Part shown: piece by piece, positions 1 to 64,000 of the stretch
Numbering within the stretch: the stretch's first letter is position 1
How the letters are laid out: every line of letters starts with the position of its first letter
Notes under the pieces: generated by a model
Databases searched by the model: none
What the model was told of the DNA's origin: nothing
The model's input: the letters and a program-made list of their open reading frames with translations, nothing else
DNA from: Lachnospiraceae bacterium
GTDB lineage: Bacteria; Bacillota; Clostridia; Lachnospirales; Lachnospiraceae
DNA length: 64,000 nucleotides
Direction of reading: 5' to 3'
NCBI GenBank assembly: GCA_021770245.1
Contig: JAETRI010000008.1
Location: 4,927-68,926 of the forward strand
Position numbers and translations under genes: made by a program

Positions 1-387
1 CAGGGGCTTCGCCACGTTCGGGCCGCCGTAATCCAGGATGATTTTTTCCCTCTTCTCCGGCTCCTTGATCCCGAACTTTTCCGCCGCAGCCATTTCCTTC
101 AGATGATTGCAAAGAAACTCCTCCGACAGCTTCAGATTCAAAAAGCCCGGGGCCGCCGCCGCGACCTCCGAAAAGATTTGGCTTCCCGCCATTTTTTCCG
201 CCACATCGTTTGCGATCATAAGCGGGGCCTTATGATATTTCTTCGCTCCGGCCATGGCGCCGTTGCACTGATATTCGCACAGATCCGGCCGGTTGGACAG
301 GGTCACGCGCCCCAGTTCCCCGTCATAACCGGCTTCCTCAAACCCTCTTCTCATCTCCTGTGAGATCAAATCCAGAATATTTTTCAT
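1..387 (-). CDS. argS: arginine--tRNA ligase, N-terminal part (gene continues past position 1)
   Basis: Own minus-strand translation from ATG (complement of 385-387): MKNILDLISQEMRRGFEEAGYDGELGRVTLSNRPDLCEYQCNGAMAGAKKYHKAPL...EKREKIILDYGGPNVAKPL. It has an ArgRS N-domain-like start, and the HIGH-region lead-in (GGPNVAKPL[HVGH]) reaches the window edge. Absent from the ORF track because it is open-ended. Confidence 0.7.
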   Translation of the reverse strand, partial: MKNILDLISQEMRRGFEEAGYDGELGRVTLSNRPDLCEYQCNGAMAGAKKYHKAPLMIANDVAEKMAGSQIFSEVAAAAPGFLNLKLSEEFLCNHLKEMAAAEKFGIKEPEKREKIILDYGGPNVAKPL

Positions 388-390
388 ACT

Positions 391-588
391 TTGCTCCCAT
401 CCGCGTGCGAAGCACGCATTTAAATCAGGGAGGCTGAAAGCGTCCTTCTTTCAGCCTTGCTCCCATCCGCGTGCGAAGCACGCATTCAAATCAGGGAGGC
501 TGAAAGTGTCCTTCTTTCAGCCTTGCTCCCATCCGCGTGCGAAGCACGCATTTAAATCAGGGAGGCTGAAAGCGTCCTTCTTTCAGCC
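391..588 (-). repeat. 3 x 66-bp head-to-tail tandem repeat filling the argS 5' leader (units 391-456, 457-522, 523-588)
   Basis: Unit (plus strand): ttgctcccatccgcgtgcgaagcacgcatttaaatcagggaggctgaaagcgtccttctttcagcc. Only 2 substitutions, both in the middle unit. Each unit has two hairpins (gcgtgc-gaa-gcacgc; ggctgaaag-N7-ctttcagcc). All three minus-strand frames contain stops. Confidence 0.9.
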
Positions 589-633
589 TTAACCTTATCA
601 TGCCGCGTCCCGCGCGGCAACGCGATGCGAAAT

Positions 634-1299
634 TCACGGCTGCAAAACAGCCTCCCGTTCCTTTTGGGAAAAGATACAGCCGCAGTAGTCCTGCCGGTAC
701 AGCCCGTATTGCTCCGACAGCTCTACGGAGCGTTTGTAGCCGTCCCGTTTCTTGAAATCGGAGGGGAGGAACGCCGCGCCGTATTCCTTTCCCAGCCGCT
801 CCCCGATCTCGTTGAGCCATTGGGCGTTTTTTAAGGGACTGATGGTCAGCGTAGTGGTGTAAAAATCGTATCCGCCTTCCGCCGCCCTCCGGGCCGTTTC
901 GCGAAGCCGCAGCTCAAAGCATCTGTAGCACCTCTCCCCGCCCTCCGGAATGTGCTCCACGCCGCGGACGGCCGAAAAGAAGCGCTCCGGCGCATAATCC
1001 CTTTCTTCCAGGAAGATCGGGCAGGCGGACGGAGACCGTTCCTCGTTCAGCCTTTCGATCAGGCGCCTCTGTTCCTCCACCCGTTTCCCGTATTCTGCCC
1101 GGTCCGTGATGTTGGGATTATAATACAGTACGGTGATCCGGAAGTAATCCCTGAGATATTCCAGCACATAACTGCTGCAGGGGGCACAGCAGCTGTGCAG
1201 CAGCAGCCGTTTGGGGGGATTTTCCCGGTCGTCTTTGTCCGTCCCGGGAAGTCCCTCCAGAATCCTTTCCAACGCTTTTTGGTAATTTATCCTGTTCAC
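634..1299 (-). CDS. queH: epoxyqueuosine reductase QueH (DUF208)
   Basis: 221-aa ORF with the QueH Cys pattern: LLLHSCCAPCS, YYNPNI, ERCYRCF, YRQDYCGCIFS. GTG start 4 nt after the carB stop, with RBS aagggg. Confidence 0.8.
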   Translation of the reverse strand: MNRINYQKALERILEGLPGTDKDDRENPPKRLLLHSCCAPCSSYVLEYLRDYFRITVLYYNPNITDRAEYGKRVEEQRRLIERLNEERSPSACPIFLEERDYAPERFFSAVRGVEHIPEGGERCYRCFELRLRETARRAAEGGYDFYTTTLTISPLKNAQWLNEIGERLGKEYGAAFLPSDFKKRDGYKRSVELSEQYGLYRQDYCGCIFSQKEREAVLQP

Positions 1300-1303
1300 G
1301 GCA

Positions 1304-4300
1304 TCACCCCTTATCCAGCGAGGCGATGTCGATCAGGGTCAGTTCGCCGCTTTTGCTCTCCAGGCTGCCCACCAGGGCCCTGGCGGTATCCAGGCTGGTT
1401 AAGCAGTTGACGCCGGTTTCGATGGCGGTACGCCGGATGAGAAAGCCGTCCCTGGACTTGTCCCTGCCCTGGGTGGGCGTATCTATGACCAGGTCGATCC
1501 GATGTCCCAGGATCAGGTCCATCACCGTGGGGGATTCCTGGCTGATCTTGTTGACCTTCCGGACCTTTATCCCCGCCTCCCGCAGCGCTGCCGCAGTGCT
1601 TCTGGTGGCATAGATGATGTAACCCAGCTTTTCATATCTTCGAGCGATCTCGATCGCTTCTCCCTTGTCCGCATCCTTCACCGTAATGATCATCTGTCTG
1701 TGCTTGGGCAGATCCACCCCGGCTCCCAGGAATGCTTTATAGAGGGCCTCATGGAAGGTTTTGGCCAGCCCCAGGCACTCCCCCGTGGATTTCATCTCGG
1801 GCCCCAGGCTGATTTCCGCGCCGCGGATCTTTTCAAAGGAGAACACGGGCATCTTCACCGCCACATATCCCGCTTCCGGCTGCAGGCCCGGTTCGTATCC
1901 CAGCTTTCGCAGCTTCTTTCCCACGATGACCTGGGTGGCCAGATCCACGATGGGAATGCCCGTCACTTTGCTGATATAGGGCACCGTCCGGGAAGAACGG
2001 GGATTGACCTCTATCACGTAGACCTCCTCCCCCACCGCGATGAACTGGATATTGATCAGGCCGATCACGTGCAGGGACCGGGCAAGCCGCCGGGTATATT
2101 CGGCGATGGTGGCCTTGACCCGTTCGCTCACGGTCTGCGCCGGATAGACGGAGATGCTGTCCCCGGAATGCACGCCGGCCCGTTCGATATGCTCCATGAT
2201 ACCGGGAATCACAATGTCCGTGCCGTCGCAGACCGCATCCACCTCCAGTTCCTTTCCCTGAAGGTATTTGTCCACCAGGATGGGGTGATCCTGGGCGATG
2301 CGGTTAATGATCTCCATGAACTCCTCGATCTCCCCGTCGGAAAGGGCGATCTGCATTCCCTGGCCTCCCAGCACATAGGAGGGGCGCACCAGGACAGGGT
2401 AACCCAGGCGGTTTGCCACCTCCTTCGCCTCCTGCGCCGTGTAGACCGTCCCGCCGCTGGGCCTGGGGATTTCGCATTCCTCCAGGATTTGATCGAACAG
2501 CTCCCGATCTTCCGCGGCGTCCACGTCCCGGGCGCTGGTTCCCAGGATGGGCACGCCCATCCGCATCAGGCTTTCCGTCAGCTTGATGGCCGTCTGACCG
2601 CCGAACTGTACCACCGCCCCGTCCGGATGCTCCATATTCACCACATTTTCCACGTCCTCCGGCGTGAGCGGTTCAAAGTACAGCTTGTCGGCGATATCGA
2701 AATCCGTACTCACCGTCTCCGGATTGTTGTTGATGATCACCGTCTCGTAGCCTTCCCTGGAAAAAGCCCAGGTGGCATGGACGGAGCAGTAATCGAATTC
2801 GATCCCCTGCCCGATCCGGATGGGGCCGCTGCCCAGGACTAGGATCTTCTTCGGCGCGTTTTCTCCCCCTCCGCTCTCTGCCCGCGCCGCCTCGTTTTCT
2901 CCTTCATAGACGGAATAATAATAGGGAGTGGCCGCCTCAAACTCCGCCGCGCAGGTATCTACCATCTTGTAAGAGGCCCGGATGCCCTGATCCAGACGCA
3001 TCTGCCGGATCTGCGCCTCCGTCCGTCCGGTGAGGCGGGCGATTACGCCGTCCGGAAACTCCATCCGTTTGGCCTCCCGTAAAAGGTCCGGCGTAAGGGG
3101 CCCTTTCTCCAACGCGTCTTCCGTTTCCACCAGGACGGCGATCTTATCGATGAACCACAGGTCCACCATGGTAATCTCGTGAATGAGCCCGGGGTCGACG
3201 CCCTTCCGGAGGGCTTCCGCGATCACATAGATCCGCTGATCGTCCACCTTTTTTAAGCGGTTTGTCAATTCTTCGGCAGACAGGCTGCCGAAGTCATAGC
3301 TTCTCAGGCAGTCCACATGCTGTTCCAGGGAACGGATGGCCTTCATCAACGCGCCCTCAAAGCTGGTGTGAATGCTCATCACCTCCCCCGTCGCCTTCAT
3401 CTGGGTGGTGAGGGTACGCTTAGCGGTGAGAAATTTATCAAAGGGAAGCCGGGGCAGCTTGACCACGCAGTAATCCAGGGCCGGTTCAAAGCTGGCGTAG
3501 GTTTTCCCGGTAATGGCGTTTTTGATCTCATCCAGGGTGTAGCCCAGGGCGATCTTGGCGGCCACCCGGGCAATGGGATAACCGGTGGCCTTGCTGGCCA
3601 GCGCAGAAGAACGGCTGACCCGGGGATTCACTTCGATGACGCAGTATTCAAAACTGGTGGGATGCAGGGCGAACTGCACGTTGCAGCCGCCGGTAATCTC
3701 CAGCTCGTCGATAATGTTCAGGGCCGCGCTGCGCAGCATCTGATATTCCTTATCCCCCAGGGTCTGGGAGGGGGCCACCACGATGCTGTCCCCGGTATGG
3801 ACGCCCACCGGGTCGATGTTTTCCATGTTGCAGACGGTGATACAGTTTCCCGCGCAGTCCCGCATCACCTCATACTCGATTTCCTTCCACCCGGAGATAC
3901 ACCGCTCCACCAGCACTTCTCCCACCCGGGAAAGGCGGAGGCCGTTCTTGAGGATCTCTTCCAGCTCCGACTGGTCATGGGCGATCCCCCCGCCGCTGCC
4001 TCCCAGCGTATAGGCGGGCCGGAGCACCACCGGATAACCGATCTTCCCGGCAAAGGCGACCCCGTCCTCCACGTTGGTCACCACCAGGGAGGGTGCGCAG
4101 GGCTCCCCGATCTTTTCCATGGTGTCCTTGAATTCCTGCCGGTCCTCCGCCTTACGGATCGTCCGGGAAGTGGTTCCCAGCAGGCGTACCCCGTGGGCCG
4201 CCAGGAAACCGGACTCGTCCAGCTCCATCCCCAGGTTCAGTCCCGCCTGCCCTCCCAGGGTGGGAAGGATGCTGTCCGGCTTCTCCTTCTCGATCAGCTG

Positions 4301-4525
4301 CTCCAAAACCTTCACGGTGAGCGGCTCGATGTATACTCTGTCCGCAATCTCCCGATCCGTCATAATGGTGGCGGGATTGGAATTCACCAACACCACCTCC
4401 ACCCCCTCCTCTTTCAGGGAACGGCAGGCCTGGGTGCCCGCATAATCGAATTCCGCCGCCTGCCCGATTACGATGGGGCCGGAACCGATGACCAGTACTT
4501 TTTTCACATCCGGATTCTTCGGCAT
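1304..4525 (-). CDS. carB: carbamoyl-phosphate synthase large subunit
   Basis: Two ATP-grasp halves (KKVLVIGSGPIVIGQAAEFDYAGTQA; KKILVLGSGPIRIGQGIEFDYC) and an MGS-like C-terminus. Trimmed from the ORF-track start (4564) to ATG 4525 (MPKNPDVKK) behind RBS gaggaag. Confidence 0.95.
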   Translation of the reverse strand: MPKNPDVKKVLVIGSGPIVIGQAAEFDYAGTQACRSLKEEGVEVVLVNSNPATIMTDREIADRVYIEPLTVKVLEQLIEKEKPDSILPTLGGQAGLNLGMELDESGFLAAHGVRLLGTTSRTIRKAEDRQEFKDTMEKIGEPCAPSLVVTNVEDGVAFAGKIGYPVVLRPAYTLGGSGGGIAHDQSELEEILKNGLRLSRVGEVLVERCISGWKEIEYEVMRDCAGNCITVCNMENIDPVGVHTGDSIVVAPSQTLGDKEYQMLRSAALNIIDELEITGGCNVQFALHPTSFEYCVIEVNPRVSRSSALASKATGYPIARVAAKIALGYTLDEIKNAITGKTYASFEPALDYCVVKLPRLPFDKFLTAKRTLTTQMKATGEVMSIHTSFEGALMKAIRSLEQHVDCLRSYDFGSLSAEELTNRLKKVDDQRIYVIAEALRKGVDPGLIHEITMVDLWFIDKIAVLVETEDALEKGPLTPDLLREAKRMEFPDGVIARLTGRTEAQIRQMRLDQGIRASYKMVDTCAAEFEAATPYYYSVYEGENEAARAESGGGENAPKKILVLGSGPIRIGQGIEFDYCSVHATWAFSREGYETVIINNNPETVSTDFDIADKLYFEPLTPEDVENVVNMEHPDGAVVQFGGQTAIKLTESLMRMGVPILGTSARDVDAAEDRELFDQILEECEIPRPSGGTVYTAQEAKEVANRLGYPVLVRPSYVLGGQGMQIALSDGEIEEFMEIINRIAQDHPILVDKYLQGKELEVDAVCDGTDIVIPGIMEHIERAGVHSGDSISVYPAQTVSERVKATIAEYTRRLARSLHVIGLINIQFIAVGEEVYVIEVNPRSSRTVPYISKVTGIPIVDLATQVIVGKKLRKLGYEPGLQPEAGYVAVKMPVFSFEKIRGAEISLGPEMKSTGECLGLAKTFHEALYKAFLGAGVDLPKHRQMIITVKDADKGEAIEIARRYEKLGYIIYATRSTAAALREAGIKVRKVNKISQESPTVMDLILGHRIDLVIDTPTQGRDKSRDGFLIRRTAIETGVNCLTSLDTARALVGSLESKSGELTLIDIASLDKG

Positions 4526-4649
4526 ATCTTCCTCACATTCCGCCGCCGCAGGGCGGCAAAGCATTTAAAAAGGGGAGAACCATTTATGGGAGCGCCGCCG
4601 CGAAACGATATTCGAAGGGACGCACCTCTCCGTCCGGGGATACGGCATA

Positions 4650-5852
4650 TCATCCCCGGTCCATCATCTCGATAAACCGGTCGAACAGATATCCCGAATC
4701 CTGCGGCCCGGGACACGCCTCCGGATGGAACTGCACCGTGAAAATATTTTTCCCCACATACTTAAGCCCCTCATTGGTACCGTCGTTCACATTCACAAAG
4801 GAAGGCACGGCGATCTTCGGATCCAGCCTGTCCGTGTCCACCACATAACCGTGGTTCTGGGAAGAAATATAGACCCGCCCGGTGGCCAGATCCTTCACGG
4901 GATGGTTCCCGCCCCGATGACCGTATTTCATCTTAAAGGTATCCGCCCCGGCAGCCAGGGCCATGAGCTGATGTCCCAGGCAGATGGCGAAGATCGGAAT
5001 GTCCGTATCATAAAGCGTCCGAAGCTCCCGGATCACGCTCCCGCATTCCTTCGGATCCCCCGGGCCGTTGGAGAGCATGATGCCGTCCGGACCGTCCGCA
5101 AGGATCTCCTTTGCGCACGTCTGCGCCGGATAGACGGTCACGTCACACCCACGCATGGCCAGGGAACGGGCAATATTCTCCTTCGCTCCCAGATCCAGAA
5201 GAGCCACACGCTTCCCGACCCCGTTCAGTTTTCTTACCAAAGAAGGGCGCTTCTCCGGCGGCATATCCTCTCCCCGCTGCCTCGCCATCCAGGCCTCCTT
5301 AGAAAAAACGCTGCTGCCCGATATCGGACCGTTCTCCGAAAGATCCCGGCTTCCCCGTATCCGATACTTTTCCCGGCAGGTCACCCTTTCCACCACCCCT
5401 TTGGGCGTATATGCGGCCAGCTTGGGGAGGATTTCCTCCAGACAATACCCACCGCCGGCGGTGATCATGCCGTTCATGGTTCCCTTTTCCCGTAAAAGCC
5501 TGGTAAGGGCCCTGGTATCTATTCCGGCGATCCCGGGTATGCCGTATGCCTCCAGCACCTCCTGAAGGGTGCAGTCGCAGCGGAAATTGCTGGGCCGTCT
5601 GGACAGCTCCCTCACGATGAACCCGTCCGGCCACAGCCTTTTCGACTCCATATCCTCCCGGCATACGCCGTAATTGCCGATCAGCGGATAGGTCATGCAC
5701 ACGGCCTGTCCCGCATAGGAGGGATCCGTGAGCACCTCCAGATAGCCGGCCATGGACGTGTTAAAGACGATTTCACTGATCGCCTCCCCCTTGGCTCCTA
5801 TCTGTGTTCCTTCAAATACGGTGCCGTCCTCCAGAATCAAGTATGCCTTCAT
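4650..5852 (-). CDS. carA: carbamoyl-phosphate synthase small (glutaminase) subunit
   Basis: MKAYLILEDGTVFEG..., CPSase small-chain N-domain plus class I GATase (FAICLGHQL, SQNHGYVV, FTVQFHPEA). Sits directly upstream of carB. Confidence 0.9.
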   Translation of the reverse strand: MKAYLILEDGTVFEGTQIGAKGEAISEIVFNTSMAGYLEVLTDPSYAGQAVCMTYPLIGNYGVCREDMESKRLWPDGFIVRELSRRPSNFRCDCTLQEVLEAYGIPGIAGIDTRALTRLLREKGTMNGMITAGGGYCLEEILPKLAAYTPKGVVERVTCREKYRIRGSRDLSENGPISGSSVFSKEAWMARQRGEDMPPEKRPSLVRKLNGVGKRVALLDLGAKENIARSLAMRGCDVTVYPAQTCAKEILADGPDGIMLSNGPGDPKECGSVIRELRTLYDTDIPIFAICLGHQLMALAAGADTFKMKYGHRGGNHPVKDLATGRVYISSQNHGYVVDTDRLDPKIAVPSFVNVNDGTNEGLKYVGKNIFTVQFHPEACPGPQDSGYLFDRFIEMMDRG

Positions 5853-5931
5853 TTGGTTTTCATCCCTTTCTTCCCGGAAACGCCGGAGCGGCCTTCCCTT
5901 CCATTCCTGCTTCCTTTACCATAATCGCTTC

Positions 5932-5960
5932 ATTGTACCACAAAATTCCTGCGGGTTCAA
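5932..5960 (-). promoter_or_regulatory. sigma-A type promoter of carAB-queH
   Basis: Minus strand reads TTGAAC-17 nt-TACAAT with a TGn extended -10 (gtggTACAAT), about 75 nt upstream of the carA ATG. Confidence 0.55.
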
Positions 5961-5981
5961 ATTTTTTCGGCCGGCTCGGGG

Positions 5982-6134
5982 GCAAACGGTAACAGTTCAT
6001 CCACCCCGCAGGCTCCCGGACGCTGGGACGCACAGGAAAGGATCACGTCGGAAGCCCGCCGCAGGGGTGCAGGGGGTTCCTGCGTTTGCCCGAGGCAGTG
6101 GGCCGCAGGGCCTTTCCTGTGTTTGTCCCGGGCC
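5982..6134. repeat. GC-rich palindromic intergenic repeat, family B (copy B1)
   Basis: caaacggtaacagttcatccaccccgcaggctcccggacgctgggacgcacaggaaagg...ccgcaggggtgcagggggttcctgcgtttgccc...cctttcctgtgtttgtccc. It shares blocks with 10845-10930, 40553-40640 and 47737-48060 (hand alignment). Confidence 0.7.
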
Positions 6135-6231
6135 GGGCCGAAGAGAAAAAGCACCCGGGCCATTCCGGATGCTTCTTCGCAGTTTCCCTCTATTCGTTTG
6201 TTCCCGGCCTCCCCGGGCAGCTGGCCCCCGT

Positions 6232-9200
6232 CTACCTGAAATAGGCCACCCCGGATTCGAAGATCTTCATATCCTGCTCGCCGTAGATGTTCACGGCCAC
6301 GGATTCTCCGCGCCGCTCCACATGCGCCATTTTTCCCAGGATCCTGCCGTCCGGTGAGGTAATTCCCTCTATGGCGGCATAGGAACCGTTCACGTTCCAT
6401 TCCCCGTCCATGGATACGTTCCCCTCGGGATCCGCGTAACGGGTGGCCACCTGGCCGTTTTCAAAGAGCGCTTTGAGCTGCTCTTCTCCCGCCACGAAGC
6501 GTCCTTCCCCATGGGATGCGGGGGTGCAGTAGGTTTCCCCGAGCTTCGCGCCGGCCAGCCAGGGCGAAAGGTCGGATACCACCTTTGTGTACACCATCCT
6601 GGAAATATGCCTGTTGATGGTGTTGAATGTGAGCGTGGGAGAATCCTCCGTCTGGTCCACGATCCTGCCATGGGGAACCAATCCCAGCTTAATCAAGGCC
6701 TGGAAGCCGTTGCAGATCCCCAGGCACAGGCCGTCCCGCTCCTCCGTCAGTTTCGTCACGGCTTCCCTGATCCTGGCATTCCGGAAGGCCGTGGCGAAGA
6801 ATTTGGCGCTCCCGTCCGGTTCGTCACCCGCGGAAAACCCACCGGGGAACATGATGATCTGCGCCTGTGCGATTGCCTTTTCAAATTCTTCCACCGACTG
6901 CCTGATATCCTCTGCCGTCAGGTTCCGGAAGACCTTGGTCACCACTTCGGCGCCCGCCCGTTCGAACGCCCTTGCGCTGTCATATTCGCAGTTGGTTCCG
7001 GGGAAAACGGGGATAAATACCCTGGGACGCGCCACCTTCTCCCGGCAGACATGGATCTGTCCTGCCCGATAAAGTCTGTCCCCGGAGAAATCCATGCCCT
7101 CCGGTGAAAGCCCGCCCTCGGGCGCGGCCACGCTGGGGAATACCTTTTCCAGAGGGGCCTTCCAGGCGTCCAGCATCTCATCCAGAGAAATCTTCTCCTT
7201 CCCGCAGACGAAAACCGGATCTTGGGCGACAATACCGATGCGCTCGTGGGCAAAGTCCACCTCGGGCAGCCGGTCCGCAGGAACCTCCGCCAGGATATCG
7301 CCCAGGGAATTTTCAAACAGCTCCTTAACGTCAATGTCCTCCTCCAGAGTCACGCCCAGACGATTGCCGAAAGCCATCTTGGACAGGGCCGCCGCCACGC
7401 CTTTGCTGTCCAAAGCATAGGCGGACACGATGATCCCTTTGCGCTCCAGCTCCCTGACCTTATCGTACAGAGCGCAGACCTCTTCGTATACCGGGATGTC
7501 GTAGTCGTCCCGCTGGATACAGAAGCGGATGACCCGGTTCCCGGGCTTTTTCAGTTCCGGAGTGATCACATCGCCCGCCTCGGCCACGTCCACGGCGAAG
7601 GACACCAGCGTGGGCGGCACGTCGATTTCGTTGAAGGTGCCCGACATGGAATCCTTTCCTCCGATGGAGGGCAGGCCGTATCCCACCTGGGCATCGAATG
7701 CGCCCAGCAGCGCCGCAAAGGGCTGGCTCCACCTGGACGGATCCTCCGTCATCCTTCTGAAATATTCCTGGAAGGTAAAGCGGATCTTACGGTAATCCCC
7801 GCCGGAAGCCACGATCCTGGCCATGGATTCCGTCACCGCATAAATCGCCCCGTGGTAGGGGCTCCAGGAGGATAAATAGGGATCGAAACCGTAGCTCATC
7901 ATGGTCACCGTGTCCGTCTTTCCGTCCAGGACGGGAAGCTTGGCGATCATGGCCTGCGTTTCGGTGAGCTGGTATTTTCCTCCGTAGGGCATGAGCACGC
8001 TCCCGGCGCCGATGGAGGAGTCGAATTTCTCCACCAGGCCCTTCTGGGAACACACATTCAGGTCGGAAAGCAGGGCGAGCCAGGCTTTCTTCAGCTCTCC
8101 CGCCTCCAGGGCCCGCCCTGCGGCAGGAACCGCATACCGGTCAAAATAACTGCTTCCCTCCTCCGGGATATCCACGTATACGTCCGTCTCCTGATGCGCG
8201 CCGTTGGTATCCAGAAAAGCGCGGGAAATATTCACGATCTCTTTCCCCCGCCAGCTAAGGACCAGGCGGGGTTCCTCCATCACCACGGCCACGCTCACCG
8301 CCTCCAGGTTTTCTTCCTTCGCATAGGCCAGAAAGCGTTCCACATTCTCGGGGGAAACCACGACGGCCATCCGTTCCTGGGATTCGGAGATCGCCAGTTC
8401 CGTACCGTCCAGGCCCGCATATTTTTTCGGCACCTTGTCCAGATCCACCCGAAGCCCGTCCGCCAGCTCCCCGATGGCCACGGACACGCCGCCCGCGCCG
8501 AAATCGTTGCACTTCTTGATCAGCCTGCTGACCTCCGCCCGGCGGAACAGCCTTTGGATTTTACGCTCCGTGGGCGCATTTCCCTTCTGCACCTCTGCCC
8601 CGCAGGTTTCAATGCTCGCCTCCGTGTGCACCTTGGAGGAACCGGTGGCGCCGCCGCAGCCGTCCCGTCCGGTGCGTCCGCCCAGAAGGATGACGACATC
8701 GCCCGGATCGGAGGTTTCCCGAATCACGTTTTTCCTGGGGGCCGCTCCCATCACCGCGCCGATTTCCATCCGTTTTGCCACATAGTCGGGATGATAGATT
8801 TCCTTCACATATCCCGTTGCAAGCCCGATCTGGTTGCCGTAGGAAGAGTAACCGTCCGCCGCGCCGCGCACCAGCTTCTTCTGGGACAGTTTGCCTTTCA
8901 ACGTATCCGCCACGGGCACCGTGGGATCCGCCGCGCCCGTGACGCGCATCGCCTGATACACGTATCCCCTTCCGGAGAGCGGGTCGCGTATGGCCCCGCC
9001 CAGGCAGGTGGCCGCTCCTCCGAAGGGCTCGATCTCCGTGGGATGGTTGTGGGTTTCGTTTTTAAAGAAAACGAGCCATTCCTCCGTTTCCGGCCCGTTT
9101 CCGCGGTCCATTTCCACGGGAACGATCACGGAGCAGGCGTTGATCTCGTCGGATTCCTCCATATCCGCAAGCTTCCCCTCTTTTTTCAGTTTGCGCATCC

Positions 9201-10044
9201 CCATCAGCGCCAGATCCATCAGGCAGACGAATTTATCCTCCCGTCCTTTGAAGATCTCTTCCCGCGTATCCAGATAACTCTGATAGGTCCCCTCGATGGG
9301 AGTCCGGTAATAGCCCTCGCCGAACTCCACGTGCTTTAGCTCCGTGGAAAAAGTGGTATGGCGGCAGTGGTCGGACCAGTAGGTATCCAGCACCCGTATC
9401 TCCGTCATGGACGGGTCGCGCCGCTCCTTTCCGGCGAAATAGTTCTGTATATGTTCAAAATCCCGAAGCGTCATGGCCAGCCCCAGGGAATCATACAGTT
9501 TCTTCAGCTCGTCCGGATCCATCCGGATCAATCCGTCCAGGATCTTCACATCCGCAGGATCCTCATATGCCGTTTCCAGCGTCTCCGGCTTCTCCAGGCC
9601 CGTTTCCCGGGAATCCACCGGATTGATGCAGTAGGCCTTGATCCGGTCGAACTCCTCGTCCGTCAGCGCTCCGGTGATCAGATAGGTCACCGCAGTGCGT
9701 ATGATGGGTTCCTCTTCCTCGTCCAGGAATTTCACGCACTGAACCGCGGAATCGGCCCTCTGGTCGAACTGGCCGGGGAGATATTCCACGCTGAAAACGC
9801 GCCCGTCCTCCGGGATCTCTATCTCCTCTGCATAAAGCACATCCACCGGCGGCTCCGAGAAGACCGTCCTGCAGGCCGCTTCAAACACTCCGTCGCTGAT
9901 GCGTTCCACATCGTAGCGGATAAAGATCCTCACGTCCTCTATCGTCTTTAAGTTCAGATAATTCTTCAGATCGCTCTTTAATTCCTTCGCTTTCCCGGCA
10001 AAGGGGGCCTTCTTTTCCACATAGATACGCCTTACGTTTCCCAT
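6232..10044 (-). CDS. purL: phosphoribosylformylglycinamidine synthase, single-chain (PurS-PurL-PurQ fused) form
   Basis: About 1270 aa with AIR-synthase-related repeats (NHPTEIEPFGGAATCLGGAIRD; GGKDSMSG) and a C-terminal GATase (GICNGFQAL). Trimmed to ATG 10044 (MGNVRRIYVEKK) behind RBS ggaggaaaa. Confidence 0.9.
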   Translation of the reverse strand: MGNVRRIYVEKKAPFAGKAKELKSDLKNYLNLKTIEDVRIFIRYDVERISDGVFEAACRTVFSEPPVDVLYAEEIEIPEDGRVFSVEYLPGQFDQRADSAVQCVKFLDEEEEPIIRTAVTYLITGALTDEEFDRIKAYCINPVDSRETGLEKPETLETAYEDPADVKILDGLIRMDPDELKKLYDSLGLAMTLRDFEHIQNYFAGKERRDPSMTEIRVLDTYWSDHCRHTTFSTELKHVEFGEGYYRTPIEGTYQSYLDTREEIFKGREDKFVCLMDLALMGMRKLKKEGKLADMEESDEINACSVIVPVEMDRGNGPETEEWLVFFKNETHNHPTEIEPFGGAATCLGGAIRDPLSGRGYVYQAMRVTGAADPTVPVADTLKGKLSQKKLVRGAADGYSSYGNQIGLATGYVKEIYHPDYVAKRMEIGAVMGAAPRKNVIRETSDPGDVVILLGGRTGRDGCGGATGSSKVHTEASIETCGAEVQKGNAPTERKIQRLFRRAEVSRLIKKCNDFGAGGVSVAIGELADGLRVDLDKVPKKYAGLDGTELAISESQERMAVVVSPENVERFLAYAKEENLEAVSVAVVMEEPRLVLSWRGKEIVNISRAFLDTNGAHQETDVYVDIPEEGSSYFDRYAVPAAGRALEAGELKKAWLALLSDLNVCSQKGLVEKFDSSIGAGSVLMPYGGKYQLTETQAMIAKLPVLDGKTDTVTMMSYGFDPYLSSWSPYHGAIYAVTESMARIVASGGDYRKIRFTFQEYFRRMTEDPSRWSQPFAALLGAFDAQVGYGLPSIGGKDSMSGTFNEIDVPPTLVSFAVDVAEAGDVITPELKKPGNRVIRFCIQRDDYDIPVYEEVCALYDKVRELERKGIIVSAYALDSKGVAAALSKMAFGNRLGVTLEEDIDVKELFENSLGDILAEVPADRLPEVDFAHERIGIVAQDPVFVCGKEKISLDEMLDAWKAPLEKVFPSVAAPEGGLSPEGMDFSGDRLYRAGQIHVCREKVARPRVFIPVFPGTNCEYDSARAFERAGAEVVTKVFRNLTAEDIRQSVEEFEKAIAQAQIIMFPGGFSAGDEPDGSAKFFATAFRNARIREAVTKLTEERDGLCLGICNGFQALIKLGLVPHGRIVDQTEDSPTLTFNTINRHISRMVYTKVVSDLSPWLAGAKLGETYCTPASHGEGRFVAGEEQLKALFENGQVATRYADPEGNVSMDGEWNVNGSYAAIEGITSPDGRILGKMAHVERRGESVAVNIYGEQDMKIFESGVAYFR

Positions 10045-10162
10045 CAACGCTTTTCCTCCATCCTTATACCGGCATCCTTCGTGCCGCCCTGCGTGATCCC
10101 TCCCGGACGTTCCGGGCCGTATGCTCATTCTTCATTATACAGGTTTCGACAGCTTTTTCAAC

Positions 10163-10747
10163 CTATTCCTCATACACCAGCCCCTGCAGGATGTACATGA
10201 ACTCCCTGTCCACCATGCTCTCCGAAAGGCCCATGGTCTGGGCACTCACCCGCAGGCCCTCCAGCACATAGGCCATGTTTCTGGCCGCTCCCTCCGGATC
10301 CGGGCAATAGAATTCCCCGCTCTCCACTCCGGCGGCAAGCAGTCCTGTGAGCATATCCACCGTTTCCGTAAAGCGGGTACACATGGGGTTTTCCCTTTTG
10401 GGCAGCTTGGCTTCAAAAAAGTATTCATAAGTCGCCACGGCCAGACAGTTTTTTCTTCGCAGGATCTCTCTCTTCTGCTCCCGCAGGAAAAACAGCAGCA
10501 TGTCCGCCGCCCCCGCATGATCCGGGAAGCCGTCCGGAAGCGGATCATACGTTTCCGTCATTTCCGTTTCCAACACCTCCCGAAACAACGCCGCGGTGCT
10601 GTCAAAATACAGATACAGCCCGCCTCTGCTGATCCCGCAGGCGTCCACAATATCCTTCATCGTCACGTTTTTGAATCCCTTCTCCACAAAGACCTGACGA
10701 GCCTGCTCCACGATAAACTGCTTTTTCTGAACTGATTTCTCCCCCAT
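10163..10747 (-). CDS. TetR/AcrR family transcriptional regulator
   Basis: N-terminal HTH FIVEQARQVFVEKGFKNVTMKDIVDACGISRGGLYLYF. 194 aa. RBS aaggag 7 nt upstream. Confidence 0.8.
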   Translation of the reverse strand: MGEKSVQKKQFIVEQARQVFVEKGFKNVTMKDIVDACGISRGGLYLYFDSTAALFREVLETEMTETYDPLPDGFPDHAGAADMLLFFLREQKREILRRKNCLAVATYEYFFEAKLPKRENPMCTRFTETVDMLTGLLAAGVESGEFYCPDPEGAARNMAYVLEGLRVSAQTMGLSESMVDREFMYILQGLVYEE

Positions 10748-10772
10748 ACCATGGCTCCTTCATTCCGGTTTC

Positions 10773-10798
10773 GGGCGGTACGGATATCCGTTCCGCCC
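10773..10798. promoter_or_regulatory. 26-bp near-perfect palindrome in the TetR leader (candidate operator or leader hairpin)
   Basis: gggcggtacggatatccgttccgccc; only one central-flank mismatch to its own reverse complement. Followed on the minus strand by gaaaccGGAATGAAGGAG and the ATG. Confidence 0.35.
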
Positions 10799-10844
10799 GT
10801 GCCTATTTATCTTATTATAAATACGGCCGGAAGTCAAATACGCC

Positions 10845-10930
10845 GTAACACAGGACAGACACAGGGCCGCAGCAGGGGTGCAGAGGCGTTCCTGTGTCTG
10901 TCCCGGCCATGCAGGCCTTCGGCCCGGGAG
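10845..10930. repeat. family B palindromic repeat (copy B2)
   Basis: gtaacacaggacagacacagggccgcagcaggggtgcagaggcgttcctgtgtctgtcccgg. The arms ggacagacacagg / cctgtgtctgtcc pair. The block ccgcag(c)aggggtgcag..gttcctg.gt.tg.cc matches B1. Confidence 0.65.
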
Positions 10931-10961
10931 GAAGCCCAAAACAACGGCAGGCTTTAGGGTA

Positions 10962-12290
10962 TTAATATCCGTATCTTTTGCTGCAGCGCCGCAGCAGCCA
11001 CAGCGAAACGAAAAACAGGATCCCTTCCGCCGCCGGTACCGCCAGCCATACGCCGGCGATTCCCCAGATCCGCGGCAGCAGAAGGATGCCGCCGGCCAGC
11101 AGGCCGAAGGAACGCAAAAAGGAGAGCGCTGCGGATATTTTCCCGTTCGACAGGGCCGTAAACATGGCGGAAGCAAAGATATTCAGGCCACAGAACAAAA
11201 AGCTGCAGGTAAAGACCGGGAAGCCGTCCGCCGCAATCCGGCAGACTTCGGAGGTGCCGGGTGCAAACAGCCGGACGATATAGGGGCCTCCCCGCCAGGC
11301 GCCTGCGAAGATCAGCAAAGAGGACGCGGCGATAAAGCCGATGCAGATCCGGAACACCTTTTTTAACCGACCGCGGTTTCGGCTCCCGTGGGCAAAGCCG
11401 ATCACCGGCGCAACACCCATGGAAAAGCCGATGTAGAGGGTATTCAGAAGAAACTGCGAGTAAATCATAATCGTAACGGCCGCGACGCCGTTTTCTCCCA
11501 GCAGGTCCATCATTGCAGCGTTGAATAAAAAAGTCGTGACGGCCGATGCCAACTGGCTCACCATTTCCGACGAGCCGTTCAGGCAGCTTTCCTTCAGCAC
11601 CTCCCATTTCCATTTGGGCCCTGTAAAGGAAAGGCCCCCCTTATTCCGGATAAAAAAGACGGTTCCGGCGATCGCAGGGATAAGGGATCCGCAGCCTGTT
11701 CCCAGCGCCGCGCCGCGGATGCCGAGGCCGCATGGGCCGATAAACACATAATCCAGGACCAGATTCATAAGACCTGCCAGAACGGACAAGCCGAAGCCCA
11801 TCCCGGGTTTTCCCGCGGTCACAAACAAATTGGAATACACGGTTTGTATCATATTGGCGGGAAGAAAGAAAAACAGCGTCTCCAAATATTCTTTGCAGTA
11901 GGGGAAGAGCCGTTCGCTCGCTCCGAGCCCGTATACCAGTTCGTCCGTCCATACGGCCCCCGCTCCAAAAAGGAGCAGCCCTATCCCTCCGGCCGCCAGG
12001 ACGAGCAGCGTGAAATCTTCTTTTGCTTCCCGGTTCTTCCCGGCTCCCATCTTTCCGGAGATCAGCGCATTTCCTCCGGCGGCGATCATTGTCCCGAGCC
12101 CCACGGTGACGTTGATCACCGGGCATGCGATATTAATGGCGGAAAGCGCGTCGGTATTGATCAATCGGGCCGCGAACACAGTATCTGCAACGGTATACAG
12201 TCCCATAAATATCATCATAATGATCGTCGGAAAGGCAAAGCGCAGAAGCGACGGTGCGTCCCAGTCTTGATCCAGGATATTTTTATGCAT
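10962..12290 (-). CDS. MATE family efflux transporter
   Basis: 12-TM-like hydrophobic profile and a typical MATE N-terminus (LLRFAFPTIIMMIFMGLYTVADTVFAARL). Trimmed to ATG 12290 (MHKNILDQ) behind RBS ggaggg. Confidence 0.85.
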   Translation of the reverse strand: MHKNILDQDWDAPSLLRFAFPTIIMMIFMGLYTVADTVFAARLINTDALSAINIACPVINVTVGLGTMIAAGGNALISGKMGAGKNREAKEDFTLLVLAAGGIGLLLFGAGAVWTDELVYGLGASERLFPYCKEYLETLFFFLPANMIQTVYSNLFVTAGKPGMGFGLSVLAGLMNLVLDYVFIGPCGLGIRGAALGTGCGSLIPAIAGTVFFIRNKGGLSFTGPKWKWEVLKESCLNGSSEMVSQLASAVTTFLFNAAMMDLLGENGVAAVTIMIYSQFLLNTLYIGFSMGVAPVIGFAHGSRNRGRLKKVFRICIGFIAASSLLIFAGAWRGGPYIVRLFAPGTSEVCRIAADGFPVFTCSFLFCGLNIFASAMFTALSNGKISAALSFLRSFGLLAGGILLLPRIWGIAGVWLAVPAAEGILFFVSLWLLRRCSKRYGY

Positions 12291-13158
12291 CACACCCTCC
12301 GTTCTGCCGCCTGCGGGCATCACTGAAATCGGAGGGCTCTAAGATCATCCGCTGGACGGGATAGCCGAACTCCGTCAGCAGCTCCGCTTCCGTAAATCCG
12401 AGCCGCCGGTATGCCGCGCGCTGTCCCGTATCGGCCCTGTCATTCTCCCGGAATGTGGTGATACTGATTTCCCGATCCGCAACGATTTCGTATCGGATGA
12501 AATCCAGAAACGCTTTTTCTATTCCGTATCGCCGGTACTGCGGATGCACTCCCAGGAAACCGATCCTTCCCGTCCGGCGGGAGAAAGCGGTCCCGCCGAC
12601 CACAATCCCTTTATCCCGCATGAGTAATACCTGTCCTAACCCGATATCATATTTGAGGCGCTCCGCATGCTTTCCGGCATCAAAACAGGGGAACCCGTCG
12701 ATCACCAGAGGGACAAATTCCATCCATGCCTGCATATCCGCATACCCGGCATAGGCAATACGCGTATCCGGCTCATCGAAGGCAGACGGATCGCCGTTTA
12801 AGGTAAATGCCAGCTGCAGCGGATAGAATTCCCCGTTTCCCCGGTATTCCAGGGGCGTCCGTTTATACATGTCTTTGAAAATACCCGTAAAAGCCTGCTG
12901 GCTCTCATATCCCGCGTCCTGCGCAATTTCCAGGATCGGTTTTCGTGAAAACACCAGCGCCGCTGCCGCTTCGCTCAGCGCTCTCCGGCGGATATAATCA
13001 TGCAGGGTCATCCCGACCGTATCCGTAAACGTACGATGCAGGTGATATTTGGAATAATGCACCCCGCATGCTACCTTCTCCAGATCCGGTTTTTCTCTCA
13101 GATGGGTTTCCACATACGCAAGCGCCGCATTGATGCTCTCAATTGCACGATGTCCCAT
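12283..13158 (-). CDS. AraC-type HTH domain fused to a GNAT acetyltransferase domain
   Basis: N-terminus has the AraC HTH signature (YSKYHLHRTFTDTVGMTLHDYIRRRAL...IAQDAGYESQQAFTGIFKDMYKRTPLEYR). C-terminus is GNAT-like (IGFLGVHPQYRRYGIEKAFL...AAYRRLGF). The stop overlaps the MATE start by 8 nt. Confidence 0.7.
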   Translation of the reverse strand: MGHRAIESINAALAYVETHLREKPDLEKVACGVHYSKYHLHRTFTDTVGMTLHDYIRRRALSEAAAALVFSRKPILEIAQDAGYESQQAFTGIFKDMYKRTPLEYRGNGEFYPLQLAFTLNGDPSAFDEPDTRIAYAGYADMQAWMEFVPLVIDGFPCFDAGKHAERLKYDIGLGQVLLMRDKGIVVGGTAFSRRTGRIGFLGVHPQYRRYGIEKAFLDFIRYEIVADREISITTFRENDRADTGQRAAYRRLGFTEAELLTEFGYPVQRMILEPSDFSDARRRQNGGCDA

Positions 13159-13233
13159 TTCGGCCCTCCCTTTTATATTCTCTGTGACAAATACACTATA
13201 CTCGAAACCGGCTCCTCAAAAAACCGGACAGCC

Positions 13234-13319
13234 GGGGCAAACGAATGAACGATCCTGCGGCCCTGCCCGGCGCCTCCGGCACGTGGCAGGGCCGCAGGAT
13301 CGTTCATTCGTTTGTCCTG
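13234..13319. repeat. family B repeat forming a 30-bp perfect inverted repeat (copy B3)
   Basis: caaacgaatgaacgatcctgcggccctgcc (13238-13267) pairs exactly with ggcagggccgcaggatcgttcattcgtttg (13286-13315) around an 18-nt loop. Lies in the divergent AraC-GNAT / VanZ region. Confidence 0.85.
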
Positions 13320-13389
13320 ACAGGATAGCATATTTCTGAAAATATATTTTCATCATTCTTGCGCTTTTTCGGAATGAAAAACAGAATAT

Positions 13390-13418
13390 TTGTAAATGAA
13401 TCCAAGCTGTGATATGAT
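13390..13418 (+). promoter_or_regulatory. sigma-A type promoter of the VanZ gene
   Basis: TTGTAA-17 nt-TATGAT with extended -10 (TGaTATGAT). Leaves a leader of about 140 nt. Confidence 0.5.
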
Positions 13419-13565
13419 GAACAGGCACCTGCCGGTCCCATTGAGAAACGTGGGAACAAGGTTGAAAACCTCACTGATTTGGAGGCGCGCTAAAGCGCGC
13501 AAATGGAAACAAAGATAAATTCCCTGAATGAAAGGCCGCCTGGCGGCGGCAGAATGGGAGGAAGT

Positions 13566-14108
13566 ATGAAGGATTACAAACCCGCCGTGATAAAGATGAT
13601 ACGATTCTGTATAAAGCCGCTTTCTTTCCTGCCCGCAATCTTCATGATGTGCCTCATCTTCGGCTTTTCCGCCCAGGATGCCCAGGCCTCCGGGCAGCTC
13701 AGCAATCAGGTCACCGTAAAGCTGGTGGAAGCCTGCGAATCCGTTTTCGCCAGGGGGTGGAGCGACCTTGAGATTACCCAATATGCCCTCATGCTGGAGC
13801 ATGCAATCCGGAAGGCCGCCCATATGGCGGAATATTTTATTCTGGCAGTCACGGTCGCCCTCCCTCTCTACGGCTGCCGCCTGAGGGGATGGCGTCCGGC
13901 GCTCGCGGCCGCCGTCTTCTGTACCGCCTTTGCCTGCCTGGACGAATATCATCAGTCTTTTGTACCCGGCCGTTTTCCCTCCCTGCGGGATGTGTGCATT
14001 GATGCCGCAGGCAGCCTGGCCGGTGTCTGCGCCGCGAACCTTCTGCGCATGCTGGGGGAGAGAGTATTTTCCCGCGCTCTCTCCCGCAGGGTTTCCCGAA
14101 CCGGATAA
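13566..14108 (+). CDS. VanZ family membrane protein
   Basis: RKAAHMAEYFILAVT...FACLDEYHQSFVPGRFPSLRDVCIDAAGSLAGV is the VanZ signature. Trimmed to ATG 13566 behind RBS gggagga. Confidence 0.75.
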   Translation: MKDYKPAVIKMIRFCIKPLSFLPAIFMMCLIFGFSAQDAQASGQLSNQVTVKLVEACESVFARGWSDLEITQYALMLEHAIRKAAHMAEYFILAVTVALPLYGCRLRGWRPALAAAVFCTAFACLDEYHQSFVPGRFPSLRDVCIDAAGSLAGVCAANLLRMLGERVFSRALSRRVSRTG

Positions 14109-14115
14109 CCGCCTT

Positions 14116-16146
14116 CTATGCCCTTCTCAAAACCAGGCATTCATAGGGCTTGAGGGTCACGCTGCCTTCCAGCGCCGTTCCCTCCGGCACCGCCGCTGCC
14201 GCAAAGGGAAGCTCCACCCGCATTTCCTCCCTGTTGAAATTCTGCAGAAACCAAAGAGCCTCTTCCCCTTCTCTCTTGGAAACAGCCACTCCGTAGGGTA
14301 GTTTTCCCGTGAATTCGCCGGCAATGCCCAGCTCCCGGATCAGTTTAGCGTAGAAAGCAGAAAGGAAGCCGTCTTCCGTCTCACAGGCAACATAATAGGC
14401 CTTGCCTTCCCCGTACTGCCTGCGGGTCACAGCCGGAACCCCTTTGTAATAGTCCTCCCCATATGCGGCGAGCACTTCCACCTCCGCCACCGGATTGGAG
14501 ATCTCGCGCAGACAGCCTGCGGCCCATTTTCTGCCGTCAAAGGTTAAGCTGTTTTGCTGATAGCAGGATGCGGCGTCCACTTCCTCCGGGCGGATCCCCA
14601 GGACTTCTTCCAGGGGATGTTCTCCGATGAAGCACAGATCCGTTTCGTTCACCACCCCGCTAAAGCAGGTAGCCACATAGGTGCCGCCCCGCTTCACATA
14701 GTCCTTTACCCGCTGCGCATAGCCGTCCTTATACAGATAGGCCATGGGCGCCGCCACCAGCGCATAGCCGTCCATGGTATCGTCCTCACTGACGAAGTCC
14801 ACTTCCATCCCCAGCTCCCAGAAGGCCTTGAAATGGGCCAGAACCGTATCCAAATAGGCCATATCCCGCCTCGGCCCCTGGATATCCTCCACAGCCCACC
14901 AGTTTTCCCAGTCAAACAGGATCGCCGCCTTCGGCTCATTGCAGGTTGAAACGATGCTGTCGGAAAGGCGCTCCATCCTTTCTCCCAGCGCCGAAACTTC
15001 GCGGAACACCCGCGTGTTTGCTCCATTCTTATGATCCACGACCGCACCGTGAAATTTTTCCGAGCTTCCCCTTCCCTTTCTCCACTGGAAATACTGCACA
15101 CTGTTGGAACCGCAGGCAATGGCCTGCATGGAAGAAAGCTCATGCAGACCGGGCCGCTTCTGGGTATTCAGCGGTTTCCAGTTCACGATGGAGGGCGTGC
15201 TTTCCATCAGGAGAAAAGGCGCCTTTTTCAGGCTGCGCATCAACGTATGCCAGGCCGCCGTATGCATGGCCACCTGTGTCTCGTCCGCCTGGCTGTGCCA
15301 TTCCGGATAGGAATCCCAGGAAATGATGTCCAGCTGGGGAGCGAAGCGGAAATAATCGTAGGGCTTGAAATCCAGCATCATGTTAATGGTCACCGGGATA
15401 TCGCTGTATTCCCGCACGGCCTTGATCTCCTCCATACAGAAATCCTGCATCTGATGGCTGGCAAACCGCTTCCAATCCAGCGTCAGGCCATGGGTGCTGT
15501 TTTCCCCGTTTTCCATCGGACTGTGGATCTGCGACCAATCCGTATAGGTATGACTCCAGAAGGAGGTCCACCACGCATGGTTCAGAGCATCCAGCGTTTT
15601 GTATTTTTCCTTCAGCCACTCCCGGAACGCCTCCTGGCACAGCGGGCAATAGCAGGCGCCCTCTCCCCTGTTCCCTCCGTATTCGTTGGAAAGGTGCCAC
15701 AGGATCACGCCGGGATGCTTCCCGAATCGGGAGGAAAGCTTTTGGTTGATCGTCCTCATCTTCTGACGCATCACCGGGGATGTGGTGCAGAAATTGTGCC
15801 GTTCTCCCGGAAGGTTACGCACCCCGTTGGAGAGCACCTGCCTTACCTCTTCGTATTTGGCGCTCATCCAATGGGGCACGGCGCCGGTGGGCGTGGCCAG
15901 GATCGTATAAACCCCGTTTTCATAAAGCCTGTCAATGATCTCTCCGAGCCAATCCAGCCTGAATTCCCCCTCCGACGGTTCCAGCTTCGTCCAGGAAAAA
16001 ATCCCCAGGGAGACACAGTTCACGTGTGCCTGCTTCATCAGACGGATATCCTCCTCCAGAATCTCCGGGTAATCCAGCCACTGATCCGGATTGTAGTCCC
16101 CGCCGTGCAATAGCTTCGGGTACTTGGCAATCACATTCTTCCTCAT
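14116..16146 (-). CDS. beta-galactosidase, glycoside hydrolase family 42
   Basis: 676 aa. KLLHGGDYNPDQWLDYPEILEEDIRLMKQAHVNCVSLGIFSWTKLEPSEGEF, WHLSNEYGG, and a GH42 trimerisation/C-terminal domain layout. Confidence 0.9.
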   Translation of the reverse strand: MRKNVIAKYPKLLHGGDYNPDQWLDYPEILEEDIRLMKQAHVNCVSLGIFSWTKLEPSEGEFRLDWLGEIIDRLYENGVYTILATPTGAVPHWMSAKYEEVRQVLSNGVRNLPGERHNFCTTSPVMRQKMRTINQKLSSRFGKHPGVILWHLSNEYGGNRGEGACYCPLCQEAFREWLKEKYKTLDALNHAWWTSFWSHTYTDWSQIHSPMENGENSTHGLTLDWKRFASHQMQDFCMEEIKAVREYSDIPVTINMMLDFKPYDYFRFAPQLDIISWDSYPEWHSQADETQVAMHTAAWHTLMRSLKKAPFLLMESTPSIVNWKPLNTQKRPGLHELSSMQAIACGSNSVQYFQWRKGRGSSEKFHGAVVDHKNGANTRVFREVSALGERMERLSDSIVSTCNEPKAAILFDWENWWAVEDIQGPRRDMAYLDTVLAHFKAFWELGMEVDFVSEDDTMDGYALVAAPMAYLYKDGYAQRVKDYVKRGGTYVATCFSGVVNETDLCFIGEHPLEEVLGIRPEEVDAASCYQQNSLTFDGRKWAAGCLREISNPVAEVEVLAAYGEDYYKGVPAVTRRQYGEGKAYYVACETEDGFLSAFYAKLIRELGIAGEFTGKLPYGVAVSKREGEEALWFLQNFNREEMRVELPFAAAAVPEGTALEGSVTLKPYECLVLRRA

Positions 16147-16224
16147 AAGTTCCCTCTCTTTCTGCCGCTTCTGGCGGCGTGCCCGTTTATCGGGCCCTCC
16201 GGCTTTTTTGTTCCGACACTCCGC

Positions 16225-16268
16225 TAAAAAAGCCCGAAAGAACCGTTTATCACGGTTATTTCAGGCTT
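16225..16268 (-). terminator. rho-independent terminator after tRNA-Trp
   Basis: Minus strand: GCCUGAAAUAACCGUGAUAAACGGUUCUUUCGGGC followed by UUUUUU. Confidence 0.6.
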
Positions 16269-16275
16269 TTCGTTA

Positions 16276-16346
16276 CAGGAGCAGTAGGAATCGAACCCAC
16301 ATCGATGGTTTTGGAGACCACTGTTCTACCTTTGAACTATGCTCCT
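16276..16346 (-). tRNA. trnW: tRNA-Trp (anticodon CCA)
   Basis: Reverse complement: AGGAGCA TA GTTC AAAGGTA GAAC A GTGGT CTCCAAA ACCAT CGAT GTGGG TTCGATT CCTAC TGCTCCT G. It has a 7-bp acceptor stem, D/anticodon/T arms and a TTCGA T-loop. CCA is not encoded. Confidence 0.9.
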
Positions 16347-16374
16347 ACGGGCTCTTACCGAACCGACGAATCCT

Positions 16375-16404
16375 ATTATAGCACAGAGGACAGACAAAAA
16401 GCAA
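16375..16404 (-). promoter_or_regulatory. candidate promoter of tRNA-Trp
   Basis: Minus strand has TGcTATAAT (perfect extended -10) about 29 nt upstream of the tRNA 5' end. The -35 is weak (TTGCTT at 18 nt). Confidence 0.4.
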
Positions 16405-16436
16405 CCCCTTTTTACAATCATTTCACGACAATCATT

Positions 16437-16535
16437 TCACGACAAACGCGTACATGGCCCTGCAGCCCTTGTGCAACCCCGCAGGAACCCGGACGCCGGG
16501 GTGTCCGAACCGTTACGCGTTTTAACGTAACCGCA
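16437..16535. repeat. family B repeat (copy B10)
   Basis: gacaaacgcgtacatggccctgcagcccttgtgcaaccccgcaggaacccggacgccggggtgtcc. Same cores as the other copies (gacaaacgc; ccccgcagg..cccggacgc). Confidence 0.55.
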
Positions 16536-16543
16536 TGATACCC

Positions 16544-18214
16544 TCATCTGCGGATCTGATAGGCGATGTAGGCGTCGTCCTCAAAGACCACTTCCATATT
16601 CTTTTCGATCCATTCCCAGGGGAAATCTTCCGTATCCCTTTCATAGGGCCAGATGAGCCCGTTTCCCTCCGAGCCGGTCTGGATTTTGTCCATCAGCACA
16701 TAATCCGGCTGTTCGTCCGTCATCACGAGCGCCTTGCCGCGACATTTCTCCAGATGGAAATACAGGTTCAGGCGGGCATACACGTCCCCCACCAAAACGG
16801 TGTCCACCTTCGTCTCGTCCAGCTGCCGCAGGGCCGCGTAGATATGGTTGTCCCGGCTGTCATAGCCCATATGGTAGGAGGGCCTTATGAAGCAGACAAA
16901 AAGAAGGCAGAAAACGGCGGCCGCAGGAAGAATGCCTCCTGCCCTTCCCATCCTTTTCCCCTGCGGGAAACGGGGCGGAGAAAGCCAGCGCTTCCTTACC
17001 GTCCGGAAAATCCGGTATCCCGCCAAAGTAAACAGCATGGCGAGCACGCTTCCCATATAGGTGAATACGCGCAAGTAGGGAAATACGCACTGCAAGAACA
17101 GAAAAACGGGTACCATGACCGTTAGTATTACGCAGTACAGGGACGCAAAAAGCCGGGTGCGTTCCTTTTGACGGAAGGCACGGACGGATTGCACCAGCAT
17201 CACCGCCAGGGCGGCCGGAATGAGCACGGCCAATACCCCGGCCCCTCCGTGGTATACCTGATCCAGTACCTGCATCAGATAAGAGCCGATCCCGTCAAGG
17301 AATTGACCCCGATCCACGCTCTGGATGTTCGGGTCGGACAGCATCGCGCGCATCCCGCGCAGGAAGGCGGCAGCCGGGGCGCGCAGGATCATCTGCACAT
17401 GGCCCATCCCGTAATAGATGCTCCCCTCCTCCTTCACCAGAAAGTTGGAGCCTATGGCGAGCCAGATCACCGTATAGAGGCCGAAGGTTACGGCCGCAGC
17501 CCCGGCGGAGGCGGCAATCAGCCGGCCCAGCCGGCCGTAGTCCCGGCAGATCAGAAGAAAAAACCCGCCTGCCAGGCAGATTGGAACCACCCAATACAGA
17601 TTGCTCGGAATGGTATACAGCCCGCCCGTTAAGCAGGCCGCGAACCCGATATAATACCATACCCTGCTTTTCCTCAGGGAAACGGCTTCCTCCCCGGGCA
17701 CGCAGATTTCATACAGCAGGTTCACCGCCCCCAGCAGGAAAAATCCGGAGAGCGCATAACCCCGTCCCTGGACCGCCTGCTGGGTTACATGATACATCCC
17801 GGCAAAAAGCCCGGTCCCCAGGAAGGCCCAGAAAGGCTCCACCGCCTTCTTTAAGATGCGGTATAACAGGAGCAGGCTGCCGAGAGAGGCCGCAAAGGAT
17901 ACGCCCCTCAGCCCCAGCCACGGACTGCCCAGCTTGTTCACCGCAGCGGACAGGGCGGAGAAGAACACATGGTTATTGGGGAGGGGCCAGTGGATCATGG
18001 AATAGACCACCCCTCTGTCGATGAACATCTCATAGGTATATAATTCGTCATACCAGGGCGGCATGGCAAAAAGCCGCCACAGATAATAGCATGCCAGGCA
18101 TAAAAACAGGACGGAAAACGGCACATTGCCTTTCACCCATGCAATTCCCTTTTCAAACCGGAGCATCTTTCTTTTTTGGGGAACCGCCTGCTCCCCTGCC
18201 GCCCTTTCCGTCAT
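16544..18214 (-). CDS. polytopic membrane protein, GT-C fold (family 39 / ArnT-PMT-like) glycosyltransferase candidate
   Basis: About 12 predicted TM segments, a first-loop acidic motif (PPWYDELYTY), and a soluble C-terminal domain. The ORF-track N-terminus (to 18355) overlaps the ABC gene in another frame, so it is trimmed to ATG 18214 (MTERAAGEQ). Function assigned by architecture only. Confidence 0.45.
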   Translation of the reverse strand: MTERAAGEQAVPQKRKMLRFEKGIAWVKGNVPFSVLFLCLACYYLWRLFAMPPWYDELYTYEMFIDRGVVYSMIHWPLPNNHVFFSALSAAVNKLGSPWLGLRGVSFAASLGSLLLLYRILKKAVEPFWAFLGTGLFAGMYHVTQQAVQGRGYALSGFFLLGAVNLLYEICVPGEEAVSLRKSRVWYYIGFAACLTGGLYTIPSNLYWVVPICLAGGFFLLICRDYGRLGRLIAASAGAAAVTFGLYTVIWLAIGSNFLVKEEGSIYYGMGHVQMILRAPAAAFLRGMRAMLSDPNIQSVDRGQFLDGIGSYLMQVLDQVYHGGAGVLAVLIPAALAVMLVQSVRAFRQKERTRLFASLYCVILTVMVPVFLFLQCVFPYLRVFTYMGSVLAMLFTLAGYRIFRTVRKRWLSPPRFPQGKRMGRAGGILPAAAVFCLLFVCFIRPSYHMGYDSRDNHIYAALRQLDETKVDTVLVGDVYARLNLYFHLEKCRGKALVMTDEQPDYVLMDKIQTGSEGNGLIWPYERDTEDFPWEWIEKNMEVVFEDDAYIAYQIRR

Positions 18215-18233
18215 TTTCCCGTCCTCTTTTTCG

Positions 18234-20120
18234 TTAATCCAGTTCGCTCTTTCCGGTATACAGTTCATAATACCGCCCCTGCAGGGCCAGCAGCTCTTCG
18301 TGGGTCCCCCGTTCCATGATCTCCCCGTGCTCCAGCACCATGATGGCGTTGGCATTGCGCACCGTGGAAAGCCGATGGGCGATCACCAGCGTGGTACGGT
18401 CCGCCATCAGGCGGTCCATCCCATGTTCGATGTGTTTTTCCGTCCTGGTGTCCACGGAGCTGGTCGCTTCGTCCAGGATCAGGATGGGCGCCTTGGAAAT
18501 GGCGGCCCTCGCGATGTTCAGAAGCTGTCTCTGGCCCTGGCTCAAATTTGCCCCGTCGCCTTCTATCAGGGTATCGTACCCCTTTTCCAGACGCATAATG
18601 AAGGAATGGGCGCTGGCCGTCCTGGCGGCCTGCTCCACCTCCTCGTCGGTGGCGTCCAGCCGGCCGTATCGGATATTTTCCCTTATGGTCCCGGTGAAAA
18701 GATGGGTATCCTGGAGCACCATTGCGATATTCCGGCGCAGATCGTCCCTTGCGATCTCCCGTACGTCCACCCCGTCTATGGTGATCTTTCCTTCGTCAAT
18801 GTCGTAGAACCGGTTGATCAGATTGGTGATCGTCGTTTTGCCCGCCCCGGTGGAGCCTACAAAAGCGATCTTCTGTCCCGGCTTTGCATACAGGGAGATG
18901 TGCTTCAATATGGTCTTATCCGGCTCGTAACCGAAGGTCACATCCTCCAGCTTCACATACCCCTTCGGATTCGCAAGGCGCACCGCCGTACCGGCATCCT
19001 CCTGTTCCGGCGCTTCGTCCATGACCGCAAAGACGCGTTCCGCACCCGCCAGGGCGGAAAAGATGGTATTCATCTGCATGGACAGTTCGTTAATGGGTCT
19101 GGAGAACTGTCTGGAGTAGTTCACGAATACGGTGAGCCCTCCGATATCAAAGCCGCGCAGCACGCATAACAGGCCGCCGATACAGGCGGTAAGGGAATAA
19201 CTCACCTGCCCCAGGTTCCCCATCACAGGCCCCATAATGCCTCCGAAGAACTGGGCCTTGATCTGTTTATCCCGCAGGTCGTAATTCAGGAATTCGAACT
19301 CTTCTTCCGCCACCTGCTCATGGCAGAATACTTTTACCACCTTCTGCCCGGTCACGGTTTCCTCTATATATCCGTTCAGCGCCCCCAGGGCCGCCTGCTG
19401 GGCTTTATAATATTTCCGGCTGCGCAGAGAGACGAAACGGGCCGCCTGCATCATCAGCGGAATGGCCACCACCGTGACCAGCGTCAGCCATACGTTGGTA
19501 TAGACCATAAGGCAGAAGGTCCCGGCCACGTTGATGATGCTGGAAATGATCTGCACCACCGTATTGTTCAGCATCTCCCCCACCGCGTCCACGTCGTTGG
19601 TAAAACGGCTCATGATATCCCCGTGGTTATTGGTATCGTAAAAACGCACCGGAAGCTTCTGAATTTTTCCGAACAGTTCGTTCCTGATCCTGAAAATCGC
19701 CCCCTGGGAAATGCCGATCATAATGCGGGACTGCAGGTACTGGGCCACGATCCCCACCGCGTAGATACCGGCCATGAGGAAAATAGAAGAAAGCAGCTTA
19801 TCCACACTTCCCTCCGACGACGTTAAGCTGTTGATGATGGGCCGAAGCATATAGGAGCCCGCCAATGTGGCCGCGGTATTGGCAATCACACAGACGAAAA
19901 CGATGATCAGCTTGGTGGTATCCTGTTGGATATAGGATAAGAGCCTTTTAATGGTTTTGCCCGCATTCCCGGGTTTCCCGCCCATCTGGCCCCTTCCTCT
20001 TCCCGGGCCGCGGCCTCCCGGTCCGGGGCCCGGTCCGTGTCCCGGACCGTCCTGAGCCTGGGCCGCCTGGGCTGCATGGGCATACTTGCGCAGCAGGGCT
20101 TCTTTTCTCGTCTCGTTCAT
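18234..20120 (-). CDS. ABC exporter, fused permease/ATPase (heterodimer partner B)
   Basis: Six-TM domain plus Walker A GSTGAGKTT, signature LSQGQRQ, Walker B ILILDEATS. Gly/Pro/Arg-rich N-terminal tail. The start overlaps the upstream stop (ATGA). Confidence 0.9.
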   Translation of the reverse strand: MNETRKEALLRKYAHAAQAAQAQDGPGHGPGPGPGGRGPGRGRGQMGGKPGNAGKTIKRLLSYIQQDTTKLIIVFVCVIANTAATLAGSYMLRPIINSLTSSEGSVDKLLSSIFLMAGIYAVGIVAQYLQSRIMIGISQGAIFRIRNELFGKIQKLPVRFYDTNNHGDIMSRFTNDVDAVGEMLNNTVVQIISSIINVAGTFCLMVYTNVWLTLVTVVAIPLMMQAARFVSLRSRKYYKAQQAALGALNGYIEETVTGQKVVKVFCHEQVAEEEFEFLNYDLRDKQIKAQFFGGIMGPVMGNLGQVSYSLTACIGGLLCVLRGFDIGGLTVFVNYSRQFSRPINELSMQMNTIFSALAGAERVFAVMDEAPEQEDAGTAVRLANPKGYVKLEDVTFGYEPDKTILKHISLYAKPGQKIAFVGSTGAGKTTITNLINRFYDIDEGKITIDGVDVREIARDDLRRNIAMVLQDTHLFTGTIRENIRYGRLDATDEEVEQAARTASAHSFIMRLEKGYDTLIEGDGANLSQGQRQLLNIARAAISKAPILILDEATSSVDTRTEKHIEHGMDRLMADRTTLVIAHRLSTVRNANAIMVLEHGEIMERGTHEELLALQGRYYELYTGKSELD

Positions 20121-21853
20121 GATGCGCTCACCTCCCTGTCCATCTGCGAATAATAGATTTCCTGATAGGCCTCGCAGGATGCCAGCAGGTCTTCGTGCCT
20201 GCCCGATCCCACGATCCTTCCCTCATCCATTACCACGATCCGGTCCGCGTCCATCACGGAACTGATGCGCTGTGCGATGATCAGCTTCGTGGTGTCCTTC
20301 AGCGTTTCGGCAAAGCTTTCTCTGATCCGCGCCTCCGTAGCCGTATCCACCGCGCTGGTGCTGTCGTCTAAGATCAATATTTTGGGCCGCTTCAACAGAG
20401 CCCGGGCAATACACAGCCGCTGCTTCTGTCCGCCGGAAACGTTCACGCCGCCCTGTCCCAGGAAGGTATCATATCCCTCCGGGAAGGTCTGCAGAAAAGC
20501 ATCCGCCTGGGCTGCCTTGGATGCGGCCAGCATCTCTTCCTTCGCCGCATCCTCGTCTCCCCACATCAGATTCTCTTCTATGGTTCCGGAAAAAAGTACG
20601 TTTTTCTGCAGCACCATTCCCACGCCGTTCCTGAGATGATGCAGGGAATAATCCCGCACATCCACGCCGTCCACCAGAATCTGTCCCTCGTCCACGTCGT
20701 ACAGCCTGGGAATCATGGAAACCAGGGTCGTTTTCCCGCAGCCGGTGGAACCGATGATACCCACGGTCTGGCCGGGTTCGATGGCCAGGTCGATCCCGTC
20801 GAGCACCTTTTCCCGGCTTTCTTTGTAATAGCGGAAGGACACGTTCCGAAACTCGATCCGGCCCTGCTCCACCTTTTTCTCCTTCTGCCGCGCTGTTTCG
20901 TCGGTCAGATCGACCTGCGTATCCAACACCTCGTTAATCCGTTTCGCGCTGGCGATGGCTCTCGAACTCATCAGGAATACCATGGCCAGCATCATCAGGG
21001 ACATGAGCACCTGCACGATGTAGGTAGTGAACGCCGTCAGGTTGCCCACCGGCATATCTCCCGCCAGAACTTCCTTCCCGCCCATCCATACCACGGCCAG
21101 GGTGGTCACGTTCATGAAAAGCATCATCAGAGGCATCTGGAAGATCACGATCCGGAATGCCCGCAGGCTGGAATCCTTCAAATCTTCGTTGGATTTGGCA
21201 AAACGCTCCTCCTCGTAATCCCCGCGCACAAAGGATTTAATCACCCGCACGTTCTGCAGCGTTTCCTGGATGTTGGAGTTCACCCGGTCCAGCTTCTTCT
21301 GCATCACGTTAAACCGGGGAAAGGCGATCCGCATGATCAGTCCGATAGTCAGAAGCATCACCGGCATGATCACCAGGAACACCCTGGCCAGCTCCGGGCT
21401 CATGGAAACCGCCATAATGATAGCCCCGATCAGCATGCCCGGAGCGCGCAGCATCATCCGCAGGGCCATCATGATCAGATTCTGTACCTGGGTGATGTCA
21501 TTGGTGAGCCTGGTCACCAGGGAGCCCGTGGAAAAGCTGTCGATATTATGAAAAGAAAACTGCTGCACCTTATGAAAACAGTCCTTTCGCAGATCCGCTC
21601 CGAAGCTGATGGCTGCCTTGGAGGCGAACCATGCCCCTCCGATCCCTCCTCCCATCATCACAAATGCCGTGAGAATCATAATAATCCCCATTTCAATGAT
21701 GTAAGGTACGTTATGCTGTGCGGCTCCCACATTGATAATCTGCGCCATAAAGGCCGGGAGCAGCACCTCGCCCACCACCTCGGTGATCATCAGAAGCGGC
21801 CCTAATATAAACGCATATAAATAAGGCTTGATGTATTTCCAGTATCGCTTCAA
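20117..21853 (-). CDS. ABC exporter, fused permease/ATPase (heterodimer partner A)
   Basis: GSTGCGKTT, VSGGQKQR, ILILDDSTSAVD. TTG start overlapping the MarR stop. Confidence 0.9.
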   Translation of the reverse strand: MKRYWKYIKPYLYAFILGPLLMITEVVGEVLLPAFMAQIINVGAAQHNVPYIIEMGIIMILTAFVMMGGGIGGAWFASKAAISFGADLRKDCFHKVQQFSFHNIDSFSTGSLVTRLTNDITQVQNLIMMALRMMLRAPGMLIGAIIMAVSMSPELARVFLVIMPVMLLTIGLIMRIAFPRFNVMQKKLDRVNSNIQETLQNVRVIKSFVRGDYEEERFAKSNEDLKDSSLRAFRIVIFQMPLMMLFMNVTTLAVVWMGGKEVLAGDMPVGNLTAFTTYIVQVLMSLMMLAMVFLMSSRAIASAKRINEVLDTQVDLTDETARQKEKKVEQGRIEFRNVSFRYYKESREKVLDGIDLAIEPGQTVGIIGSTGCGKTTLVSMIPRLYDVDEGQILVDGVDVRDYSLHHLRNGVGMVLQKNVLFSGTIEENLMWGDEDAAKEEMLAASKAAQADAFLQTFPEGYDTFLGQGGVNVSGGQKQRLCIARALLKRPKILILDDSTSAVDTATEARIRESFAETLKDTTKLIIAQRISSVMDADRIVVMDEGRIVGSGRHEDLLASCEAYQEIYYSQMDREVSAS

Positions 21854-22323
21854 TTCCTGCCTTCCTCCTTATCCAATCTGCTGTTTTCCTTTTCCATGTT
21901 CCGATAGGCCCGCTCCATATACTGCCAAAACCGCGCCACCTCCTCATCGGTAAAGCCTGCAAAGAAGCATCTGTCCACCTCCTGGAAAAGACGGATGCTT
22001 TCCCGTATCACATCCTTCCCCTTCTCCGTAATGTTCACCTGGTTGATCCTGTTATCCGAATGGGCGGCCTCTCTGGTAATATATCCTCCTTTTTCCAGCT
22101 TTTTCAGGGTAACGGCGACCGCCGCCGCGGATACGTCGAATTTCTCCGCCAGCTCCACCTGGGAACAGCTGGGCCGGTGGTCCAGGATCATCAGCAGCCG
22201 GTGCTGCGAGGGGTAGACACCCGTATTGCATACCATCCTGTCTATATAACGGCGAAGCATGGCGTCCACCCTGCGGAACATGCCGGCCGCCTGACGGGTC
22301 AGTTCGCTCCTTTCGATCTCCAT
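21850..22323 (-). CDS. MarR family transcriptional regulator
   Basis: 157 aa with a winged HTH (PSQHRLLMILDHRPSCSQVELAEKFDVSAAAVAVTLKKLEKGGYITR...DNRINQV). First gene of the ABC operon. Confidence 0.85.
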   Translation of the reverse strand: MEIERSELTRQAAGMFRRVDAMLRRYIDRMVCNTGVYPSQHRLLMILDHRPSCSQVELAEKFDVSAAAVAVTLKKLEKGGYITREAAHSDNRINQVNITEKGKDVIRESIRLFQEVDRCFFAGFTDEEVARFWQYMERAYRNMEKENSRLDKEEGRN

Positions 22324-22412
22324 CCCGTTTTCGTCTCCTTTCTTAATCTCCCACCGGGCGGATGAGGGACGGGCCTATGGAAGTTAATTAGTTAATCGTT
22401 ATCTGGTTAATT

Positions 22413-22441
22413 ATTGTAGCAATGTCTCTTTTCTCTGTCAA
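22413..22441 (-). promoter_or_regulatory. sigma-A promoter of the marR-ABC operon
   Basis: Minus strand reads TTGACA-17 nt-TACAAT. Just downstream there are three GTTAAT(T/C) repeats (22383, 22391, 22406), a plausible MarR operator. Confidence 0.6.
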
Positions 22442-22454
22442 GGAGAAATTTGGC

Positions 22455-22525
22455 AGATGTATGCCAGAAATCACGAATGCGATTTCGCATCGCGATTCAG
22501 CTTTGTGCCGCTGCGGCACAAAGCG
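22455..22525. repeat. partial copy of the family A element
   Basis: cacgaatgcgatttcgcatcgcgattcagctttgtgccgctgcggcacaaagcg parallels gcggatacgatttcgcgtctgtgatccc...gccgcctgcggcacaaatgcc of 43276-43330. Confidence 0.45.
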
Positions 22526-22759
22526 TTCTTTTCCTATTTCATTTTATATCCGCTTTTTTCTATTATATCGCCTCCCTTTTCTAATAGCAAATGCTTTTCT
22601 GTTTTGGGTATGGCCAAATTCCTCCTGAAATAGCCTGGAAAAGCCCATAAAATCAATGATTGTACGGCTCAATAAGGCGCTTACTCCACCACTACTACAC
22701 CATTTTTTGAAAGAGCCTTGAAATGACAACAATAGAAACCGAAGGTCATTTTATCAATC

Positions 22760-22795
22760 TTTACTTTCTCGCTTAAATTGAGTATAATTTAAGCG
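22760..22795 (+). promoter_or_regulatory. abiE promoter with a perfect 10-bp inverted repeat bracketing the -10 (candidate AbiEi operator)
   Basis: TTTACT-17 nt-TATAAT (22783-22788). cgcttaaatt (22770-22779) and aatttaagcg (22786-22795) are exact inverted repeats. Confidence 0.5.
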
Positions 22796-22817
22796 AAAAA
22801 GTAAAGAGGTGAATTCC

Positions 22818-23411
22818 ATGGGTAAATATGATATTCTGCAACAACTGATAGAGAGAAACAATGGTTATCTTTTATCGGCCATGGTAAATGAGAACAATAT
22901 ATCTAAGGCAGTACTGTCAAAATATATCAAAGAAAAAGGGTTGGAAAGGATTGCAAGGGGTATTTACATTACGGATGATGTGTGGCCGGACGAACTGTAT
23001 ATCATGCAAATGCGAAACAAAGCAGTTATTTTCTCAGGTGAAACAGCACTGTACCTTCATGGCTTAATAGACAGGGAATACTCTGAGATTTGTATTTCCG
23101 TGCCGACAGGCTACAACGCTTCACATTTAAAAACCGAAAATGTGAGGGTAAAATATGCCTCAAAAAGCAGTTATGGACTTGGAGTATGTACTGTGCCTTC
23201 AACGAGCGGAAATATGGTTAAAGTTTATGACAGAGAACGATGTATCTGTGATTTAATTTCAGACAGGAAAAAAATAGAAGTACAGAATTTTCAAACTGCC
23301 ATAAAAGAGTATATGTCAGGCAAAGGTAAAAAATTATCCAGACTAGTCGAATATGCGGAGAAGCTTGGGACGAGAGATGAAGTCATGAAATATGTGGAGG
23401 TATTTGGATGA
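22818..23411 (+). CDS. abiEi: type IV toxin-antitoxin system AbiEi family antitoxin
   Basis: ILQQLIERNNGYLLSAMVNENNISKAVLSKYIKEKGLERIARGIYI... is an AbiEi_4-like wHTH N-terminus. ATG 22818 lies 8 nt after aaagagg (the ORF track uses GTG 22809). Stop/start ATGA overlap with the next gene. Confidence 0.8.
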   Translation: MGKYDILQQLIERNNGYLLSAMVNENNISKAVLSKYIKEKGLERIARGIYITDDVWPDELYIMQMRNKAVIFSGETALYLHGLIDREYSEICISVPTGYNASHLKTENVRVKYASKSSYGLGVCTVPSTSGNMVKVYDRERCICDLISDRKKIEVQNFQTAIKEYMSGKGKKLSRLVEYAEKLGTRDEVMKYVEVFG

Positions 23412-24259
23412 TTCATACTTCAAAACAACTGAAGGATAAGGTGAGGAATATCTCAAAAGGGGACAACAATATTGCAAAGGTATTGATCAGGAATTTTATT
23501 ATGGAGCGTTTTTGGGAAAGAGTATCTGTGTCTGATTACCGCAATCATTTTGTTCTGAAAGGCGGCATGTTGGTCGCCTCCCTTATAGGTATTGATATAA
23601 GGGCAACCATGGATATTGACACAACAGTGAAATCACTTCCAGTGAATGCGGACGATGCACAGAGAATCGTTTCTGAGATATGTGCTATCCCGTTGGAGGA
23701 TAATGTTGCCTTTCGGATTACTTCTGTGTCAGATATTATGACCGATTTCGAATATCCCGGTGTTAGAATGATGCTTGAAGCTGTATTGGAGCGAATAAGG
23801 CAGCTTATCAAGATTGATATTTCGACAGATGATGCGATTACACCATCTGCAATGGAATATGAATATAAATTGATGTTTGAAGACAGAACAATTCCGCTTC
23901 TTACATATAATGTTGAAACATTGCTTGCGGAGAAGATACAGACAATTTTAGCAAGGGGAATTGCCAACACCAGACTGAGGGATTATTATGATGTATATGA
24001 AGTTATGAAAATATGTGCAGCCAGGGTAGATAAAAATATCCTGTTACAGGCATTTTGCGCCACCTGTAAAAAGAGGGAAACGCTGTTCTCAAAAGAGGAA
24101 ATGTCAGAAACTCTTGCATTGATAGAAAAAGACGCAGGGATGGCGGGAATGTGGGAGCAGTTCAGGAAAAGGAATTATTTTGTGGGCAATTTGGAATGGA
24201 AAGAGGTCTTAAATGGTGTTTTGGATGTGATTTATATAAATCACCTTTGGGGAAAGTAG
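23408..24259 (+). CDS. abiEii: nucleotidyltransferase AbiEii/AbiGii family toxin (DUF1814)
   Basis: FIMERFWERVSVSDYRNHFVLKGGMLVASLIGIDIRATMDIDTT... is the typical DUF1814 N-terminal NTase motif (KGG..., DIDxT). 283 aa, paired with AbiEi. Confidence 0.85.
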   Translation: MIHTSKQLKDKVRNISKGDNNIAKVLIRNFIMERFWERVSVSDYRNHFVLKGGMLVASLIGIDIRATMDIDTTVKSLPVNADDAQRIVSEICAIPLEDNVAFRITSVSDIMTDFEYPGVRMMLEAVLERIRQLIKIDISTDDAITPSAMEYEYKLMFEDRTIPLLTYNVETLLAEKIQTILARGIANTRLRDYYDVYEVMKICAARVDKNILLQAFCATCKKRETLFSKEEMSETLALIEKDAGMAGMWEQFRKRNYFVGNLEWKEVLNGVLDVIYINHLWGK

Positions 24260-25228
24260 CGTCTCCTCCAGGATCTTAACAGCGATTTCCCGCGCCTTGG
24301 AACTGGTCACCTCCGCATCCGCCGTCTCATCCAAATGCACACAGAAGTAAACCCTTCTGCCGGCGCACTCCGCGAAACCGGTATACCATGCATCGACAGT
24401 GATGCCTGCCGCTTTTCCCATCCCGGTTTTTCCATAAATCAGAATCCCCGTTTCCTCAGATTCCGGCAGCAGCATAACCTGCATCAGCCGGCCTATCGTC
24501 TCCCGGGAATATCCGGAGCCGCTTTCGAAAATGCGTTCCATTACCTCTGTCTGTTCCTTCGGCGAAATTTTCAGCGACGATTCGATCCAAAACCCGGTAA
24601 GGGCCGGATTCCGGTTATTGGTATTCAACCGTCCCTCCCAGTCGGAAATATCCCGGTTTCCGTATTGAAGCTTATCCAGTCCGTCCTGCATCCTCTCCCT
24701 TCCGATTTCGTCGATCACCTGCCGGAAATACCAGACGCAGGAGGTACCAAACGCTTCGTCAAAGCCGATATCCCTGTTCCAGTCCTCGTTCCAAAATATT
24801 TCCCCGCTCCATGTCCGGACGGACCGGTCCGGATCCACGACGCCGCTTTCCAGCGCGAGCAGGGAGGAAATAATTTTAAAGGTGGAGCAGGGGGAGCGAC
24901 GTGTCATGGCCGCCTCCTGGTTGTAGATCCTATAGCGGTTTTCGGCCGGTTCATAGACGACGGCCGAACCGTTGATTCCGCCAAAGAAATCCTCCCAATC
25001 CGTCTGCTGCAGCAAAGGGGGCTTCGCATTCCCTTCCTCTTCCGGTTTTGCCGGCGATGCGGTTTCCTCCTCCGGCGCGGCCTCCATCTCCGCCGGTTCC
25101 TCCTCCGGCGCGGCCTCTATCCCCGCCTGAGACCGTTCCTCCGCCTGCCCGGCGCAGCCCGCAGGCATCAAAAGAAGGGCCGACAGCGCCAGATACCCGA
25201 TTCGGTTGATCCAATTGTGTTTTCCCAT
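24209..25228 (-). CDS. class D (OXA-like) beta-lactamase / BlaR-sensor-fold lipoprotein
   Basis: Lipobox LLMPAGCAG, Pro/Glu-rich linker, then STFK, YGN (LQYGNRDIS), KTG (YGKTGMG) and WYTGF motifs. Trimmed to ATG 25228 behind gcgaggg. The last 17 codons read into the AT-rich abiE island. Confidence 0.75.
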   Translation of the reverse strand: MGKHNWINRIGYLALSALLLMPAGCAGQAEERSQAGIEAAPEEEPAEMEAAPEEETASPAKPEEEGNAKPPLLQQTDWEDFFGGINGSAVVYEPAENRYRIYNQEAAMTRRSPCSTFKIISSLLALESGVVDPDRSVRTWSGEIFWNEDWNRDIGFDEAFGTSCVWYFRQVIDEIGRERMQDGLDKLQYGNRDISDWEGRLNTNNRNPALTGFWIESSLKISPKEQTEVMERIFESGSGYSRETIGRLMQVMLLPESEETGILIYGKTGMGKAAGITVDAWYTGFAECAGRRVYFCVHLDETADAEVTSSKAREIAVKILEETLLSPKVIYINHIQNTI

Positions 25229-25293
25229 ATTCCCTCGCATTCTGCCTTAATGGCCGGTCTATTTTTTTGATTTTATCACAACTCCCTTTTGCG

Positions 25294-25322
25294 TTCAACT
25301 GGTATGGTTAAAATTTTATAAA
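25294..25322 (+). promoter_or_regulatory. candidate promoter of the ECF S-component gene
   Basis: TTCAAC-17 nt-TATAAA. A second TATAAT box is at about 25351. Weak evidence. Confidence 0.3.
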
Positions 25323-25429
25323 ATGGCCCTTTCAATCATGCCACTCATGCATATAATAGAATACAGGCATGCCAAATCATAGTTGTGTGAAACTCCGGTA
25401 TTCGGCCGGAAAAGATGGGAGAGAGACTT

Positions 25430-26026
25430 ATGCGAAACGAAAAAGTACAGAAACTGGTTTTAACGGGCGTATTTGCCGCCCTGTCCTATGTGGTATTCAC
25501 CTTCCTGCAGATTAAAATCACCCTGCCCGGCGGCGACGCCACGTCCATCCACCTGGGCAACGCGGTATGTGTCCTGGGAGCGCTGATTCTGGGCGGTCTT
25601 TACGGCGGAGTCGGCGGAGCCATCGGCATGACCATCGGCGATCTTTTCGATCCGGTCTATGTGCTCTACGCCCCAAAAACCTTTGTGTTAAAGCTGTGCA
25701 TCGGGCTGATTACCGGGCTGATCGCCCATAAATTCGGACGGATCACCCATACGCAGGACCGAAAGAGGATATTCCTCTGGACGCTGCTGGCGGCCGTGGG
25801 CGGCCTGCTTTTCAACGTCATCTTCGATCCGCTGGTAGGATACTACTATAAACTGCTTCTTCTGGGAAAACCGGCCGCGGAACTCACGCTGGCATGGAAC
25901 GTGGCTTCCACCTCCATTAATGCCGTCACCTCCACCATCGTATCCGTTGCCGTGTATCTGGCTCTGCGTCCAGCCCTGCAGAAAGCCGGTCTGTTCTTCC
26001 GGATCGGAAAGGAAAGCGACCGCTGA
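25430..26026 (+). CDS. ECF transporter S component (substrate unknown)
   Basis: About 198 aa and 6 TM; LVLTGVFAALSYVVFTFLQIKITLPGGDATSIHLGNAVCVLGALILG resembles ECF S units. ATG 25430 lies behind gggagagag. Confidence 0.55.
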   Translation: MRNEKVQKLVLTGVFAALSYVVFTFLQIKITLPGGDATSIHLGNAVCVLGALILGGLYGGVGGAIGMTIGDLFDPVYVLYAPKTFVLKLCIGLITGLIAHKFGRITHTQDRKRIFLWTLLAAVGGLLFNVIFDPLVGYYYKLLLLGKPAAELTLAWNVASTSINAVTSTIVSVAVYLALRPALQKAGLFFRIGKESDR

Positions 26027-26136
26027 GAATGCGGCATGGCCGCGGCCCTAAAACGGCCGCATCGGAGGGAGTACCTTAAATATTTCTTTTTTCGTAAGGT
26101 TTTCGGAAGAAAAAAGCAGGGTTTCGGTAACAAACG

Positions 26137-26195
26137 GCCCGTCCGCCTTTGGTATGATAGAAAAAATACCAAAGACGGACGGGCATTTTTCTTTT
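26137..26195 (+). terminator. rho-independent terminator
   Basis: gcccgtccgcctttggtat-gatagaaaaa-ataccaaagacggacgggc followed by atttttctttt. Confidence 0.7.
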
Positions 26196-26317
26196 CGAAA
26201 AATTCTTAGAGATGCCCGCGTTATCATGATCCATACCGAGCAAGCCGGAAATCTCTCGTTTTACGGGCCGCATTTCCGAAAAAAAGGCCGCCCGGGGGCG
26301 GCAGAATAGGAGAAAAC

Positions 26318-27436
26318 ATGGACAAAAAACCCGACCGCTCTCTCACTGATCATTTACAACCCTCTCACATCCCTTCCGCCAGGAAGAGGATCGCCCTGCT
26401 CTTCGGCGGCTGTACCCCGGAGTACGAGGTTTCCCTCCAGTCCGCCCATGCGGTGGCAGGCAGTCTGGACCGGGAACGATATGAACCTCTCCTGGTGGGC
26501 ATCACCCGGCAGGGAGACTGGTTCCTCTATAACGGAGCGGAGGAAAAAATCGCGGACGATGCCTGGCAGGAGGAGGGGAACTGTGTTCCCATATCCCTGT
26601 CCTTGAACCGCTCCGACCACGCCCTCCTTCTGCTTCGGGACGGGCACGTCGAGAAGCTTCCGGTCGATGCCGCCTTTCCCGTTCTGCACGGCCGAAACGG
26701 GGAAGACGGCACCGTGCAGGGTGCGCTGGAATTGGCAGGCATCCCCGTAGTCGGCTGCGGTGTTCTTTCCTCCGCCCTGTGTATGGACAAGGACAGGGCG
26801 CACAGGCTCGTCCAAGCCGAGGGAATCCCGCATCCCCGCTCCCGGCTGATCTGCCGGCATACGGCAAAAGAACAGATCCGCAGACTGGCCGCAGAAATCG
26901 ACTGGCCCCTGTTCGTAAAGCCCGTAAAATCCGGCTCTTCTTTCGGGATCACCAAGGTGTCCGATCCGCAGGCGCTTTCCTCCGCCGTAGAACTGGCCTT
27001 TTCCTATGACGACACCCTCCTTCTGGAGGAAGCCATCTCCGGTTTTGAGGTGGGATGTGCCGTTCTGGGAAACGACTGCCTGACCATAGGAGCGGTGGAT
27101 GAAATCGAGCTCTCGGAGGGGTTCTTTGATTTCACGGAAAAATACACCCTGAAAACCTCCGCCATCCATGTTCCGGCCAGAATCGACGATCAGACCTCCG
27201 AACGGATACGCCGGACCGGAAAACGCATTTACCGGGCGCTCTCCTGCCAGGGGTTTGCCCGGGTGGACATGTTCCTGGCCGATTCCGGCGAAATCTATTT
27301 TAACGAAGTCAATACCATTCCGGGTTTTACGGCCCACAGCCGTTTCCCGGGCATGCTGGCCGCGGCCGGACTCTCCCTTACGCAGATCGTCACCGCTGCC
27401 ATTGAATTATCCCTGGAAAAACGCAGCGATTCCTGA
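26318..27436 (+). CDS. ddl: D-alanine--D-alanine ligase family enzyme, VanC/E/G-like (probable D-Ala--D-Ser ligase)
   Basis: RIALLFGGCTPEYEVSLQSA, LHGRNGEDGTVQGALELAGIPVVGCG, EVNTIPGFTAHSRFPGMLAAAG. The omega-loop region EGFFDFTEKYTLKTSAIHVPA resembles, from memory, VanC-type DTFYDYEEKYQL.... It is followed directly by a VanT-like gene. Confidence 0.8.
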   Translation: MDKKPDRSLTDHLQPSHIPSARKRIALLFGGCTPEYEVSLQSAHAVAGSLDRERYEPLLVGITRQGDWFLYNGAEEKIADDAWQEEGNCVPISLSLNRSDHALLLLRDGHVEKLPVDAAFPVLHGRNGEDGTVQGALELAGIPVVGCGVLSSALCMDKDRAHRLVQAEGIPHPRSRLICRHTAKEQIRRLAAEIDWPLFVKPVKSGSSFGITKVSDPQALSSAVELAFSYDDTLLLEEAISGFEVGCAVLGNDCLTIGAVDEIELSEGFFDFTEKYTLKTSAIHVPARIDDQTSERIRRTGKRIYRALSCQGFARVDMFLADSGEIYFNEVNTIPGFTAHSRFPGMLAAAGLSLTQIVTAAIELSLEKRSDS

Positions 27437-27532
27437 TCCGAACCGGGATGAGCGCCGCGGTGGGAAGGAAAAGCCTGGGCCGACGGCTCTTCTGTTCCTT
27501 CCCGCACACAGACAGAAAGAGGGAAACCAACC

Positions 27533-29986
27533 ATGCAGACCACTCCTATCAATCATCCACAGACCGGCGGGATCGATCTCTTTCGGATTCCTGCCGCCCT
27601 CCTGGTCGTCTCCATCCACACCTCTCCCCTCGGCTCCTTTGGCGGCGAAGCTGATTTTATCCTCACCAGAATTTTAGCCCGGACCGCGGTCCCCTTCTTT
27701 TTCATGGCCACCGGCTATTTTCTTCTGCCTCCCTGCTTTTCCGGGTCCGAACGTTTGGGACAGACAGAGGCCCTGGGAAAATCTTTCCGGAAAATACTGG
27801 GGCTGTATCTGGCCGCCACCCTGATCTATCTGCCCGTCGGTATCTATGCGGGCCATCTGCATAACAGGACGTTTCCTTCCCTGCTGCGCCTATTTCTGTT
27901 TGAAGGTACGTTCTATCATTTGTGGTACCTTCCGGCCTGTATACTCGGAATCCTCCTTCTGCTTCCGGCAGGCAGGCTGCTGCCCTTCGGCGCGCTGTTC
28001 GCCGTCACCGCCCTCCTGTACCTTCTGGGCCTGCCCGGCGACAGCTATTATGGTTTCCTGCCGGAAGGCAGCACGACAAAGAAGGTCTATGACTTACTGC
28101 TGGATATTTTTTCCCAGACAAGGGGCGGCCTGTTCTATGCTCCCCTTTTTCTCGCACAGGGAGCGGGAATTCGGCTGCTCACAGAGCGTCGGGCAGACCA
28201 GGGCGTACCGCTCCCCAAGCGCTCGGCAGCACGGCATATACCGCTCCCAAAACGCTCGACGGCACCGCATATACCGCTCGCAGAAAGCTCGGCGACACGG
28301 CGCACACTGCTCTCGGCAGCACGGTCCGCACTGCTTCCGGAACGTCAGGCGGTAAGGCGCATACTGCTATGTGCCGGTCTCCTCTGCAGCCTGGCCGGAA
28401 TGACGGCCGAAGGTCTGCTCCTCCACCGCCTGGATGTCCAGAAGCATGACAGTATGTACCTGGCCCTGCCCCTTGTCATGTTTTTCCTTTTTTCCCTTCT
28501 TCTGACCGTCCGCCGTCCCCCGGACAGACACCTGAGGAAGCTTTCCACCTGGATTTATCTGCTCCATCCCCTGGCGATCATCCTGGTACGCGGTGCGGCC
28601 AAGGCGCTACATCTGGAACAACTTTTCATTACAAACAGCCTGCTTCACTTTCTTTCCGTCTGCCTGCTGTCCTGGGCGCTGTCCGCCGTCGGCTGCCGTC
28701 TGGCCGACGCCCTGGGCGCCGCCTGCCGCCGGCTGCCGTCCGGCAAACGTCCCGGGTACTGTCTGCCGCTGTCCGGCGCCCTGAACGCTGTCTGCCGCCG
28801 TCTGGCCAACTCCCCGGGTACCGTCTGCCGCCGTCCGTCCTGCGTCTGTCCAAAAAGCGGCCGCACGAAACAACCGCCCCGGGCCTGGATCGAGCTGAGC
28901 GGCGACAGTCTGCGCCATAACGTGAGAGCTCTCCAAAGTCTGCTGTCTCCGGGATGCGCCCTGATGTGCGTCCTAAAGGCCAACGCCTACGGACATGGGG
29001 CGCTCCCTCTTGCCCATGCGCTGAACAGGATGGGCATCGACAATTTCTGCGTAGCCACCCTTTCCGAAGGAATAGAACTGCGCAGGGGAGGCATACGGGG
29101 CGAAATCCTGATCCTGGGCTACACCCACCCGGACCGTTTTTCCGACCTGGCAAAATACCGTCTCACACAGACGGTTCTGGACGGGGCCTATGCCGAACAG
29201 CTAAGCGCCTGCAAAAGGAAGCTGAACGTCCATCTGAAAATCGATACCGGCATGCATCGCTTGGGGGAACGTCCCGAAAGGGAGGATGAGCTATATCGGG
29301 TTTTTCAATACAAAAATCTCAGGGTGACCGGAACCTATACCCATCTGTGCTGCGCCGATTCCGATGAACCTGCGGATATCTCTTTCTGCACCGGGCAGAA
29401 AAATGCTTTCCGCAAAACCGTCCGCGCGTTGGAAGGGCGGGGCTGTGACTGCGGAAAGCTGCATCTTCTGGCCAGCCATGGCCTGATCCGCTATCCCGAA
29501 TGGGGCGGAGATCTCGTTCGGACAGGCATCGCTCTCTACGGCGTATTGAGCCGCCGGGAAGACCTGAAAAACTGTCCTGTCCGCCTCCGTCCGGTACTGT
29601 CCCTCAAGGCCCGGGTGGCCCGGGTTCAGACGATCCGCGCGGGCGAAGGGGTGGGATACGGGCTGGAATACGTGGCCGGACGGGACGGAAAGATCGCGGT
29701 CCTGGCCATCGGCTACGCCGACGGAATCCCCCGTTCCCTTTCCTGCGGCCGCGGAAGGGTTCTCATCGGCAGGCGGGAGGCGCCCATCGTGGGACGGATC
29801 TGCATGGATCAGATGTTCGTCGATATTACCGGGATACCGGACGTAAAAGCCGGGGATATCGCCGTTCTCATCGGGAAATCCGGGAACCGGGAAATCACCG
29901 CCTATGACCTGGCGGAAGGGACGGGCACCATCACGAACGAACTGCTGAGCCGTCTGGGCGGCCGGCTGGAGCGCGTTCTGCGCTGA
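27533..29986 (+). CDS. vanT: VanT-like membrane-bound serine/alanine racemase (acyltransferase_3 membrane domain + PLP racemase domain)
   Basis: N-terminus IDLFRIPAALLVVSIHTSPL...AVPFFFMATGYFL (acyltransferase-3, ~10 TM). C-terminus is an alanine-racemase fold with the PLP lysine motif VLKANAYGHG, plus YGLEYVA and ICMDQMFVD. 817 aa. Confidence 0.8.
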   Translation: MQTTPINHPQTGGIDLFRIPAALLVVSIHTSPLGSFGGEADFILTRILARTAVPFFFMATGYFLLPPCFSGSERLGQTEALGKSFRKILGLYLAATLIYLPVGIYAGHLHNRTFPSLLRLFLFEGTFYHLWYLPACILGILLLLPAGRLLPFGALFAVTALLYLLGLPGDSYYGFLPEGSTTKKVYDLLLDIFSQTRGGLFYAPLFLAQGAGIRLLTERRADQGVPLPKRSAARHIPLPKRSTAPHIPLAESSATRRTLLSAARSALLPERQAVRRILLCAGLLCSLAGMTAEGLLLHRLDVQKHDSMYLALPLVMFFLFSLLLTVRRPPDRHLRKLSTWIYLLHPLAIILVRGAAKALHLEQLFITNSLLHFLSVCLLSWALSAVGCRLADALGAACRRLPSGKRPGYCLPLSGALNAVCRRLANSPGTVCRRPSCVCPKSGRTKQPPRAWIELSGDSLRHNVRALQSLLSPGCALMCVLKANAYGHGALPLAHALNRMGIDNFCVATLSEGIELRRGGIRGEILILGYTHPDRFSDLAKYRLTQTVLDGAYAEQLSACKRKLNVHLKIDTGMHRLGERPEREDELYRVFQYKNLRVTGTYTHLCCADSDEPADISFCTGQKNAFRKTVRALEGRGCDCGKLHLLASHGLIRYPEWGGDLVRTGIALYGVLSRREDLKNCPVRLRPVLSLKARVARVQTIRAGEGVGYGLEYVAGRDGKIAVLAIGYADGIPRSLSCGRGRVLIGRREAPIVGRICMDQMFVDITGIPDVKAGDIAVLIGKSGNREITAYDLAEGTGTITNELLSRLGGRLERVLR
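28207..28345 (+). repeat. degenerate ~33-bp (11-codon) tandem repeats inside vanT
   Basis: ccgctccccaagcgctcggcagcacggcatata / ccgctcccaaaacgctcgacggcaccgcatata / ccgctcgcagaaagctcggcgacacggcgcaca... encode PLPKRSAARHI-PLPKRSTAPHI-PLAESSATRRT. Confidence 0.7.
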
Positions 29987-30314
29987 TACGGACCGTCAGG
30001 TCATAGCTTTCAGCGATCATCCTCTTGACTTCCTCCTCCGGTATGCTCCCGTCCAGGATCAGGGAATTCCAATGGGTCTTATTCATATGATATGCCGGGA
30101 TCACCCCCGCAAATGCCTCCCTCCAAAAGTCCCTCCACTGCGGGTCACATTTCACATTGACCCAGACCTTTCCGTCCTTATTAAAAATACAGGCGAACAC
30201 CCTCCGGTTCTTCCGGTGGCGCATCACGCACCAGTTCGGGTCATGAAAGGGATAATCCTCATAGACATCCGGATAGGTGAGGCAATGGGCGATTACCTGC
30301 TGCCGTTTTGTCAT
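29931..30314 (-). CDS. MmcQ/YjbR family DNA-binding protein
   Basis: MTKRQQVIAHCLTYPDVYEDYPFHDPNWCVMRHRKNRRVFACIF...NKTHWNSLILDGSIPEEEVKRMIAESYDL. Trimmed to ATG 30314. The 3' end overlaps the convergent vanT by 56 nt. Confidence 0.75.
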   Translation of the reverse strand: MTKRQQVIAHCLTYPDVYEDYPFHDPNWCVMRHRKNRRVFACIFNKDGKVWVNVKCDPQWRDFWREAFAGVIPAYHMNKTHWNSLILDGSIPEEEVKRMIAESYDLTVRISAERAPAGRPDGSAVRS

Positions 30315-30817
30315 AACCGTTTCCCCTCCGTGTCCGCCTGCGCGTCTTCTCTCCACCCCTTGCACACGTCCACCCACTGCGACGAGCCGGAATAGGCCTC
30401 CAGTTCTTCCATGGTCACTTCAATGGCGCTGTTGCTGCTTCCGCAGGCGGGAAATACGGTGGCAAAGCGTCTCAGGGATTCGTCCAGGTATATTTCCACT
30501 CCCGGATTGACCGCGAAGGGACAGACGCCTCCCGTGGCATGCCCGATCCGTCCCTCCACCTCCTCCGGCGGAATCATCTTCGCCTTTGTGCCGAACCTGG
30601 CCTTATAAGCCGCATTATCGATCCTGGCGTCTCCTGCCGCCACGATGAGCACATCCTTATCCTTCTGCGCGAAAGAAAGGGTTTTCGCAATGCGCGCCCC
30701 TTCACATCCCAGCGCCTGCGCTGCCAGCTCCACCGTGGCGCTGGAAACATCGAATTCCAGAATCCTCCCCTGCGCATTCCATTGTTTCATGTATTCCTTC
30801 ACTTTATCGATTGCCAT
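30311..30817 (-). CDS. YbaK/EbsC-type aminoacyl-tRNA editing (trans-deacylase) domain protein
   Basis: AKTLSFAQKDKDVLIVAAGDARIDNAAYKARFGTKAKMIPPEEVEGRIGHATGGVCPFA...VFPACGSSNSAIE. Trimmed to ATG 30817. Confidence 0.8.
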   Translation of the reverse strand: MAIDKVKEYMKQWNAQGRILEFDVSSATVELAAQALGCEGARIAKTLSFAQKDKDVLIVAAGDARIDNAAYKARFGTKAKMIPPEEVEGRIGHATGGVCPFAVNPGVEIYLDESLRRFATVFPACGSSNSAIEVTMEELEAYSGSSQWVDVCKGWREDAQADTEGKRL

Positions 30818-30825
30818 TTTCCCTC

Positions 30826-31443
30826 TCATTCCGCCGCCGCAGGCGGCTTTCCATTCATCAACAGGATTTTGTGCGGCAGCACCAATTTTTTGTGCGTGAG
30901 GTTATCGTGACGGAAAACGCCCTGTTCCCTTCGGATCTCTTCGGTCAGCCCCACCGTATACATCCGGATCTCCCCCATGAAAACATTGCTGTCCAGACAC
31001 CCTTTGGAGATCTCATCAAGCTTCAGCTCCCATTCGGCCGTCTGCTCCGGTTTCTTCAGTTCCTCCGGAACCAGCTGCAGCAGCTGCCTTGCTTTGGAGG
31101 TGAGAAAAATCTCGCTGCCTTTCTTTACCAACAAAAAGCCGTTGAACAGCTTTTCTATAATATCCGCTCGGGCCGCCACCGTGCCAAGTCCGCTCGTTTC
31201 CCCCAGGATCTTTGCCATCCGGGAATCCTGGGTTTCCATATATCGGACAGGATTCTCTATGGCGGAAAACAGAGCGGCCTCCGTGAACCTGGCCGTTAAC
31301 TGTACATACTGTTCGGCGGGAATGATCGCATGGTGATCGAATACCCTGGCGTCGTTCACAAAAGGGAGCTTTCCAAATTTTGCGTCTGCTTTGCGAACTG
31401 TTAGCTGAAGCCCTGGATTTATGCTGGTTTGAACAATATCCAC
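30826..31443 (-). pseudogene. C-terminal-core remnant of a DNA topoisomerase III (TopB) gene
   Basis: VFDHHAIIPAEQ, TEAALFSAIENP, GLGTVAARADIIEKLF and TAEWELKLDEISKG are TopB domain-III/IV landmarks. The Toprim and catalytic-Tyr regions (several hundred aa) are missing. Homology stops where AT-rich DNA begins (~31440). Confidence 0.7.
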
Positions 31444-31623
31444 ATTTTAGTTTACCAGACTCTTGTTTGGAAAAGTTTTCTACCTCTAATTTTGGTATCA
31501 AAATTAAGGAATTTGAATATTGAAAGTTGGAAAAATGGTTTGGGAAATTGATAAAACTGCTGTTTTTACTATATACAGAAGAAACAAGCAAAGTTTTCAC
31601 CGCCCTATCCCCACTATCCGACA

Positions 31624-31773
31624 TCATTTTCCCTGTTTCTTTCTGTTCAAATTAAATTCTTCTTCCGCTAATTCAATACGGTGCTGAATCTCTTTCTCGG
31701 TAGGCAGCTGCTTCTTAATCTCTTCCAATTTAATATTATCATAAGAGGCAACTCCCATAGGTGTTTGAATTCC
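31624..31773 (-). other. in-frame continuation of the DUF1016 gene beyond its TAG stop (49 codons)
   Basis: After TAG (complement of 31774-31776) the same frame reads GIQTPMGVASYDNIKLEEIKKQLPTEKEIQHRIELAEEEFNLNRKKQGK* . From memory this resembles the usual YhcG C-terminus (..KPIGVS.Y....LP...LPS.EE.E). Confidence 0.5.
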
Positions 31774-32886
31774 CTAAAATGCCCATTGCACTTCCGTCTG
31801 GTCTTTATCTTTGCAAATCAGCAATCCAATTGTAGGATTCTCATCCGGAGTTCGAATGAGGTCATTCACTGCATTAACATAAAAATTCAATTTTCCTGCA
31901 AATTCCGGCTCAAAGGAAACCGTCTTCAGCTCAACTACTACATAACATTTAAGACGGATATGGTAGAACAACATATCAATCTTTCGTGTTTTCCCTGAAA
32001 TCACAATTTCCTTCTGCCTTCCGATAAAAGCAAATCCCGTTCCAAGTTCCAGCAAAAACCTGGTAATATTCTGTTCCAGAGCCGTTTCCAATGCTGCCTC
32101 ATCATATCCTCTTGGCAAAGAGATAAAACTGAAATCATAGGTATCTTTTACAATCTCCTGTGCTATCTTTCCCTGTATCCCGGGGAGCTTTTCCGCAAAA
32201 TTTGTATTTGCCATTCCCGTGTTATGGTATAAATCAGCTTTTATACAATCAATTAAGGCATTTCGGCTCCAGCCTTCTTCAATTGTGCTCTGAAGATAAA
32301 ACAATGCCTCTTCCACGGAATTACATTTTGAAACAATTTCTACATGATGGCGCCAGGGCACAAAACCGAAAAAAGAGGGAAATGACATTTCTGCACCCAC
32401 TTGGTGCAGTTTTTCTTCCTCGTTATTTTCTTGAATTTCTGCACCAATCTGCTGCAGTTTTATACTATCAAGTTTTAATTTATCATCCACTGCATGAATT
32501 AAATCACCTGAAGTTCTAGCCAATGCATAAAAAGAATACCATTTTTTCATATTCCAAAGATTTCTGGCTGAAAATCCTCTCACCTCTGGGAATTCATGCT
32601 GTAAATCAAGGCTTAACTGCTCAACAATACCTTTTCCCCATTTTTCCTCCGTTTTTCGCAAAACAAGATCCCGTCCCAGTTGCCAATTGAATAACAACTG
32701 TTCTGAGTTTACCTTCACAGCTGCTTTTATCTGTGCACTTCTAAAACGTTCCTTTATATCATGAATCCACTGTACATAATCAGAATCTAAATGCACATCA
32801 TGAGAACTTACAACAATCGGAGAATCTCCCTTTTTGTTCTGCAATAATTTCTCCCCCTTTAATAATATTCTTTTCTTGCATATCAA
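31774..32886 (-). CDS. PDDEXK nuclease domain protein, DUF1016 / YhcG family (ends at a probably premature TAG)
   Basis: Four-helix N-domain (YVQWIHDIKERFRSAQIKAAVKVNSEQLLFNWQLGRDL...FSARNLWNMKKWY) and a PD-(D/E)xK core (GFAFIGRQKEI...IDMLFYHIRLKCYVVVELK). TTG start uncertain. AT-rich. Confidence 0.75.
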   Translation of the reverse strand: MICKKRILLKGEKLLQNKKGDSPIVVSSHDVHLDSDYVQWIHDIKERFRSAQIKAAVKVNSEQLLFNWQLGRDLVLRKTEEKWGKGIVEQLSLDLQHEFPEVRGFSARNLWNMKKWYSFYALARTSGDLIHAVDDKLKLDSIKLQQIGAEIQENNEEEKLHQVGAEMSFPSFFGFVPWRHHVEIVSKCNSVEEALFYLQSTIEEGWSRNALIDCIKADLYHNTGMANTNFAEKLPGIQGKIAQEIVKDTYDFSFISLPRGYDEAALETALEQNITRFLLELGTGFAFIGRQKEIVISGKTRKIDMLFYHIRLKCYVVVELKTVSFEPEFAGKLNFYVNAVNDLIRTPDENPTIGLLICKDKDQTEVQWAF

Positions 32887-32927
32887 AAATACATGACATT
32901 ATCTAATAGTATAAAGCAAAGTGGAAT

Positions 32928-33255
32928 TTATCTGTTCGAATCCACACAATTAAACCACCCTATTACAAAAGCAGCCTTTCCTTTTTTCCCATTTTCTATT
33001 TCATCCATTAACCAATCAAAATCCTGCTGCACCGCACTCCAATTCTTACTTGCTGCCCGTGTATTAGCAGAACTAATATATTTTACTTCTATTCAAAAAT
33101 CCAGCTGTTCCGGAGAAAGACCATGATTTATTTTCTGCAGCTTTTTCACCCTTTTCCCATCTCCGGCTGAATATGCCTCAATTATCTTACCATATGGCGG
33201 ACATTTTTTCCACTTCAGATTATCGGGGTTAGCAGGCACGGAAACGCTTCGAAGG
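32928..33255 (-). pseudogene. two short frame-shifted coding remnants in the AT-rich island (unknown family)
   Basis: Minus-strand reads VPANPDNLKWKKCPPYGKIIEAYSAGDGKRVKKLQKINHGLSPEQLDF* then, in another frame, EVKYISSANTRAASKNWSAVQQDFDWLMDEIENGKKGKAAFVIGWFNCVDSNR*. No start codon or RBS. Confidence 0.3.
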
Positions 33256-33308
33256 CTGTCACGGCCCTATGCCCTCCTGCATTTGCCCCGATAAGGAAAT
33301 CGATCCCC

Positions 33309-33337
33309 TTGCCCGTCCTCCCAATCCGGAGTATAAT
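33309..33337 (+). promoter_or_regulatory. candidate aroC promoter
   Basis: TTGCCC-17 nt-TATAAT, about 105 nt upstream of the ATG. Confidence 0.45.
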
Positions 33338-33441
33338 ACCAGGTAGGTACCTAATAAATGGCTGCACTGCCATTTATCCCGTAAATATATGCCCGCCTCA
33401 TCAGGCAGCGCGATCATTATAAAAAATAGGAGGAAGCAGAT

Positions 33442-34554
33442 ATGGCCGGCAATACCTTCGGAAATTATTTCAAAATCACCACCTGGGGGGAATCCCACGG
33501 GGAAGCGCTCGGCGTCGTCGTGGATGGCGTCCCGGCGGGGCTGGCACTGTGCGAAGAGGCGATCCAGGCCTTTCTGGACCGCAGGAAGCCGGGGCAGAGC
33601 CGCTTCTCCACGCCGCGCAGGGAAAGCGATTCCGTACGGATCCTTTCCGGCGTCTTCGAAGGGAAGTCTACCGGGACTCCCGTTTCCCTGCTCGTGCCAA
33701 ACACGTCCCAGCGTTCCGCGGATTATTCCGAAATCGCCTCTTATTACAGGCCGGGCCATGCCGATTATACCTTTGACGCCAAATACGGCTTCCGGGATTA
33801 TCGCGGGGGCGGACGATCCTCCGGCAGAGAAACCATCGGCCGAGTGGCAGGCGGCGCCGTAGCCAGTCTTTTCCTAAAAGAACTGGGGATCCGCATCCTC
33901 GCCTATACCAAGAGTATCGGCCCCGTCTCCATCGATCCTCAGAATTTCCGGGAGGATGCCATCCTCTCCAATCCGGTCTGCATGCCGGACCCGGATGCGG
34001 CGGCGCGGGCGGAACAATATCTGGAGGAGTGCATGCAGAATCGGGATTCCGCGGGCGGCGTGATCGAATGCCTCGCAGACGGCGTTCCCGCGGGGCTGGG
34101 AGAGCCCGTATTCGATAAGCTGGACGCGCGCCTGGCCCAGGCCGTCATGTCAATCGGCGCCGTCAAGGCGGTGGAAATCGGGGACGGCTGTGCGGCCGGT
34201 TCCTCCAGGGGCTCGGAAAACAACGATCCCTTTTGTATCCGTCACGGCCGGATCGAAAAGAAAAGCAATCACTCCGGCGGCATTTTGGGCGGCATCAGCG
34301 ACGGGAGCCGGATCCTTCTGCGCGCCCATGTGAAGCCTACTCCGTCCATCTTCAGGGAACAGGAAACCGTGAACAGAGACAAAGAAGAAATCACCGTACA
34401 AATCAAGGGCCGACACGATCCCGTTATCGTTCCCCGAGCCGTGGTGGTGGTGGAATCCATGACCGCTCTCGTTTTGGCGGATGCGCTGCTGTCCCATATG
34501 GGATCCCGGATGGATCATATCCTCCGTTTTTATCAAAGAGAAGGAAACGATTAG
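33442..34554 (+). CDS. aroC: chorismate synthase
   Basis: MAGNTFGNYFKITTWGESHGEALGVVVDGVPAGL, RRKPGQSRFSTPRRE, GGGRSSGRET, KGRHDPVIVPRA. Confidence 0.95.
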   Translation: MAGNTFGNYFKITTWGESHGEALGVVVDGVPAGLALCEEAIQAFLDRRKPGQSRFSTPRRESDSVRILSGVFEGKSTGTPVSLLVPNTSQRSADYSEIASYYRPGHADYTFDAKYGFRDYRGGGRSSGRETIGRVAGGAVASLFLKELGIRILAYTKSIGPVSIDPQNFREDAILSNPVCMPDPDAAARAEQYLEECMQNRDSAGGVIECLADGVPAGLGEPVFDKLDARLAQAVMSIGAVKAVEIGDGCAAGSSRGSENNDPFCIRHGRIEKKSNHSGGILGGISDGSRILLRAHVKPTPSIFREQETVNRDKEEITVQIKGRHDPVIVPRAVVVVESMTALVLADALLSHMGSRMDHILRFYQREGND

Positions 34555-34616
34555 AGGAGAACTTTCCCAACCAACGCGACAGGACGGCAGCCTCCTTTCT
34601 GTCTCATGCGTATCAT

Positions 34617-34653
34617 AAAAACATCCGCCGGTTCCTGCCGGCGGATGTTTTTC
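34617..34653 (+). terminator. bidirectional rho-independent terminator
   Basis: aaaa-acatccgccgg-ttcctg-ccggcggatgt-ttttt, between the convergent aroC and lactonase genes. Confidence 0.7.
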
Positions 34654-34765
34654 GATTTGAAAGGCTGCGGCGAAATGACCGGCCCTCACAATACACGGCC
34701 CGGCTCTTGCGAATCCTAAGGCTTCGTATTGTGGTAGTGTCATAAATTGCGGCAGCCCATGCTAT

Positions 34766-35827
34766 TTATTCGGACAGCTTATGGAAAATCACGCAGTTAG
34801 GCTGCGGCACGCGCAGCTCCGGGCCGTTCATAACCAAAAGCCCGTTTTTCATATCCGTGGTAAAGAACGTCAGCGTACCGGAATCCTGGTTCAGAGAAAC
34901 CAGATGACGGTTATCCGGGAACAGGGCCACATCCTTGGGATATTCTCCGCTCACCGGAAGGCAGAGAAGCCTGGTAAGCAGGCCGGTTTCCTGATCCACC
35001 CTGAAAATGGCCGCGCTGTTATCCCCCGCATTGGAACTGCACAAATAGCTGAAATCATCCGAAAAGTTGAGAGCGCTGGCGATACTTCCTGTGGCGTGGT
35101 AATTATTCAGCGTACTGATGGTCTGGATCTTCTCAAAGAAGGGGTTTCCGTCCTTCTGTGTATAGGAATATACATCAATACAGTTCCCCACCTCATGGAC
35201 GATATAGAGATACCGTCCGTCACTGCTGAATTTCAAATGCTCGGGGCCGCTTCCCATATCGCTTCGGATCACATCCACCAGCTTCAGTTTTCCCGTAGTA
35301 TGGTCCAGATAATACACATTGGTATGATCCATTCCCAGATCGGCCACACACAGATAACGGTTATCCCTCGTCATCCTGGCACAACTCACATGCGGGCGGA
35401 CATTCCTCTCCGCTACGATGCCCAGGCCTTTAAAATAAATCTCCTCCGTAATCTCGCCCACGCTGCCGTCCTCATTGGTGCGCAGCACGGTGAGCTTCCC
35501 GTCATGATATCCGGACACAAACAGGAATTTATCCTCGTAATCCGTGGCGACATGACGGCCCCTCATCCCATTGACAGAACCCAGGTTGATGTTTTCCAAG
35601 CCGCCGTCCGGCTTAATCCGATAGGACTCCACCCCGAAGTCGGTGATGGAATAAAGGTATTTCTTGCTATGGGAGATGGAAACATAGGAAGAATTGGTGA
35701 TCTTGATTTTTTCCTTCTCATAAAACCTTCCTTTTTCCATATCTACATCAAAAACCGTAATTCCGAACTCTCCCTGATCGCCGATGGTGTACGTGGAAAC
35801 GTATGCCACATATTTTTCCTGTCCCAT
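34766..35827 (-). CDS. lactonase family protein (7-bladed beta-propeller, Pgl/cycloisomerase-2 type)
   Basis: KYVAYVSTYTIGDQGEFGITVFDVD..., a repeated GxxPRH-like blade pattern (SGPEHLKFSSDGRYLYI), 353 aa. Trimmed to ATG 35827 behind aggaggg. Confidence 0.7.
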   Translation of the reverse strand: MGQEKYVAYVSTYTIGDQGEFGITVFDVDMEKGRFYEKEKIKITNSSYVSISHSKKYLYSITDFGVESYRIKPDGGLENINLGSVNGMRGRHVATDYEDKFLFVSGYHDGKLTVLRTNEDGSVGEITEEIYFKGLGIVAERNVRPHVSCARMTRDNRYLCVADLGMDHTNVYYLDHTTGKLKLVDVIRSDMGSGPEHLKFSSDGRYLYIVHEVGNCIDVYSYTQKDGNPFFEKIQTISTLNNYHATGSIASALNFSDDFSYLCSSNAGDNSAAIFRVDQETGLLTRLLCLPVSGEYPKDVALFPDNRHLVSLNQDSGTLTFFTTDMKNGLLVMNGPELRVPQPNCVIFHKLSE

Positions 35828-35923
35828 TTTCCACCCTCCTGTTTGTGGTCCTGGCGGGAAACCCGCCCTGAATCCTTCCGATTTTTCGTTCCATATGCCC
35901 CGCTGCCGGATGAGCAGGCTCAT

Positions 35924-36029
35924 TCTCCTCGCTAACGCTCATTATATCATGAATCTAAGATTCATGATCGTCATTCGCCGCTCGTCGAACATGCGAGCAT
36001 GCTCTCCTCGCTAACGCTCATTATATCAT
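35924..36029 (-). promoter_or_regulatory. duplicated 27-bp promoter box (two TGaTATAAT extended -10 elements) flanking two palindromes
   Basis: tctcctcgctaacgctcattatatcat occurs at 35924-35950 and 36003-36029. On the minus strand each reads ATGATATAATGAGCGTTAGCGAGGAGA. Between them lie atcatgaatc-taa-gattcatgat and gagcatgctc. Confidence 0.5.
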
Positions 36030-36065
36030 ACCGCCGGAATTTTGTTAATCTTTTTTTAGGAAAGC

Positions 36066-36115
36066 CCCAGGACAGCCCCAGGACAAACGCATGAATAGCT
36101 CTGCGTTTGTCTTGA
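36066..36115. repeat. family B repeat, short form (copy B4)
   Basis: ccccaggacagccccaggacaaacgcatgaatagctctgcgtttgtcttgagg; arms gacaaacgca / tgcgtttgtc. Confidence 0.6.
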
Positions 36116-36129
36116 GGAGAGCGCCGGAC

Positions 36130-37272
36130 TCAGTAGATCCCTCCGACGCCCAGATCGGCATCCAGGGTATTCATATTATAGAGCAGGAGCACGTCCGTTA
36201 TCCCTCGGTTTTCATTGATGAAGGAACTGGGCCCGCCCTTGTAATATCTGGTGTCGAACACATAGACCTTCCGGTAATGATTCACCAGAAAAGGAACCAG
36301 GCAGTTTGCATAGCTGTCCTTGATCACCACCAGCTCCCTGTCCGAGTCTGCCGTCTCGTTGGTGATCTCAATCAAGGGATGGATATTGTTTAAAAACATG
36401 GAATATTTATCTTTTTTGTCCAAATATTCCATATTATATAAGGAATCCGTTACTTCTCCCGTATCCAGGTAGGAAACCGTTAAACGGTTGTCCGGGTTTT
36501 CGAAAATCACGATCTCGTCGCTCCCCATCCGCCCGTCGTTAAGCTTGGAATAGATGGTGCCGCGGAAATCGGAAGTGACCTTTTTTACGGTGAATTTCTC
36601 CCGAGGCAGCGGCGTGATCCCCTTTGCGCCACAGTAAGCCGTATAAGCGGCATAGGCCCCATAGCTCGTCCAATGATGGTCCGTACGGTAATAAAGCTGT
36701 TCCCTGTCCTTTTCTTCCAGCAATACCTCATAACAACTGATGAAGGCCACGCCGGCACCTTCCCGAATCTCCTGCAGGGTTTCCATCTGATCCCCTGCGG
36801 GGGCCAGGGCCGGCAGTTTCTCCCGGTAAACAGTGATCGCAGTGGGCACCAGCATGAGGGAAACATCCGCCCGCTCCACAGCCTCATTGAACTTCCGAAA
36901 CTGGGCCGCCACTTTCTCCGTATTCTTCGGCGTTTCATAGGTTTCGATCAAATAACCGTCTTTTCCGATATATACCCCGTTGATCTGTCTGCATCCAAGG
37001 CCGATTTCCGTCTCCGCCTTCAGTCCCATGAAAAAGTCACGCAGTGGAAAATGATCCGCCAGGTAGCTTTGGAGATCCTCCGTAAACTCTCCCTCCTTCA
37101 ATGCCTTCAGGGAAAAGGCGGGAAACTTCTGCAGATACCTGTTTTCCCCTTCGGAAAAATCCTGCTTTTCCGATACCAAAAACGCAAGGGAAAAGGCCAG
37201 AATCAACCCGGACAGAAGAAGGACTGTGGCGGATTGCAGCCGCTTCCCGGTTAACCTGTATTTTTTTCTCAC
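36130..37272 (-). CDS. DHHW family protein (AlgX/AlgJ-like SGNH accessory of MBOAT acyltransferases)
   Basis: N-terminal TM anchor and the eponymous motif YYRTDHHWTSYGAYAAY. GTG start behind ggaggaag. Confidence 0.8.
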   Translation of the reverse strand: MRKKYRLTGKRLQSATVLLLSGLILAFSLAFLVSEKQDFSEGENRYLQKFPAFSLKALKEGEFTEDLQSYLADHFPLRDFFMGLKAETEIGLGCRQINGVYIGKDGYLIETYETPKNTEKVAAQFRKFNEAVERADVSLMLVPTAITVYREKLPALAPAGDQMETLQEIREGAGVAFISCYEVLLEEKDREQLYYRTDHHWTSYGAYAAYTAYCGAKGITPLPREKFTVKKVTSDFRGTIYSKLNDGRMGSDEIVIFENPDNRLTVSYLDTGEVTDSLYNMEYLDKKDKYSMFLNNIHPLIEITNETADSDRELVVIKDSYANCLVPFLVNHYRKVYVFDTRYYKGGPSSFINENRGITDVLLLYNMNTLDADLGVGGIY

Positions 37273-37285
37273 ATCTTCCTCCTTC

Positions 37286-38701
37286 CTAAAAACGGAAATA
37301 CAAAAACGGATTATAGGTATCGTTCACCAAATAAGCCGTGGTAAGCAGAAAGGCGAGCACATATCCCACCATGCCAAGGGCGTTACAGACGACCCGCCCT
37401 GCGTGAGGCAACCGTTTTCTCTTTTCCTTCAGGAAAGGATACACCGGAAATGCCAGGAGAACGGCTGCTGCCAACAGTACCCCGTAATTTCCCGCATACC
37501 AGAGGAATTCCTGCCCGAAAAGACGGTTTCCTGCCGCACCGAACAGAGCGGCGAGATATCCGCCCAGCTGGCCCATGTCGTCGAACACGAAGATCACAAA
37601 CCCGAATACCACGATCCAAATCGCATAGAAATGGCGGATCGGGGAAGGCAGGCCGGAAAGCTTCTTTCCCCACACATATTTTTCCAAGGCGAGCAGCACC
37701 CCATAGTACAGTCCCCAGAGCACGAAATTCCAGGCGGCTCCATGCCACAGGCCGGTGAGGAACCATACCACGAACATATTCCGCAGATGTTTCGCCACGC
37801 TCACCCGGTTTCCGCCAAGAGGAATGTATACATAATCCCGGAACCAGGTGGACAGGGAAATATGCCACCTGCGCCAGAAGTCCGTCACGGACACCGCATA
37901 CAGGGGATAATTGAAATTCTCCAGGAAATGGAAGCCCAGCATCCTTCCCATGCCGATAGCCATATCGCTGTAGGCGCTGAAATCAAAATAAAGCTGTAGA
38001 GTGAAACAGGCCGCCCCCAGCCATGCGGTGGCCACCGACGCGCTCCCCGGCTCCATAGCTCGGATCGTCTCCCAGAGCGCCCCCACGTTATTGGCGATCA
38101 GCACCTTTTTAAACAGCCCCTGCATGAACCGCAGCGTCCCCTGCACGAATCCCTTCCATCGGATATTCCGATGATGAAGTTCTCTGTTTACCGTTGAAAA
38201 TCGGACGATAGGTCCCGCGATCAGCTGAGGGAACATGGAGACGTAGGTGAGATAGGTGAAATAATTCTTCTCCACCTCCACCTCCCGCCGGTACAGGTCA
38301 ATGCTGTAGCTCATGGTCTGGAAGGTGAAAAAACTGATCCCCACGGGAAGCCCCAGCCCGAGAGGCTGAATGGAGGCCCCGGTTAGCGCATTGAGCGTTT
38401 CCACCACGAAATCCGCATACTTGAAAAAGCCCAGCATGGATAAATTGATCACAACAGACAGGCACAGGAATCCCTTCCTGCGCCTCTCGTTCGTCCCGAA
38501 GCGTTCCATCAGCCTTCCGTTCGTATAATCAACGGCGGACGCAAACAGCATCAGAACAATATAAACCGGCTCGCCCCAGGCATAGAAAACAAGGCTGAAG
38601 GCGAGCAGGATATAATTTTTCGCTTTATATGGTACAGCATAATACAAGATTAAACATAGAGGGAGAAAAAAGAACAAAAAAGGTATACTGCTGAAAACCA
38701 T
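37286..38701 (-). CDS. MBOAT family O-acyltransferase (AlgI/DltB-like)
   Basis: 471 aa, polytopic; FWRRWHISLSTWFRDYVYIPLGGNR and the conserved-His region LWHGAAWNFVLWG. Confidence 0.9.
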   Translation of the reverse strand: MVFSSIPFLFFFLPLCLILYYAVPYKAKNYILLAFSLVFYAWGEPVYIVLMLFASAVDYTNGRLMERFGTNERRRKGFLCLSVVINLSMLGFFKYADFVVETLNALTGASIQPLGLGLPVGISFFTFQTMSYSIDLYRREVEVEKNYFTYLTYVSMFPQLIAGPIVRFSTVNRELHHRNIRWKGFVQGTLRFMQGLFKKVLIANNVGALWETIRAMEPGSASVATAWLGAACFTLQLYFDFSAYSDMAIGMGRMLGFHFLENFNYPLYAVSVTDFWRRWHISLSTWFRDYVYIPLGGNRVSVAKHLRNMFVVWFLTGLWHGAAWNFVLWGLYYGVLLALEKYVWGKKLSGLPSPIRHFYAIWIVVFGFVIFVFDDMGQLGGYLAALFGAAGNRLFGQEFLWYAGNYGVLLAAAVLLAFPVYPFLKEKRKRLPHAGRVVCNALGMVGYVLAFLLTTAYLVNDTYNPFLYFRF

Positions 38702-38714
38702 CGCTTCCTCCAGG

Positions 38715-39380
38715 TTACTTCAGAGACGACTCGATCACCGATTCAATGTCATCCGCGTTTTCCGATATCACAAGATAGACATACAGTCCCTGGGTCTTTA
38801 CGCTGCTGCGGGAAACGATCTCGTACTGCTCCGGAATATAGTCCTCCATCTCCGCCGCTTTCTGGGCGAGCACCGTATTTAGGCATTCCTCTATACCGGC
38901 CACCGCGTCCTCGCTCTTTACCTTCATGACGATGACGGAATCCGCCAGAGTGGCGTCTTCTGCGCTGGCAAATACATAGCCGTCGAGGACTTCCGGGTCG
39001 ATCCCATAATAATTGGAGATGAAGTCGTCATCCCCCTCCATCATGGAAGGAAGCTCCACCGCCTGGCTGACGGCCTCATAGACCGCCTTTGGATCCACGC
39101 CCGCTTCCTGCTGCGACGCGCCTTCCGTTCCTCCCGCCTGGGTATCCTCTCCCTGCGCTTCCGCTTCCCGGGTATCCGTGCCGTTTTCCCCGGACACGCT
39201 TTCCACTCCGCCTGCTTCCCCCGAATCCGCCGTCTCCGCCGAAGCGGTGGCTTCCGTCGTCTCCTTCTGCCCGCCGCAGCCGGCAGCCAACAGGGCCGCT
39301 GCCAAAATGAACGCGCACCACCCTGCCCGCCTGCCGCAGGACAGCCCGCCTATTCCCTCTCGATTCGCCTTATTCCTCAT
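38715..39380 (-). CDS. DUF4358 lipoprotein
   Basis: Lipobox LLAAGCGGQ, acidic linker, then DDDFISNYYGIDPEVLDGYVFASAEDATLADSVIVMKVKSEDAVAGI. Trimmed to ATG 39380. Confidence 0.65.
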   Translation of the reverse strand: MRNKANREGIGGLSCGRRAGWCAFILAAALLAAGCGGQKETTEATASAETADSGEAGGVESVSGENGTDTREAEAQGEDTQAGGTEGASQQEAGVDPKAVYEAVSQAVELPSMMEGDDDFISNYYGIDPEVLDGYVFASAEDATLADSVIVMKVKSEDAVAGIEECLNTVLAQKAAEMEDYIPEQYEIVSRSSVKTQGLYVYLVISENADDIESVIESSLK

Positions 39381-39447
39381 TTGTGCTCCCATCTGCGCGC
39401 CTTAGCGCGCATACCAATCAGGGAGATTGAAAATGTCAATTTTCAAT
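39381..39447 (-). promoter_or_regulatory. single clean copy of the 'hairpin + CUCCCUGAUU + GC hairpin + AGAUGGGAG' leader module
   Basis: Minus strand: gAUUGAAAAUugacAUUUUCAAUCUCCCUGAUUGGUAUGCGCGCuaagGCGCGCAGAUGGGAGCACAAAUG. The first hairpin contains the stop of the SGNH gene, and GGGAG is the SD of the DUF4358 gene. Confidence 0.6.
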
Positions 39448-40404
39448 CTTTTCATCCTCTCCCTGCATTCCTTCCGTTTCTGCTTCGTTAGACTCTGCCG
39501 TCCCGTCGGCCTGCGTATCCTCCAGGGTTTCCGCCGGTTCCTCCTCCGGAACCGGATATCCGATCTTCTCTCCCACATATTTACGCAGCACGTCGGTCCA
39601 TATCTCGTAGGCCGCCGCTGTCTGATGGACGAATCCGTCGCTGCAATACTCTGCGGCCAGATTTCCTTCGCTGTCTGCCAGGGGCGTCGCCATATCGATG
39701 AATCCCCATCCGTTCGTCTCCGCCAGCGCTTTCATCTCTTCATTAAAAACGCGGATATTATCGTTGTTCAGCCGTTTTTTCCCCTGGCCCTTCAGGGTGT
39801 AGGTCATGCTGATGATATGGATATCCACATCCGGATTCAGTTCCCGGATATGGCCGATCACCTCCTGATAGCATTTACAGGTATCATCGTCCACCCCCAG
39901 GTCATTCATACCGAAAAACAGGAACACGCTTTTGGCCCCCATCATGGAAATGGATTCCCAAACCGGCTGCTGCTTCCCCTTATACAGAGGATGGACGCTC
40001 TTTTCACTCACCGGCCAAAGGGCATTGTGCACGGAAAAACTTCCCGCCGCAAGAAACCGCATGGATTTCAGCGATGCGTCCGCGCTCTTCATACAGTAAT
40101 TCCGGTATCCCAGGACGATGGAATCTCCCACGATCACGCTGTCCGCGAAATAGGCGTCTATTTTCAGGTCTGCCACCGTACGCCCCGTGGCCGCCGCTTC
40201 CTCCTCCAGCCTGCGTTCCTCCTCTTCCAGCCGCTTTTCCTCGGCCATCTGCGCGATCCCGGGCACGTTCACCACGGCCGGCTCCGACTCCCGAAGCTGC
40301 GCGGAACCATTCCTGCGGCCCTCCGTCGCCCCGGGACTGCCCGCTCCCATCAATATGGCCATGCAGAGTCCGGCAGCCAGGATCATGGAACTCTTTTTTC
40401 TCAT
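39436..40404 (-). CDS. SGNH/GDSL hydrolase family protein (secreted)
   Basis: Signal peptide, block I VIVGDSIVLG, block III FFGMNDLG, block V DGFVHQT. Acidic C-terminal tail. Confidence 0.75.
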   Translation of the reverse strand: MRKKSSMILAAGLCMAILMGAGSPGATEGRRNGSAQLRESEPAVVNVPGIAQMAEEKRLEEEERRLEEEAAATGRTVADLKIDAYFADSVIVGDSIVLGYRNYCMKSADASLKSMRFLAAGSFSVHNALWPVSEKSVHPLYKGKQQPVWESISMMGAKSVFLFFGMNDLGVDDDTCKCYQEVIGHIRELNPDVDIHIISMTYTLKGQGKKRLNNDNIRVFNEEMKALAETNGWGFIDMATPLADSEGNLAAEYCSDGFVHQTAAAYEIWTDVLRKYVGEKIGYPVPEEEPAETLEDTQADGTAESNEAETEGMQGEDEKIEN

Positions 40405-40488
40405 AAGCGATTGTCCCCGCTTTCTTCTATAAAATACAATGAAAAAACCGGACGGTTCATACCATCCAGGCGCATTTAACCATCTATG

Positions 40489-40517
40489 ATTATATACAAT
40501 TTATTTGGAATTGACAA
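40489..40517 (-). promoter_or_regulatory. sigma-A promoter of the SGNH-DUF4358-MBOAT-DHHW operon
   Basis: Minus strand reads TTGTCA-17 nt-TATAAT. The leader contains GGAUGG-uaugaa-CCGUCC followed by GGUUUUUU. Confidence 0.55.
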
Positions 40518-40552
40518 TACACTTATCGAATTTTGTCTAAACGCGCGCAGCC

Positions 40553-40640
40553 CCTCAGCCGCCCACAGATTCCCGGATACCGAACGCACAGAAAGGCTCC
40601 TGTCGGAAGCCTGCGGGCGGCCGGGCTGTCACAATCAAAG
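40553..40640. repeat. family B repeat (copy B9)
   Basis: cccggataccgaacgcacagaaaggctcctgtcggaagcctgcgggcggc parallels cccggacgctgggacgcacaggaaaggatcacgtcggaagcccgccgc of B1. Confidence 0.5.
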
Positions 40641-40647
40641 AGGATGA

Positions 40648-40715
40648 GAGCCGGACGAAGACAGGCGCCCCGGCCGAAATATCCGCCGGCCGGGGCGCCT
40701 GTTTTCGTCCGGCTC
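40648..40715 (-). terminator. 28-bp-stem hairpin immediately after the glycosidase stop (terminator/stabiliser candidate)
   Basis: gagccggacgaagacaggcgccccggcc ... ggccggggcgcctgttttcgtccggctc, with one G-U. Only a weak U tract follows on the minus strand. Confidence 0.45.
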
Positions 40716-40717
40716 CC

Positions 40718-42247
40718 TTAAGAAACCGGATTGATCCTGTAATTTTCCATCGGGAACACATCCAGCCGGATCCCGGTGGGCTCCGTCACGTAGAAGGTAG
40801 CCGGCAGCCCCTCCCCCTCTCCCACGGCCTCCCCGTGGAGCACGCCCTTACACATCGTAAAGAAACTGACATACGGGTCGTTATACTTGCAGCGCAGGCA
40901 GATGAAATCCTCCTCGGACAGCGTTCCCCTCCTGCTCTTTTTCTGAAACTCCTCCCAGGAGGAAAGGCCGATCAGCAGATAGAGTTCCTTTTCACCCTCT
41001 CCTCCCAGAAGCAGGATCTCTTCGTTTTCGTCGTGCATGCCGAAGGCGTCAAAGGCCGTCCGGTTGATCCCGGCGTAAAGGAGTTTATGCCTTCCGGACC
41101 CTTCGCTGCTTTGATAGAGATCCTTTCCTATCCCGCACCCACGCTCCACCTCAAACCGGTGATGCGACGGGCAGAGGCGGATAATCAATCCCTTTTTTTC
41201 CAGAAATTCCATGCATTCGGCCGTCATCTCCCGCACCGGAATGTCCAGCCGCCTTTCGTCGGTCGCCGTAAGAGAAGAAAGGAGCTCCACCTCCTGTTTT
41301 CTGTAGGGTGTATAGTCCTTTCTCAGGACATCATGCTGCCAGTCCAGATTTTTCCCCTCCCCGAGGTTTTCTTCCCTGTTCCAGCTCAGATATGTCTGGG
41401 TTCTCCCCTCCACCAGGCCCCAGTTAAACAGGCCGATCCGTTTCTTCTTATAATAAGGCAGATGCGTTTCCCACCGATTGTTCGCATTCCTGTGGAGCCA
41501 CTCCGTGCATAAAAGGGGCCTGTTATATTCCTCCAGCCGTTCCACCCTTTCCACGGTCGTCTCCAACCCACAGTAATCATGGTAGGATACCAAATCGGAC
41601 AGCTTCGCGCATTCCAAATCGAATTCCCGGAACTTCCACACCCCTGCGGTCATAGGCTGGGCAGGCTCACAGCTTCTCGCCCACTGAAAGGCGCTTTGCA
41701 GCAGTTTTTGGCACTTCTCATTCCTTTCACTGTTGCCCGGCTCGTTATAGAGATCCCAAAAAAGGACCCGCTCGTCCGCTCCGTAGCGGGTAACGAATTC
41801 CGTCACATAACGTTCCAGCAGTGGATATTCCTCCTCCCGGTCCGCCGTCTCCAGGCCGGGGCTGGGCGTCCATCCGCTGTTATGTATCCCTTTTACCGGT
41901 TCGTCCTGTTTCCCGAGATAGGGCTCCCTTTTCCCGGAGAACGCGCAGTCGTCGAACAAAATCGGCACGGTCCTGATGCCGTGTCCATAGGCGACTTCCA
42001 GGAAGCGTTCGAAATGTTCAAACAGCTGTTCCCTTTCTTCTTTCCACAGCAGGTATTGGATAAAAACCCTGCACGAATTGTATCCGATCTTTGCCGCAAC
42101 AGACAGCTCCCTTTCTATCTGCCCGTCGTCAAAAGACCCGCCCTGCCACATTTCCGTAGAGTTCACGGCATAGGACGGCAGATAATTGAAGCCCACAATC
42201 CACGGCTGTTTCCGGTACCACTCCCAAATCCTGTCCTCTGTCCACAT
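40718..42247 (-). CDS. clan GH-A (GH5-like TIM barrel) glycoside hydrolase with a ~170-aa C-terminal extension
   Basis: VGFNYLPSYAVNSTEMW, acid/base WDLYNEPGN, nucleophile region LLCTEWLHR. The C-terminal part (from about residue 340) has no motif I recognise. Confidence 0.65.
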   Translation of the reverse strand: MWTEDRIWEWYRKQPWIVGFNYLPSYAVNSTEMWQGGSFDDGQIERELSVAAKIGYNSCRVFIQYLLWKEEREQLFEHFERFLEVAYGHGIRTVPILFDDCAFSGKREPYLGKQDEPVKGIHNSGWTPSPGLETADREEEYPLLERYVTEFVTRYGADERVLFWDLYNEPGNSERNEKCQKLLQSAFQWARSCEPAQPMTAGVWKFREFDLECAKLSDLVSYHDYCGLETTVERVERLEEYNRPLLCTEWLHRNANNRWETHLPYYKKKRIGLFNWGLVEGRTQTYLSWNREENLGEGKNLDWQHDVLRKDYTPYRKQEVELLSSLTATDERRLDIPVREMTAECMEFLEKKGLIIRLCPSHHRFEVERGCGIGKDLYQSSEGSGRHKLLYAGINRTAFDAFGMHDENEEILLLGGEGEKELYLLIGLSSWEEFQKKSRRGTLSEEDFICLRCKYNDPYVSFFTMCKGVLHGEAVGEGEGLPATFYVTEPTGIRLDVFPMENYRINPVS

Positions 42248-42376
42248 ATATTTTTGCCTCCTGTTTTCTTTTCCAGAGCGTATTGCGATTCCTTCCCCCG
42301 GTTTTCCGCTCTCCCCCTTTTTATATCCGGACGGAACGCCTCCCGCCCTCCGTCCGAAACGCGCAGCCGATTCGTC

Positions 42377-43228
42377 TCAGCCCTTTACCCCTGCGGAAAT
42401 CTGCACCCCCTTTACCAGCCATTTTTCCGCAATGCAGTACAAAACGATCATCGGCACGATGGATACCACCGCCACTGCGCTCAACTTGGATACGAAGGTG
42501 GCATAGGTTCCTTTCGCCAGCTGGAGCCCCGCTGTCAGCGGCAGCTTTTCCACGTCGTTGATGATCACCGACGGCCACAGGAAATCGTTCCAGATGCCGG
42601 TAAAACTGAAAATCCCCACCACCACCAGAATGGGTTTCAGCATCGGGAAAACCAATTCAAAGAAGATCCGCACGTCTCCCGCCCCGTCTATCTTGCCCGC
42701 CTCTATTACGCTGTCCGGTATGCCTATCATAAACTGCTTCACAAGAAAGATGTGATAGCATCCGGCCAGCCCGGGAAAGATGAGCGCCATGGGGGTATTC
42801 ACCCAATGGAACAGGCGCATCGTATGATAAAGCGGAACGATATTCACAATGGCCGGAAAGGAAGAGATAAACAGGATCGTTAGAAAAAGCGTATCCCTCC
42901 CCTTGAATTTCAGCTTTCCGTAAGCATAGGCCGCCATGGATACAATAACCACGGAAAGTCCGGTATAGGCGGACGATATCAGTACGGAATTTCCGAACCA
43001 TTTATAAATCGGGACCTTCACGTTCTTCGGATCCAGCACCTCCATAAAGTTCTGCAGCGTCCATGTCTGCGGCAGAAACATAAAACCGCCCGCCCTGTTC
43101 AGTTCCGCATCCACCTTGAAAGCCGACAGAAAGACCCATATCATCGGAATGACGAACAGCACGGAGAAGACCAGCAGAATCAGAAAGGAAATGAGTTTTT
43201 CCGGATTTATTCTGTTTTTTTGTTTCAT
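42377..43228 (-). CDS. carbohydrate ABC transporter permease (MalG-like)
   Basis: EAA-loop region IPDSVIEAGKIDGAGDVRIFFELVFPMLKP. Trimmed to ATG 43228 (MKQKNRINPEK) behind aaggag; alternative ATG at 43243. Confidence 0.85.
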   Translation of the reverse strand: MKQKNRINPEKLISFLILLVFSVLFVIPMIWVFLSAFKVDAELNRAGGFMFLPQTWTLQNFMEVLDPKNVKVPIYKWFGNSVLISSAYTGLSVVIVSMAAYAYGKLKFKGRDTLFLTILFISSFPAIVNIVPLYHTMRLFHWVNTPMALIFPGLAGCYHIFLVKQFMIGIPDSVIEAGKIDGAGDVRIFFELVFPMLKPILVVVGIFSFTGIWNDFLWPSVIINDVEKLPLTAGLQLAKGTYATFVSKLSAVAVVSIVPMIVLYCIAEKWLVKGVQISAGVKG

Positions 43229-43240
43229 TTTGACTCCTTT

Positions 43241-43362
43241 CATGCCGTGCCCTTTGCGGCGCCGCGACGTAAAATTGCGGATACGATTTCGCGTCTGTGA
43301 TCCCACTTGGGCCGCCTGCGGCACAAATGCCGGTTGAAAATGGCCTGAGGCCATTTTCAACC
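43241..43362 (-). repeat. family A structured element (copy A1) inserted between the two permease cistrons
   Basis: catgccgtgccctttgcggcgccgcgacgtaaaattgcggatacgatttcgcgtctgtgatcccacttgggccgcctgcggcacaaatgccggttgaaaatggcctgaggccattttcaacc. Near-identical to 46952-47076 by hand alignment. Confidence 0.8.
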
Positions 43363-43373
43363 TACTCCCCCTT

Positions 43374-44267
43374 CTATTCCTTCTGCAGCCTGATGAGAAC
43401 GATCATCTGTGCAATGGAAAAAATGCCGATCACAAAGCCGAGGATCACCGCCATCGCGGACGCCATTCCCGCTATGGGGGTCCCGGAGCCGAAAGCTAAG
43501 TTCCTGATGTACATAATCAGAACAAAGGTGCTTTCCGTCGGTCCCCCGGACGTTAACATCAGAGGCTGCCCGTAAATGTTGAATTGGGACGTGGTGGCCG
43601 AAAGGATCGTGAAAAGCAGCGGGAAACGGATCAGCGGGAGATAGATATGGATCACCTTATCCATCCACCCCGCTCCGTCAATCTTGGCAGACTCGATAAC
43701 CCCCTGATCAATTCCCCCCAGGGCCGCGATGTAGATCACCATGTTCTGTCCGATGATCCACCAGATCGTCACAATGATGATGGACAGCCAGGCATAGGGC
43801 TGCTCGCCGAACCAGTTCACCGACAGCCTAAACAGCCTGTTGATGAGTCCGTAGCTGGGATTTAAAATAAAAAACCAGGTTAAAATTACCGACGAAATGG
43901 AGAAAAGCGTGGGAATGTACAGAATCCCCTGGAACAGCCTCGCCCCCTTCGGCCTGGCATAAAGAGCCACCGCAATGATGAGCGGTATCAGAATCTGGAA
44001 CGGGACGATCATGACCACAAACTGCAGGGTATTCCCGAACCCGTTCCAAAACTGCCTGTAAAAGGTGGAATCCCTATTGGTGAAAATCGTCCTGTAATTA
44101 TCCAGCCCTACCCACTGCGGTGCAGAAAACATATCCCATTTTGTAAACGAAGCGTAAACGCCATACAGAAACGGGATAAAAAAGAAAATAAGAAATATGA
44201 TCATGTGCGGCGCCAGGAAAAAAAGATGTGCCCCCGAACGCCTTTTCTTCCGCATAGTATTTCCCAT
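43374..44267 (-). CDS. carbohydrate ABC transporter permease (MalF-like)
   Basis: EAA loop IDQGVIESAKIDGAGWMDKVIHIYLPLIRF; 6 TM. Confidence 0.9.
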   Translation of the reverse strand: MGNTMRKKRRSGAHLFFLAPHMIIFLIFFFIPFLYGVYASFTKWDMFSAPQWVGLDNYRTIFTNRDSTFYRQFWNGFGNTLQFVVMIVPFQILIPLIIAVALYARPKGARLFQGILYIPTLFSISSVILTWFFILNPSYGLINRLFRLSVNWFGEQPYAWLSIIIVTIWWIIGQNMVIYIAALGGIDQGVIESAKIDGAGWMDKVIHIYLPLIRFPLLFTILSATTSQFNIYGQPLMLTSGGPTESTFVLIMYIRNLAFGSGTPIAGMASAMAVILGFVIGIFSIAQMIVLIRLQKE

Positions 44268-44464
44268 TGATACTCCCGTCTGCCCGCTTTTGCGGGCATT
44301 TATTCAGGATTGCTCCCGTCCGCCGCCTCCCCGGCGGCATAGAACCGGGATTCCCCCGACCGCCGCCTCCCCGGTAGCAGCTCCATCGGGATTACCTCCC
44401 ATAATCCGGTACTTTTACTGCCGGCGGCATCTTCCGATGCCGCCGGCCCCATGGACAGGCCGCC
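44268..44464 (-). promoter_or_regulatory. intercistronic hairpin array: 12-bp GC hairpin after the SBP stop plus three tandem leader modules
   Basis: Minus strand: GCCGGCGGCAUCggaaGAUGCCGCCGGC ... CCGGGGAGGCGGCGGUCGGGGGAAU ... GCCGCCggggaGGCGGCGGACGGGAGCAAU CCUGAAUAAAU GCCCGCaaaaGCGGGC AGACGGGAGUAUCAAUG. Confidence 0.6.
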
Positions 44465-45784
44465 CTATTCCATTTCTATCTTATCCTTTGTTTCCATTTC
44501 GGCCTGGCGCAGGCCGTCTTCGATGCTGATCTTGCCGAACATCATATCCGCCAGCACCTTGTCCAGGGCGTCCACGGCATAGCCGTAATATTTATAATTA
44601 TAAATCTTCAGTTCATCCGTTTCCGAAGCCAGGAAATACTGAGGCATCTGCGAGAAGGTTTCATCCTCCAACGTAGCTTTGGAAGCAGGCACCAATCCTG
44701 CGGCAGACCAGCCGGCCGCGTGCTCCTCCACATACTTCATGAATGTCAGGCAGGCCATTATGCGTTCCTCATCCTGCTGCGGCTGCACCGGGATGGTGAA
44801 CTGATGGGAGGATGTCCAGTTCCCCTTAGCGGAAGGATCGAATACGGGGAAGTCGAACGCTTTGATGTTCAGCCCGGAATCCCTCACTGCGTTATACGTC
44901 CAGATTCCTTCGGGCTCATAGAGCACGTTCCCGCCCAGAAAAGCTTTCCAGGAGTCCTCACCGTCCTTCTGCGTGTATCCGGCCGATACCATATCCGCAT
45001 ACTGTTGGAGCACGGCCGCCGCGGTCTCGTTATTGAACGAAGGATTCACGCCGTCTTCGCTCAGCGTACCGCCCATCTGCGCATAGGAGCTTAGGAAAAT
45101 CGGACGATACCAGCTTAGGCCGATGGGAATTACCCCGTCCCCGCTCGCTTTCAACACCTCCGCCGTCTTGGCCACCTCGTCCCAGGTGAGTACGCCGTCA
45201 TCCAGGTCGGTCAGTCCGTATTTCTCATATAAATCCATATTGACCCACAGGATATAGGAATGGACGTCCAGCGGCACTCCGTAATGCCCGCCTCCCAGAT
45301 CCGTCATCTCCCAGGCCTTTGCGTTATAATTTTCTTTCCTGATATCCGCTTTCTCCAGATAGGGCGTCAGATCCAGGATACGCCCCTGCTCCTGATACAA
45401 CGGAACCCTTTCGATGTGGTTCATCGCCATATCCGGGATCCCCTCTCCCGATGACTCGGCCATCTGCAGCTTCAGATACAGATCCTCCGCTTCCATGGGC
45501 CTGTGAATCACGGTATAGTCCGGATTCGTCGCATTGTAAGCGTCTACGATATCGGGGAACGCCGCTCCGTCGGCTCCCGTGAACATGGTCCAGATTTCAA
45601 GCGATCCCTTCGCCCCCTCTGCGACCGTTTCCCCCTCGTCGGCTCCGGCAGCTTCGCTGCTCTCCTCCACTCCATTACCGTCCGTATTCTGCGATGCGGC
45701 GTTTTCCCCTCCCTGTGCCCCGCATCCTGCCACGGACGCAAGCATCACTGCCGCCAGAATTGCTGCGATCCTCTTTTTTCTCAT
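44465..45784 (-). CDS. carbohydrate ABC transporter substrate-binding lipoprotein
   Basis: Trimmed to ATG 45784: MRKKRIAAILAAVMLASVAGCGAQ (lipobox), family-1 SBP length and composition, RBS ggaggga. Confidence 0.85.
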   Translation of the reverse strand: MRKKRIAAILAAVMLASVAGCGAQGGENAASQNTDGNGVEESSEAAGADEGETVAEGAKGSLEIWTMFTGADGAAFPDIVDAYNATNPDYTVIHRPMEAEDLYLKLQMAESSGEGIPDMAMNHIERVPLYQEQGRILDLTPYLEKADIRKENYNAKAWEMTDLGGGHYGVPLDVHSYILWVNMDLYEKYGLTDLDDGVLTWDEVAKTAEVLKASGDGVIPIGLSWYRPIFLSSYAQMGGTLSEDGVNPSFNNETAAAVLQQYADMVSAGYTQKDGEDSWKAFLGGNVLYEPEGIWTYNAVRDSGLNIKAFDFPVFDPSAKGNWTSSHQFTIPVQPQQDEERIMACLTFMKYVEEHAAGWSAAGLVPASKATLEDETFSQMPQYFLASETDELKIYNYKYYGYAVDALDKVLADMMFGKISIEDGLRQAEMETKDKIEME

Positions 45785-45823
45785 TTTCGTCCCTCCATAA
45801 CAAGATTTATATATTACACTACA

Positions 45824-45852
45824 AATATATTGAAATATCTTGGACATGTCAA
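45824..45852 (-). promoter_or_regulatory. candidate promoter of the sugar ABC operon
   Basis: Minus strand reads TTGACA-17 nt-TATATT. The 12-bp direct repeat ataaatcttgtt lies on both sides (complement of 45799-45810 and 45902-45913). Confidence 0.5.
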
Positions 45853-45972
45853 CTGAACATCCCCCTATTTTTGCATGGAAATCGTCATTTTTCACTTTCA
45901 AAACAAGATTTATGTTTTAGTCTCAAATCTGCCACCTTCCTATCGGAAATGACAGTTTTTCTGTTCCCGCAA

Positions 45973-46076
45973 AAATATTTCCACCTGTGCGGTTGCAATC
46001 CAACGCCCCGTCTGCATGCCATTGATGGCAATGCAGACGGGGCGTTGGATAAGCAACCGCACAGGTGGAAATATTT
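45973..46076. repeat. 104-bp near-perfect palindrome
   Basis: aaatatttccacctgtgcggttgcaatccaacgccccgtctgcat-gccattgatggca-atgcagacggggcgttggataagcaaccgcacaggtggaaatattt. Confidence 0.85.
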
Positions 46077-46140
46077 ATCGTTGATCTGTCCGCATGAGAT
46101 AGAAGGACGGAGAGTTATTTTCCCAAAAGCTGCGGCTTCT

Positions 46141-46941
46141 TCAGCCGTCACTTTTTTCGGGGAGCGACTTTGTGAGAAAAAGGGCATAAGAGACGGTAAT
46201 TACAAACAGAACCAGCTGAAACAGCAAACGTTTTCCTAACGTTAATCCTGTTTCATCCGCGAAAGTACTCGTGATGTTTATCGCGGAATGTGTGATGATG
46301 CAGGGAAGCAGGCTCCCGCCGCGGTAAAACAGGATCACAAACAAGAAACCGATCGCAATCGCTCCCGTAACCTGAAACAGGTTTTCTGCAAGCCCCGCGC
46401 CGCTCCCGTTTACCAGATTCAGCAAATGTCCCAGGCCGAATGTAACGCTTGAAATGATAACCGCCGTTTTTACGTCGGCTCCCGTCTGCCCGTTCCGGCC
46501 GGCAGATAAATCATGATCGTGAAACCGCATAGTTTCCGCCCTGTCTTCTTCAATGCCCTTAAAAAGAAATCCCCTGAAGATAACTTCCTCTACGAAGCCG
46601 ACGCAAAGCATACAGACGATACGGCAGACAGTGCCGGCCCATGAATAATTGACCGTGATATTGTTCCAAAAATTTCTCGTACTTAAGATAAAAAGAGGCA
46701 CATAATAAAGGAACCGGCGGGCGGGTATACCGGATTTACAGAGCCCATACCGTTTCGATAAATTATTCTTCCGAATGAAATTCCAAATTATAAGGGCCTG
46801 CAGGGCGCAGAAAACGGCGCTTGCCGAGTATTCCACACCGATCATTTCGTTTAACGGGTTTGCGAAAGACTGCAGAATGCAGTAAATCACGATCCAGACA
46901 ATCGCAAAGGTCAGTTCTCTTTTTTCGTATATTTTTTTCAT
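46141..46941 (-). CDS. CPBP family intramembrane glutamic endopeptidase (CAAX protease-like)
   Basis: Motif 1 GFVEEVIFRGFLF, motif 2 FGLGHL, motif 3 ITHSAIN. There is an unusual hydrophilic insert (EDRAETMRFHDHDLSAGRNGQTGADVK) between motifs 1 and 2. Confidence 0.8.
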   Translation of the reverse strand: MKKIYEKRELTFAIVWIVIYCILQSFANPLNEMIGVEYSASAVFCALQALIIWNFIRKNNLSKRYGLCKSGIPARRFLYYVPLFILSTRNFWNNITVNYSWAGTVCRIVCMLCVGFVEEVIFRGFLFKGIEEDRAETMRFHDHDLSAGRNGQTGADVKTAVIISSVTFGLGHLLNLVNGSGAGLAENLFQVTGAIAIGFLFVILFYRGGSLLPCIITHSAINITSTFADETGLTLGKRLLFQLVLFVITVSYALFLTKSLPEKSDG

Positions 46942-46951
46942 TTTAACCCTC

Positions 46952-47076
46952 CATGCCGCGTCTTTTGCGGCACCGCGCCGTAAAATCGCGCATGCGATTT
47001 CACAGCTGTGATCCCATTTGGGCCGCCTGCGGCATAAATGCCGGGTTGAAAAAGGCCATCGGGTCTTTTTTCAACC
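46952..47076 (-). repeat. family A structured element (copy A2) between the TetR stop and the CPBP start
   Basis: catgccgcgtcttttgcggcaccgcgccgtaaaatcgcgcatgcgatttcacagctgtgatcccatttgggccgcctgcggcataaatgccgggttgaaaaaggccatcgggtcttttttcaacc. Its distal hairpin contains the TetR stop, and its proximal end abuts the CPBP SD (ggaggg). Confidence 0.8.
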
Positions 47077-47643
47077 TATTTTCTCCTGTATGGCTAATAT
47101 CGCTCCCGTATATACCCGTTCCAAATGCTTCGTTATGAGCTCCTCCTCATATTTGAAAGAGTTGTTGACAATGATGCTGGCATATCCGTGGACAAACAAC
47201 GCGAGCGTTACAAAAACCTCTTTGGTCTCCTCCATGCTCCTGTTCATGGCTTCCCGCATAGCGGAAAGGACAGGGATGAGCTCTGCGGAATTTATCATTT
47301 CAAGCAGATCGTTTTCAACGGCAAATCCCGATTGAAAAAGGAAACGGAATAAATTGGGTTCTTCCACCGCAAACCGGATATAATTTAACCCGATTCCCAG
47401 CATAACGTCTTCCTGTGTTTCCGGAATATTCATCAGATATTCCGTATGATACCGATCCGCTTTTGCATAAGCGGCCCTTTTTAGCTCCTCTATCGTCGAG
47501 AAATGATACATAACGGGCTGGGTGGAACAGTGGAGTTTTTGGGATACCGTTCTCGCATTGATGTTTTCCGCGCCTGTTTCGCGGGCGACTTCAAACGCAG
47601 CGTCAATCACCATGTCCTTTGTAATTTTTGCTTTTGGCGGCAT
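47071..47643 (-). CDS. TetR/AcrR family transcriptional regulator
   Basis: ITKDMVIDAAFEVARETGAENINARTVSQKLHCSTQPVMYHF HTH. Trimmed to ATG 47643 behind aggagg. Confidence 0.8.
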   Translation of the reverse strand: MPPKAKITKDMVIDAAFEVARETGAENINARTVSQKLHCSTQPVMYHFSTIEELKRAAYAKADRYHTEYLMNIPETQEDVMLGIGLNYIRFAVEEPNLFRFLFQSGFAVENDLLEMINSAELIPVLSAMREAMNRSMEETKEVFVTLALFVHGYASIIVNNSFKYEEELITKHLERVYTGAILAIQEKIG

Positions 47644-47736
47644 TTGCTTTCCTCCTGTTGCATTATTCATGTTATATAACATAAATTATGTTACATTCCT
47701 CCCATTTTGTCAATCCGTTTCACATCTTTTGGCAGG

Positions 47737-48060
47737 ACAAATGTAACAATTCAGCTGCCCCGCAGGCTCCCGGACGCCGGGGCGCACAGGGAAGGATCCT
47801 GACGGAAGCCATCTGCCGCTTTGGAGCTGCTTCTTAAGCCGATGGGATCGGCTTCCCTGCGAATGCGGCGTTGTCCGACGAACGCAGCAAGGAGTTTAGC
47901 CGCATTCGCAGGGTCCGAAGCCGGGAGCAGCGGCTTTAGAAGCAGCCCAAAGCGGCAGCGGGTTTCCGGCAGGATCCTTCCCTGTGCGCCCCGGCTTCCG
48001 GGAGCCTGCGGGGTGGATAAACTGTTACGGACAAACGCATGAATGGCCTTGCGCCTGCCG
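47737..48060. repeat. ~270-bp composite inverted repeat built from family B blocks (copy B5)
   Basis: Left arm ccccgcaggctcccggacgccggggcgcacagggaaggatcctgacggaagccatctgccgctttggagctgcttcttaagcc pairs with right arm ggctttagaagcagcccaaagcggcagcgggtttccggcaggatccttccctgtgcgccccggcttccgggagcctgcgggg. Flanked by ggacaaatg (left) and ggacaaacg (right). Confidence 0.85.
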
Positions 48061-48127
48061 CGGCGATTTTCACATCCCGCATCGACATGACCGTCCTTAT
48101 CTGCTATACTGAAACATATGAATCCTT

Positions 48128-48180
48128 TCATGCCGCGTCCTTTGCAGCAGTGCGATTTCTCATCCGCGCTAATATTTCTG
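48128..48180. repeat. partial family A element (copy A3)
   Basis: catgccgcgtcctttgcagcagtgcgatttctcatccgcgc shares the catgccgcgtc.tttgc.gc head and the gcgatttc block with A1 and A2. Confidence 0.45.
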
Positions 48181-48197
48181 TCAGGAGGATAAACCCT

Positions 48198-49124
48198 ATG
48201 CCGTCTCCCGGATTACTGGAACTCAATTCCCAGCACAAAGAACTGCTGTGCAAAACCGCCAGAGCGCTTTCCGTCCCCATACGGATCGATATCGTAAGCC
48301 TCCTGCACCATAGCGCGCTGTCCGTCCAGGAGGTCGCCGAGGCCCTGGGTATCCCCAAATCCTCCGCAGGGGTGCACATCCGGATGCTGGAGGAGGCCGG
48401 CATCCTCTCCACCCAGCGTAAGATTATCGACGGAACCAGCCATAAGATATGTCAGGTGGAAAAATATCTGGTAACCATCAACCTGCGCTCTGCCGTGCCC
48501 AGCATCAATCAGGTTTCCTCCCTTTCCATCCCCATCGGGAGCTATACGGACTGTTATGCCATCTTCCCCTGTGGCCTGATTTCGGAACGCGGGTTCATCG
48601 GTATAGAAGACGATCCGGGCGCCTTTTTTCATTTCGACAGGATGCAGGCCCAGCTGATCTGGATGGCCCACGGGTTTCTGGAATATAAGGTGCCAAACCC
48701 GCTTCCCCGGCATAAGCAGTGCAAACAGCTCTCCCTTTCCATGGAGCTGTGTTCGGAGGCGCCCGGATTTGATGAGGAATATCCCTCGGATATCTATATG
48801 ACGATCAACGACAGGAGCTGCGGACACTACCATTCCCCGGGCGATTACGGAGCAAGGCGCGGCATCTATACCCCCGATTTCTGGCAGAGCGGCTTAACCC
48901 AGTACGGGAAGCTGGTCACCTGGCAGGTCAACCAGGAGGGCACTTATATCAACTCCGAAAGGGTGAGCAGCCTTTCGATCGAGGAATTGGGGATCGAATC
49001 GGAAAGCTATATCAAATTCAGGATAGAGAGCCGCAAGTCCAGCAAATGCTGCGGCGGATTCAATCTCTTTGGAGAGAAAGCCGGGGACTACGACCAGTCC
49101 ATCGTGCTGACGCTGGAGCATTGA
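48198..49124 (+). CDS. ArsR-type winged-HTH regulator with a ~220-aa C-terminal domain of unknown function
   Basis: Trimmed to ATG 48198 (aggagg 8 nt upstream). The HTH is LCKTARALSVPIRIDIVSLLHHSALSVQEVAEALGIPKSSAGVHIRMLEEAGIL. I do not recognise the C-terminal domain. Confidence 0.6.
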   Translation: MPSPGLLELNSQHKELLCKTARALSVPIRIDIVSLLHHSALSVQEVAEALGIPKSSAGVHIRMLEEAGILSTQRKIIDGTSHKICQVEKYLVTINLRSAVPSINQVSSLSIPIGSYTDCYAIFPCGLISERGFIGIEDDPGAFFHFDRMQAQLIWMAHGFLEYKVPNPLPRHKQCKQLSLSMELCSEAPGFDEEYPSDIYMTINDRSCGHYHSPGDYGARRGIYTPDFWQSGLTQYGKLVTWQVNQEGTYINSERVSSLSIEELGIESESYIKFRIESRKSSKCCGGFNLFGEKAGDYDQSIVLTLEH

Positions 49125-49350
49125 GGAAAAATGCGGAAACTGCCAAGATCGCCCAAAAAGGAGGCTGCGGGAAATGCCATCCAAGTTTGATACGTGCGCC
49201 AGAGTGCACAGACTGCAGCCAAGATACACACAAAAAGAGACTGTTGCAGAGTAACAGATAAATACAATATACAGCGTAGTTCCCATGCATCGATGCTATA
49301 TATCGTAATCCTGTTATCAAATGCAGCAGTCTCTTCCGGGCTAAGAGCAG

Positions 49351-52300
49351 TTATGCAGGATTTTCGGGCTGCAGATGGGCAAGCGCACCCTGATAATCCG
49401 CCTGCCGCTCCAGGATCTGTGTCAAAAGCTCCTCCGCCTTTTTCATTTCTCCCAGCCCCAGCGCCCCCAGGGCGCGCAGGTAGTTGCAGTAAAGCTCATT
49501 GCGCAGGCCGATATCCTCCTGGAACACGTCGATCTCCGGCAGGGAGACGGCGAAATAATCATATCCCACCTCGTCGAACAGATGTCTTTCCCCGAAGATC
49601 TGCAGCTGATGGAAGGCCTTTTTGGCCCTTTCCTCCCATCCCAGTTCCCGGCAGGCCAGGCCCTGATAGAAGATGAAATCCGAAGGCTGGTCGTTATAAT
49701 ATAACACGGCAGACGGTTCCTGAGGCCCCTGTGCCGCCCGTTTAAAGCAGGTCTCGGCCTGCTCCGTCCTTCCCAGCATGAGGCAGGCCTTTCCCAGCAG
49801 GTAATGGATCTGGTTATCCGGCACGTTGGGCAGCTTTCCTTCTCCCAGATTCTCCGGATAGGTCAGAGCGGACTCCAGGCCGGAAAAAGCCTCCTGTGCC
49901 TTCCCCTCCCGCATCCGCAGGACGGCCGTCTGAATCAGCGCATATCGATATTGGGCGCTCACCTTGCCCTCGCCCCCTTCCCAGGGATGGAAGCGGCGCT
50001 TCCTGAGCGCTTCCAGGGCTTCCCCATACCTTCCGCTGCAGTTCAGAAGAGTGATATAACGAAGATACAGGTCGTCCCTCTCCCACACCAGCCCGGGAGC
50101 GGATTCCATGGCTTCCAGGCGACGGGCAACGGGCAGATTCAGTCTTGCGGCCAGCTGATCGTATTCCAGCCGGTATCTGGGATAGGAAGCGTCCAGGCGG
50201 CACGCCTTTTCCATCGCTTCCAGAGCTTTTTCCCCGTTTTCTTCTTTATTATAATAGGCGATGGCCAGATTCCGCCAGGCCACGGCCAGATCCGTTTTTC
50301 CCTCCACTGCCGCTTCCCAATGGCGCATTGCAGGCCGATACTGCTTCTTGTCATAGAGCAGATTTCCCAGATAGTAATGGGCCATGGGGGCCTCATCCAG
50401 GGTGTCGATTGCCGCGGTCAGAACGGCGATCTCCTCCACCTTATTGGGGAAGCAGTAATCGAAGGGCGCAGCTTCCCCTTTCCGGAACGCTTCCGCCGCC
50501 TCCTCCGGTTTTCCCATCCGCTGTTTCAGGCAGCCGATGGAATAGAAGCACAGGGGATTCGGATTGGGGCAGGCCTCCAGAATTTCCAGAGCCTCTTCAT
50601 ACAGGCCCGCTTTCCCGTAATCCAGGGACAGGATCAGATAATTATGCGCCTCCGGACGCATCTTTTCCTTCCAGTATCCCATCGGGCCGTCCGGGCCTTC
50701 AGAATTTCCCGGGCATTCCGAATCTCCTGAGCATTCAGGACCTTCCTGATCTTCGGAATCTCCCTGTTCCCGCAAGGCTTTTTCATACAGGCATCCCATG
50801 CACAACGGATCGATCGCCAGGCTCTCCGCCAGCCAGGAAGCGGGATCCGCGCCCAGCCTCCGCATCAGCGCTGCCTTCAGCGTCCTGGCTTTCATGTCGT
50901 GCCAGTTCCCCGCCAGGGCCAGGTCCACGAATTCCAGCGCCCGATCGTATTCCTTCTTTTTCGTCTCCAGACAGGCCAGATGGTAGAAGCCGACGCTGCG
51001 CGTATCGGCGCACCAGGTCGCCTTGAAAAAGGCGTCATAGGCCTTCTCCTCCTGCCCGTCCGCCTCCAGGGCCAGACCCAGGTTAAAGTAGCATTCCCCT
51101 GAAGAGGGGTTGGGATTTTTCCAGGTCTGCTTGGCGATCGCCGCCTCGAAATGGGGGATACTTTCCCGGATCCGGCCCCGCCTGTAGAGCAAAAGTCCGT
51201 AACCGTTATTCAGACGGATATCCGTGCCGTCCCGCCGCAGTCCTTCCAGATAATAGTCCTCCGGCTCATAGGTGGCATGGCGGTACTGCTCCAGATGGGC
51301 GGCCGCAAGATAGAGTTCCTCCGTGGACTTCAGCTCGCCCGGGGCCATCAGGGCATCCGCCGGCCGGGGAAGCGGTTCCGGCTTCCTCTCATATACCGCG
51401 TACTCCACCAGCGTTCTTCCCCGCCAGGACACCTGCACCCCGCAGCCTTTCACGCCCGGGACCGTCCCTTCGGGCAGGGAAAAGGAAAGGTCATAACAGG
51501 CCTCCGGCGTCAGGTCGGCCCGGCCTTCATACACTGCCCGCCCCTCCTTTTTCACCCGGATCTCCGCTCCGGGGTAGATCCCCGTGGTATAGATTTTCAA
51601 AAGGAGCTTTCCGTCCCCGGCCTCGGACAGACCCACCAGGGCATCCCTGGTGGCGTTCCCCACCCGTCCCACGCCCTTGTAAGGCATAAAATACTGTACA
51701 AAGGTTTTCTCCTCATGGGGAGCCAGCCAGGTAAAATCCGGCTGGTTGTCACAGAATACCCCTGTCATCAGCTCGATATAGGGCCCGTCGCTGTCCGTTA
51801 AGTTCCGGTCCCAGGTCCTGCCGAAATCCCCGTTTCCCCAGGTCCACTGCTTCTTGCCCGGAGAAATATGATGATCCGCCACATGGAGCAGCCCGGCTTC
51901 CACCCCTTCGTCATAGTTTCCCACGAAGTCGAAGTCGGAATGGGCCGCCATATAGGAGGTGGGCACTTTCACGTTTTGATATCTGGAAATATCCACCCCG
52001 GCGGAGTAATCCCATTTATAATATTCTCCGGTGGCGATGGGGAAGGTGGAAACCGCCCGTTTTCCGTGATCCATCACCGCGTTTACGTCCGGCGGAAACA
52101 CGGAGTAGGTGTGATCGTTCACGGGCACCGCCGGATTGGCCCACCACAGGAAGGTCCGGGGCAGATCCGTCCGGTTGTACAGCCGTCCCCGGATCTCGAT
52201 ATAGGCTTTGCCCGGATAGAGGGTAATGGAGGCCATCCCCTTGGTACCGTACATTTTGTCGGTCTCGCTTAAGTGCACCGTGGCGGAGCCGTCCGCATTC

Positions 52301-52719
52301 CCGGAGAGGGAATACTCCACCGGCGCATAGGTGGAAGGCCGGTGATGCTGAGGCCAGTTGAATTCGATCCCGCCCGAGATCCACGGCCCGGCAAGACCCA
52401 CCAGCGCCGGCTTGATCACATGGTTATAATAGACAAAATCGTACCCGTTGGTCTTGTCATAGGCCCGTTGGATCCGCCCGCCCAGCTGGGGCAGGATGCA
52501 GACCTTCAGATATTCGTTTTCCAGATAGACGGCCCGATACGCCGCATCCTCCTTTTCGTCGGATATTTTTTCCGTCACCGGCAGGGGATATACCTTGCCG
52601 GTGCTCCCCTGGTAGGCTCTTTTTTCGATAAACAACGGGCTCTTTTCCGCGGGATAGACCGGATACGTGGGGATCATACAGTCCTCCTCCCAGATTCTAA
52701 CGCCTGATACAGCAGTCAT
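49351..52719 (-). CDS. DUF5107 domain protein with C-terminal TPR repeats
   Basis: 1122 aa. The N-terminus IPTYPVYPAEKSPLFIEKRAYQGSTGKVYPLP...GGIEFNWPQHHRPST is DUF5107-like from memory. The C-terminal half is TPR-like (repeated AxxxYxxAL/GxxxEA helices). Confidence 0.7.
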   Translation of the reverse strand: MTAVSGVRIWEEDCMIPTYPVYPAEKSPLFIEKRAYQGSTGKVYPLPVTEKISDEKEDAAYRAVYLENEYLKVCILPQLGGRIQRAYDKTNGYDFVYYNHVIKPALVGLAGPWISGGIEFNWPQHHRPSTYAPVEYSLSGNADGSATVHLSETDKMYGTKGMASITLYPGKAYIEIRGRLYNRTDLPRTFLWWANPAVPVNDHTYSVFPPDVNAVMDHGKRAVSTFPIATGEYYKWDYSAGVDISRYQNVKVPTSYMAAHSDFDFVGNYDEGVEAGLLHVADHHISPGKKQWTWGNGDFGRTWDRNLTDSDGPYIELMTGVFCDNQPDFTWLAPHEEKTFVQYFMPYKGVGRVGNATRDALVGLSEAGDGKLLLKIYTTGIYPGAEIRVKKEGRAVYEGRADLTPEACYDLSFSLPEGTVPGVKGCGVQVSWRGRTLVEYAVYERKPEPLPRPADALMAPGELKSTEELYLAAAHLEQYRHATYEPEDYYLEGLRRDGTDIRLNNGYGLLLYRRGRIRESIPHFEAAIAKQTWKNPNPSSGECYFNLGLALEADGQEEKAYDAFFKATWCADTRSVGFYHLACLETKKKEYDRALEFVDLALAGNWHDMKARTLKAALMRRLGADPASWLAESLAIDPLCMGCLYEKALREQGDSEDQEGPECSGDSECPGNSEGPDGPMGYWKEKMRPEAHNYLILSLDYGKAGLYEEALEILEACPNPNPLCFYSIGCLKQRMGKPEEAAEAFRKGEAAPFDYCFPNKVEEIAVLTAAIDTLDEAPMAHYYLGNLLYDKKQYRPAMRHWEAAVEGKTDLAVAWRNLAIAYYNKEENGEKALEAMEKACRLDASYPRYRLEYDQLAARLNLPVARRLEAMESAPGLVWERDDLYLRYITLLNCSGRYGEALEALRKRRFHPWEGGEGKVSAQYRYALIQTAVLRMREGKAQEAFSGLESALTYPENLGEGKLPNVPDNQIHYLLGKACLMLGRTEQAETCFKRAAQGPQEPSAVLYYNDQPSDFIFYQGLACRELGWEERAKKAFHQLQIFGERHLFDEVGYDYFAVSLPEIDVFQEDIGLRNELYCNYLRALGALGLGEMKKAEELLTQILERQADYQGALAHLQPENPA

Positions 52720-52805
52720 TCTCCTTCTCCCTTCCTGGATTTTTCCAAATGTCGTCTTCTGCCGCCAAGGTCTGCCATGAAAACCGCACAGGCCGTCCGC
52801 CTTCC

Positions 52806-52892
52806 TGGCCAGGACAAACGCATGAATGGCCTTGCGGCCCCTGCGCCACCCCTGCCCGCCCCCGAGGCGTGTGATGATCCATCAGGGATCAT
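52806..52892. repeat. family B repeat (copy B6)
   Basis: ggccaggacaaacgcatgaatggccttgcggcccctgcgccacccctgcccgcccccgaggcgtgtgatgatccatcagggatcatc. Closely matches 63919-64000. Confidence 0.8.
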
Positions 52893-52983
52893 CCAAAAAC
52901 GGCAGCACAAAACGGAATCTGTTCTTCTATCTGCATTTTATCATGGGAAAGAGAGCCGTGAAAATGCCATATCCAAAGGAAAG

Positions 52984-53913
52984 ATGGACAATCTTCCACA
53001 ATCATGGTATACTGCTCCCATGAATGAGTTTACACAATGGAAGAAAGACGGATTTAAAGGAGAACAGATGATCGTACTGCCCACGGAGTCCTTCCAGGAC
53101 TATGTGGAGCACCCGCTGGTACGGCGGCTTTATCTGACCGATGTGGGTTTCTTTCCCCATGCCGAACACCATTTCCGGGAGAGAAAGGACGGGATCGAAG
53201 AATATATTTTTATCTACTGCACGGAAGGTATGGGAACCGTCCATGTTAAGGGAAAAACCTATACGCTCCGGGAAAACGAAGCGTTCTGCATCCCCCACAA
53301 TACCCCCCACCGGTACTATGCCTGTGCGGAGGATCCATGGAGTATTTTGTGGGTCCATTTTAAAGGGGAGGATGTGTCCTGTTTTCCCCTGGAGGAATGC
53401 CGGGTGGTCAGCCTGTCTTCTGCGCACGCCACCAACCGGATGCATTTCCTTTTCGACCTGCTTTTCCGGGTGCTGGACGGCCACTATACCCTGGGAAACT
53501 TTATCTATATTTCCCAGGTGCTTTCCCTGATCCTCTCGGAGGCCTATTTCCGAGAAAAGCAAAACTCCGTCCGGGAGCAAAATAAGCATGTAACCAATGT
53601 CATCCGATATATGTACAGGCACCTGGAGGAAAACCTGACGCTGGCGGATCTGGCCGCGGAATTCGAGCTGTCCAAAAGCTACTTAAACGCCGTCTTCCAG
53701 AAATATACCCAGCATTCCCCGATGGATTTCTTCATACACCTGAAAATGAAGCAGGCATGCCGTCTGCTGCGTACCACGGATCTGTACATCTATCAGATCG
53801 CCGGGGCGCTGGGCTATGCGGATCAATACTATTTTTCCCGAATCTTCAGGAAAGTGGTGGGCATGTCCCCGAAGGAATATAAGCATAGCGAGTATTTTCA
53901 TTATAAAGAATGA
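52984..53913 (+). CDS. AraC family transcriptional regulator (cupin sensor + HTH)
   Basis: Cupin part YIFIYCTEGMGTVHVKGKTYTLRENEAFCIPHNTPHRY. HTH part LTLADLAAEFELSKSYLNAVFQKYTQHSPMDFF...IAGALGYADQYYFSRIFRKVVGMSPKEY. Start ATG 52984 or 53020; the ORF-track start at 52777 lies inside repeat B6. Confidence 0.85.
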   Translation: MDNLPQSWYTAPMNEFTQWKKDGFKGEQMIVLPTESFQDYVEHPLVRRLYLTDVGFFPHAEHHFRERKDGIEEYIFIYCTEGMGTVHVKGKTYTLRENEAFCIPHNTPHRYYACAEDPWSILWVHFKGEDVSCFPLEECRVVSLSSAHATNRMHFLFDLLFRVLDGHYTLGNFIYISQVLSLILSEAYFREKQNSVREQNKHVTNVIRYMYRHLEENLTLADLAAEFELSKSYLNAVFQKYTQHSPMDFFIHLKMKQACRLLRTTDLYIYQIAGALGYADQYYFSRIFRKVVGMSPKEYKHSEYFHYKE

Positions 53914-53925
53914 GGCCGGAAAATA

Positions 53926-54654
53926 TCATCCTTTTTCAGCCCGGATTATCATGGTGCCGCCATTTTCGTAAAGCACGCGGATCCGTTCAAAGCCCGCATG
54001 CCGCATCAGCTCTGTCTGGTGTTCCAGCGTCAGCGGGATATCGATATGGATGAAAACGTCGTCGGGTATCCGGCCCTCCCTCCGTTTGAACTCATACTGC
54101 TCCTGACAGATCTCTTCCTCTTCCTGACAGCAGGCGATATAGTCGCATTCGATATAATATCCGCCCGGCTTGATCGCCTGAAAGAGCTTATCATAGATTC
54201 GCTGCTTCTTTTGATATTTAAAATGATGGAGCGTCTCAAAGGAAAGAGCGGCATCATACCGCTGTGTCCCCAGGGGATATTCAAAATAATCTGCCCGGAT
54301 GATTTCCATCCCCCTGTCCGCATATTTTCCTCTCAGTTTATCCAGCATGTCCTTCGACAAATCGATCCCCGTAACCGCCACATCGGGAAACCGTTCATAA
54401 ATTGACTTAAGCTCCAGCCCCGTGCCGCACCCGATGTCCAGCAGCGATCCCAGCGGGGAGTCGAAGTAATCCGCGATATGGGCATACTCTTCCCCCCAGT
54501 TTCCCAGATGGACATTCTCGTACTCCCCGATCCGTTTTGAGAAAAAGTCCGCCATTTCCTCCGCCGGCTTCTTTCTCTCCTCCGCCAGCCACTGCTTCAG
54601 TTCCAGCATATACTTTTCCGTTTCTTCCGGCGTCCTTTTCCTGCTCTCTAACAT
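53926..54654 (-). CDS. class I SAM-dependent methyltransferase
   Basis: Motif I LLDIGCGTGLEL, post-I VTGIDLS; 242 aa. Confidence 0.8.
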   Translation of the reverse strand: MLESRKRTPEETEKYMLELKQWLAEERKKPAEEMADFFSKRIGEYENVHLGNWGEEYAHIADYFDSPLGSLLDIGCGTGLELKSIYERFPDVAVTGIDLSKDMLDKLRGKYADRGMEIIRADYFEYPLGTQRYDAALSFETLHHFKYQKKQRIYDKLFQAIKPGGYYIECDYIACCQEEEEICQEQYEFKRREGRIPDDVFIHIDIPLTLEHQTELMRHAGFERIRVLYENGGTMIIRAEKG

Positions 54655-54764
54655 ATCAAATCCCCTTCCGTTTCCCCAGATTAAGTTCCATCCGATCGCT
54701 ACATCTTAATTATATAGAAAGAGGCTTCCGTTTACAATAAAATTCCCGTAAAATTTCGTCTTCC

Positions 54765-54850
54765 GGCCGGGCAGAGGCAGCAAACGCACGAATGGCCCTG
54801 AAGCCTCTGCGCCATTTATGCGTTTGTCCCACCGCCCCCATTGTCCCACC
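54765..54850. repeat. family B repeat (copy B7)
   Basis: gggcagaggcagcaaacgcacgaatggccctgaagcctctgcgccatttatgcgtttgtccc. The complementary pairs are interleaved: gcagaggc/gcctctgc and caaacgca/tgcgtttg. Confidence 0.7.
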
Positions 54851-54866
54851 GCCACGAAAAAATCCA

Positions 54867-54894
54867 TTGACATTTCCGCAGAAACCCTTATAAT
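54867..54894 (+). promoter_or_regulatory. sigma-A promoter of the puuR-like/potABCD operon
   Basis: TTGACA-16 nt-TATAAT, consensus hexamers. Confidence 0.6.
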
Positions 54895-54915
54895 GGATAT
54901 CAGTGCATTTGTTTA

Positions 54916-54950
54916 GTGATTGTAAACTTTAAGTTTATTCTTACAATCAC
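54916..54950 (+). promoter_or_regulatory. 35-bp inverted repeat just downstream of the promoter (candidate operator)
   Basis: gtgattgtaa-N15-ttacaatcac with an inner palindrome aaactt-t-aagttt. Confidence 0.35.
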
Positions 54951-54984
54951 ACCGTCCCGGCCGCACAGACAGGAGCAGACACTT

Positions 54985-55524
54985 ATGAAGATAGGAAACA
55001 AGCTGAAAGAACTGCGCATCCAAAAAGGGCTGACCCAGGAGGAACTGGCCGACCGGGCCGAGCTTTCCAAGGGATTCATCTCCCAGCTGGAACGCGACCT
55101 CACTTCCCCCTCCATAGCCACCCTTGTGGATATCCTGCAGGTGCTCGGGACGGATCTGAACGAGTTTTTCAGTGAAAAGACCGAGGAACAGATCGTTTTC
55201 TCCGCACAGGATTATTTTGAGAAGGTGGATGAGGACTACCGCAACAGGACGGAATGGATCATCCCCAATGCCCAGAAGAACATCATGGAACCCATCCGGC
55301 TTACCCTGGAACCGGGCGGATCCACCTATCCGGATAACCCGCATGAAGGGGAAGAGTTCGGCTACGTCTTAAGCGGCAGCGTAACCATCCATATCGGGAA
55401 GCGCACCATACGGGCCAGGAAAGGGGAATCCTTTTATTTCACGCCCAGTTCCACGCACTATCTTACCGCCGGAGAAAAGACCGGGGCGACCCTCATATGG
55501 GTCAGCAGCCCGCCCAGCTTTTAA
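54985..55524 (+). CDS. XRE-family HTH + cupin regulator (PuuR-like)
   Basis: [38 protein letters not shown] plus a C-terminal cupin ([19 protein letters not shown]). Trimmed to ATG 54985. Confidence 0.8.
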
Positions 55525-55571
55525 GCCGGTTTTACCGGGTCATACCGCACAGCGGAGAAAGGTCGCACACG

Positions 55572-56645
55572 ATGAGCAACAGACTGATCGATCTTCAGCA
55601 CATAACCAAGTCCTTCGGTTCCACCGTGGTTCTGGACGATATGAATCTATATATCCGGGAAAATGAATTTCTCACTCTGCTCGGTCCCAGCGGCTGCGGT
55701 AAAACCACCACGCTGCGCATCATCGGCGGTTTTGAGACGCCGGATCAGGGCCGGGTTCTCTTTGAGGGGACAGATATCACCAACCTGCCGCCCAATAAGC
55801 GGCAGCTCAATACGGTATTCCAGAAATATGCCCTCTTTACCCATATGAATATCGCGGAAAACATCGCTTTCGGGCTGAAAATAAAGGGAAAAAGCAAAAG
55901 CTATATCGACGACAAGATCAAATATGCGCTGAAACTGGTGAATCTGGACGGCTATGGCAAGCGGATGCCCGACTCCCTGAGCGGAGGCCAGCAGCAGCGG
56001 GTGGCCATCGCCCGGGCCATCGTCAACGAGCCCCGGGTGCTGCTTCTGGACGAACCGCTGGGCGCCCTGGATCTGAAGCTTCGCCAGGATATGCAGTATG
56101 AGCTGATCCGGCTGAAAAACGAACTGGGCATCACCTTCATCTACGTCACCCATGACCAGGAAGAGGCGCTCACCATGTCCGACACCATCGTGGTCATGAA
56201 CCAGGGGTACATACAGCAGATCGGCACGCCGGAGGATATCTATAACGAACCGGAAAACGCCTTTGTGGCGGACTTCATCGGGGACAGCAATATTTTCGAC
56301 GCGGTTATGAAGCACGACGGGCTGGTTTCCATCCTGGGTTTTCCTTTCCCCTGCGTGGATACGGGCTTCGGGAACGAAAAGCCCGTGGACGCCGTCATCC
56401 GTCCCGAGGATGTGGAACTGGTGGAGCCCGGCGACGGGATCCTCCAGGGTGTTGTCACCCACCTGATCTTCAAAGGCGTCCATTACGAGATGGAGGTCAC
56501 CGCCGGCGGTTTTGAATGGCTGGTCCACTCCACCCGCCTGTTCCCCGTGGGAACGCCGGTGGGGATCCGGGTGGATCCCTTCAATATCCAGATTATGCAC
56601 AAACCCGCGTCCGAGGATGAGGAGGCCGCTGCCGTCGATGAATAA
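55572..56645 (+). CDS. potA: spermidine/putrescine ABC transporter ATP-binding protein
   Basis: [34 protein letters not shown], and a TOBE-like C-terminus. Trimmed to ATG 55572. Confidence 0.9.
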
Positions 56646-57462
56646 GAAACGCTGTCTGAACCTGATGTCCGCTCCCTATGTATTGTGGTCCGCCGCATTC
56701 ATCATCATCCCTCTGTGCATGGTGTTCTATTACGGGCTTACGGACCGAAGCGGCGCATTTACCTTAAGCAATGTGGCGGCCATCGCCACCCGGGAACATG
56801 CCAGGGCGTTGTGGCTTTCCATCGGCCTTTCTTTGGTCAGCACGTTGATCTGCTTCCTGCTGGCCTATCCGCTGGCCATGATTTTGGCCCGGATGAACGT
56901 GAGTCAGCACAGCTTCATCGTGCTGATTTTCATCCTGCCCATGTGGATGAACTTTTTGCTGCGCACCCTGGCCTGGCAGACCCTGCTGGAAAAAACGGGC
57001 GTGATCAATTCCGTCCTCTCCTTCCTGCATCTGCCTGCCCTGTCCATCATCAATACCCCGGCCGCCATCATCCTGGGCATGGTCTATAATTTCCTGCCCT
57101 TCATGGTGCTGCCCATTTATAACGTACTCACCAAGATCGATCCCAACGTGGTGAATGCCGCCCGGGATCTGGGAGCCAACAGCCTCCAGACTTTCCTGCG
57201 CGTGACCTTTCCCCTGAGCCTGCCGGGGGTGGTGAGCGGGATCACCATGGTATTCGTCCCGGCCCTCACCACATTTGTCATCAGCAACCTGCTCGGCGGA
57301 AGCAAGATCCTCCTGATCGGAAACGTCATCGAGCAGGAATTCACCCAGGCCGGCAACTGGAACCTGGGCAGCGGGCTTTCCATTGTCCTGATGCTTTTCA
57401 TTATCCTGAACATGATCCTCACGGCCATCTTCGATAAGGAAGGGGAGGGAACGGCGCTTTGA
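56638..57462 (+). CDS. potB: spermidine/putrescine ABC transporter permease
   Basis: EAA loop [31 protein letters not shown] 56638 overlaps the potA stop. Confidence 0.9.
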
Positions 57463-58232
57463 AAACCACAATCCTGAAAAAAATCTATATCGCCCTGATT
57501 TTCCTCTTCCTCTATGCCCCCATCCTTACTCTGATGGTGCTTTCCTTCAATGCCAGCAGGACGAGGGCCAAATGGGGCGGCTTTACCCTGAAATGGTATC
57601 GGGAGCTTTTCCAAAACCGGATTATTCTGGAGGCTCTGTCCAATACCCTGCTGATCGCCCTCCTCTCCGCCGTCATTTCTACCGTCATCGGCACCGTGGC
57701 CTGCCTTGCCATGGATCGGATGAAGCGGCGCAGCCGGGCTGTTTTAATGGGCATCACCAATATCCCCATGCTGAACGCGGAGATCGTCACCGGTATTTCC
57801 CTGATGCTCCTGTTTATCAGTATGGGGGTCCGGTTCGGTTTCGGGACGATCCTGCTTTCCCACATCACCTTCAATATTCCCTATGTAATCCTGAGCGTGA
57901 TGCCCCGGATGAAGCAGTTAAATCCCAGCACCTTTGAAGCGGCCATGGATCTGGGCGCATCCGGGCCGAAGGCCTTTTTCAGCGTGGTCTTTCCCGACCT
58001 GCTGCCGGGAATCCTCTCCGGTTTCCTGATGGCCTTTACCATGTCGCTGGACGATTTCATCATTACCCACTTCACCAAGGGGCCGGGGATCGACACCCTG
58101 TCCACCAAGATTTACACCGAAGTGAAAAAGGGAATCAAGCCGGAAATGTATGCGCTTTCCACCCTAATCTTCGCCGCCGTGCTCCTGCTGCTCTTCCTGG
58201 TGAACAGGATGCCCGGCGAAAAAACTCCCTGA
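57459..58232 (+). CDS. potC: spermidine/putrescine ABC transporter permease
   Basis: EAA loop STFEAAMDLGASGPKAFFSVVFPDLLPG. TTG start overlaps the potB stop, with ggggaggga upstream. Confidence 0.9.
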   Translation: MKTTILKKIYIALIFLFLYAPILTLMVLSFNASRTRAKWGGFTLKWYRELFQNRIILEALSNTLLIALLSAVISTVIGTVACLAMDRMKRRSRAVLMGITNIPMLNAEIVTGISLMLLFISMGVRFGFGTILLSHITFNIPYVILSVMPRMKQLNPSTFEAAMDLGASGPKAFFSVVFPDLLPGILSGFLMAFTMSLDDFIITHFTKGPGIDTLSTKIYTEVKKGIKPEMYALSTLIFAAVLLLLFLVNRMPGEKTP

Positions 58233-58299
58233 TTTGGATGCCCGCTAAAGCGGGCAGATGGGAACACGCATGAAGAAAAGCTACGAGGAGGAATCATCG

Positions 58300-59361
58300 A
58301 TGAAAAAAATATCCGTACTGCTCCTTTTTACCCTCACTGCCCTCTCCCTCGCCGCCTGCGGTAATGCATCCTCCGGCAAAGACAACGGGGAAGTGGTGGT
58401 CTATAACTGGGGGGAATATATCGATCCCGACACCATCGACATGTTCGAAGAGGAAACGGGGATCCGGGTGATCTATGACGAGTTTGAAACCAATGAAATC
58501 ATGTATCCCCGGGTAGAGGCCGGCGCGTCGGCCTATGACGTGGTATGTCCCTCCGACTACATGATCCAGAAGATGATCCAGAACGACCTTCTGGCCGAAT
58601 TGAATTATGACAACCTTCCCAACGCCAGAGAAAATATCGGCGCCCAGTACTGGGAACAGTCCACCCAGTTCGACCCGGGAAACAAATATGCCGTCCCCTA
58701 CTGCTGGGGAACCGTGGGTATCCTGTACAACAAGACCATGGTGGACGATCCCGTTGACAGCTGGTCCATCCTCTGGAATGAAAAATATGCGGATAACATC
58801 CTGATGCAGGATTCCGTCCGCGATGCGTTCATGGTGGCCCTGAAACTCTCCGGATGCTCCATGAATTCCGTGGACGAACAGGAGCTGCAGGCCGCCAGAG
58901 ATCTTCTCATCAGCCAGAAGCCCCTGATCCAGGCCTATGTGATCGACCAGGTGCGGGATAAGATGATCGGAAACGAGGCTGCGATCGGCGTCATTTACTC
59001 CGGCGAGGCCATCTATACCCAGCGGGAGAACCCGGATCTGGAATATGTCATCCCCAAGGAGGGGACGAACGTCTGGATCGACTCCTGGGTGATTCCCAAA
59101 AACGCCCCCAACCGGGAGAACGCGGAAAAATTCATCGATTTCATGTGCCGGGCCGATATTGCGCTGCTGAATTTCGAATATATCACCTATTCCACGCCCA
59201 ACGATGCCGCCCGGGAGCTGATCGAAGACGAGGATATCCGTACTTCCCCGATCGCCTTTCCCGATTTGAACGCCTATGACCATCTGGAGACCTATTCCTA
59301 TCTGGGCGAGGAGGCGGACGCCGTTTACAACGAGCTGTGGAAGGAAGTCAAGTCCAACTGA
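58300..59361 (+). CDS. potD: spermidine/putrescine ABC transporter substrate-binding lipoprotein
   Basis: Trimmed to ATG 58300 (gaggagg upstream): MKKISVLLLFTLTALSLAACGN lipobox; VVVYNWGEYIDPD..., PotD-like. Confidence 0.9.
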   Translation: MKKISVLLLFTLTALSLAACGNASSGKDNGEVVVYNWGEYIDPDTIDMFEEETGIRVIYDEFETNEIMYPRVEAGASAYDVVCPSDYMIQKMIQNDLLAELNYDNLPNARENIGAQYWEQSTQFDPGNKYAVPYCWGTVGILYNKTMVDDPVDSWSILWNEKYADNILMQDSVRDAFMVALKLSGCSMNSVDEQELQAARDLLISQKPLIQAYVIDQVRDKMIGNEAAIGVIYSGEAIYTQRENPDLEYVIPKEGTNVWIDSWVIPKNAPNRENAEKFIDFMCRADIALLNFEYITYSTPNDAARELIEDEDIRTSPIAFPDLNAYDHLETYSYLGEEADAVYNELWKEVKSN

Positions 59362-59372
59362 ATTATTTTCAG

Positions 59373-59413
59373 GGCCGGGGCAGCACGGTTCAGACGCCTG
59401 TCCTGCCCCGGCC
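59373..59413. terminator. 11-bp GC hairpin between the convergent potD and cheY-like genes
   Basis: ggccggggcag-N19-ctgccccggcc; no clear U tract on either strand. Confidence 0.35.
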
Positions 59414-59491
59414 GGGGAGGAGCCTTGTGCCATTTGAGGTTTGTCCTGAGGCTGCATCCCTTATTTCTGCAGCGGACGCATCATCCCGCTC

Positions 59492-59854
59492 TTATCTAAG
59501 TGCTTTATCAAACACCTCGAGCAGCCGATCCTGATGAAAAGGCTTATCTATAAACCCTTTTGCGCCGATCGCTTCGGCCCTCTCAAAAGTATCTTCATAT
59601 GCCAGGGATGAAATCATGACAATCTTTGCATCCGGATGTTCTTTCAAAATAATCTCGGAAGCGTCCAGCCCGTCCATTCCCTGCATAATAATATCCATGG
59701 TCACTAAATCGGGTTTTACTTGATCATACTGGGCAATCGCATCCTCCCCGCTCCTGCAGTATGCCACAATCTCATAATCCGTGCCTTTTAAAACATCACC
59801 CAGCTGTACCTTCACCAATCGGGAATCATCTACCACCATAATTCGTTTGCTCAT
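59492..59854 (-). CDS. single-domain response regulator (CheY-like)
   Basis: RIMVVDDS..., phospho-acceptor region DLVTMDIIMQGMDG, and IVMISSLA...GAKGFIDKPF. 120 aa. Confidence 0.85.
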   Translation of the reverse strand: MSKRIMVVDDSRLVKVQLGDVLKGTDYEIVAYCRSGEDAIAQYDQVKPDLVTMDIIMQGMDGLDASEIILKEHPDAKIVMISSLAYEDTFERAEAIGAKGFIDKPFHQDRLLEVFDKALR

Positions 59855-59872
59855 TTCGTATGCCCCCTTCTC

Positions 59873-60361
59873 CTAGTCTTCACCTGCAGCAGCCCCGGCC
59901 TCGTCGGAATACGGCACATGATGAATTAACTGCGCACCTCCACAATGCTCATCAGAATATGTAAGTATGAATTGTATCTCCTGCCCTTCCGGTTCATAGC
60001 GCCCACGATAAAATACGGGAGGGCCAAAATGAGCCGGGACCTGTGTGGCCTGAAACATAGCCCTGACAATCCTGCCACAGAGTACATTAAAATACTCCTT
60101 GCCAAACTCCTCCAAATCTTCGGAACTGACCGCTTCCTCATGAAAAGAATTACTTGCCATACGGTACAGCAGTCCGGTATCGGCGCAGAGCGTAAGACTG
60201 GTATGAAACCCTTTGTCAAAGGTAATCTGAACCGTACAAAGGTCTTCTCCGGGCGACTGGCCCCCTTGATGCAGGCGCACCCCTGCGGTACGCTCCGTCA
60301 CATCCTGAACCGCCTGATCCAATATCTGCTCAAGCTCCTCTTTTGCCATTGCAGTATTCAT
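59873..60361 (-). CDS. CheX/CheC-like phosphatase domain protein
   Basis: 162 aa. EEFGKEYFNVLCGRIVRAMFQATQVPAHFGPP fits E-x2-N-x22-P of the CheC/CheX site (an E replaces the usual D/S at -7). Flanked by two REC genes. Confidence 0.5.
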   Translation of the reverse strand: MNTAMAKEELEQILDQAVQDVTERTAGVRLHQGGQSPGEDLCTVQITFDKGFHTSLTLCADTGLLYRMASNSFHEEAVSSEDLEEFGKEYFNVLCGRIVRAMFQATQVPAHFGPPVFYRGRYEPEGQEIQFILTYSDEHCGGAQLIHHVPYSDEAGAAAGED

Positions 60362-60382
60362 CTTAGATATCCTCCTTTTTTA

Positions 60383-60793
60383 TCATGTCTCCGCTTTTTC
60401 TTCCTGCTCGAAAACCCGGTGAATCCTTTTAAGCAGTTCTGCGGCAGAAAAGGGTTTCAACAGATAATCGTAAATGCCCAGCTTTGCGCTCTCCATAACG
60501 GTATCCTTATCCTCTACGCCGGTAAGCATAATTACCGGTATCTCCTTACATTCTTCCCTGTTCCGTATTTCCCGCAGCGTCTCGATTCCGTCCTGCTGCG
60601 CCATCCGAATATCCAGAAGAATGAGATCCGGCTTCTCCTGTTCCAGATACCTTAAAGCCCGCATCCCTGAGTTGACAGGGATCACATCATACTCATTCCG
60701 CAGGATTCCCGAAGTCCGCGTTAAGACAATGGCACTGTCGTCTACCGCTAAAATACGTTTTTTGGACCGTTCCTCTGTTTGACTCATTTCCAT
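60383..60793 (-). CDS. single-domain response regulator
   Basis: RILAVDDSAIVL..., DLILLDIRMAQQDG, VIMLTGVE...DYLLKPF. 136 aa. Confidence 0.85.
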   Translation of the reverse strand: MEMSQTEERSKKRILAVDDSAIVLTRTSGILRNEYDVIPVNSGMRALRYLEQEKPDLILLDIRMAQQDGIETLREIRNREECKEIPVIMLTGVEDKDTVMESAKLGIYDYLLKPFSAAELLKRIHRVFEQEEKAET

Positions 60794-60909
60794 TTTTTCC
60801 TCTCATTCTGCCGCCGCCCGGCGGCCTTCCGTTCAGGGACTTTTCTGCATCAGGTAACTTTTTTCGTGTTACCCGGAGCAAACTCCGGATTGAAAATTTT
60901 TAATCTTCC

Positions 60910-63744
60910 TTATTCAATCATATCCAACAACCGGCCCAGCAGCCCTTCCGCATTGTCGTCCTCATACAGCCTCAACTGCTCCTGTATCGCCAAAAGGCTC
61001 TCCGACACGTTCCCGGGCAATTCATGGGCCAGCAATGCCTTCACTCTTTCCACACATTTTTGAGACTCGAAATGTTTTAGCTCCTCCAGGGCCGCCGCCG
61101 TTTCTTCTTTCAGCTTCTGCGTTGTCAGGCCGGGAAGTTTTTCCTGTCCCTCGTTCTCCTGCCTGCGCAGTTCCAGGAACCGGCCGATATTCGTCAAGAG
61201 AGTCTCATACTCCGCCAACAATAACGGGAACTGCCTGTCGATAAATTCCCTGTCCCCCTGGGCGGCGGCATTCTCCTGCGCACGGGCCATAGCCGAAACC
61301 CCCATAGCCCCGATATTGGCAGAAGCGCTCTTAAGTCCGTGTACCTCTATCTGATAATGTAAAATATCTGTTTCCACGAGCTCACACAGAAGTTCTGTCT
61401 TTCGCTTTCCGTCTATACAGTAAAGCTCCAGCAGATCAATAAATCCTTCTTCATCTCCGGAATAATACTGCATCGCCACATTCATATCCACCCCATCGAT
61501 CTGGAACGCCTCCGGATCCAGTGGTTTCGATTCCTCTTCTATATCCTCTTCCTTCCTGTATTTTTCCGGAATCCATCGCAGCAAAAGCTGGTTCAGTTCT
61601 GACCTGTCAAGAGGTTTTGCAATAAAATCCTGAAAACCATGTTCCAGAAAATATTCCCGATTTCCCTCCATTGCATTGGCTGTCAAAGCGACCATAACGG
61701 GTGCGGCCCCGTTTTCGCCGCAATCCCGGCGTATGATCTCTGCCGCCTCAACGCCGTCCATATCGGGCATCATATGATCCATGAAAATAAGCGAATAGCG
61801 TTCGGCCTGTACCAGTTTGATAGCCTCCGGCCCGCTTTCTGCCTCACTCAGATCAAAGGCATAATTTTTCAAAAAACTTCTGGCCACCTTGCGGTTGATC
61901 GCATTATCATCGACAATAAGTACTTTCATACCGGGTGCAGTAAACATATCCGCAATTTTCTGTTCTGTCTGCGGCGTCTCCGGCATTTCCGAAACCGGCC
62001 GTCTGTCCACAATTTTCTGGGGGATCATAATCATAACCGTCGTCCCTTTACCATAGATGCTTTCCACATTAATGGTACCCCCCATCAGTTCCACCAGATG
62101 CTTCACAATGGCAAGACCCAGTCCGGTGCCCTCCACGCTTCGGTTCCGCTTGGCGTCCACCTGCCGGAAATCCTCAAAAATCTTCTGAAGGTCTTCTTCC
62201 CGGATACCGCATCCTGTATCCTCCACACAAAAGGTGAGCATCTCTTCATCCGCATTCTTTCCGGGTTTCCCGGTTATATATGCACGCACATATCCTTTCT
62301 TTGTAAACTTTATTGCATTACTGAGTATATTGAGCAGTATCTGTTTGATTCTGCCATCATCCCCGTTGTAACGGCAGGGTATCGTTTCATCACACTCATA
62401 CTTCAGGAGCAGCCCTTGCTGCGAGGCCGCCATATCCATCATTCCTATGATCTCGTCCGCCATAACTTTGATATAATAATCCACGTTCACCAATTCCATT
62501 TTACCCGCCTCCACCTTGGACAAGTCTAAAATGTCATTGATGATCGCCAACAGATTTTTTGCCGCAGACTGCACATCTTTGGCGTAGGAATAGATCTCCG
62601 TATCCCCACATTCCTCCATGATGATATCATTCATCCCGATGATGGCGTTCATCGGGGTCCGAATCTCATGGGACATGTTAGCCAGGAATTCACTTTTCGC
62701 AATACTGGCCTTCTCCGCCTGACGACGCACTCTCTTGATCTCATTAATATAAGCCTTTATATCGGTCATATCCAGGATCAAAATAACGCAGCCCTGTACC
62801 TTACCGTTTTCCCCTATAATATGCTTGCTGTGGCTTTCATAGTGCTGTCCCCTGATGGAAAAGCTCTGAGGGATGTCCTCGTTAAGCATTTCCTCGCGGA
62901 ATCCCTCCACTGTCCGGATATTCTCTCCCCGCTTATAGGCGGACAGACCGGTAAAAATATCCGCAGCCGCTCTGTTATAACTGACCAGCCGGTCATGGTC
63001 GTCCAAAGTAATCACGCCGTCGCCCATACTCTCCAGGACCTTCTCTGCCGCCAGATGACGGAAATCATAATTACGGCGGCTCCAGATTACGATAACTACC
63101 ATAGACATAGAGATCATCAATGTCACCGGTGTAAAATCAAATAAGTTCACGAGTTTAAAAACATAAACTGTCAGCACAACGACCGGCAGACTGGAAATCC
63201 CGAGAATCATCCAATATTGGCGATTGGCCCGTTGATCAGTGCGTCCGCGGATCGCCTTCATCAATGTGTATATACAGAGGAAATAGGGAATAATAATGTG
63301 CCCAATCGTAAAAACCACATACAATGGGCCATAGCTGAGACTGACATAATAGAACCCGTCCCCGTTCGCCACCCACTGTACTTCCCGATAGAAAAGGCCG
63401 TGCCAGTTAAAAAACACCGTAGGCAGCGATAAAAAACAAATTGCGCAAAGTATTCTTAAGAGTGTTTTGGGAGGGCTAATAGAACAATAGATATATATAA
63501 ACCAGCAGTAACACAAAGGTATGAAAGCGGAACCCACTTTTTCCACGGTCACTGCCGTCATCGCCGCCTCCACTGTGGGCGCAATCAGCTCCAATAAATA
63601 ACCCACATTCTGTACCAGCGAGCCGCACAGAATCATGATCAGCAGTTTCTGCTCCCTTGCCCCTTCTCCGTTCAGCAAAAGAAATAAGGCTATAACCGTC
63701 AGACATATGCCAAAACTCTCTAATGCGATGACAAAATACAGCAT
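60910..63744 (-). CDS. hybrid sensor histidine kinase (7TM N-domain - PAS - HisKA - HATPase - REC - HPt)
   Basis: Seven N-terminal TM helices, PAS (LESMGDGVITLDDHDRLVSYNRAAADIF), H-box FLANMSHEIRTPMNAIIGM, G-boxes EDTGCGI/GTGLGLAI, REC (VLIVDDNAINR...IFMDHMMPDMDG), HPt (HGLKSASANIGA). Confidence 0.9.
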   Translation of the reverse strand: MLYFVIALESFGICLTVIALFLLLNGEGAREQKLLIMILCGSLVQNVGYLLELIAPTVEAAMTAVTVEKVGSAFIPLCYCWFIYIYCSISPPKTLLRILCAICFLSLPTVFFNWHGLFYREVQWVANGDGFYYVSLSYGPLYVVFTIGHIIIPYFLCIYTLMKAIRGRTDQRANRQYWMILGISSLPVVVLTVYVFKLVNLFDFTPVTLMISMSMVVIVIWSRRNYDFRHLAAEKVLESMGDGVITLDDHDRLVSYNRAAADIFTGLSAYKRGENIRTVEGFREEMLNEDIPQSFSIRGQHYESHSKHIIGENGKVQGCVILILDMTDIKAYINEIKRVRRQAEKASIAKSEFLANMSHEIRTPMNAIIGMNDIIMEECGDTEIYSYAKDVQSAAKNLLAIINDILDLSKVEAGKMELVNVDYYIKVMADEIIGMMDMAASQQGLLLKYECDETIPCRYNGDDGRIKQILLNILSNAIKFTKKGYVRAYITGKPGKNADEEMLTFCVEDTGCGIREEDLQKIFEDFRQVDAKRNRSVEGTGLGLAIVKHLVELMGGTINVESIYGKGTTVMIMIPQKIVDRRPVSEMPETPQTEQKIADMFTAPGMKVLIVDDNAINRKVARSFLKNYAFDLSEAESGPEAIKLVQAERYSLIFMDHMMPDMDGVEAAEIIRRDCGENGAAPVMVALTANAMEGNREYFLEHGFQDFIAKPLDRSELNQLLLRWIPEKYRKEEDIEEESKPLDPEAFQIDGVDMNVAMQYYSGDEEGFIDLLELYCIDGKRKTELLCELVETDILHYQIEVHGLKSASANIGAMGVSAMARAQENAAAQGDREFIDRQFPLLLAEYETLLTNIGRFLELRRQENEGQEKLPGLTTQKLKEETAAALEELKHFESQKCVERVKALLAHELPGNVSESLLAIQEQLRLYEDDNAEGLLGRLLDMIE

Positions 63745-63918
63745 ACTGCTCTTCCTCCCGCTTTTATGGCTTCCTCTGCTGTCGCGATCGTTTTTGTTGC
63801 TTTCGGCAGCATTACTCCGGATGTCATAACCTCAGGGAGCTATTGCGAATACCGCCAGATTTCTTCTCCAATCATACAATAATATAAATTCGAAACCATG
63901 TCAAGAAAACACCGCACC

Positions 63919-64000
63919 AAGACAAACGTATGAAGGGCCCTTCGGCCCCTGCGCCACCCCTGCCCGTCCCTACGGCGCGTGATGATCACAGAGGGGGCCA
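63919..64000. repeat. family B repeat (copy B8, cut by the window end)
   Basis: agacaaacgtatgaagggcccttcggcccctgcgccacccctgcccgtccctacggcgcgtgatgatcacagagg aligns along its full length with copy B6. Confidence 0.8.

Follow-up and report, generated by a model that had tools for sequence, protein, structure and literature searches.

Structured repeats are scattered between the genes of several bacterial groups. The REP/BIME, ERIC and Correia (NEMIS) elements of Proteobacteria are multi-copy palindromic intergenic repeats with stable hairpins, which occur in clusters and inside operons, are patchily distributed, and are able to stabilise mRNA or promote its processing. Their usual place is behind a stop codon or at any point of a spacer, and both orientations are often represented. 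REPs are associated with RAYT transposases, and terminal inverted repeats and target duplications characterise Correia elements. We know of none among these families that places a Shine-Dalgarno (SD) sequence at a fixed distance from start codons. In Streptococcus pneumoniae, BOX (boxA-boxB(n)-boxC) and RUP/SPRITE are modular structured intergenic repeats with variable internal tandem modules, and BOX-type repeats are co-transcribed with neighbouring genes and can alter expression. To our knowledge, BOX elements are confined to streptococci, are not positioned as a ribosome-binding site and are not known to supply an SD. MIRUs (mycobacterial interspersed repetitive units), in the account of Supply et al. 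1997 given through PMC12548453, are repeats of ~40-100 nt that stand singly or in tandem between co-oriented genes, are always oriented with transcription, and are apparently mobile, with insertion at the start codon preserving expression of the downstream gene. In the same account, this preservation is ascribed to a small ORF within the MIRU, whose stop overlaps the downstream start and keeps expression through -4 nt coupling.

Here we describe a short, folded, multi-copy repeat that forms a modular family in some gut Lachnospiraceae, identified in a 64,000-nucleotide stretch of a Lachnospiraceae genome (contig JAETRI010000008.1, hereafter the window) and in related genomes. The core of the element is ~50 nt and the full unit 65-67 nt. 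At least two interchangeable subtypes have a common set of modules, namely an AU-rich hairpin (H1), a CCCUGAUU box, a GC hairpin (H2) and an SD box. In type A, an optional H1 is followed by CCCUGAUU, 6-7 nt, H2 and AGAUGGGAGCAA, and in type B the arrangement GCCGC-loop-GCGGC is followed by RGAAUGAGAGG. The 3′ SD box is AGAUGGGAG in type A and GAAUGAGAGG in type B. Like BOX, which is also a Firmicute repeat, the element shuffles its modules (H1, CCCUGA box, H2 and SD box), here among types A, B and C; we know of no sequence similarity between the two. Like the palindromes of REP-type repeats with their conserved flanking bases, H2 is flanked by CCCUGAUU and AGAUGGGAG, and this in many copies. 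The similarity to MIRUs, so far as they are described in the account above, is closer: the element is a short repeat, single or in tandem arrays, between co-oriented genes, it is oriented with transcription, it lies at the start codon with 5-6 nt to spare, and its sites are filled or empty. Unlike MIRUs in that account, the element has no conserved reading frame running through it and instead carries an SD and two covarying hairpins. A MIRU-style ORF was rejected, as none of the three frames is open in 59 of 142 copies, only 24 finish in an AUGA overlap, and the frame differs between subfamilies. The hosts of MIRUs belong to a different phylum with a different base composition, and the comparison is with MIRUs as described. 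Two other classes were also rejected. The termini of the element (AGAUUGAAA... / ...GGGAGCAA) are not inverted repeats, as those of a MITE would be, and the integron attC class is at odds with flanks made up of syntenic housekeeping genes and with end motifs that differ from RYYYAAC...GTTRRRY.

A covariance model (CM) seeded with 82 copies and run over the window with filters off identified nine type A or B copies at E<1e-3. Six genes have such copies upstream, in every case on the gene strand: argS (three copies), DUF4358, potD, vanZ (two copies), a permease and a REC gene. The argS array (391-590, minus strand) contains three tandem 66-nt type A units as delimited by TRF, with CM matches at 390-438, 456-504 and 522-570 (E about 1e-16). 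Its unit consists of H1 (GGCUGAAAG..CUUUCAGCC), then CCCUGAUUUAAAU, H2 (GCGUGC-UUC-GCACGC) and GGAUGGGAGCAA, and the final box stands 5 nt 5′ of the argS ATG (387, minus strand). The DUF4358 unit (39381-39449, minus strand; CM 71.7 bits) is a full type A copy with the sequence AGAUUGAAAAUUGACAUUUUCAAUCU-CCCUGAUUGGUAU-GCGCGC-UAAG-GCGCGC-AGAUGGGAGCACAA-AUG. Its H1 spans 39424-39449, CCCUGA 39418-39423, H2 39395-39410 and the SD box AGAUGGGAG 39386-39394, with the ATG at 39380. The GDSL-lipase gene upstream ends inside the loop of this H1, with its stop codon at 39436. The unit in the potC-potD spacer (58225-58269, plus strand; CM 61.6 bits) is type A without H1, with H2 at 58240-58255, the box AGAUGGGAA at 58256-58264 and the ATG at 58270. 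Here potC terminates at the UGA of CCCUGA (58230-58232). Another ATG in frame, at 58300, comes with a GAGGAGG of its own, and the real potD start may be this canonical SD with the ATG 30 nt downstream. The vanZ-like gene (ATG 13566, plus strand) is preceded by two adjoining units (13463-13565; CM 40.8 and 33.2 bits, with a match to the type B pattern given below), of which the first (13463-13513) is a degenerate type A with the box AAAUGGAAAC and the second (13514-13564) reads CCCUGAAUGAAAG, GCCGCC-UGGC-GGCGGC, AGAAUGGGAGG. Upstream of the ABC permease gene (44268-44400, minus strand; ATG 44267), one clear copy at 44269-44317 with the box AGACGGGAG (CM 22.2 bits) is accompanied by two degenerate 40-nt units without H1, and direct repeats (D12/D13) are present at this site. 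The response-regulator (REC) gene, assigned by Pfam Response_reg, has a type B copy (60794-60846, minus strand; ATG 60793; CM 24.6 bits) with the sequence CCCUGAACGGAAG, GCCGCC-GGGC-GGCGGC, AGAAUGAGAGG and an exact pattern match.

Type B was assessed by a pattern count and a shuffle control rather than by a CM of its own, and is found at five more genes, again always on the gene strand. At carB (4526-4577, minus strand; ATG 4525) a pattern match comprises a hairpin at 4542-4557 and GGAAUGUGAGG, and at the ybaK-like gene (30818-30867, minus strand; ATG 30817) another comprises GCCGCC-UGC-GGCGGC and GGAAUGAGAGGG. The copy at ddl (26283-26317, plus strand; ATG 26318) is type B-like, with GCCGCC-CGGG-GGCGGC, AGAAUAGGAG and a pattern match, as is that at the GH42-like gene (16147-16180, minus strand; ATG 16146), with GCCGC-CAGAA-GCGGC, AGAAAGAGAGGG and one mismatch. 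The beta-lactamase-like gene (25229-25260, minus strand; ATG 25228) has a degenerate type B box, AAGGCAGAAUGCGAGGG, with two mismatches. Three further members are plausible and individually non-significant: one at the MATE gene (12291-12325, minus strand; GCCCGC-AG-GCGGC, AGAACGGAGGG), one at the ECF-S gene (25395-25429, plus strand; a weak hairpin, AAGAUGGGAGAG) and one at TetR. The statistical support in the window thus extends to eleven genes. An earlier note, made from the sequence of this DNA, had reported a recurrent module in gene orientation at 14 or more start codons. The module is real, non-random and always on the gene strand, and the number is slightly generous because the MATE, ECF-S and TetR copies are not significant individually. 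The same note had placed the DUF4358 site at 39381-39447, the sequence of which is confirmed with an end two bases further on, and had set apart a group with hairpin plus box only, which we now recognise as the second subfamily, type B.

The pattern GCGGCRGAAUGNGAGG, with up to two mismatches, has eight matches in the window against 0.62 expected, and seven of these immediately precede a start codon (carB, vanZ, GH42, bla-like, ddl, ybaK and REC). At 10 of 80 putative starts in the window, a GC hairpin ends within 0-8 nt on the 5′ side of the SD, where the positional background is 1.8% (p = 2e-6); in related element-free loci this holds for 0 of 639 starts. GC hairpins and GGAG motifs are both common at 55% GC, and the vanZ hairpin is weakly terminator-like on the opposite strand, as would be expected if ordinary terminator hairpins merely coincided with ordinary SD sequences. 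However, this coincidence is refuted by the pattern and start counts together with CM E-values of 1e-10 to 1e-19, the hairpins are followed by no sense-strand U tract, and terminator-like sites do not exceed the shuffled expectation; we regard its probability as negligible. An intrinsic terminator was likewise discarded, none of the element's hairpins being flagged on the sense strand in the scanned region 1-17000, which includes the argS, carB, vanZ, MATE and GH42 copies.

The relation to start codons was quantified with 154 copies from the window and ~20 Lachnospiraceae genomes, of which 37 are internal to tandem arrays and 117 are not. The distance from GGGAG to the start is 5 nt for 50 copies and 6 nt for another 20, which amounts to 70 of the 117 non-internal copies, compared with 9% at a spacing of 3-9 nt in a random-position control. 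This bears out the enrichment near starts that had been put forward as a check. An ORF of at least 50 aa starts within 40 nt 3′ of 94 of the 154 copies, and for 131 the next feature 3′ is another copy or a gene start, leaving 23 copies without a nearby start. The strand of a copy follows that of the gene, plus before potD, vanZ and ddl and minus before minus-strand genes, and reverse-oriented copies are essentially absent from the 154. The stop codon of the upstream gene has no preferred place in the element, stops being scattered from -40 to +19. Together with textbook complementarity to the 3′ tail of 16S rRNA, the spacing suggests that the 3′ box most likely serves as the SD, and translation of a gene that acquires the element would therefore most likely start from the SD brought in with it. 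That the element is transcribed, its manner of spread and any effect on expression are likewise inferred.

Both hairpins show compensatory changes. The interior pairs of H2 vary as GC 70 / CG 45 / AU 5 / UA 4 and as CG 69 / UA 38 / UG 14, a degree of covariation reached by 0 of 500 shuffles. Of 138 copies, 69 form a perfect H1 stem of 6 bp or more, compared with 6% of shuffles, and the stem variants compensate each other (AGAUUG/CAAUCU, AGGUUG/CAACCU, AGGCUG/CAGCCU and AGGGUG/CACCCU). The note had also proposed that CUCCC and GGGAG close the SD into a helix. The complementarity is present, with the CU mostly paired within H1, whereas closure of the SD as a working principle finds no support: the predicted accessibility of the SD is 0.44 unpaired by partition function, compared with 0.49 at ordinary ribosome-binding sites (p = 0.2), and strong SD occlusion was rejected on this basis. 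Compensatory changes anticipated in this helix hardly emerged, as the CCC/GGG pairing is mostly conservation with almost no true covariation, weak because the helix is almost invariant. An alternative helix between UUUG (after CCCUGA) and CAAA (after GGGAG) was rejected as well, 62% of cells pairing with no covariation.

These features could be read as those of a module belonging to the host, a genome-wide translational operator in which the CUGAUU/AGAUG loop, clamped by H2, would bind a global RNA-binding protein, an RNase or a small RNA, and in which binding or a change of temperature or ions would shift the CCC:GGG helix and co-regulate many unrelated genes. The conservation pattern is consistent with such an operator, the unpaired UGAUU, AGAU and AGAUGGGAG being 80-90% conserved, also in copies that were not picked by the search pattern, compared with ~50% in the interior of H2. 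In MFE folds of most copies of both types, a pyrimidine run further upstream pairs with the SD, U-G outnumbers C-A by 28 to 7 in the CCC/GGG helix (P1), a count confounded by SD conservation, and copies are kept at orthologous ddl and perm1 sites. In addition, CUGA opposite GAUG could form C-G, U-U, G-A and A-G pairs, the non-canonical stem of the box C/D kink-turn (K-turn) or K-loop, a motif bound by L7Ae-family proteins that include bacterial YbxF/YlxQ; the GA/AG and U-U positions are conserved, and H2, a GC-rich Watson-Crick stem, resembles its C stem. In contrast to a K-turn, CUGA is followed by 6-7 nt, and GAUG has just 0-1 nt on its 5′ side in place of the obligatory 3-nt bulge. With its unpaired nucleotides on the wrong strand, the element fails the defining geometry. 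An operator is further opposed by an SD as accessible as any other, by the near absence of true covariation in its proposed switch helix, and by downstream genes with no common function. Gain and loss between close species, arrays of up to four units and absence from many Lachnospiraceae would also be unusual for a regulon, and we consider a host operator unlikely.

A riboswitch or other ligand-sensing leader would likewise be a small structured RNA that overlaps the SD and has a conserved internal loop. However, the downstream genes are unrelated (argS, carB, ddl, potD, vanZ and a response regulator), orthologous sites are filled or empty between species, units stand in tandem arrays and copies occur in a 3′ region. 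Nor is there an Rfam match: with Rfam 15 at gathering thresholds, a tRNA at 16276-16346 is the only match across the window, and the argS array, scanned with a permissive E-value, gave best scores of 12-16 bits against cut-offs of 44-88. A ligand-sensing leader is thus very improbable, in agreement with the earlier argument against a metabolite riboswitch. The statement that no named element has this layout also holds against Rfam, and a full-text literature search returned no description of this element, only the MIRU analogy. The element appears to be undescribed to date, with a resemblance to bacterial intergenic repeats such as MIRU, BOX and REP. Its taxonomic spread, the two related subfamilies with common modules, the SD-like box on both sides and the MIRU analogy go beyond what had been noted before.

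The distribution of the element is patchy. A strict pattern scan over species-representative genomes gave, among the matches listed, at least about 75 copies judged true, spread over more than 20 Lachnospiraceae/Clostridia genomes, and elsewhere about 20 chance matches that lack the hairpin. In one related MAG (CANSTU01) the copy number reaches at least about 50, and many of these copies have the same 50-nt core. There are 145 element matches in 514 kb. None occurs in 579 kb of related gut contigs around potD orthologues (74-86% identity), and the potC-potD junction has no element in 80 related metagenome loci. Carriage by phages or plasmids was sought in 2.9 million viral contigs and in PLSDB, with 0 matches in the former and none in the latter. 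Of 15 contigs encoding the DUF4358 protein, the 10 listed all start exactly 65 nt before the ATG, and three of six potD contigs have their first base 33-67 nt 5′ of the ATG, within the element or next to it. A search for same-species strains with an empty potD or DUF4358 site found none, only filled sites or broken contigs.

Between species, copies are gained, lost and exchanged at flanking genes that are syntenic housekeeping genes with or without the element. The window carries a copy at the DUF4358 site that is lacking in the related species L189/L190, where both genes overlap by 11 nt. Conversely, an SBP site holds a copy in L189 and none in the window. The copy at perm1 is orthologous in L189 (4895-4944), with the same AGACGGGAG variant, and that at ddl is orthologous in a related MAG (L068; AGAUAGGAG); in both cases the surrounding spacer has diverged. 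The ybaK-like gene has type B in the window and type A in a related MAG (L051), with a 5′ flank common to both, and before the beta-lactamase-like gene a related MAG has four type A units, H1 and type B. Two species share one and the same 26-nt H1 at different loci, and two degenerate copies lie in a convergent 3′ region of L189. An SD-like box stands directly 5′ of H1 in 31 of 47 first or single copies (control 16%), so that an SD-like direct repeat brackets the ~50-nt body, an arrangement indistinguishable from element-borne terminal repeats.

We therefore favour, at a probability of about 0.6, a duplicative or mobile repeat, interspersed and in tandem, that inserts at ribosome-binding sites and restores a working SD there, is tolerated, and possibly tunes expression modestly. 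The dispersed, possibly mobile cassette at translation-initiation sites that had been suggested before is supported, and its mobility is probable; the mRNA-stabiliser role and the global RNA-binding factor suggested along with it are conjecture. Copies would arise via insertion or duplication at ribosome-binding sites, leaving an SD-like box on each side of the ~50-nt body, would amplify to tandem arrays, be lost or have their subtype swapped, and at some genes would be kept across species. In the transcript, H1 and H2 would fold, and a short CCC:GGG helix with the conserved UGA / GA(U) positions would bracket H2. Such a self-propagating element would be tolerated because the ribosome-binding site it rebuilds is functional and insulated from its context, and it may modestly tune translation or protect the downstream mRNA. 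Neither a transposase nor a recombinase nor a reverse transcriptase could be linked to the element: the 10 window ORFs scanned with Pfam include none, and no repeated segment of at least 250 bp is common to non-orthologous loci. The conserved unpaired UGAUU/AGAU and the long-term retention at ddl and perm1 point to a sequence-specific partner or tertiary motif; neither would be needed by a purely selfish element, and both count against the reading we favour.

Mobility could also be that of a REP-like DNA element, whose hairpins would act in single-stranded DNA through an HUH (IS200/RAYT-type) or other recombinase and whose link to start codons would be a survival filter, because copies that destroy expression get lost. 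Covarying palindromes with conserved flanking boxes, near-identical copies, tandem clusters and assembly breaks are typical of REP/BIME, and in the H2 core G-U (28) is not much above A-C (18), and therefore the structure is not clearly strand-specific. However, orientation tracks the gene and not the replication strand, and reverse copies, although expected to be neutral in many spacers, hardly occur. A RAYT or IS200-type gene was not found among the window ORFs scanned, and a survival filter would explain only in part an SD placed precisely at 5-6 nt. A REP-like origin is accordingly improbable. A more speculative form of the mobile reading is a DNA that homes to ribosome-binding sites, where it would recognise or recombine with the SD/start-codon segment and rebuild the site upon insertion, with a dedicated protein that reads the CUGAUU/AGAUG loop; where about a quarter of genes carry it, the element would also act as genome-wide translational control. 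It draws on the SD-like box on both sides and on the H1 arm (A/G)UUGAAA, which mimics AUGAAA, and we hold it as a tentative, rather unlikely proposal.

The duplicative repeat that we favour bears on the annotation and assembly of these genomes. The element breaks short-read assemblies at gene starts and can mislead start-codon annotation, for example at potD. Its tandem arrays vary in copy number and could serve strain typing in the manner of MIRU-VNTR. If mobile, the element would be a clean non-mycobacterial example of a start-targeting repeat that spares expression, and would offer a portable RBS/insulator part of natural origin; binding by a factor would make the genes behind it a large post-transcriptional regulon. 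Few bacteria are as abundant in the human gut as the Lachnospiraceae. In the window's lineage, ~11 of roughly 47 genes (about a quarter) start behind such modules, and a sizeable share of the proteome would then use ribosome-binding sites supplied by a repeat. Were the homing proposal true, abundant gut commensals would possess in the element a means of translational control across the genome.

Our inspection of the window shows a multi-copy repeat 5′ of start codons that is built from an AU-rich hairpin (H1), a CCCUGA box, a GC hairpin (H2) and an SD box. In the DUF4358 leader (39449-39378, minus strand) these parts read AGAUUGAAAAU-UGAC-AUUUUCAAUCU, CCCUGAUUGGUAU, GCGCGC-UAAG-GCGCGC and AGAUGGGAGCACAA, followed by the AUG, while the argS leader is a tandem array of three exact 66-nt units. 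The remaining sites that the earlier note had named from the sequence alone share this layout. ViennaRNA folds predict two hairpins per unit, the GC hairpin being closed by a 3-4 bp CCC:GGG helix, with z-scores of -2 to -4 for full copies. On a gene map of the window made from codon usage (~47 genes), each module ends 4-8 nt 5′ of a start codon, always on the gene's own strand. The gene orientation originally described is borne out by R1, a covariance model made from 82 copies of type A (full or H1-less units), which with filters off identified nine window copies (E 1e-19 to 2e-4) 5′ of six genes, all gene-oriented.

The sites first described as hairpin plus box only constitute a second subfamily, type B (GCCGC-loop-GCGGC-RGAAUGAGAGGAAA). 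The string GCGGCRGAAUGNGAGG, with at most 2 mismatches, occurs eight times in the window compared to 0.62 expected, seven of these directly 5′ of start codons, and exact type B copies are present in the same foreign genomes as type A. A GC hairpin whose 3′ end lies 0-8 nt 5′ of the SD was found at 10 of 80 putative window starts, against a positional background of 1.8%, and at none of 639 starts in related loci without the element. Because the MATE, ECF-S and TetR sites are only plausible, we count 11 supported genes in place of the at least 14 previously proposed.

A strict IUPAC pattern, run on one genome per species for 185,579 species, matched at least 92 loci. Among the matches listed, ~75 have the complementary hairpin of a true copy, and almost all of these come from Lachnospiraceae or unclassified Clostridia, both MAGs and isolates, with carriers including Eisenbergiella porci, Lachnotalea sp., Anaerocolumna sedimenticola and Lachnoclostridium sp.; a further ~20 of those listed are chance matches that lack the hairpin, in high-GC phyla. 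The related MAG CANSTU01 holds dozens of copies with identical cores. On 80 gut metagenome contigs with potD orthologues of 74-86% identity, R1 gave no match across 579 kb of sequence around these genes. In one potD-related metagenome lineage (locus L176, ~3890-4000, and L170), the potD leader combines an H1-like hairpin, GAUUGAAAAAUAAAAUUUUUCAAUC, with a terminal GC hairpin plus AGAAAUGAGGAG, a more distant relative below detection by R1. Public short-read Logan contigs also end at the element, as would be expected of a multi-copy repeat: all those shown for DUF4358 (L001-L010) start 65 nt 5′ of the ATG, at the element's distal end, and three of six potD contigs (L186-L188) start 33-67 nt 5′ of the ATG, within or beside it.

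We examined anatomy and fold across 154 copies, comprising 145 foreign copies and those of the window. Thirty-seven are internal to tandem arrays, and 94 of the other 117 have an ORF of at least 50 aa starting within 40 nt, with AUG as the start in 83. Fifty copies have the start codon 5 nt after GGGAG and another 20 have it 6 nt after, where a random-position control places 9% at 3-9 nt. Covariation in the proposed helices holds for both hairpins, but is weak in the helix that would close the SD. Interior H2 pairs vary as GC 70, CG 45, AU 5 and UA 4, and as CG 69, UA 38 and UG 14; no shuffle of 500 reached the covariation score, so that compensatory change strongly supports H2 as a predicted stem. 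In 69 of 138 copies H1 pairs perfectly over at least 6 bp, compared to 6% of shuffles, and its stem variants are compensatory; the 'CU' formerly assigned to the SD-closing helix is the end of its 3′ arm. The CCC:GGG helix is nearly invariant, with 28 U-G, 7 C-A and, at one pair, five U-A double changes, a pattern compatible with pairing that SD conservation explains equally well. The idea that the element works by occluding the SD is not supported, given a predicted SD unpaired probability of 0.44 against 0.49 at control sites (p = 0.2).

In 56 copies outside the ascertainment pattern, unpaired UGAUU and AGAUGGGAG are 80-90% conserved and the H2 interior ~50%, which points to sequence-specific reading of the unpaired bases by some partner. 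The 3′ tail of Firmicute 16S rRNA (5′-CUCCUUUCU-3′) is predicted to pair with AGAUGGGAG save for one U-U and one G-U. A live alternative is a host regulatory or processing role, in which some factor would recognise the conserved CUGAUU/AGAUG loop. This loop mimics the non-canonical stem of box C/D K-turns, although its bulge is on the wrong strand.

In a related species (L189, GCA_949740805.1), a 21-kb contig shows synteny to window 33-52 kb. The DUF4358 site is filled in the window and empty in L189 and likewise in the related-species locus L190; in both, the GDSL-lipase gene and the DUF4358 gene share 11 nt. Conversely, the SBP site is empty in the window and filled in L189. The perm1 copy is common to the window and L189, with the same AGACGGGAG variant, whereas at perm2 the type A copy of L189 has another kind of repeat as its counterpart in the window, and the convergent 3′ region has two degenerate copies in L189 only. 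The genes of the CANSTU01 loci share 80-89% identity with the window. There, the ddl copy is orthologous (AGAAUAGGAG in the window, AGAUAGGAG in CANSTU01) within an otherwise diverged spacer. At ybaK, type B in the window is replaced by type A in CANSTU01 next to a common 5′ flank, and at bla, a degenerate type B corresponds to four type A units, H1 and type B. One 26-nt H1 is identical in the two species, at different loci. The window also has a third repeat family, of ~115 nt (43229-43345 and 46942-47060, both minus strand, 87% identical; partial copies at 589-625 and 48119-48155), located directly 5′ of the gene for the second ABC permease and of an unrelated gene for an Rce1-like protease. 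The repeat opens with an H1-like hairpin, GGUUGAAAAU..AUUUUCAACC, and has at its 3′ end a GC hairpin, AUGAAAGGAG and AUG, a module also found 5′ of the argS array. Together, the filled and empty, retained and swapped copies and the third repeat indicate that the system is modular, with copies gained, lost, amplified, exchanged and at times long kept.

The window holds other repeats and islands. A dispersed intergenic repeat, GGACAAACGCAUGAAUGGCCUUGCG..., has five copies (36081-36114, 48029-48062, 52812-52879, 54778-54811 and 63917-63987), two reaching ~70 nt at 86% identity. A ~90-nt repeat, GUAACAnUUCA..CCCCGCAGGCUCCCGGAnGCCGGG.., at 5989-6079 and 47743-47833 (77% identical), has related inverted copies near 47990 and 16488 and, unlike the element studied here, occurs in both orientations. 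Within the long ORF 27533-29986, several overlapping 33-40-nt tandem repeats (28200-28850) form a GC-rich, Pro/Ala/Gly-type coding repeat. At 22000-24300, GC drops to 42% (against ~56%) across an island that encodes AbiEi and AbiEii, a type IV toxin-antitoxin pair (22809-23411 and 23408-24259). GC is low again where a C-terminal piece of a topoisomerase (30826-31443) adjoins a YhcG-type PDDEXK nuclease/DUF1016 gene (31774-32886), and 30826-32886 looks like a disrupted gene or inserted island.

For each of the two filled/empty pairs, sequence flanking the inserted body on either side is similar to the native SD-spacer segment, and SD-like, box-like sequence lies just 5′ of H1 in 31 of 47 first or single copies (16% in the control). 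These data fit two models alike: the target's SD region could be duplicated on insertion, or the element could be bounded by direct repeats of its own box that recombine with native SDs. The H1 5′ arm (A/G)UUGAAA is similar to gene starts of the form AUGAAA. Stops of upstream ORFs often fall inside or just 5′ of the element at no preferred position, the potC stop being the UGA of CCCUGA, and no conserved reading frame was found through the unit. At potD, two in-frame candidate starts are present: AUG 58270, 5 nt 3′ of the element's box, and AUG 58300, with a canonical GAGGAGG before it and a lipoprotein-like MKK after it. Here the element may have extended the N terminus, or it may have given rise to a false start call.

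The reading best supported by the evidence is a repeat that would spread to ribosome-binding sites in transcript orientation, where insertions would be tolerated because each copy would bring a functional SD at the canonical spacing. The dispersed, possibly mobile translation-initiation cassette envisaged in the earlier note fits this reading, given sites filled or empty between species and an SD 5-6 nt from starts. A REP-like single-stranded-DNA element is possible, and REP/BIME elements have palindromes and clusters in common with the repeat, but copy orientation tracks genes on both strands. Terminators were excluded, a scan of window 1-17000 having flagged no hairpin of the element on the sense strand, as was a riboswitch, in agreement with the initial argument against a metabolite-sensing role. 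No mobilising gene was found by a Pfam scan of 10 window ORFs or among long repeated segments of the compared loci, and no copies were found in phage and plasmid collections (2.9 million viral contigs; PLSDB).

No Rfam family matches the element, so the proposed search revealed no already named family, and we found no description of it in the full-text literature. Mycobacterial MIRUs are portrayed, in a passage of PMC12548453 citing Supply et al. 1997, as short, tandem-prone, gene-oriented repeats that insert at start codons with expression preserved. As far as that passage goes, they are the closest analogue, sharing shortness, tandem tendency, gene orientation and start-codon placement; however, downstream expression is kept by an overlapping small ORF in MIRU and would be kept by the SD and structured hairpins here. 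BOX elements share the modular, structured build. The repeat systematically breaks short-read assemblies at gene starts, and it shapes a substantial share of gene starts in a lineage of prominent gut bacteria.

Follow-up and report, generated by a model that had tools for sequence, protein, structure and literature searches.

The REP2 repeats of Neisseria, together with similar IR sequences on Borrelia plasmids, are about 120-150 nt long, lack terminal inverted repeats, form internal stem-loops and carry a ribosome-binding site (RBS) directly upstream of, and in the same orientation as, unrelated ORFs (Delihas, 2011; PMC3184786); REP2 also brings a promoter and an ATG and is present in about 26 copies (PMC3184786). 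MIRUs (Supply, 1997, summarised in PMC3184786) are intercistronic in operons, occupy sites that are empty in one species and filled in another, and have short flanking direct repeats; their ends reach into the stop and start signals of adjacent genes, and they are transcribed within the polycistronic mRNA (PMC3184786). The BOX elements of Streptococcus pneumoniae (boxA-boxB(n)-boxC) are modular, mosaic repeats of a Firmicute which form stable RNA structures and are transcribed, and their mobilising enzyme is uncertain (PMC3184786). In the putative mobile promoters, near-alike upstream regions are reused before non-homologous genes within and between genomes (Nijveen, Matus-Garcia and van Passel, 2012; PMC3575422).

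The window analysed here, a 64,000-nt stretch that corresponds to positions 4927-68926 of contig C82 in the source genome G000, was taken from a Lachnospiraceae MAG of 4.285 Mb (238 contigs, 53% GC, 96% complete). Two loci of the public MAG JAETSN01, labelled "[Clostridium] symbiosum S32_Bin7" (a name that NCBI assigns to Lachnospiraceae), were 100% identical to contigs C212 and C71 of G000. In this window the initial annotation had described a multi-hairpin repeat, Family A, which lies between cistrons and abuts the SD of the downstream gene. We consider, with a probability of about three in four, that Family A belongs, as one subfamily, to a non-autonomous, modular and structured DNA repeat of the Lachnospiraceae that serves as a plug-in intercistronic or leader cassette. 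The initial annotation had seen no description of such behaviour for this sequence, and literature searches gave no account of Family A in Lachnospiraceae.

Family A copies in the window and in the source genome

Two full-length copies were present in the window, both on the minus strand. Copy A1 occupied positions 43235-43364 (121.5 bits, E 4e-34, model positions 1-135) between two ABC permease genes, and copy A2 occupied positions 46946-47079 (133.1 bits, E 2e-37) between a TetR-like and a CPBP/Rce1-like gene; both were scored with the covariance model R1, which was built from 32 other copies (not A1 or A2), and the window was searched with filters off. The flanking genes were those named in the initial annotation, namely a BPD_transp_1 permease gene on each side of A1, with a solute-binding protein gene further upstream, and the TetR-like and Rce1/CPBP genes around A2. 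The two copies had 85% column identity over about 130 nt and their likeness ended at the flanks, in keeping with the near-identity claimed for them; the claim of only two full copies did not hold, since iterated nhmmer searches of the source genome gave 253 matches (250 non-overlapping), with 102-112 full-length copies. Partial copies had been suspected at 22455-22525, 598-655 and 48128-48180, and the covariance model recovered all three on the minus strand, at 22428-22548 (degenerate or partial; 25.4 bits, E 7e-6), 593-676 (23.8 bits, E 2e-5) and 48123-48242 (20.2 bits, E 2e-4). The plus-strand ORFs 43116-43337 and 46953-47138 were alike only across the repeat, as had been supposed.

The Family A unit was made up of four parts: a 5′ TA(G), four hairpins, a tail of the form ATGGAGG-N-TTA, and a start codon 5-10 nt beyond. 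In the consensus, the 5′ end (TA-G) was followed by hairpin 1, a 16-bp A/U-rich palindrome, by hairpin 2 (CAATTTG...CAAATTG around GCCGC-AG-GCGGC), by hairpin 3 with a 13-bp stem, and by hairpin 4 (GCCGC-N7-GCGGC), after which came the tail ATGGAGGATTA. About one third of the copies had an extra hairpin, GACATGAATCGAAGATTCATGT, after hairpin 3. The arms of hairpins 1 and 3 were alike (GATTGAAAAATAAGC compared with GATGAGAAATCGC). A minority of copies, type B, had CCGGAGCG...CGCTCCGG in place of hairpins 2 and 4.

On the minus-strand sequence of A1 and A2 the order of the hairpins was as initially described. In A1, hairpin 1 (GGTTGAAAATGGCC / GGCCATTTTCAACC; 43332-43362), recognised from sequence, fold and covariation, was a short variant of the A/U-rich 5′ hairpin, and it was followed by hairpin 2 (CATTTG...CAAGTG enclosing GCCGC-AG-GCGGC; 43304-43329), hairpin 3 (GACGCGAAATCG...CGCAATTTTACGTC; 43266-43295) and hairpin 4 (GCCGC-AAAGGGC-ACGGC; 43244-43260). 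The A1 tail (43226-43243) read ATG-AAAGGAG, with the SD at 43234-43240, a 5-nt spacer and the permease start ATG at 43226-43228, and the frame from 43228 encoded a BPD_transp_1 protein. On the other side of A1 (43365-43376, minus strand), the stop TAG of the upstream permease gene (43374-43376) was followed by an older SD-like tract, AAGGGGGAG, 5′ of the insertion. In A2, the tail ATGGAGGG with its SD at 46947-46952 was followed by TTAAA and the start ATG at 46939-46941 (46939-46954 in all, minus strand). The terminal SD was correctly spaced from the downstream start codon, and the earlier statement that the element brings an SD was therefore upheld. So was the overlap of the distal hairpin of A2 with the upstream stop codon: the TGA at 47071-47073 (minus strand), which lies inside hairpin 1, is the new stop of the TetR-like gene (ORF 47071-47682).

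Copies were arranged singly, in tandem, or chained to other small modules, each of which likewise began with TAG and closed with an SD-like tail. Three full copies lay head-to-tail at 21821-22219 of contig C202, with a period of about 135 nt and a single TA common to each junction. For 11 copies the nearest neighbour was at least 97% identical, and some of the amplification was thus recent. About 25 matches lay inside long ORFs or away from genes.

Short frames were also seen within the element. A TTG, GTG or ATG stood at element positions 5-7 in about 93% of copies, about 6 nt past the old SD, and opened a frame of 20-24 codons whose peptide was not conserved. In A1, a TTG inside the element opened a frame (ORF 42377-43360) that ran in frame into the permease gene.

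Insertion sites and neighbouring genes

Orthologous sites were compared with those of G014, the closest species, in which the flanking genes had 74-90% nucleotide identity. The A2 site was empty in G014 (...CAGGAGCAAATGAAATGAAAAAG...), where the stop codon of the TetR-like gene overlaps the start of the CPBP gene as ATGA. The junction read CAGGAGCAAATGAAATG in G014 and ...CAGGAGAAAA-TA-[element]-TA-AAATG (AAATGAAAAAA) in G000, and when the element and one TA were subtracted from the filled site, a spacer of exactly the G014 length was left. The left TA of A2 lay at 47077-47078 and its counterpart on the right at 46944-46945 (minus strand), with a single TG in the orthologous G014 site, and the old SD of the CPBP gene (AGGAG, 47083-47087, minus strand) was left stranded 5′ of the element. 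A second copy, at 19392-19544 of contig C51, was absent from G014, had TA on both sides and was inserted within the upstream stop codon; a third site, at 4659-4942 of contig C83, held two tandem copies which G014 lacked, the spacer there being GGAGGAACCTATCATG. At the A1 junction G014 had two different small modules instead of Family A, and one orthologous site was occupied in both species. The two modules at the A1-junction orthologue (L031:1306-1500, in contig C61 of G014) consisted of a GC hairpin and GATGGGAG between the same permease genes.

Family A is thus inserted DNA, which some orthologous sites have and others lack, and not an ancestral spacer, as the roughly 250 copies and the empty A2 site both show; the insertion proposed in the initial annotation was confirmed, and neither a count of two copies nor a sequence present at all orthologous loci was found. 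TA was found on both sides, where the empty site had one TA or TG, in two clean pairs, and a third pair was consistent with this; the TA rule is drawn from only these three empty/filled pairs, and duplication of TA and an element-borne 3′ TA give the same junction pattern. The other junctions were fuzzy or unreadable because G014 was 11-26% diverged at these loci, and the reverse comparison, of G014 copies with G000, gave no further clean junction. Target-site duplications had been put forward as something to look for; apart from the TA at the clean pairs, no longer duplication was found (flank similarity within and between copies 5.18 and 4.90 of 14, p 0.13), and nothing beyond TA appeared to be duplicated, since a left flank resembled its own copy's tail no more closely than it did the tails of others.

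The position of the copies relative to genes was then counted, with all counts made on crude ORF calls. The orientation of Family A was that of the downstream gene. Among 203 copies with a complete 3′ end, 133 had a downstream ORF (at least 70 aa) that started 5-10 nt past the model end. An ORF of at least 100 aa started within 20 nt in the orientation of the element in 115 of 250 copies, whereas the antisense control gave 16 of 250. Of the intergenic TA sites, only 11% lay within 20 nt of a called start codon. An intact SD tail was associated with a directly following ORF (odds ratio 5.1, p 3e-7), and the subfamily with the tail CATGTCGGTTA lay mostly farther upstream of a native SD. The start codon after the element belongs to the host gene, as revealed by the empty sites of G014. 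Intergenic copies were located between co-directional ORFs in 128 of 227 cases and after a divergent gene in 42. Where the upstream ORF was co-directional (99 copies), its stop codon came from the element in 18, either as the element's own TAG or, as in A2, as a TGA at +6. The downstream genes were functionally unrelated and included those for permeases, a CPBP protease, flagellin, upp and a sulfatase.

On the left flank, T and A were found at positions 1 and 2 in 81% and 86% of copies, respectively, and purines made up at least 80% at positions -7 to -2. An SD-like 4-mer was present in the 5′ flank of 65% of copies, against a background of 21%, and the SD-like purine tract usually lay 2-5 nt 5′ of the element's TA, which is in keeping with insertion directly after an SD that was already there or after the tail of a resident module. 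Copies not beside a start codon mostly had no SD-like left flank, so the enrichment in SD-to-start spacers could owe partly to selection and not to targeting alone. A replication-strand rule for orientation was rejected: 79% of the elements and 71.5% of the genes were on the G-rich strand, only a slight excess, and orientation therefore follows the genes more than the replication strand.

We propose that the element inserts at a TA within the spacer between SD and start codon, with the TA either duplicated or shared as a core. The old SD would be severed from its start codon and the SD of the element would take over, so that the gene would stay translatable and the element could persist in operons, even where two genes overlap. 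The tail restores the target (SD plus TA), so that it could receive further modules behind it and give rise to the tandem and mosaic arrays. At A2, where the ATGA overlap was replaced by a 130-nt structured spacer carrying its own SD, we infer from this replacement that overlap-based coupling was exchanged for independent, SD-driven initiation; the initial annotation had supposed that insertion leaves translational coupling unbroken, and on this point it was not supported.

RNA structure, host range and means of spread

When 67 distinct copies were aligned to the model, 93.1% of the cells in paired columns formed standard pairs, compared with 38-49% when the partners were slid, and both-sided changes were found in 29 of 42 pairs, values reached in 0 of 500 shuffles; these figures lean towards structure because the alignment was fitted to the model. 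All 16 pairs of the hairpin 1 helix covaried across copies, and hairpin 3 showed compensatory changes such as GATGAG/CTCATC compared with GACGTG/CACGTC. RNAalifold run on a plain MAFFT alignment predicted hairpins 2-4 independently, with 8 compensated pairs. Relative to shuffled sequence, fold stability gave z values of -4.0 for A1, -4.1 for A2 and -7.9 for a consensus-like copy. In the predicted single-sequence folds the SD and start codon were unpaired, and the element contained no anti-SD segment. The element is probably transcribed as part of the mRNA, in which the hairpins would keep the SD free of pairing and would probably influence how stable the mRNA is, how it is processed or how readily ribosomes reach it.

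A match to an Rfam family had been named as a result that would speak against a new element; at the gathering threshold of Rfam 15 the only match in the window was a tRNA, and at E up to 10 the elements gave only naRNA4 (18.8 bits) and M23 (18.5 bits), far under threshold. Spurious Rfam miRNA matches (MIR7533, 49.9 bits against a gathering score of 230) were obtained with a different sequence, a near-perfect GC-rich hairpin of about 94 nt at 45975-46074 (minus strand), located after the CPBP gene and before the start of the solute-binding protein gene, which is probably the REP-like Family B of the initial annotation. A terminator scan did not flag hairpin 1 as an intrinsic terminator. The long hairpin 1 of the major subfamily (e.g., L028:1476-1503, from contig C6 of G000) contained a weak sigma-70-like match, TTGAAA-16-TATTTT (9/12), which appeared on both strands because this hairpin is a palindrome; the match was confined to one subfamily and did not occur in A1 and A2, which have the short hairpin 1.

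Outside the source genome, BLAST detected Family A in 12 of 16 genomes of the genus. The same GTDB genus comprised MAGs of 3-4.5 Mb and genomes of 6-7.6 Mb, the latter without the element. Covariance-model matches (E up to 0.001) were obtained in 23 of 150 other Lachnospiraceae genera; ten of these 23 carrier-genus genomes gave 7 to 22 scored matches, with up to 22 or more in each. The copies of other genera mostly kept the TA(G) start and the A/U-rich hairpin 1, with the hairpins in the same order and an SD-like tract 5′ of the TA; they mostly had an ATTTGTG...CACAAAT stem with a loop, CCGGAGCG, that is complementary to CGCTCCGG directly ahead of the tail, and a tail AATGGAGATTA-N-ATG. Type B copies of different genera shared about 85% identity. 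In these type B relatives CGCTCCGG lies just 5′ of the SD, and its complementarity to the loop makes a pseudoknot possible beside the ribosome-binding site.

In public data, 15 rodent-gut (rat and mouse) DNA runs contained 50% or more of the words sampled from the searched window stretch, and no RNA run was listed as containing it. Logan contigs over a 20-kb stretch with seven copies broke inside the repeats, and their summed depth was 25-60 times higher in the bins that contained elements. No match to the element was obtained in the plasmid collection. The phage collection gave three partial matches (MT836788.1, MT838414.1 and MT837007.1), which covered 42-57% of the element at 78-85% identity; all three records are unannotated "Bacteriophage sp." contigs from human faecal viromes, and the matches could stem from bacterial DNA within the viromes or from copies that phages carry.

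The conservation of the fold raises the alternative that Family A is a cis-regulatory structured RNA, riboswitch-like or a protein-binding leader, which defines a regulon, so that its copies would reflect a shared input and not mobility. Hairpins conserved through compensatory changes, a sequence and architecture kept across genera (as in type B) and the possible pseudoknot beside the ribosome-binding site would all suit such an RNA. We nevertheless find this alternative unlikely, as about 250 copies precede functionally unrelated genes, presence differs at orthologous sites of sister species, and tandem and mosaic arrays occur along with the copies in long ORFs or away from genes; moreover, an anti-SD segment and an Rfam match were lacking, and the SD was unpaired in the folds.

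A mobilising enzyme was searched for in the source genome and its relatives. The two ends of the element, TAGRTTGAAAAA... and ...GGCATGGAGGATTA (TAGRTTGAAAAATAAG... and ...CGCGGCATGGAGGATTA), were not reverse complements of each other among 112 aligned copies, and terminal inverted repeats were thus absent; the initial comparison with MITE or Correia elements, taken strictly, failed on this count, and also because no parent IS was found. Neither Y1_Tnp (PF01797; IS200/IS605), nor the IS110 DEDD transposase (PF01548), nor an IS630-type DDE_3 had a match in G000. One TnpB-like ORF was present (C186:33165) and adjoined no copy, and no parent of the form left end-cargo-right end was found, the four split-copy candidates enclosing ordinary genes (upp, sulfatase and flagellin among them). 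The Y1_Tnp profile matched in 93 of 151 Lachnospiraceae genera, was not associated with the carriers and was not found in the high-copy carriers G000, G062, G102, G116, G160 and G168. These transposase negatives come from MAGs, G000 itself being 96% complete in 238 contigs; MAG assemblies often lose IS copies, and the exclusion of Y1 is not firm for this reason.

Insertion after a short motif that also ends the element, without duplication, is the signature of IS200/IS605. Family A also inserts behind a short fixed motif and ends with the same motif, has no inverted terminal repeats, carries hairpins near both ends and has similar arms in hairpins 1 and 3. These features would suit an origin as a REP/BIME-type or IS200/IS605-derived (PATE) element. 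Such an element would travel as single-stranded DNA, with a Y1 HUH transposase (RAYT/TnpA) recognising its hairpins and cutting beside a short target. Other results weigh the other way: Y1_Tnp was not found in G000 and the other high-copy carriers in spite of its presence in most genera, the single TnpB-like gene adjoined no copy, no end-cargo-end parent was found, and orientation followed the genes and not strictly the replication strand. We judge such an origin to be quite improbable.

Spread without any dedicated enzyme would have the element copied by template switching or ectopic recombination at the SD-TA microhomology that flanks every copy, possibly through an RNA or cDNA intermediate, which is conceivable because the element is always in the transcribed orientation. 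The same kind of motif (purine tract plus TA) on both flanks, the shuffling of modules into mosaics and tandem arrays, a G014 copy with a deletion between short direct repeats, and the lack of an identified transposase in G000 among those searched (Y1_Tnp, IS110 DEDD and DDE_3) are compatible with it. However, about 5-8 nt of microhomology would be little to account for roughly 250 ectopic events, some copies have a left flank that is not SD-like, and high-identity relatives in many genera argue for an active, transferable mechanism; we regard this explanation as very improbable indeed.

A bolder form of the cassette reading, which we put forward only tentatively, is that an orientation-specific insertion system, so far unrecognised and other than IS200/IS605, IS110 and IS630, homes to the ribosome-binding region (purine tract plus TA, 5′ of start codons), and that the fold is a functional RNA module. 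In carrier Lachnospiraceae this module would reset how translation begins, or what becomes of the mRNA, for 3-5% of genes; in relatives the fold includes a loop-to-3′ pairing that ends at the SD.

Implications and comparison with known systems

If the cassette reading is right, a selfish or co-opted cassette rewrote the signals at which translation starts in roughly 115-180 genes of this genome (3-5%), and similar cassettes did likewise in about one sixth of the genera of Lachnospiraceae, a dominant family of gut bacteria. Operon stoichiometry may then differ between sister species purely by which module occupies a spacer. In practice, gene finders may call false N-terminal extensions, as with the TTG-opened frame of A1 that runs into the permease gene, and short-read assemblies break at the repeats. 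The mechanistic question is how an element without inverted ends or a recognisable transposase appears to pick, in one orientation, the few bases between SD and start codon. An element with its own replacement SD and stop codons could also be a template for portable intercistronic parts in the engineering of Clostridia.

Correia elements are bounded by terminal inverted repeats of 26 bp and can insert either way round. Like these and other TA-targeting MITEs, Family A is small, is present in many copies, has TA at both junctions and would affect the expression of neighbouring genes, but its termini are not inverted repeats and it shows a strong specificity for orientation and position. REPs are GC-rich palindromes of 20-40 nt, usually 3′ of genes and linked to a RAYT gene. 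Family A shares with the REP/BIME systems the hairpin-forming extragenic repeats and the mosaic arrays in what are probably operon transcripts, whereas it lies 5′ of start codons and no Y1 gene was found in G000. Mobile promoters are a generic bioinformatic class for promoters, while Family A reuses a structured spacer with an SD, mostly inside operons.

The likeness to BOX is that Family A is likewise modular, mosaic and structured in a Firmicute; BOX, however, is not tied to start codons and supplies no SD. As with MIRUs, Family A lies between cistrons, at sites that may be filled in one species and empty in another, with ends that overlap stop signals (the 18 of 99 copies above) and start signals (the SD 5-10 nt before the start codon). 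MIRUs differ in being 40-100 bp long, in their copy number of about 40-50, in often being tandem VNTRs with small ORFs and in being actinobacterial, whereas Family A consists of four hairpins, and the peptide encoded by its short internal frame is not conserved. With the REP2 repeats of Neisseria it shares the lack of terminal inverted repeats, the stem-loops, the position immediately upstream of ORFs and the RBS that it carries, a likeness of kind and not of sequence. Family A differs from REP2 in its copy number of about 250, in lying mostly between co-directional genes, in stopping before the native start codon, and in an unrelated sequence and phylum; its promoter-like match is at best a weak one, the 9/12 in hairpin 1 of one subfamily. 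Family A is best filed under a known kind, the RBS-carrying structured interspersed repeats: it combines traits of REP2, MIRU and BOX, and it is set apart from each of them by its sequence, its host, its copy number and the strictness with which it abuts start codons.
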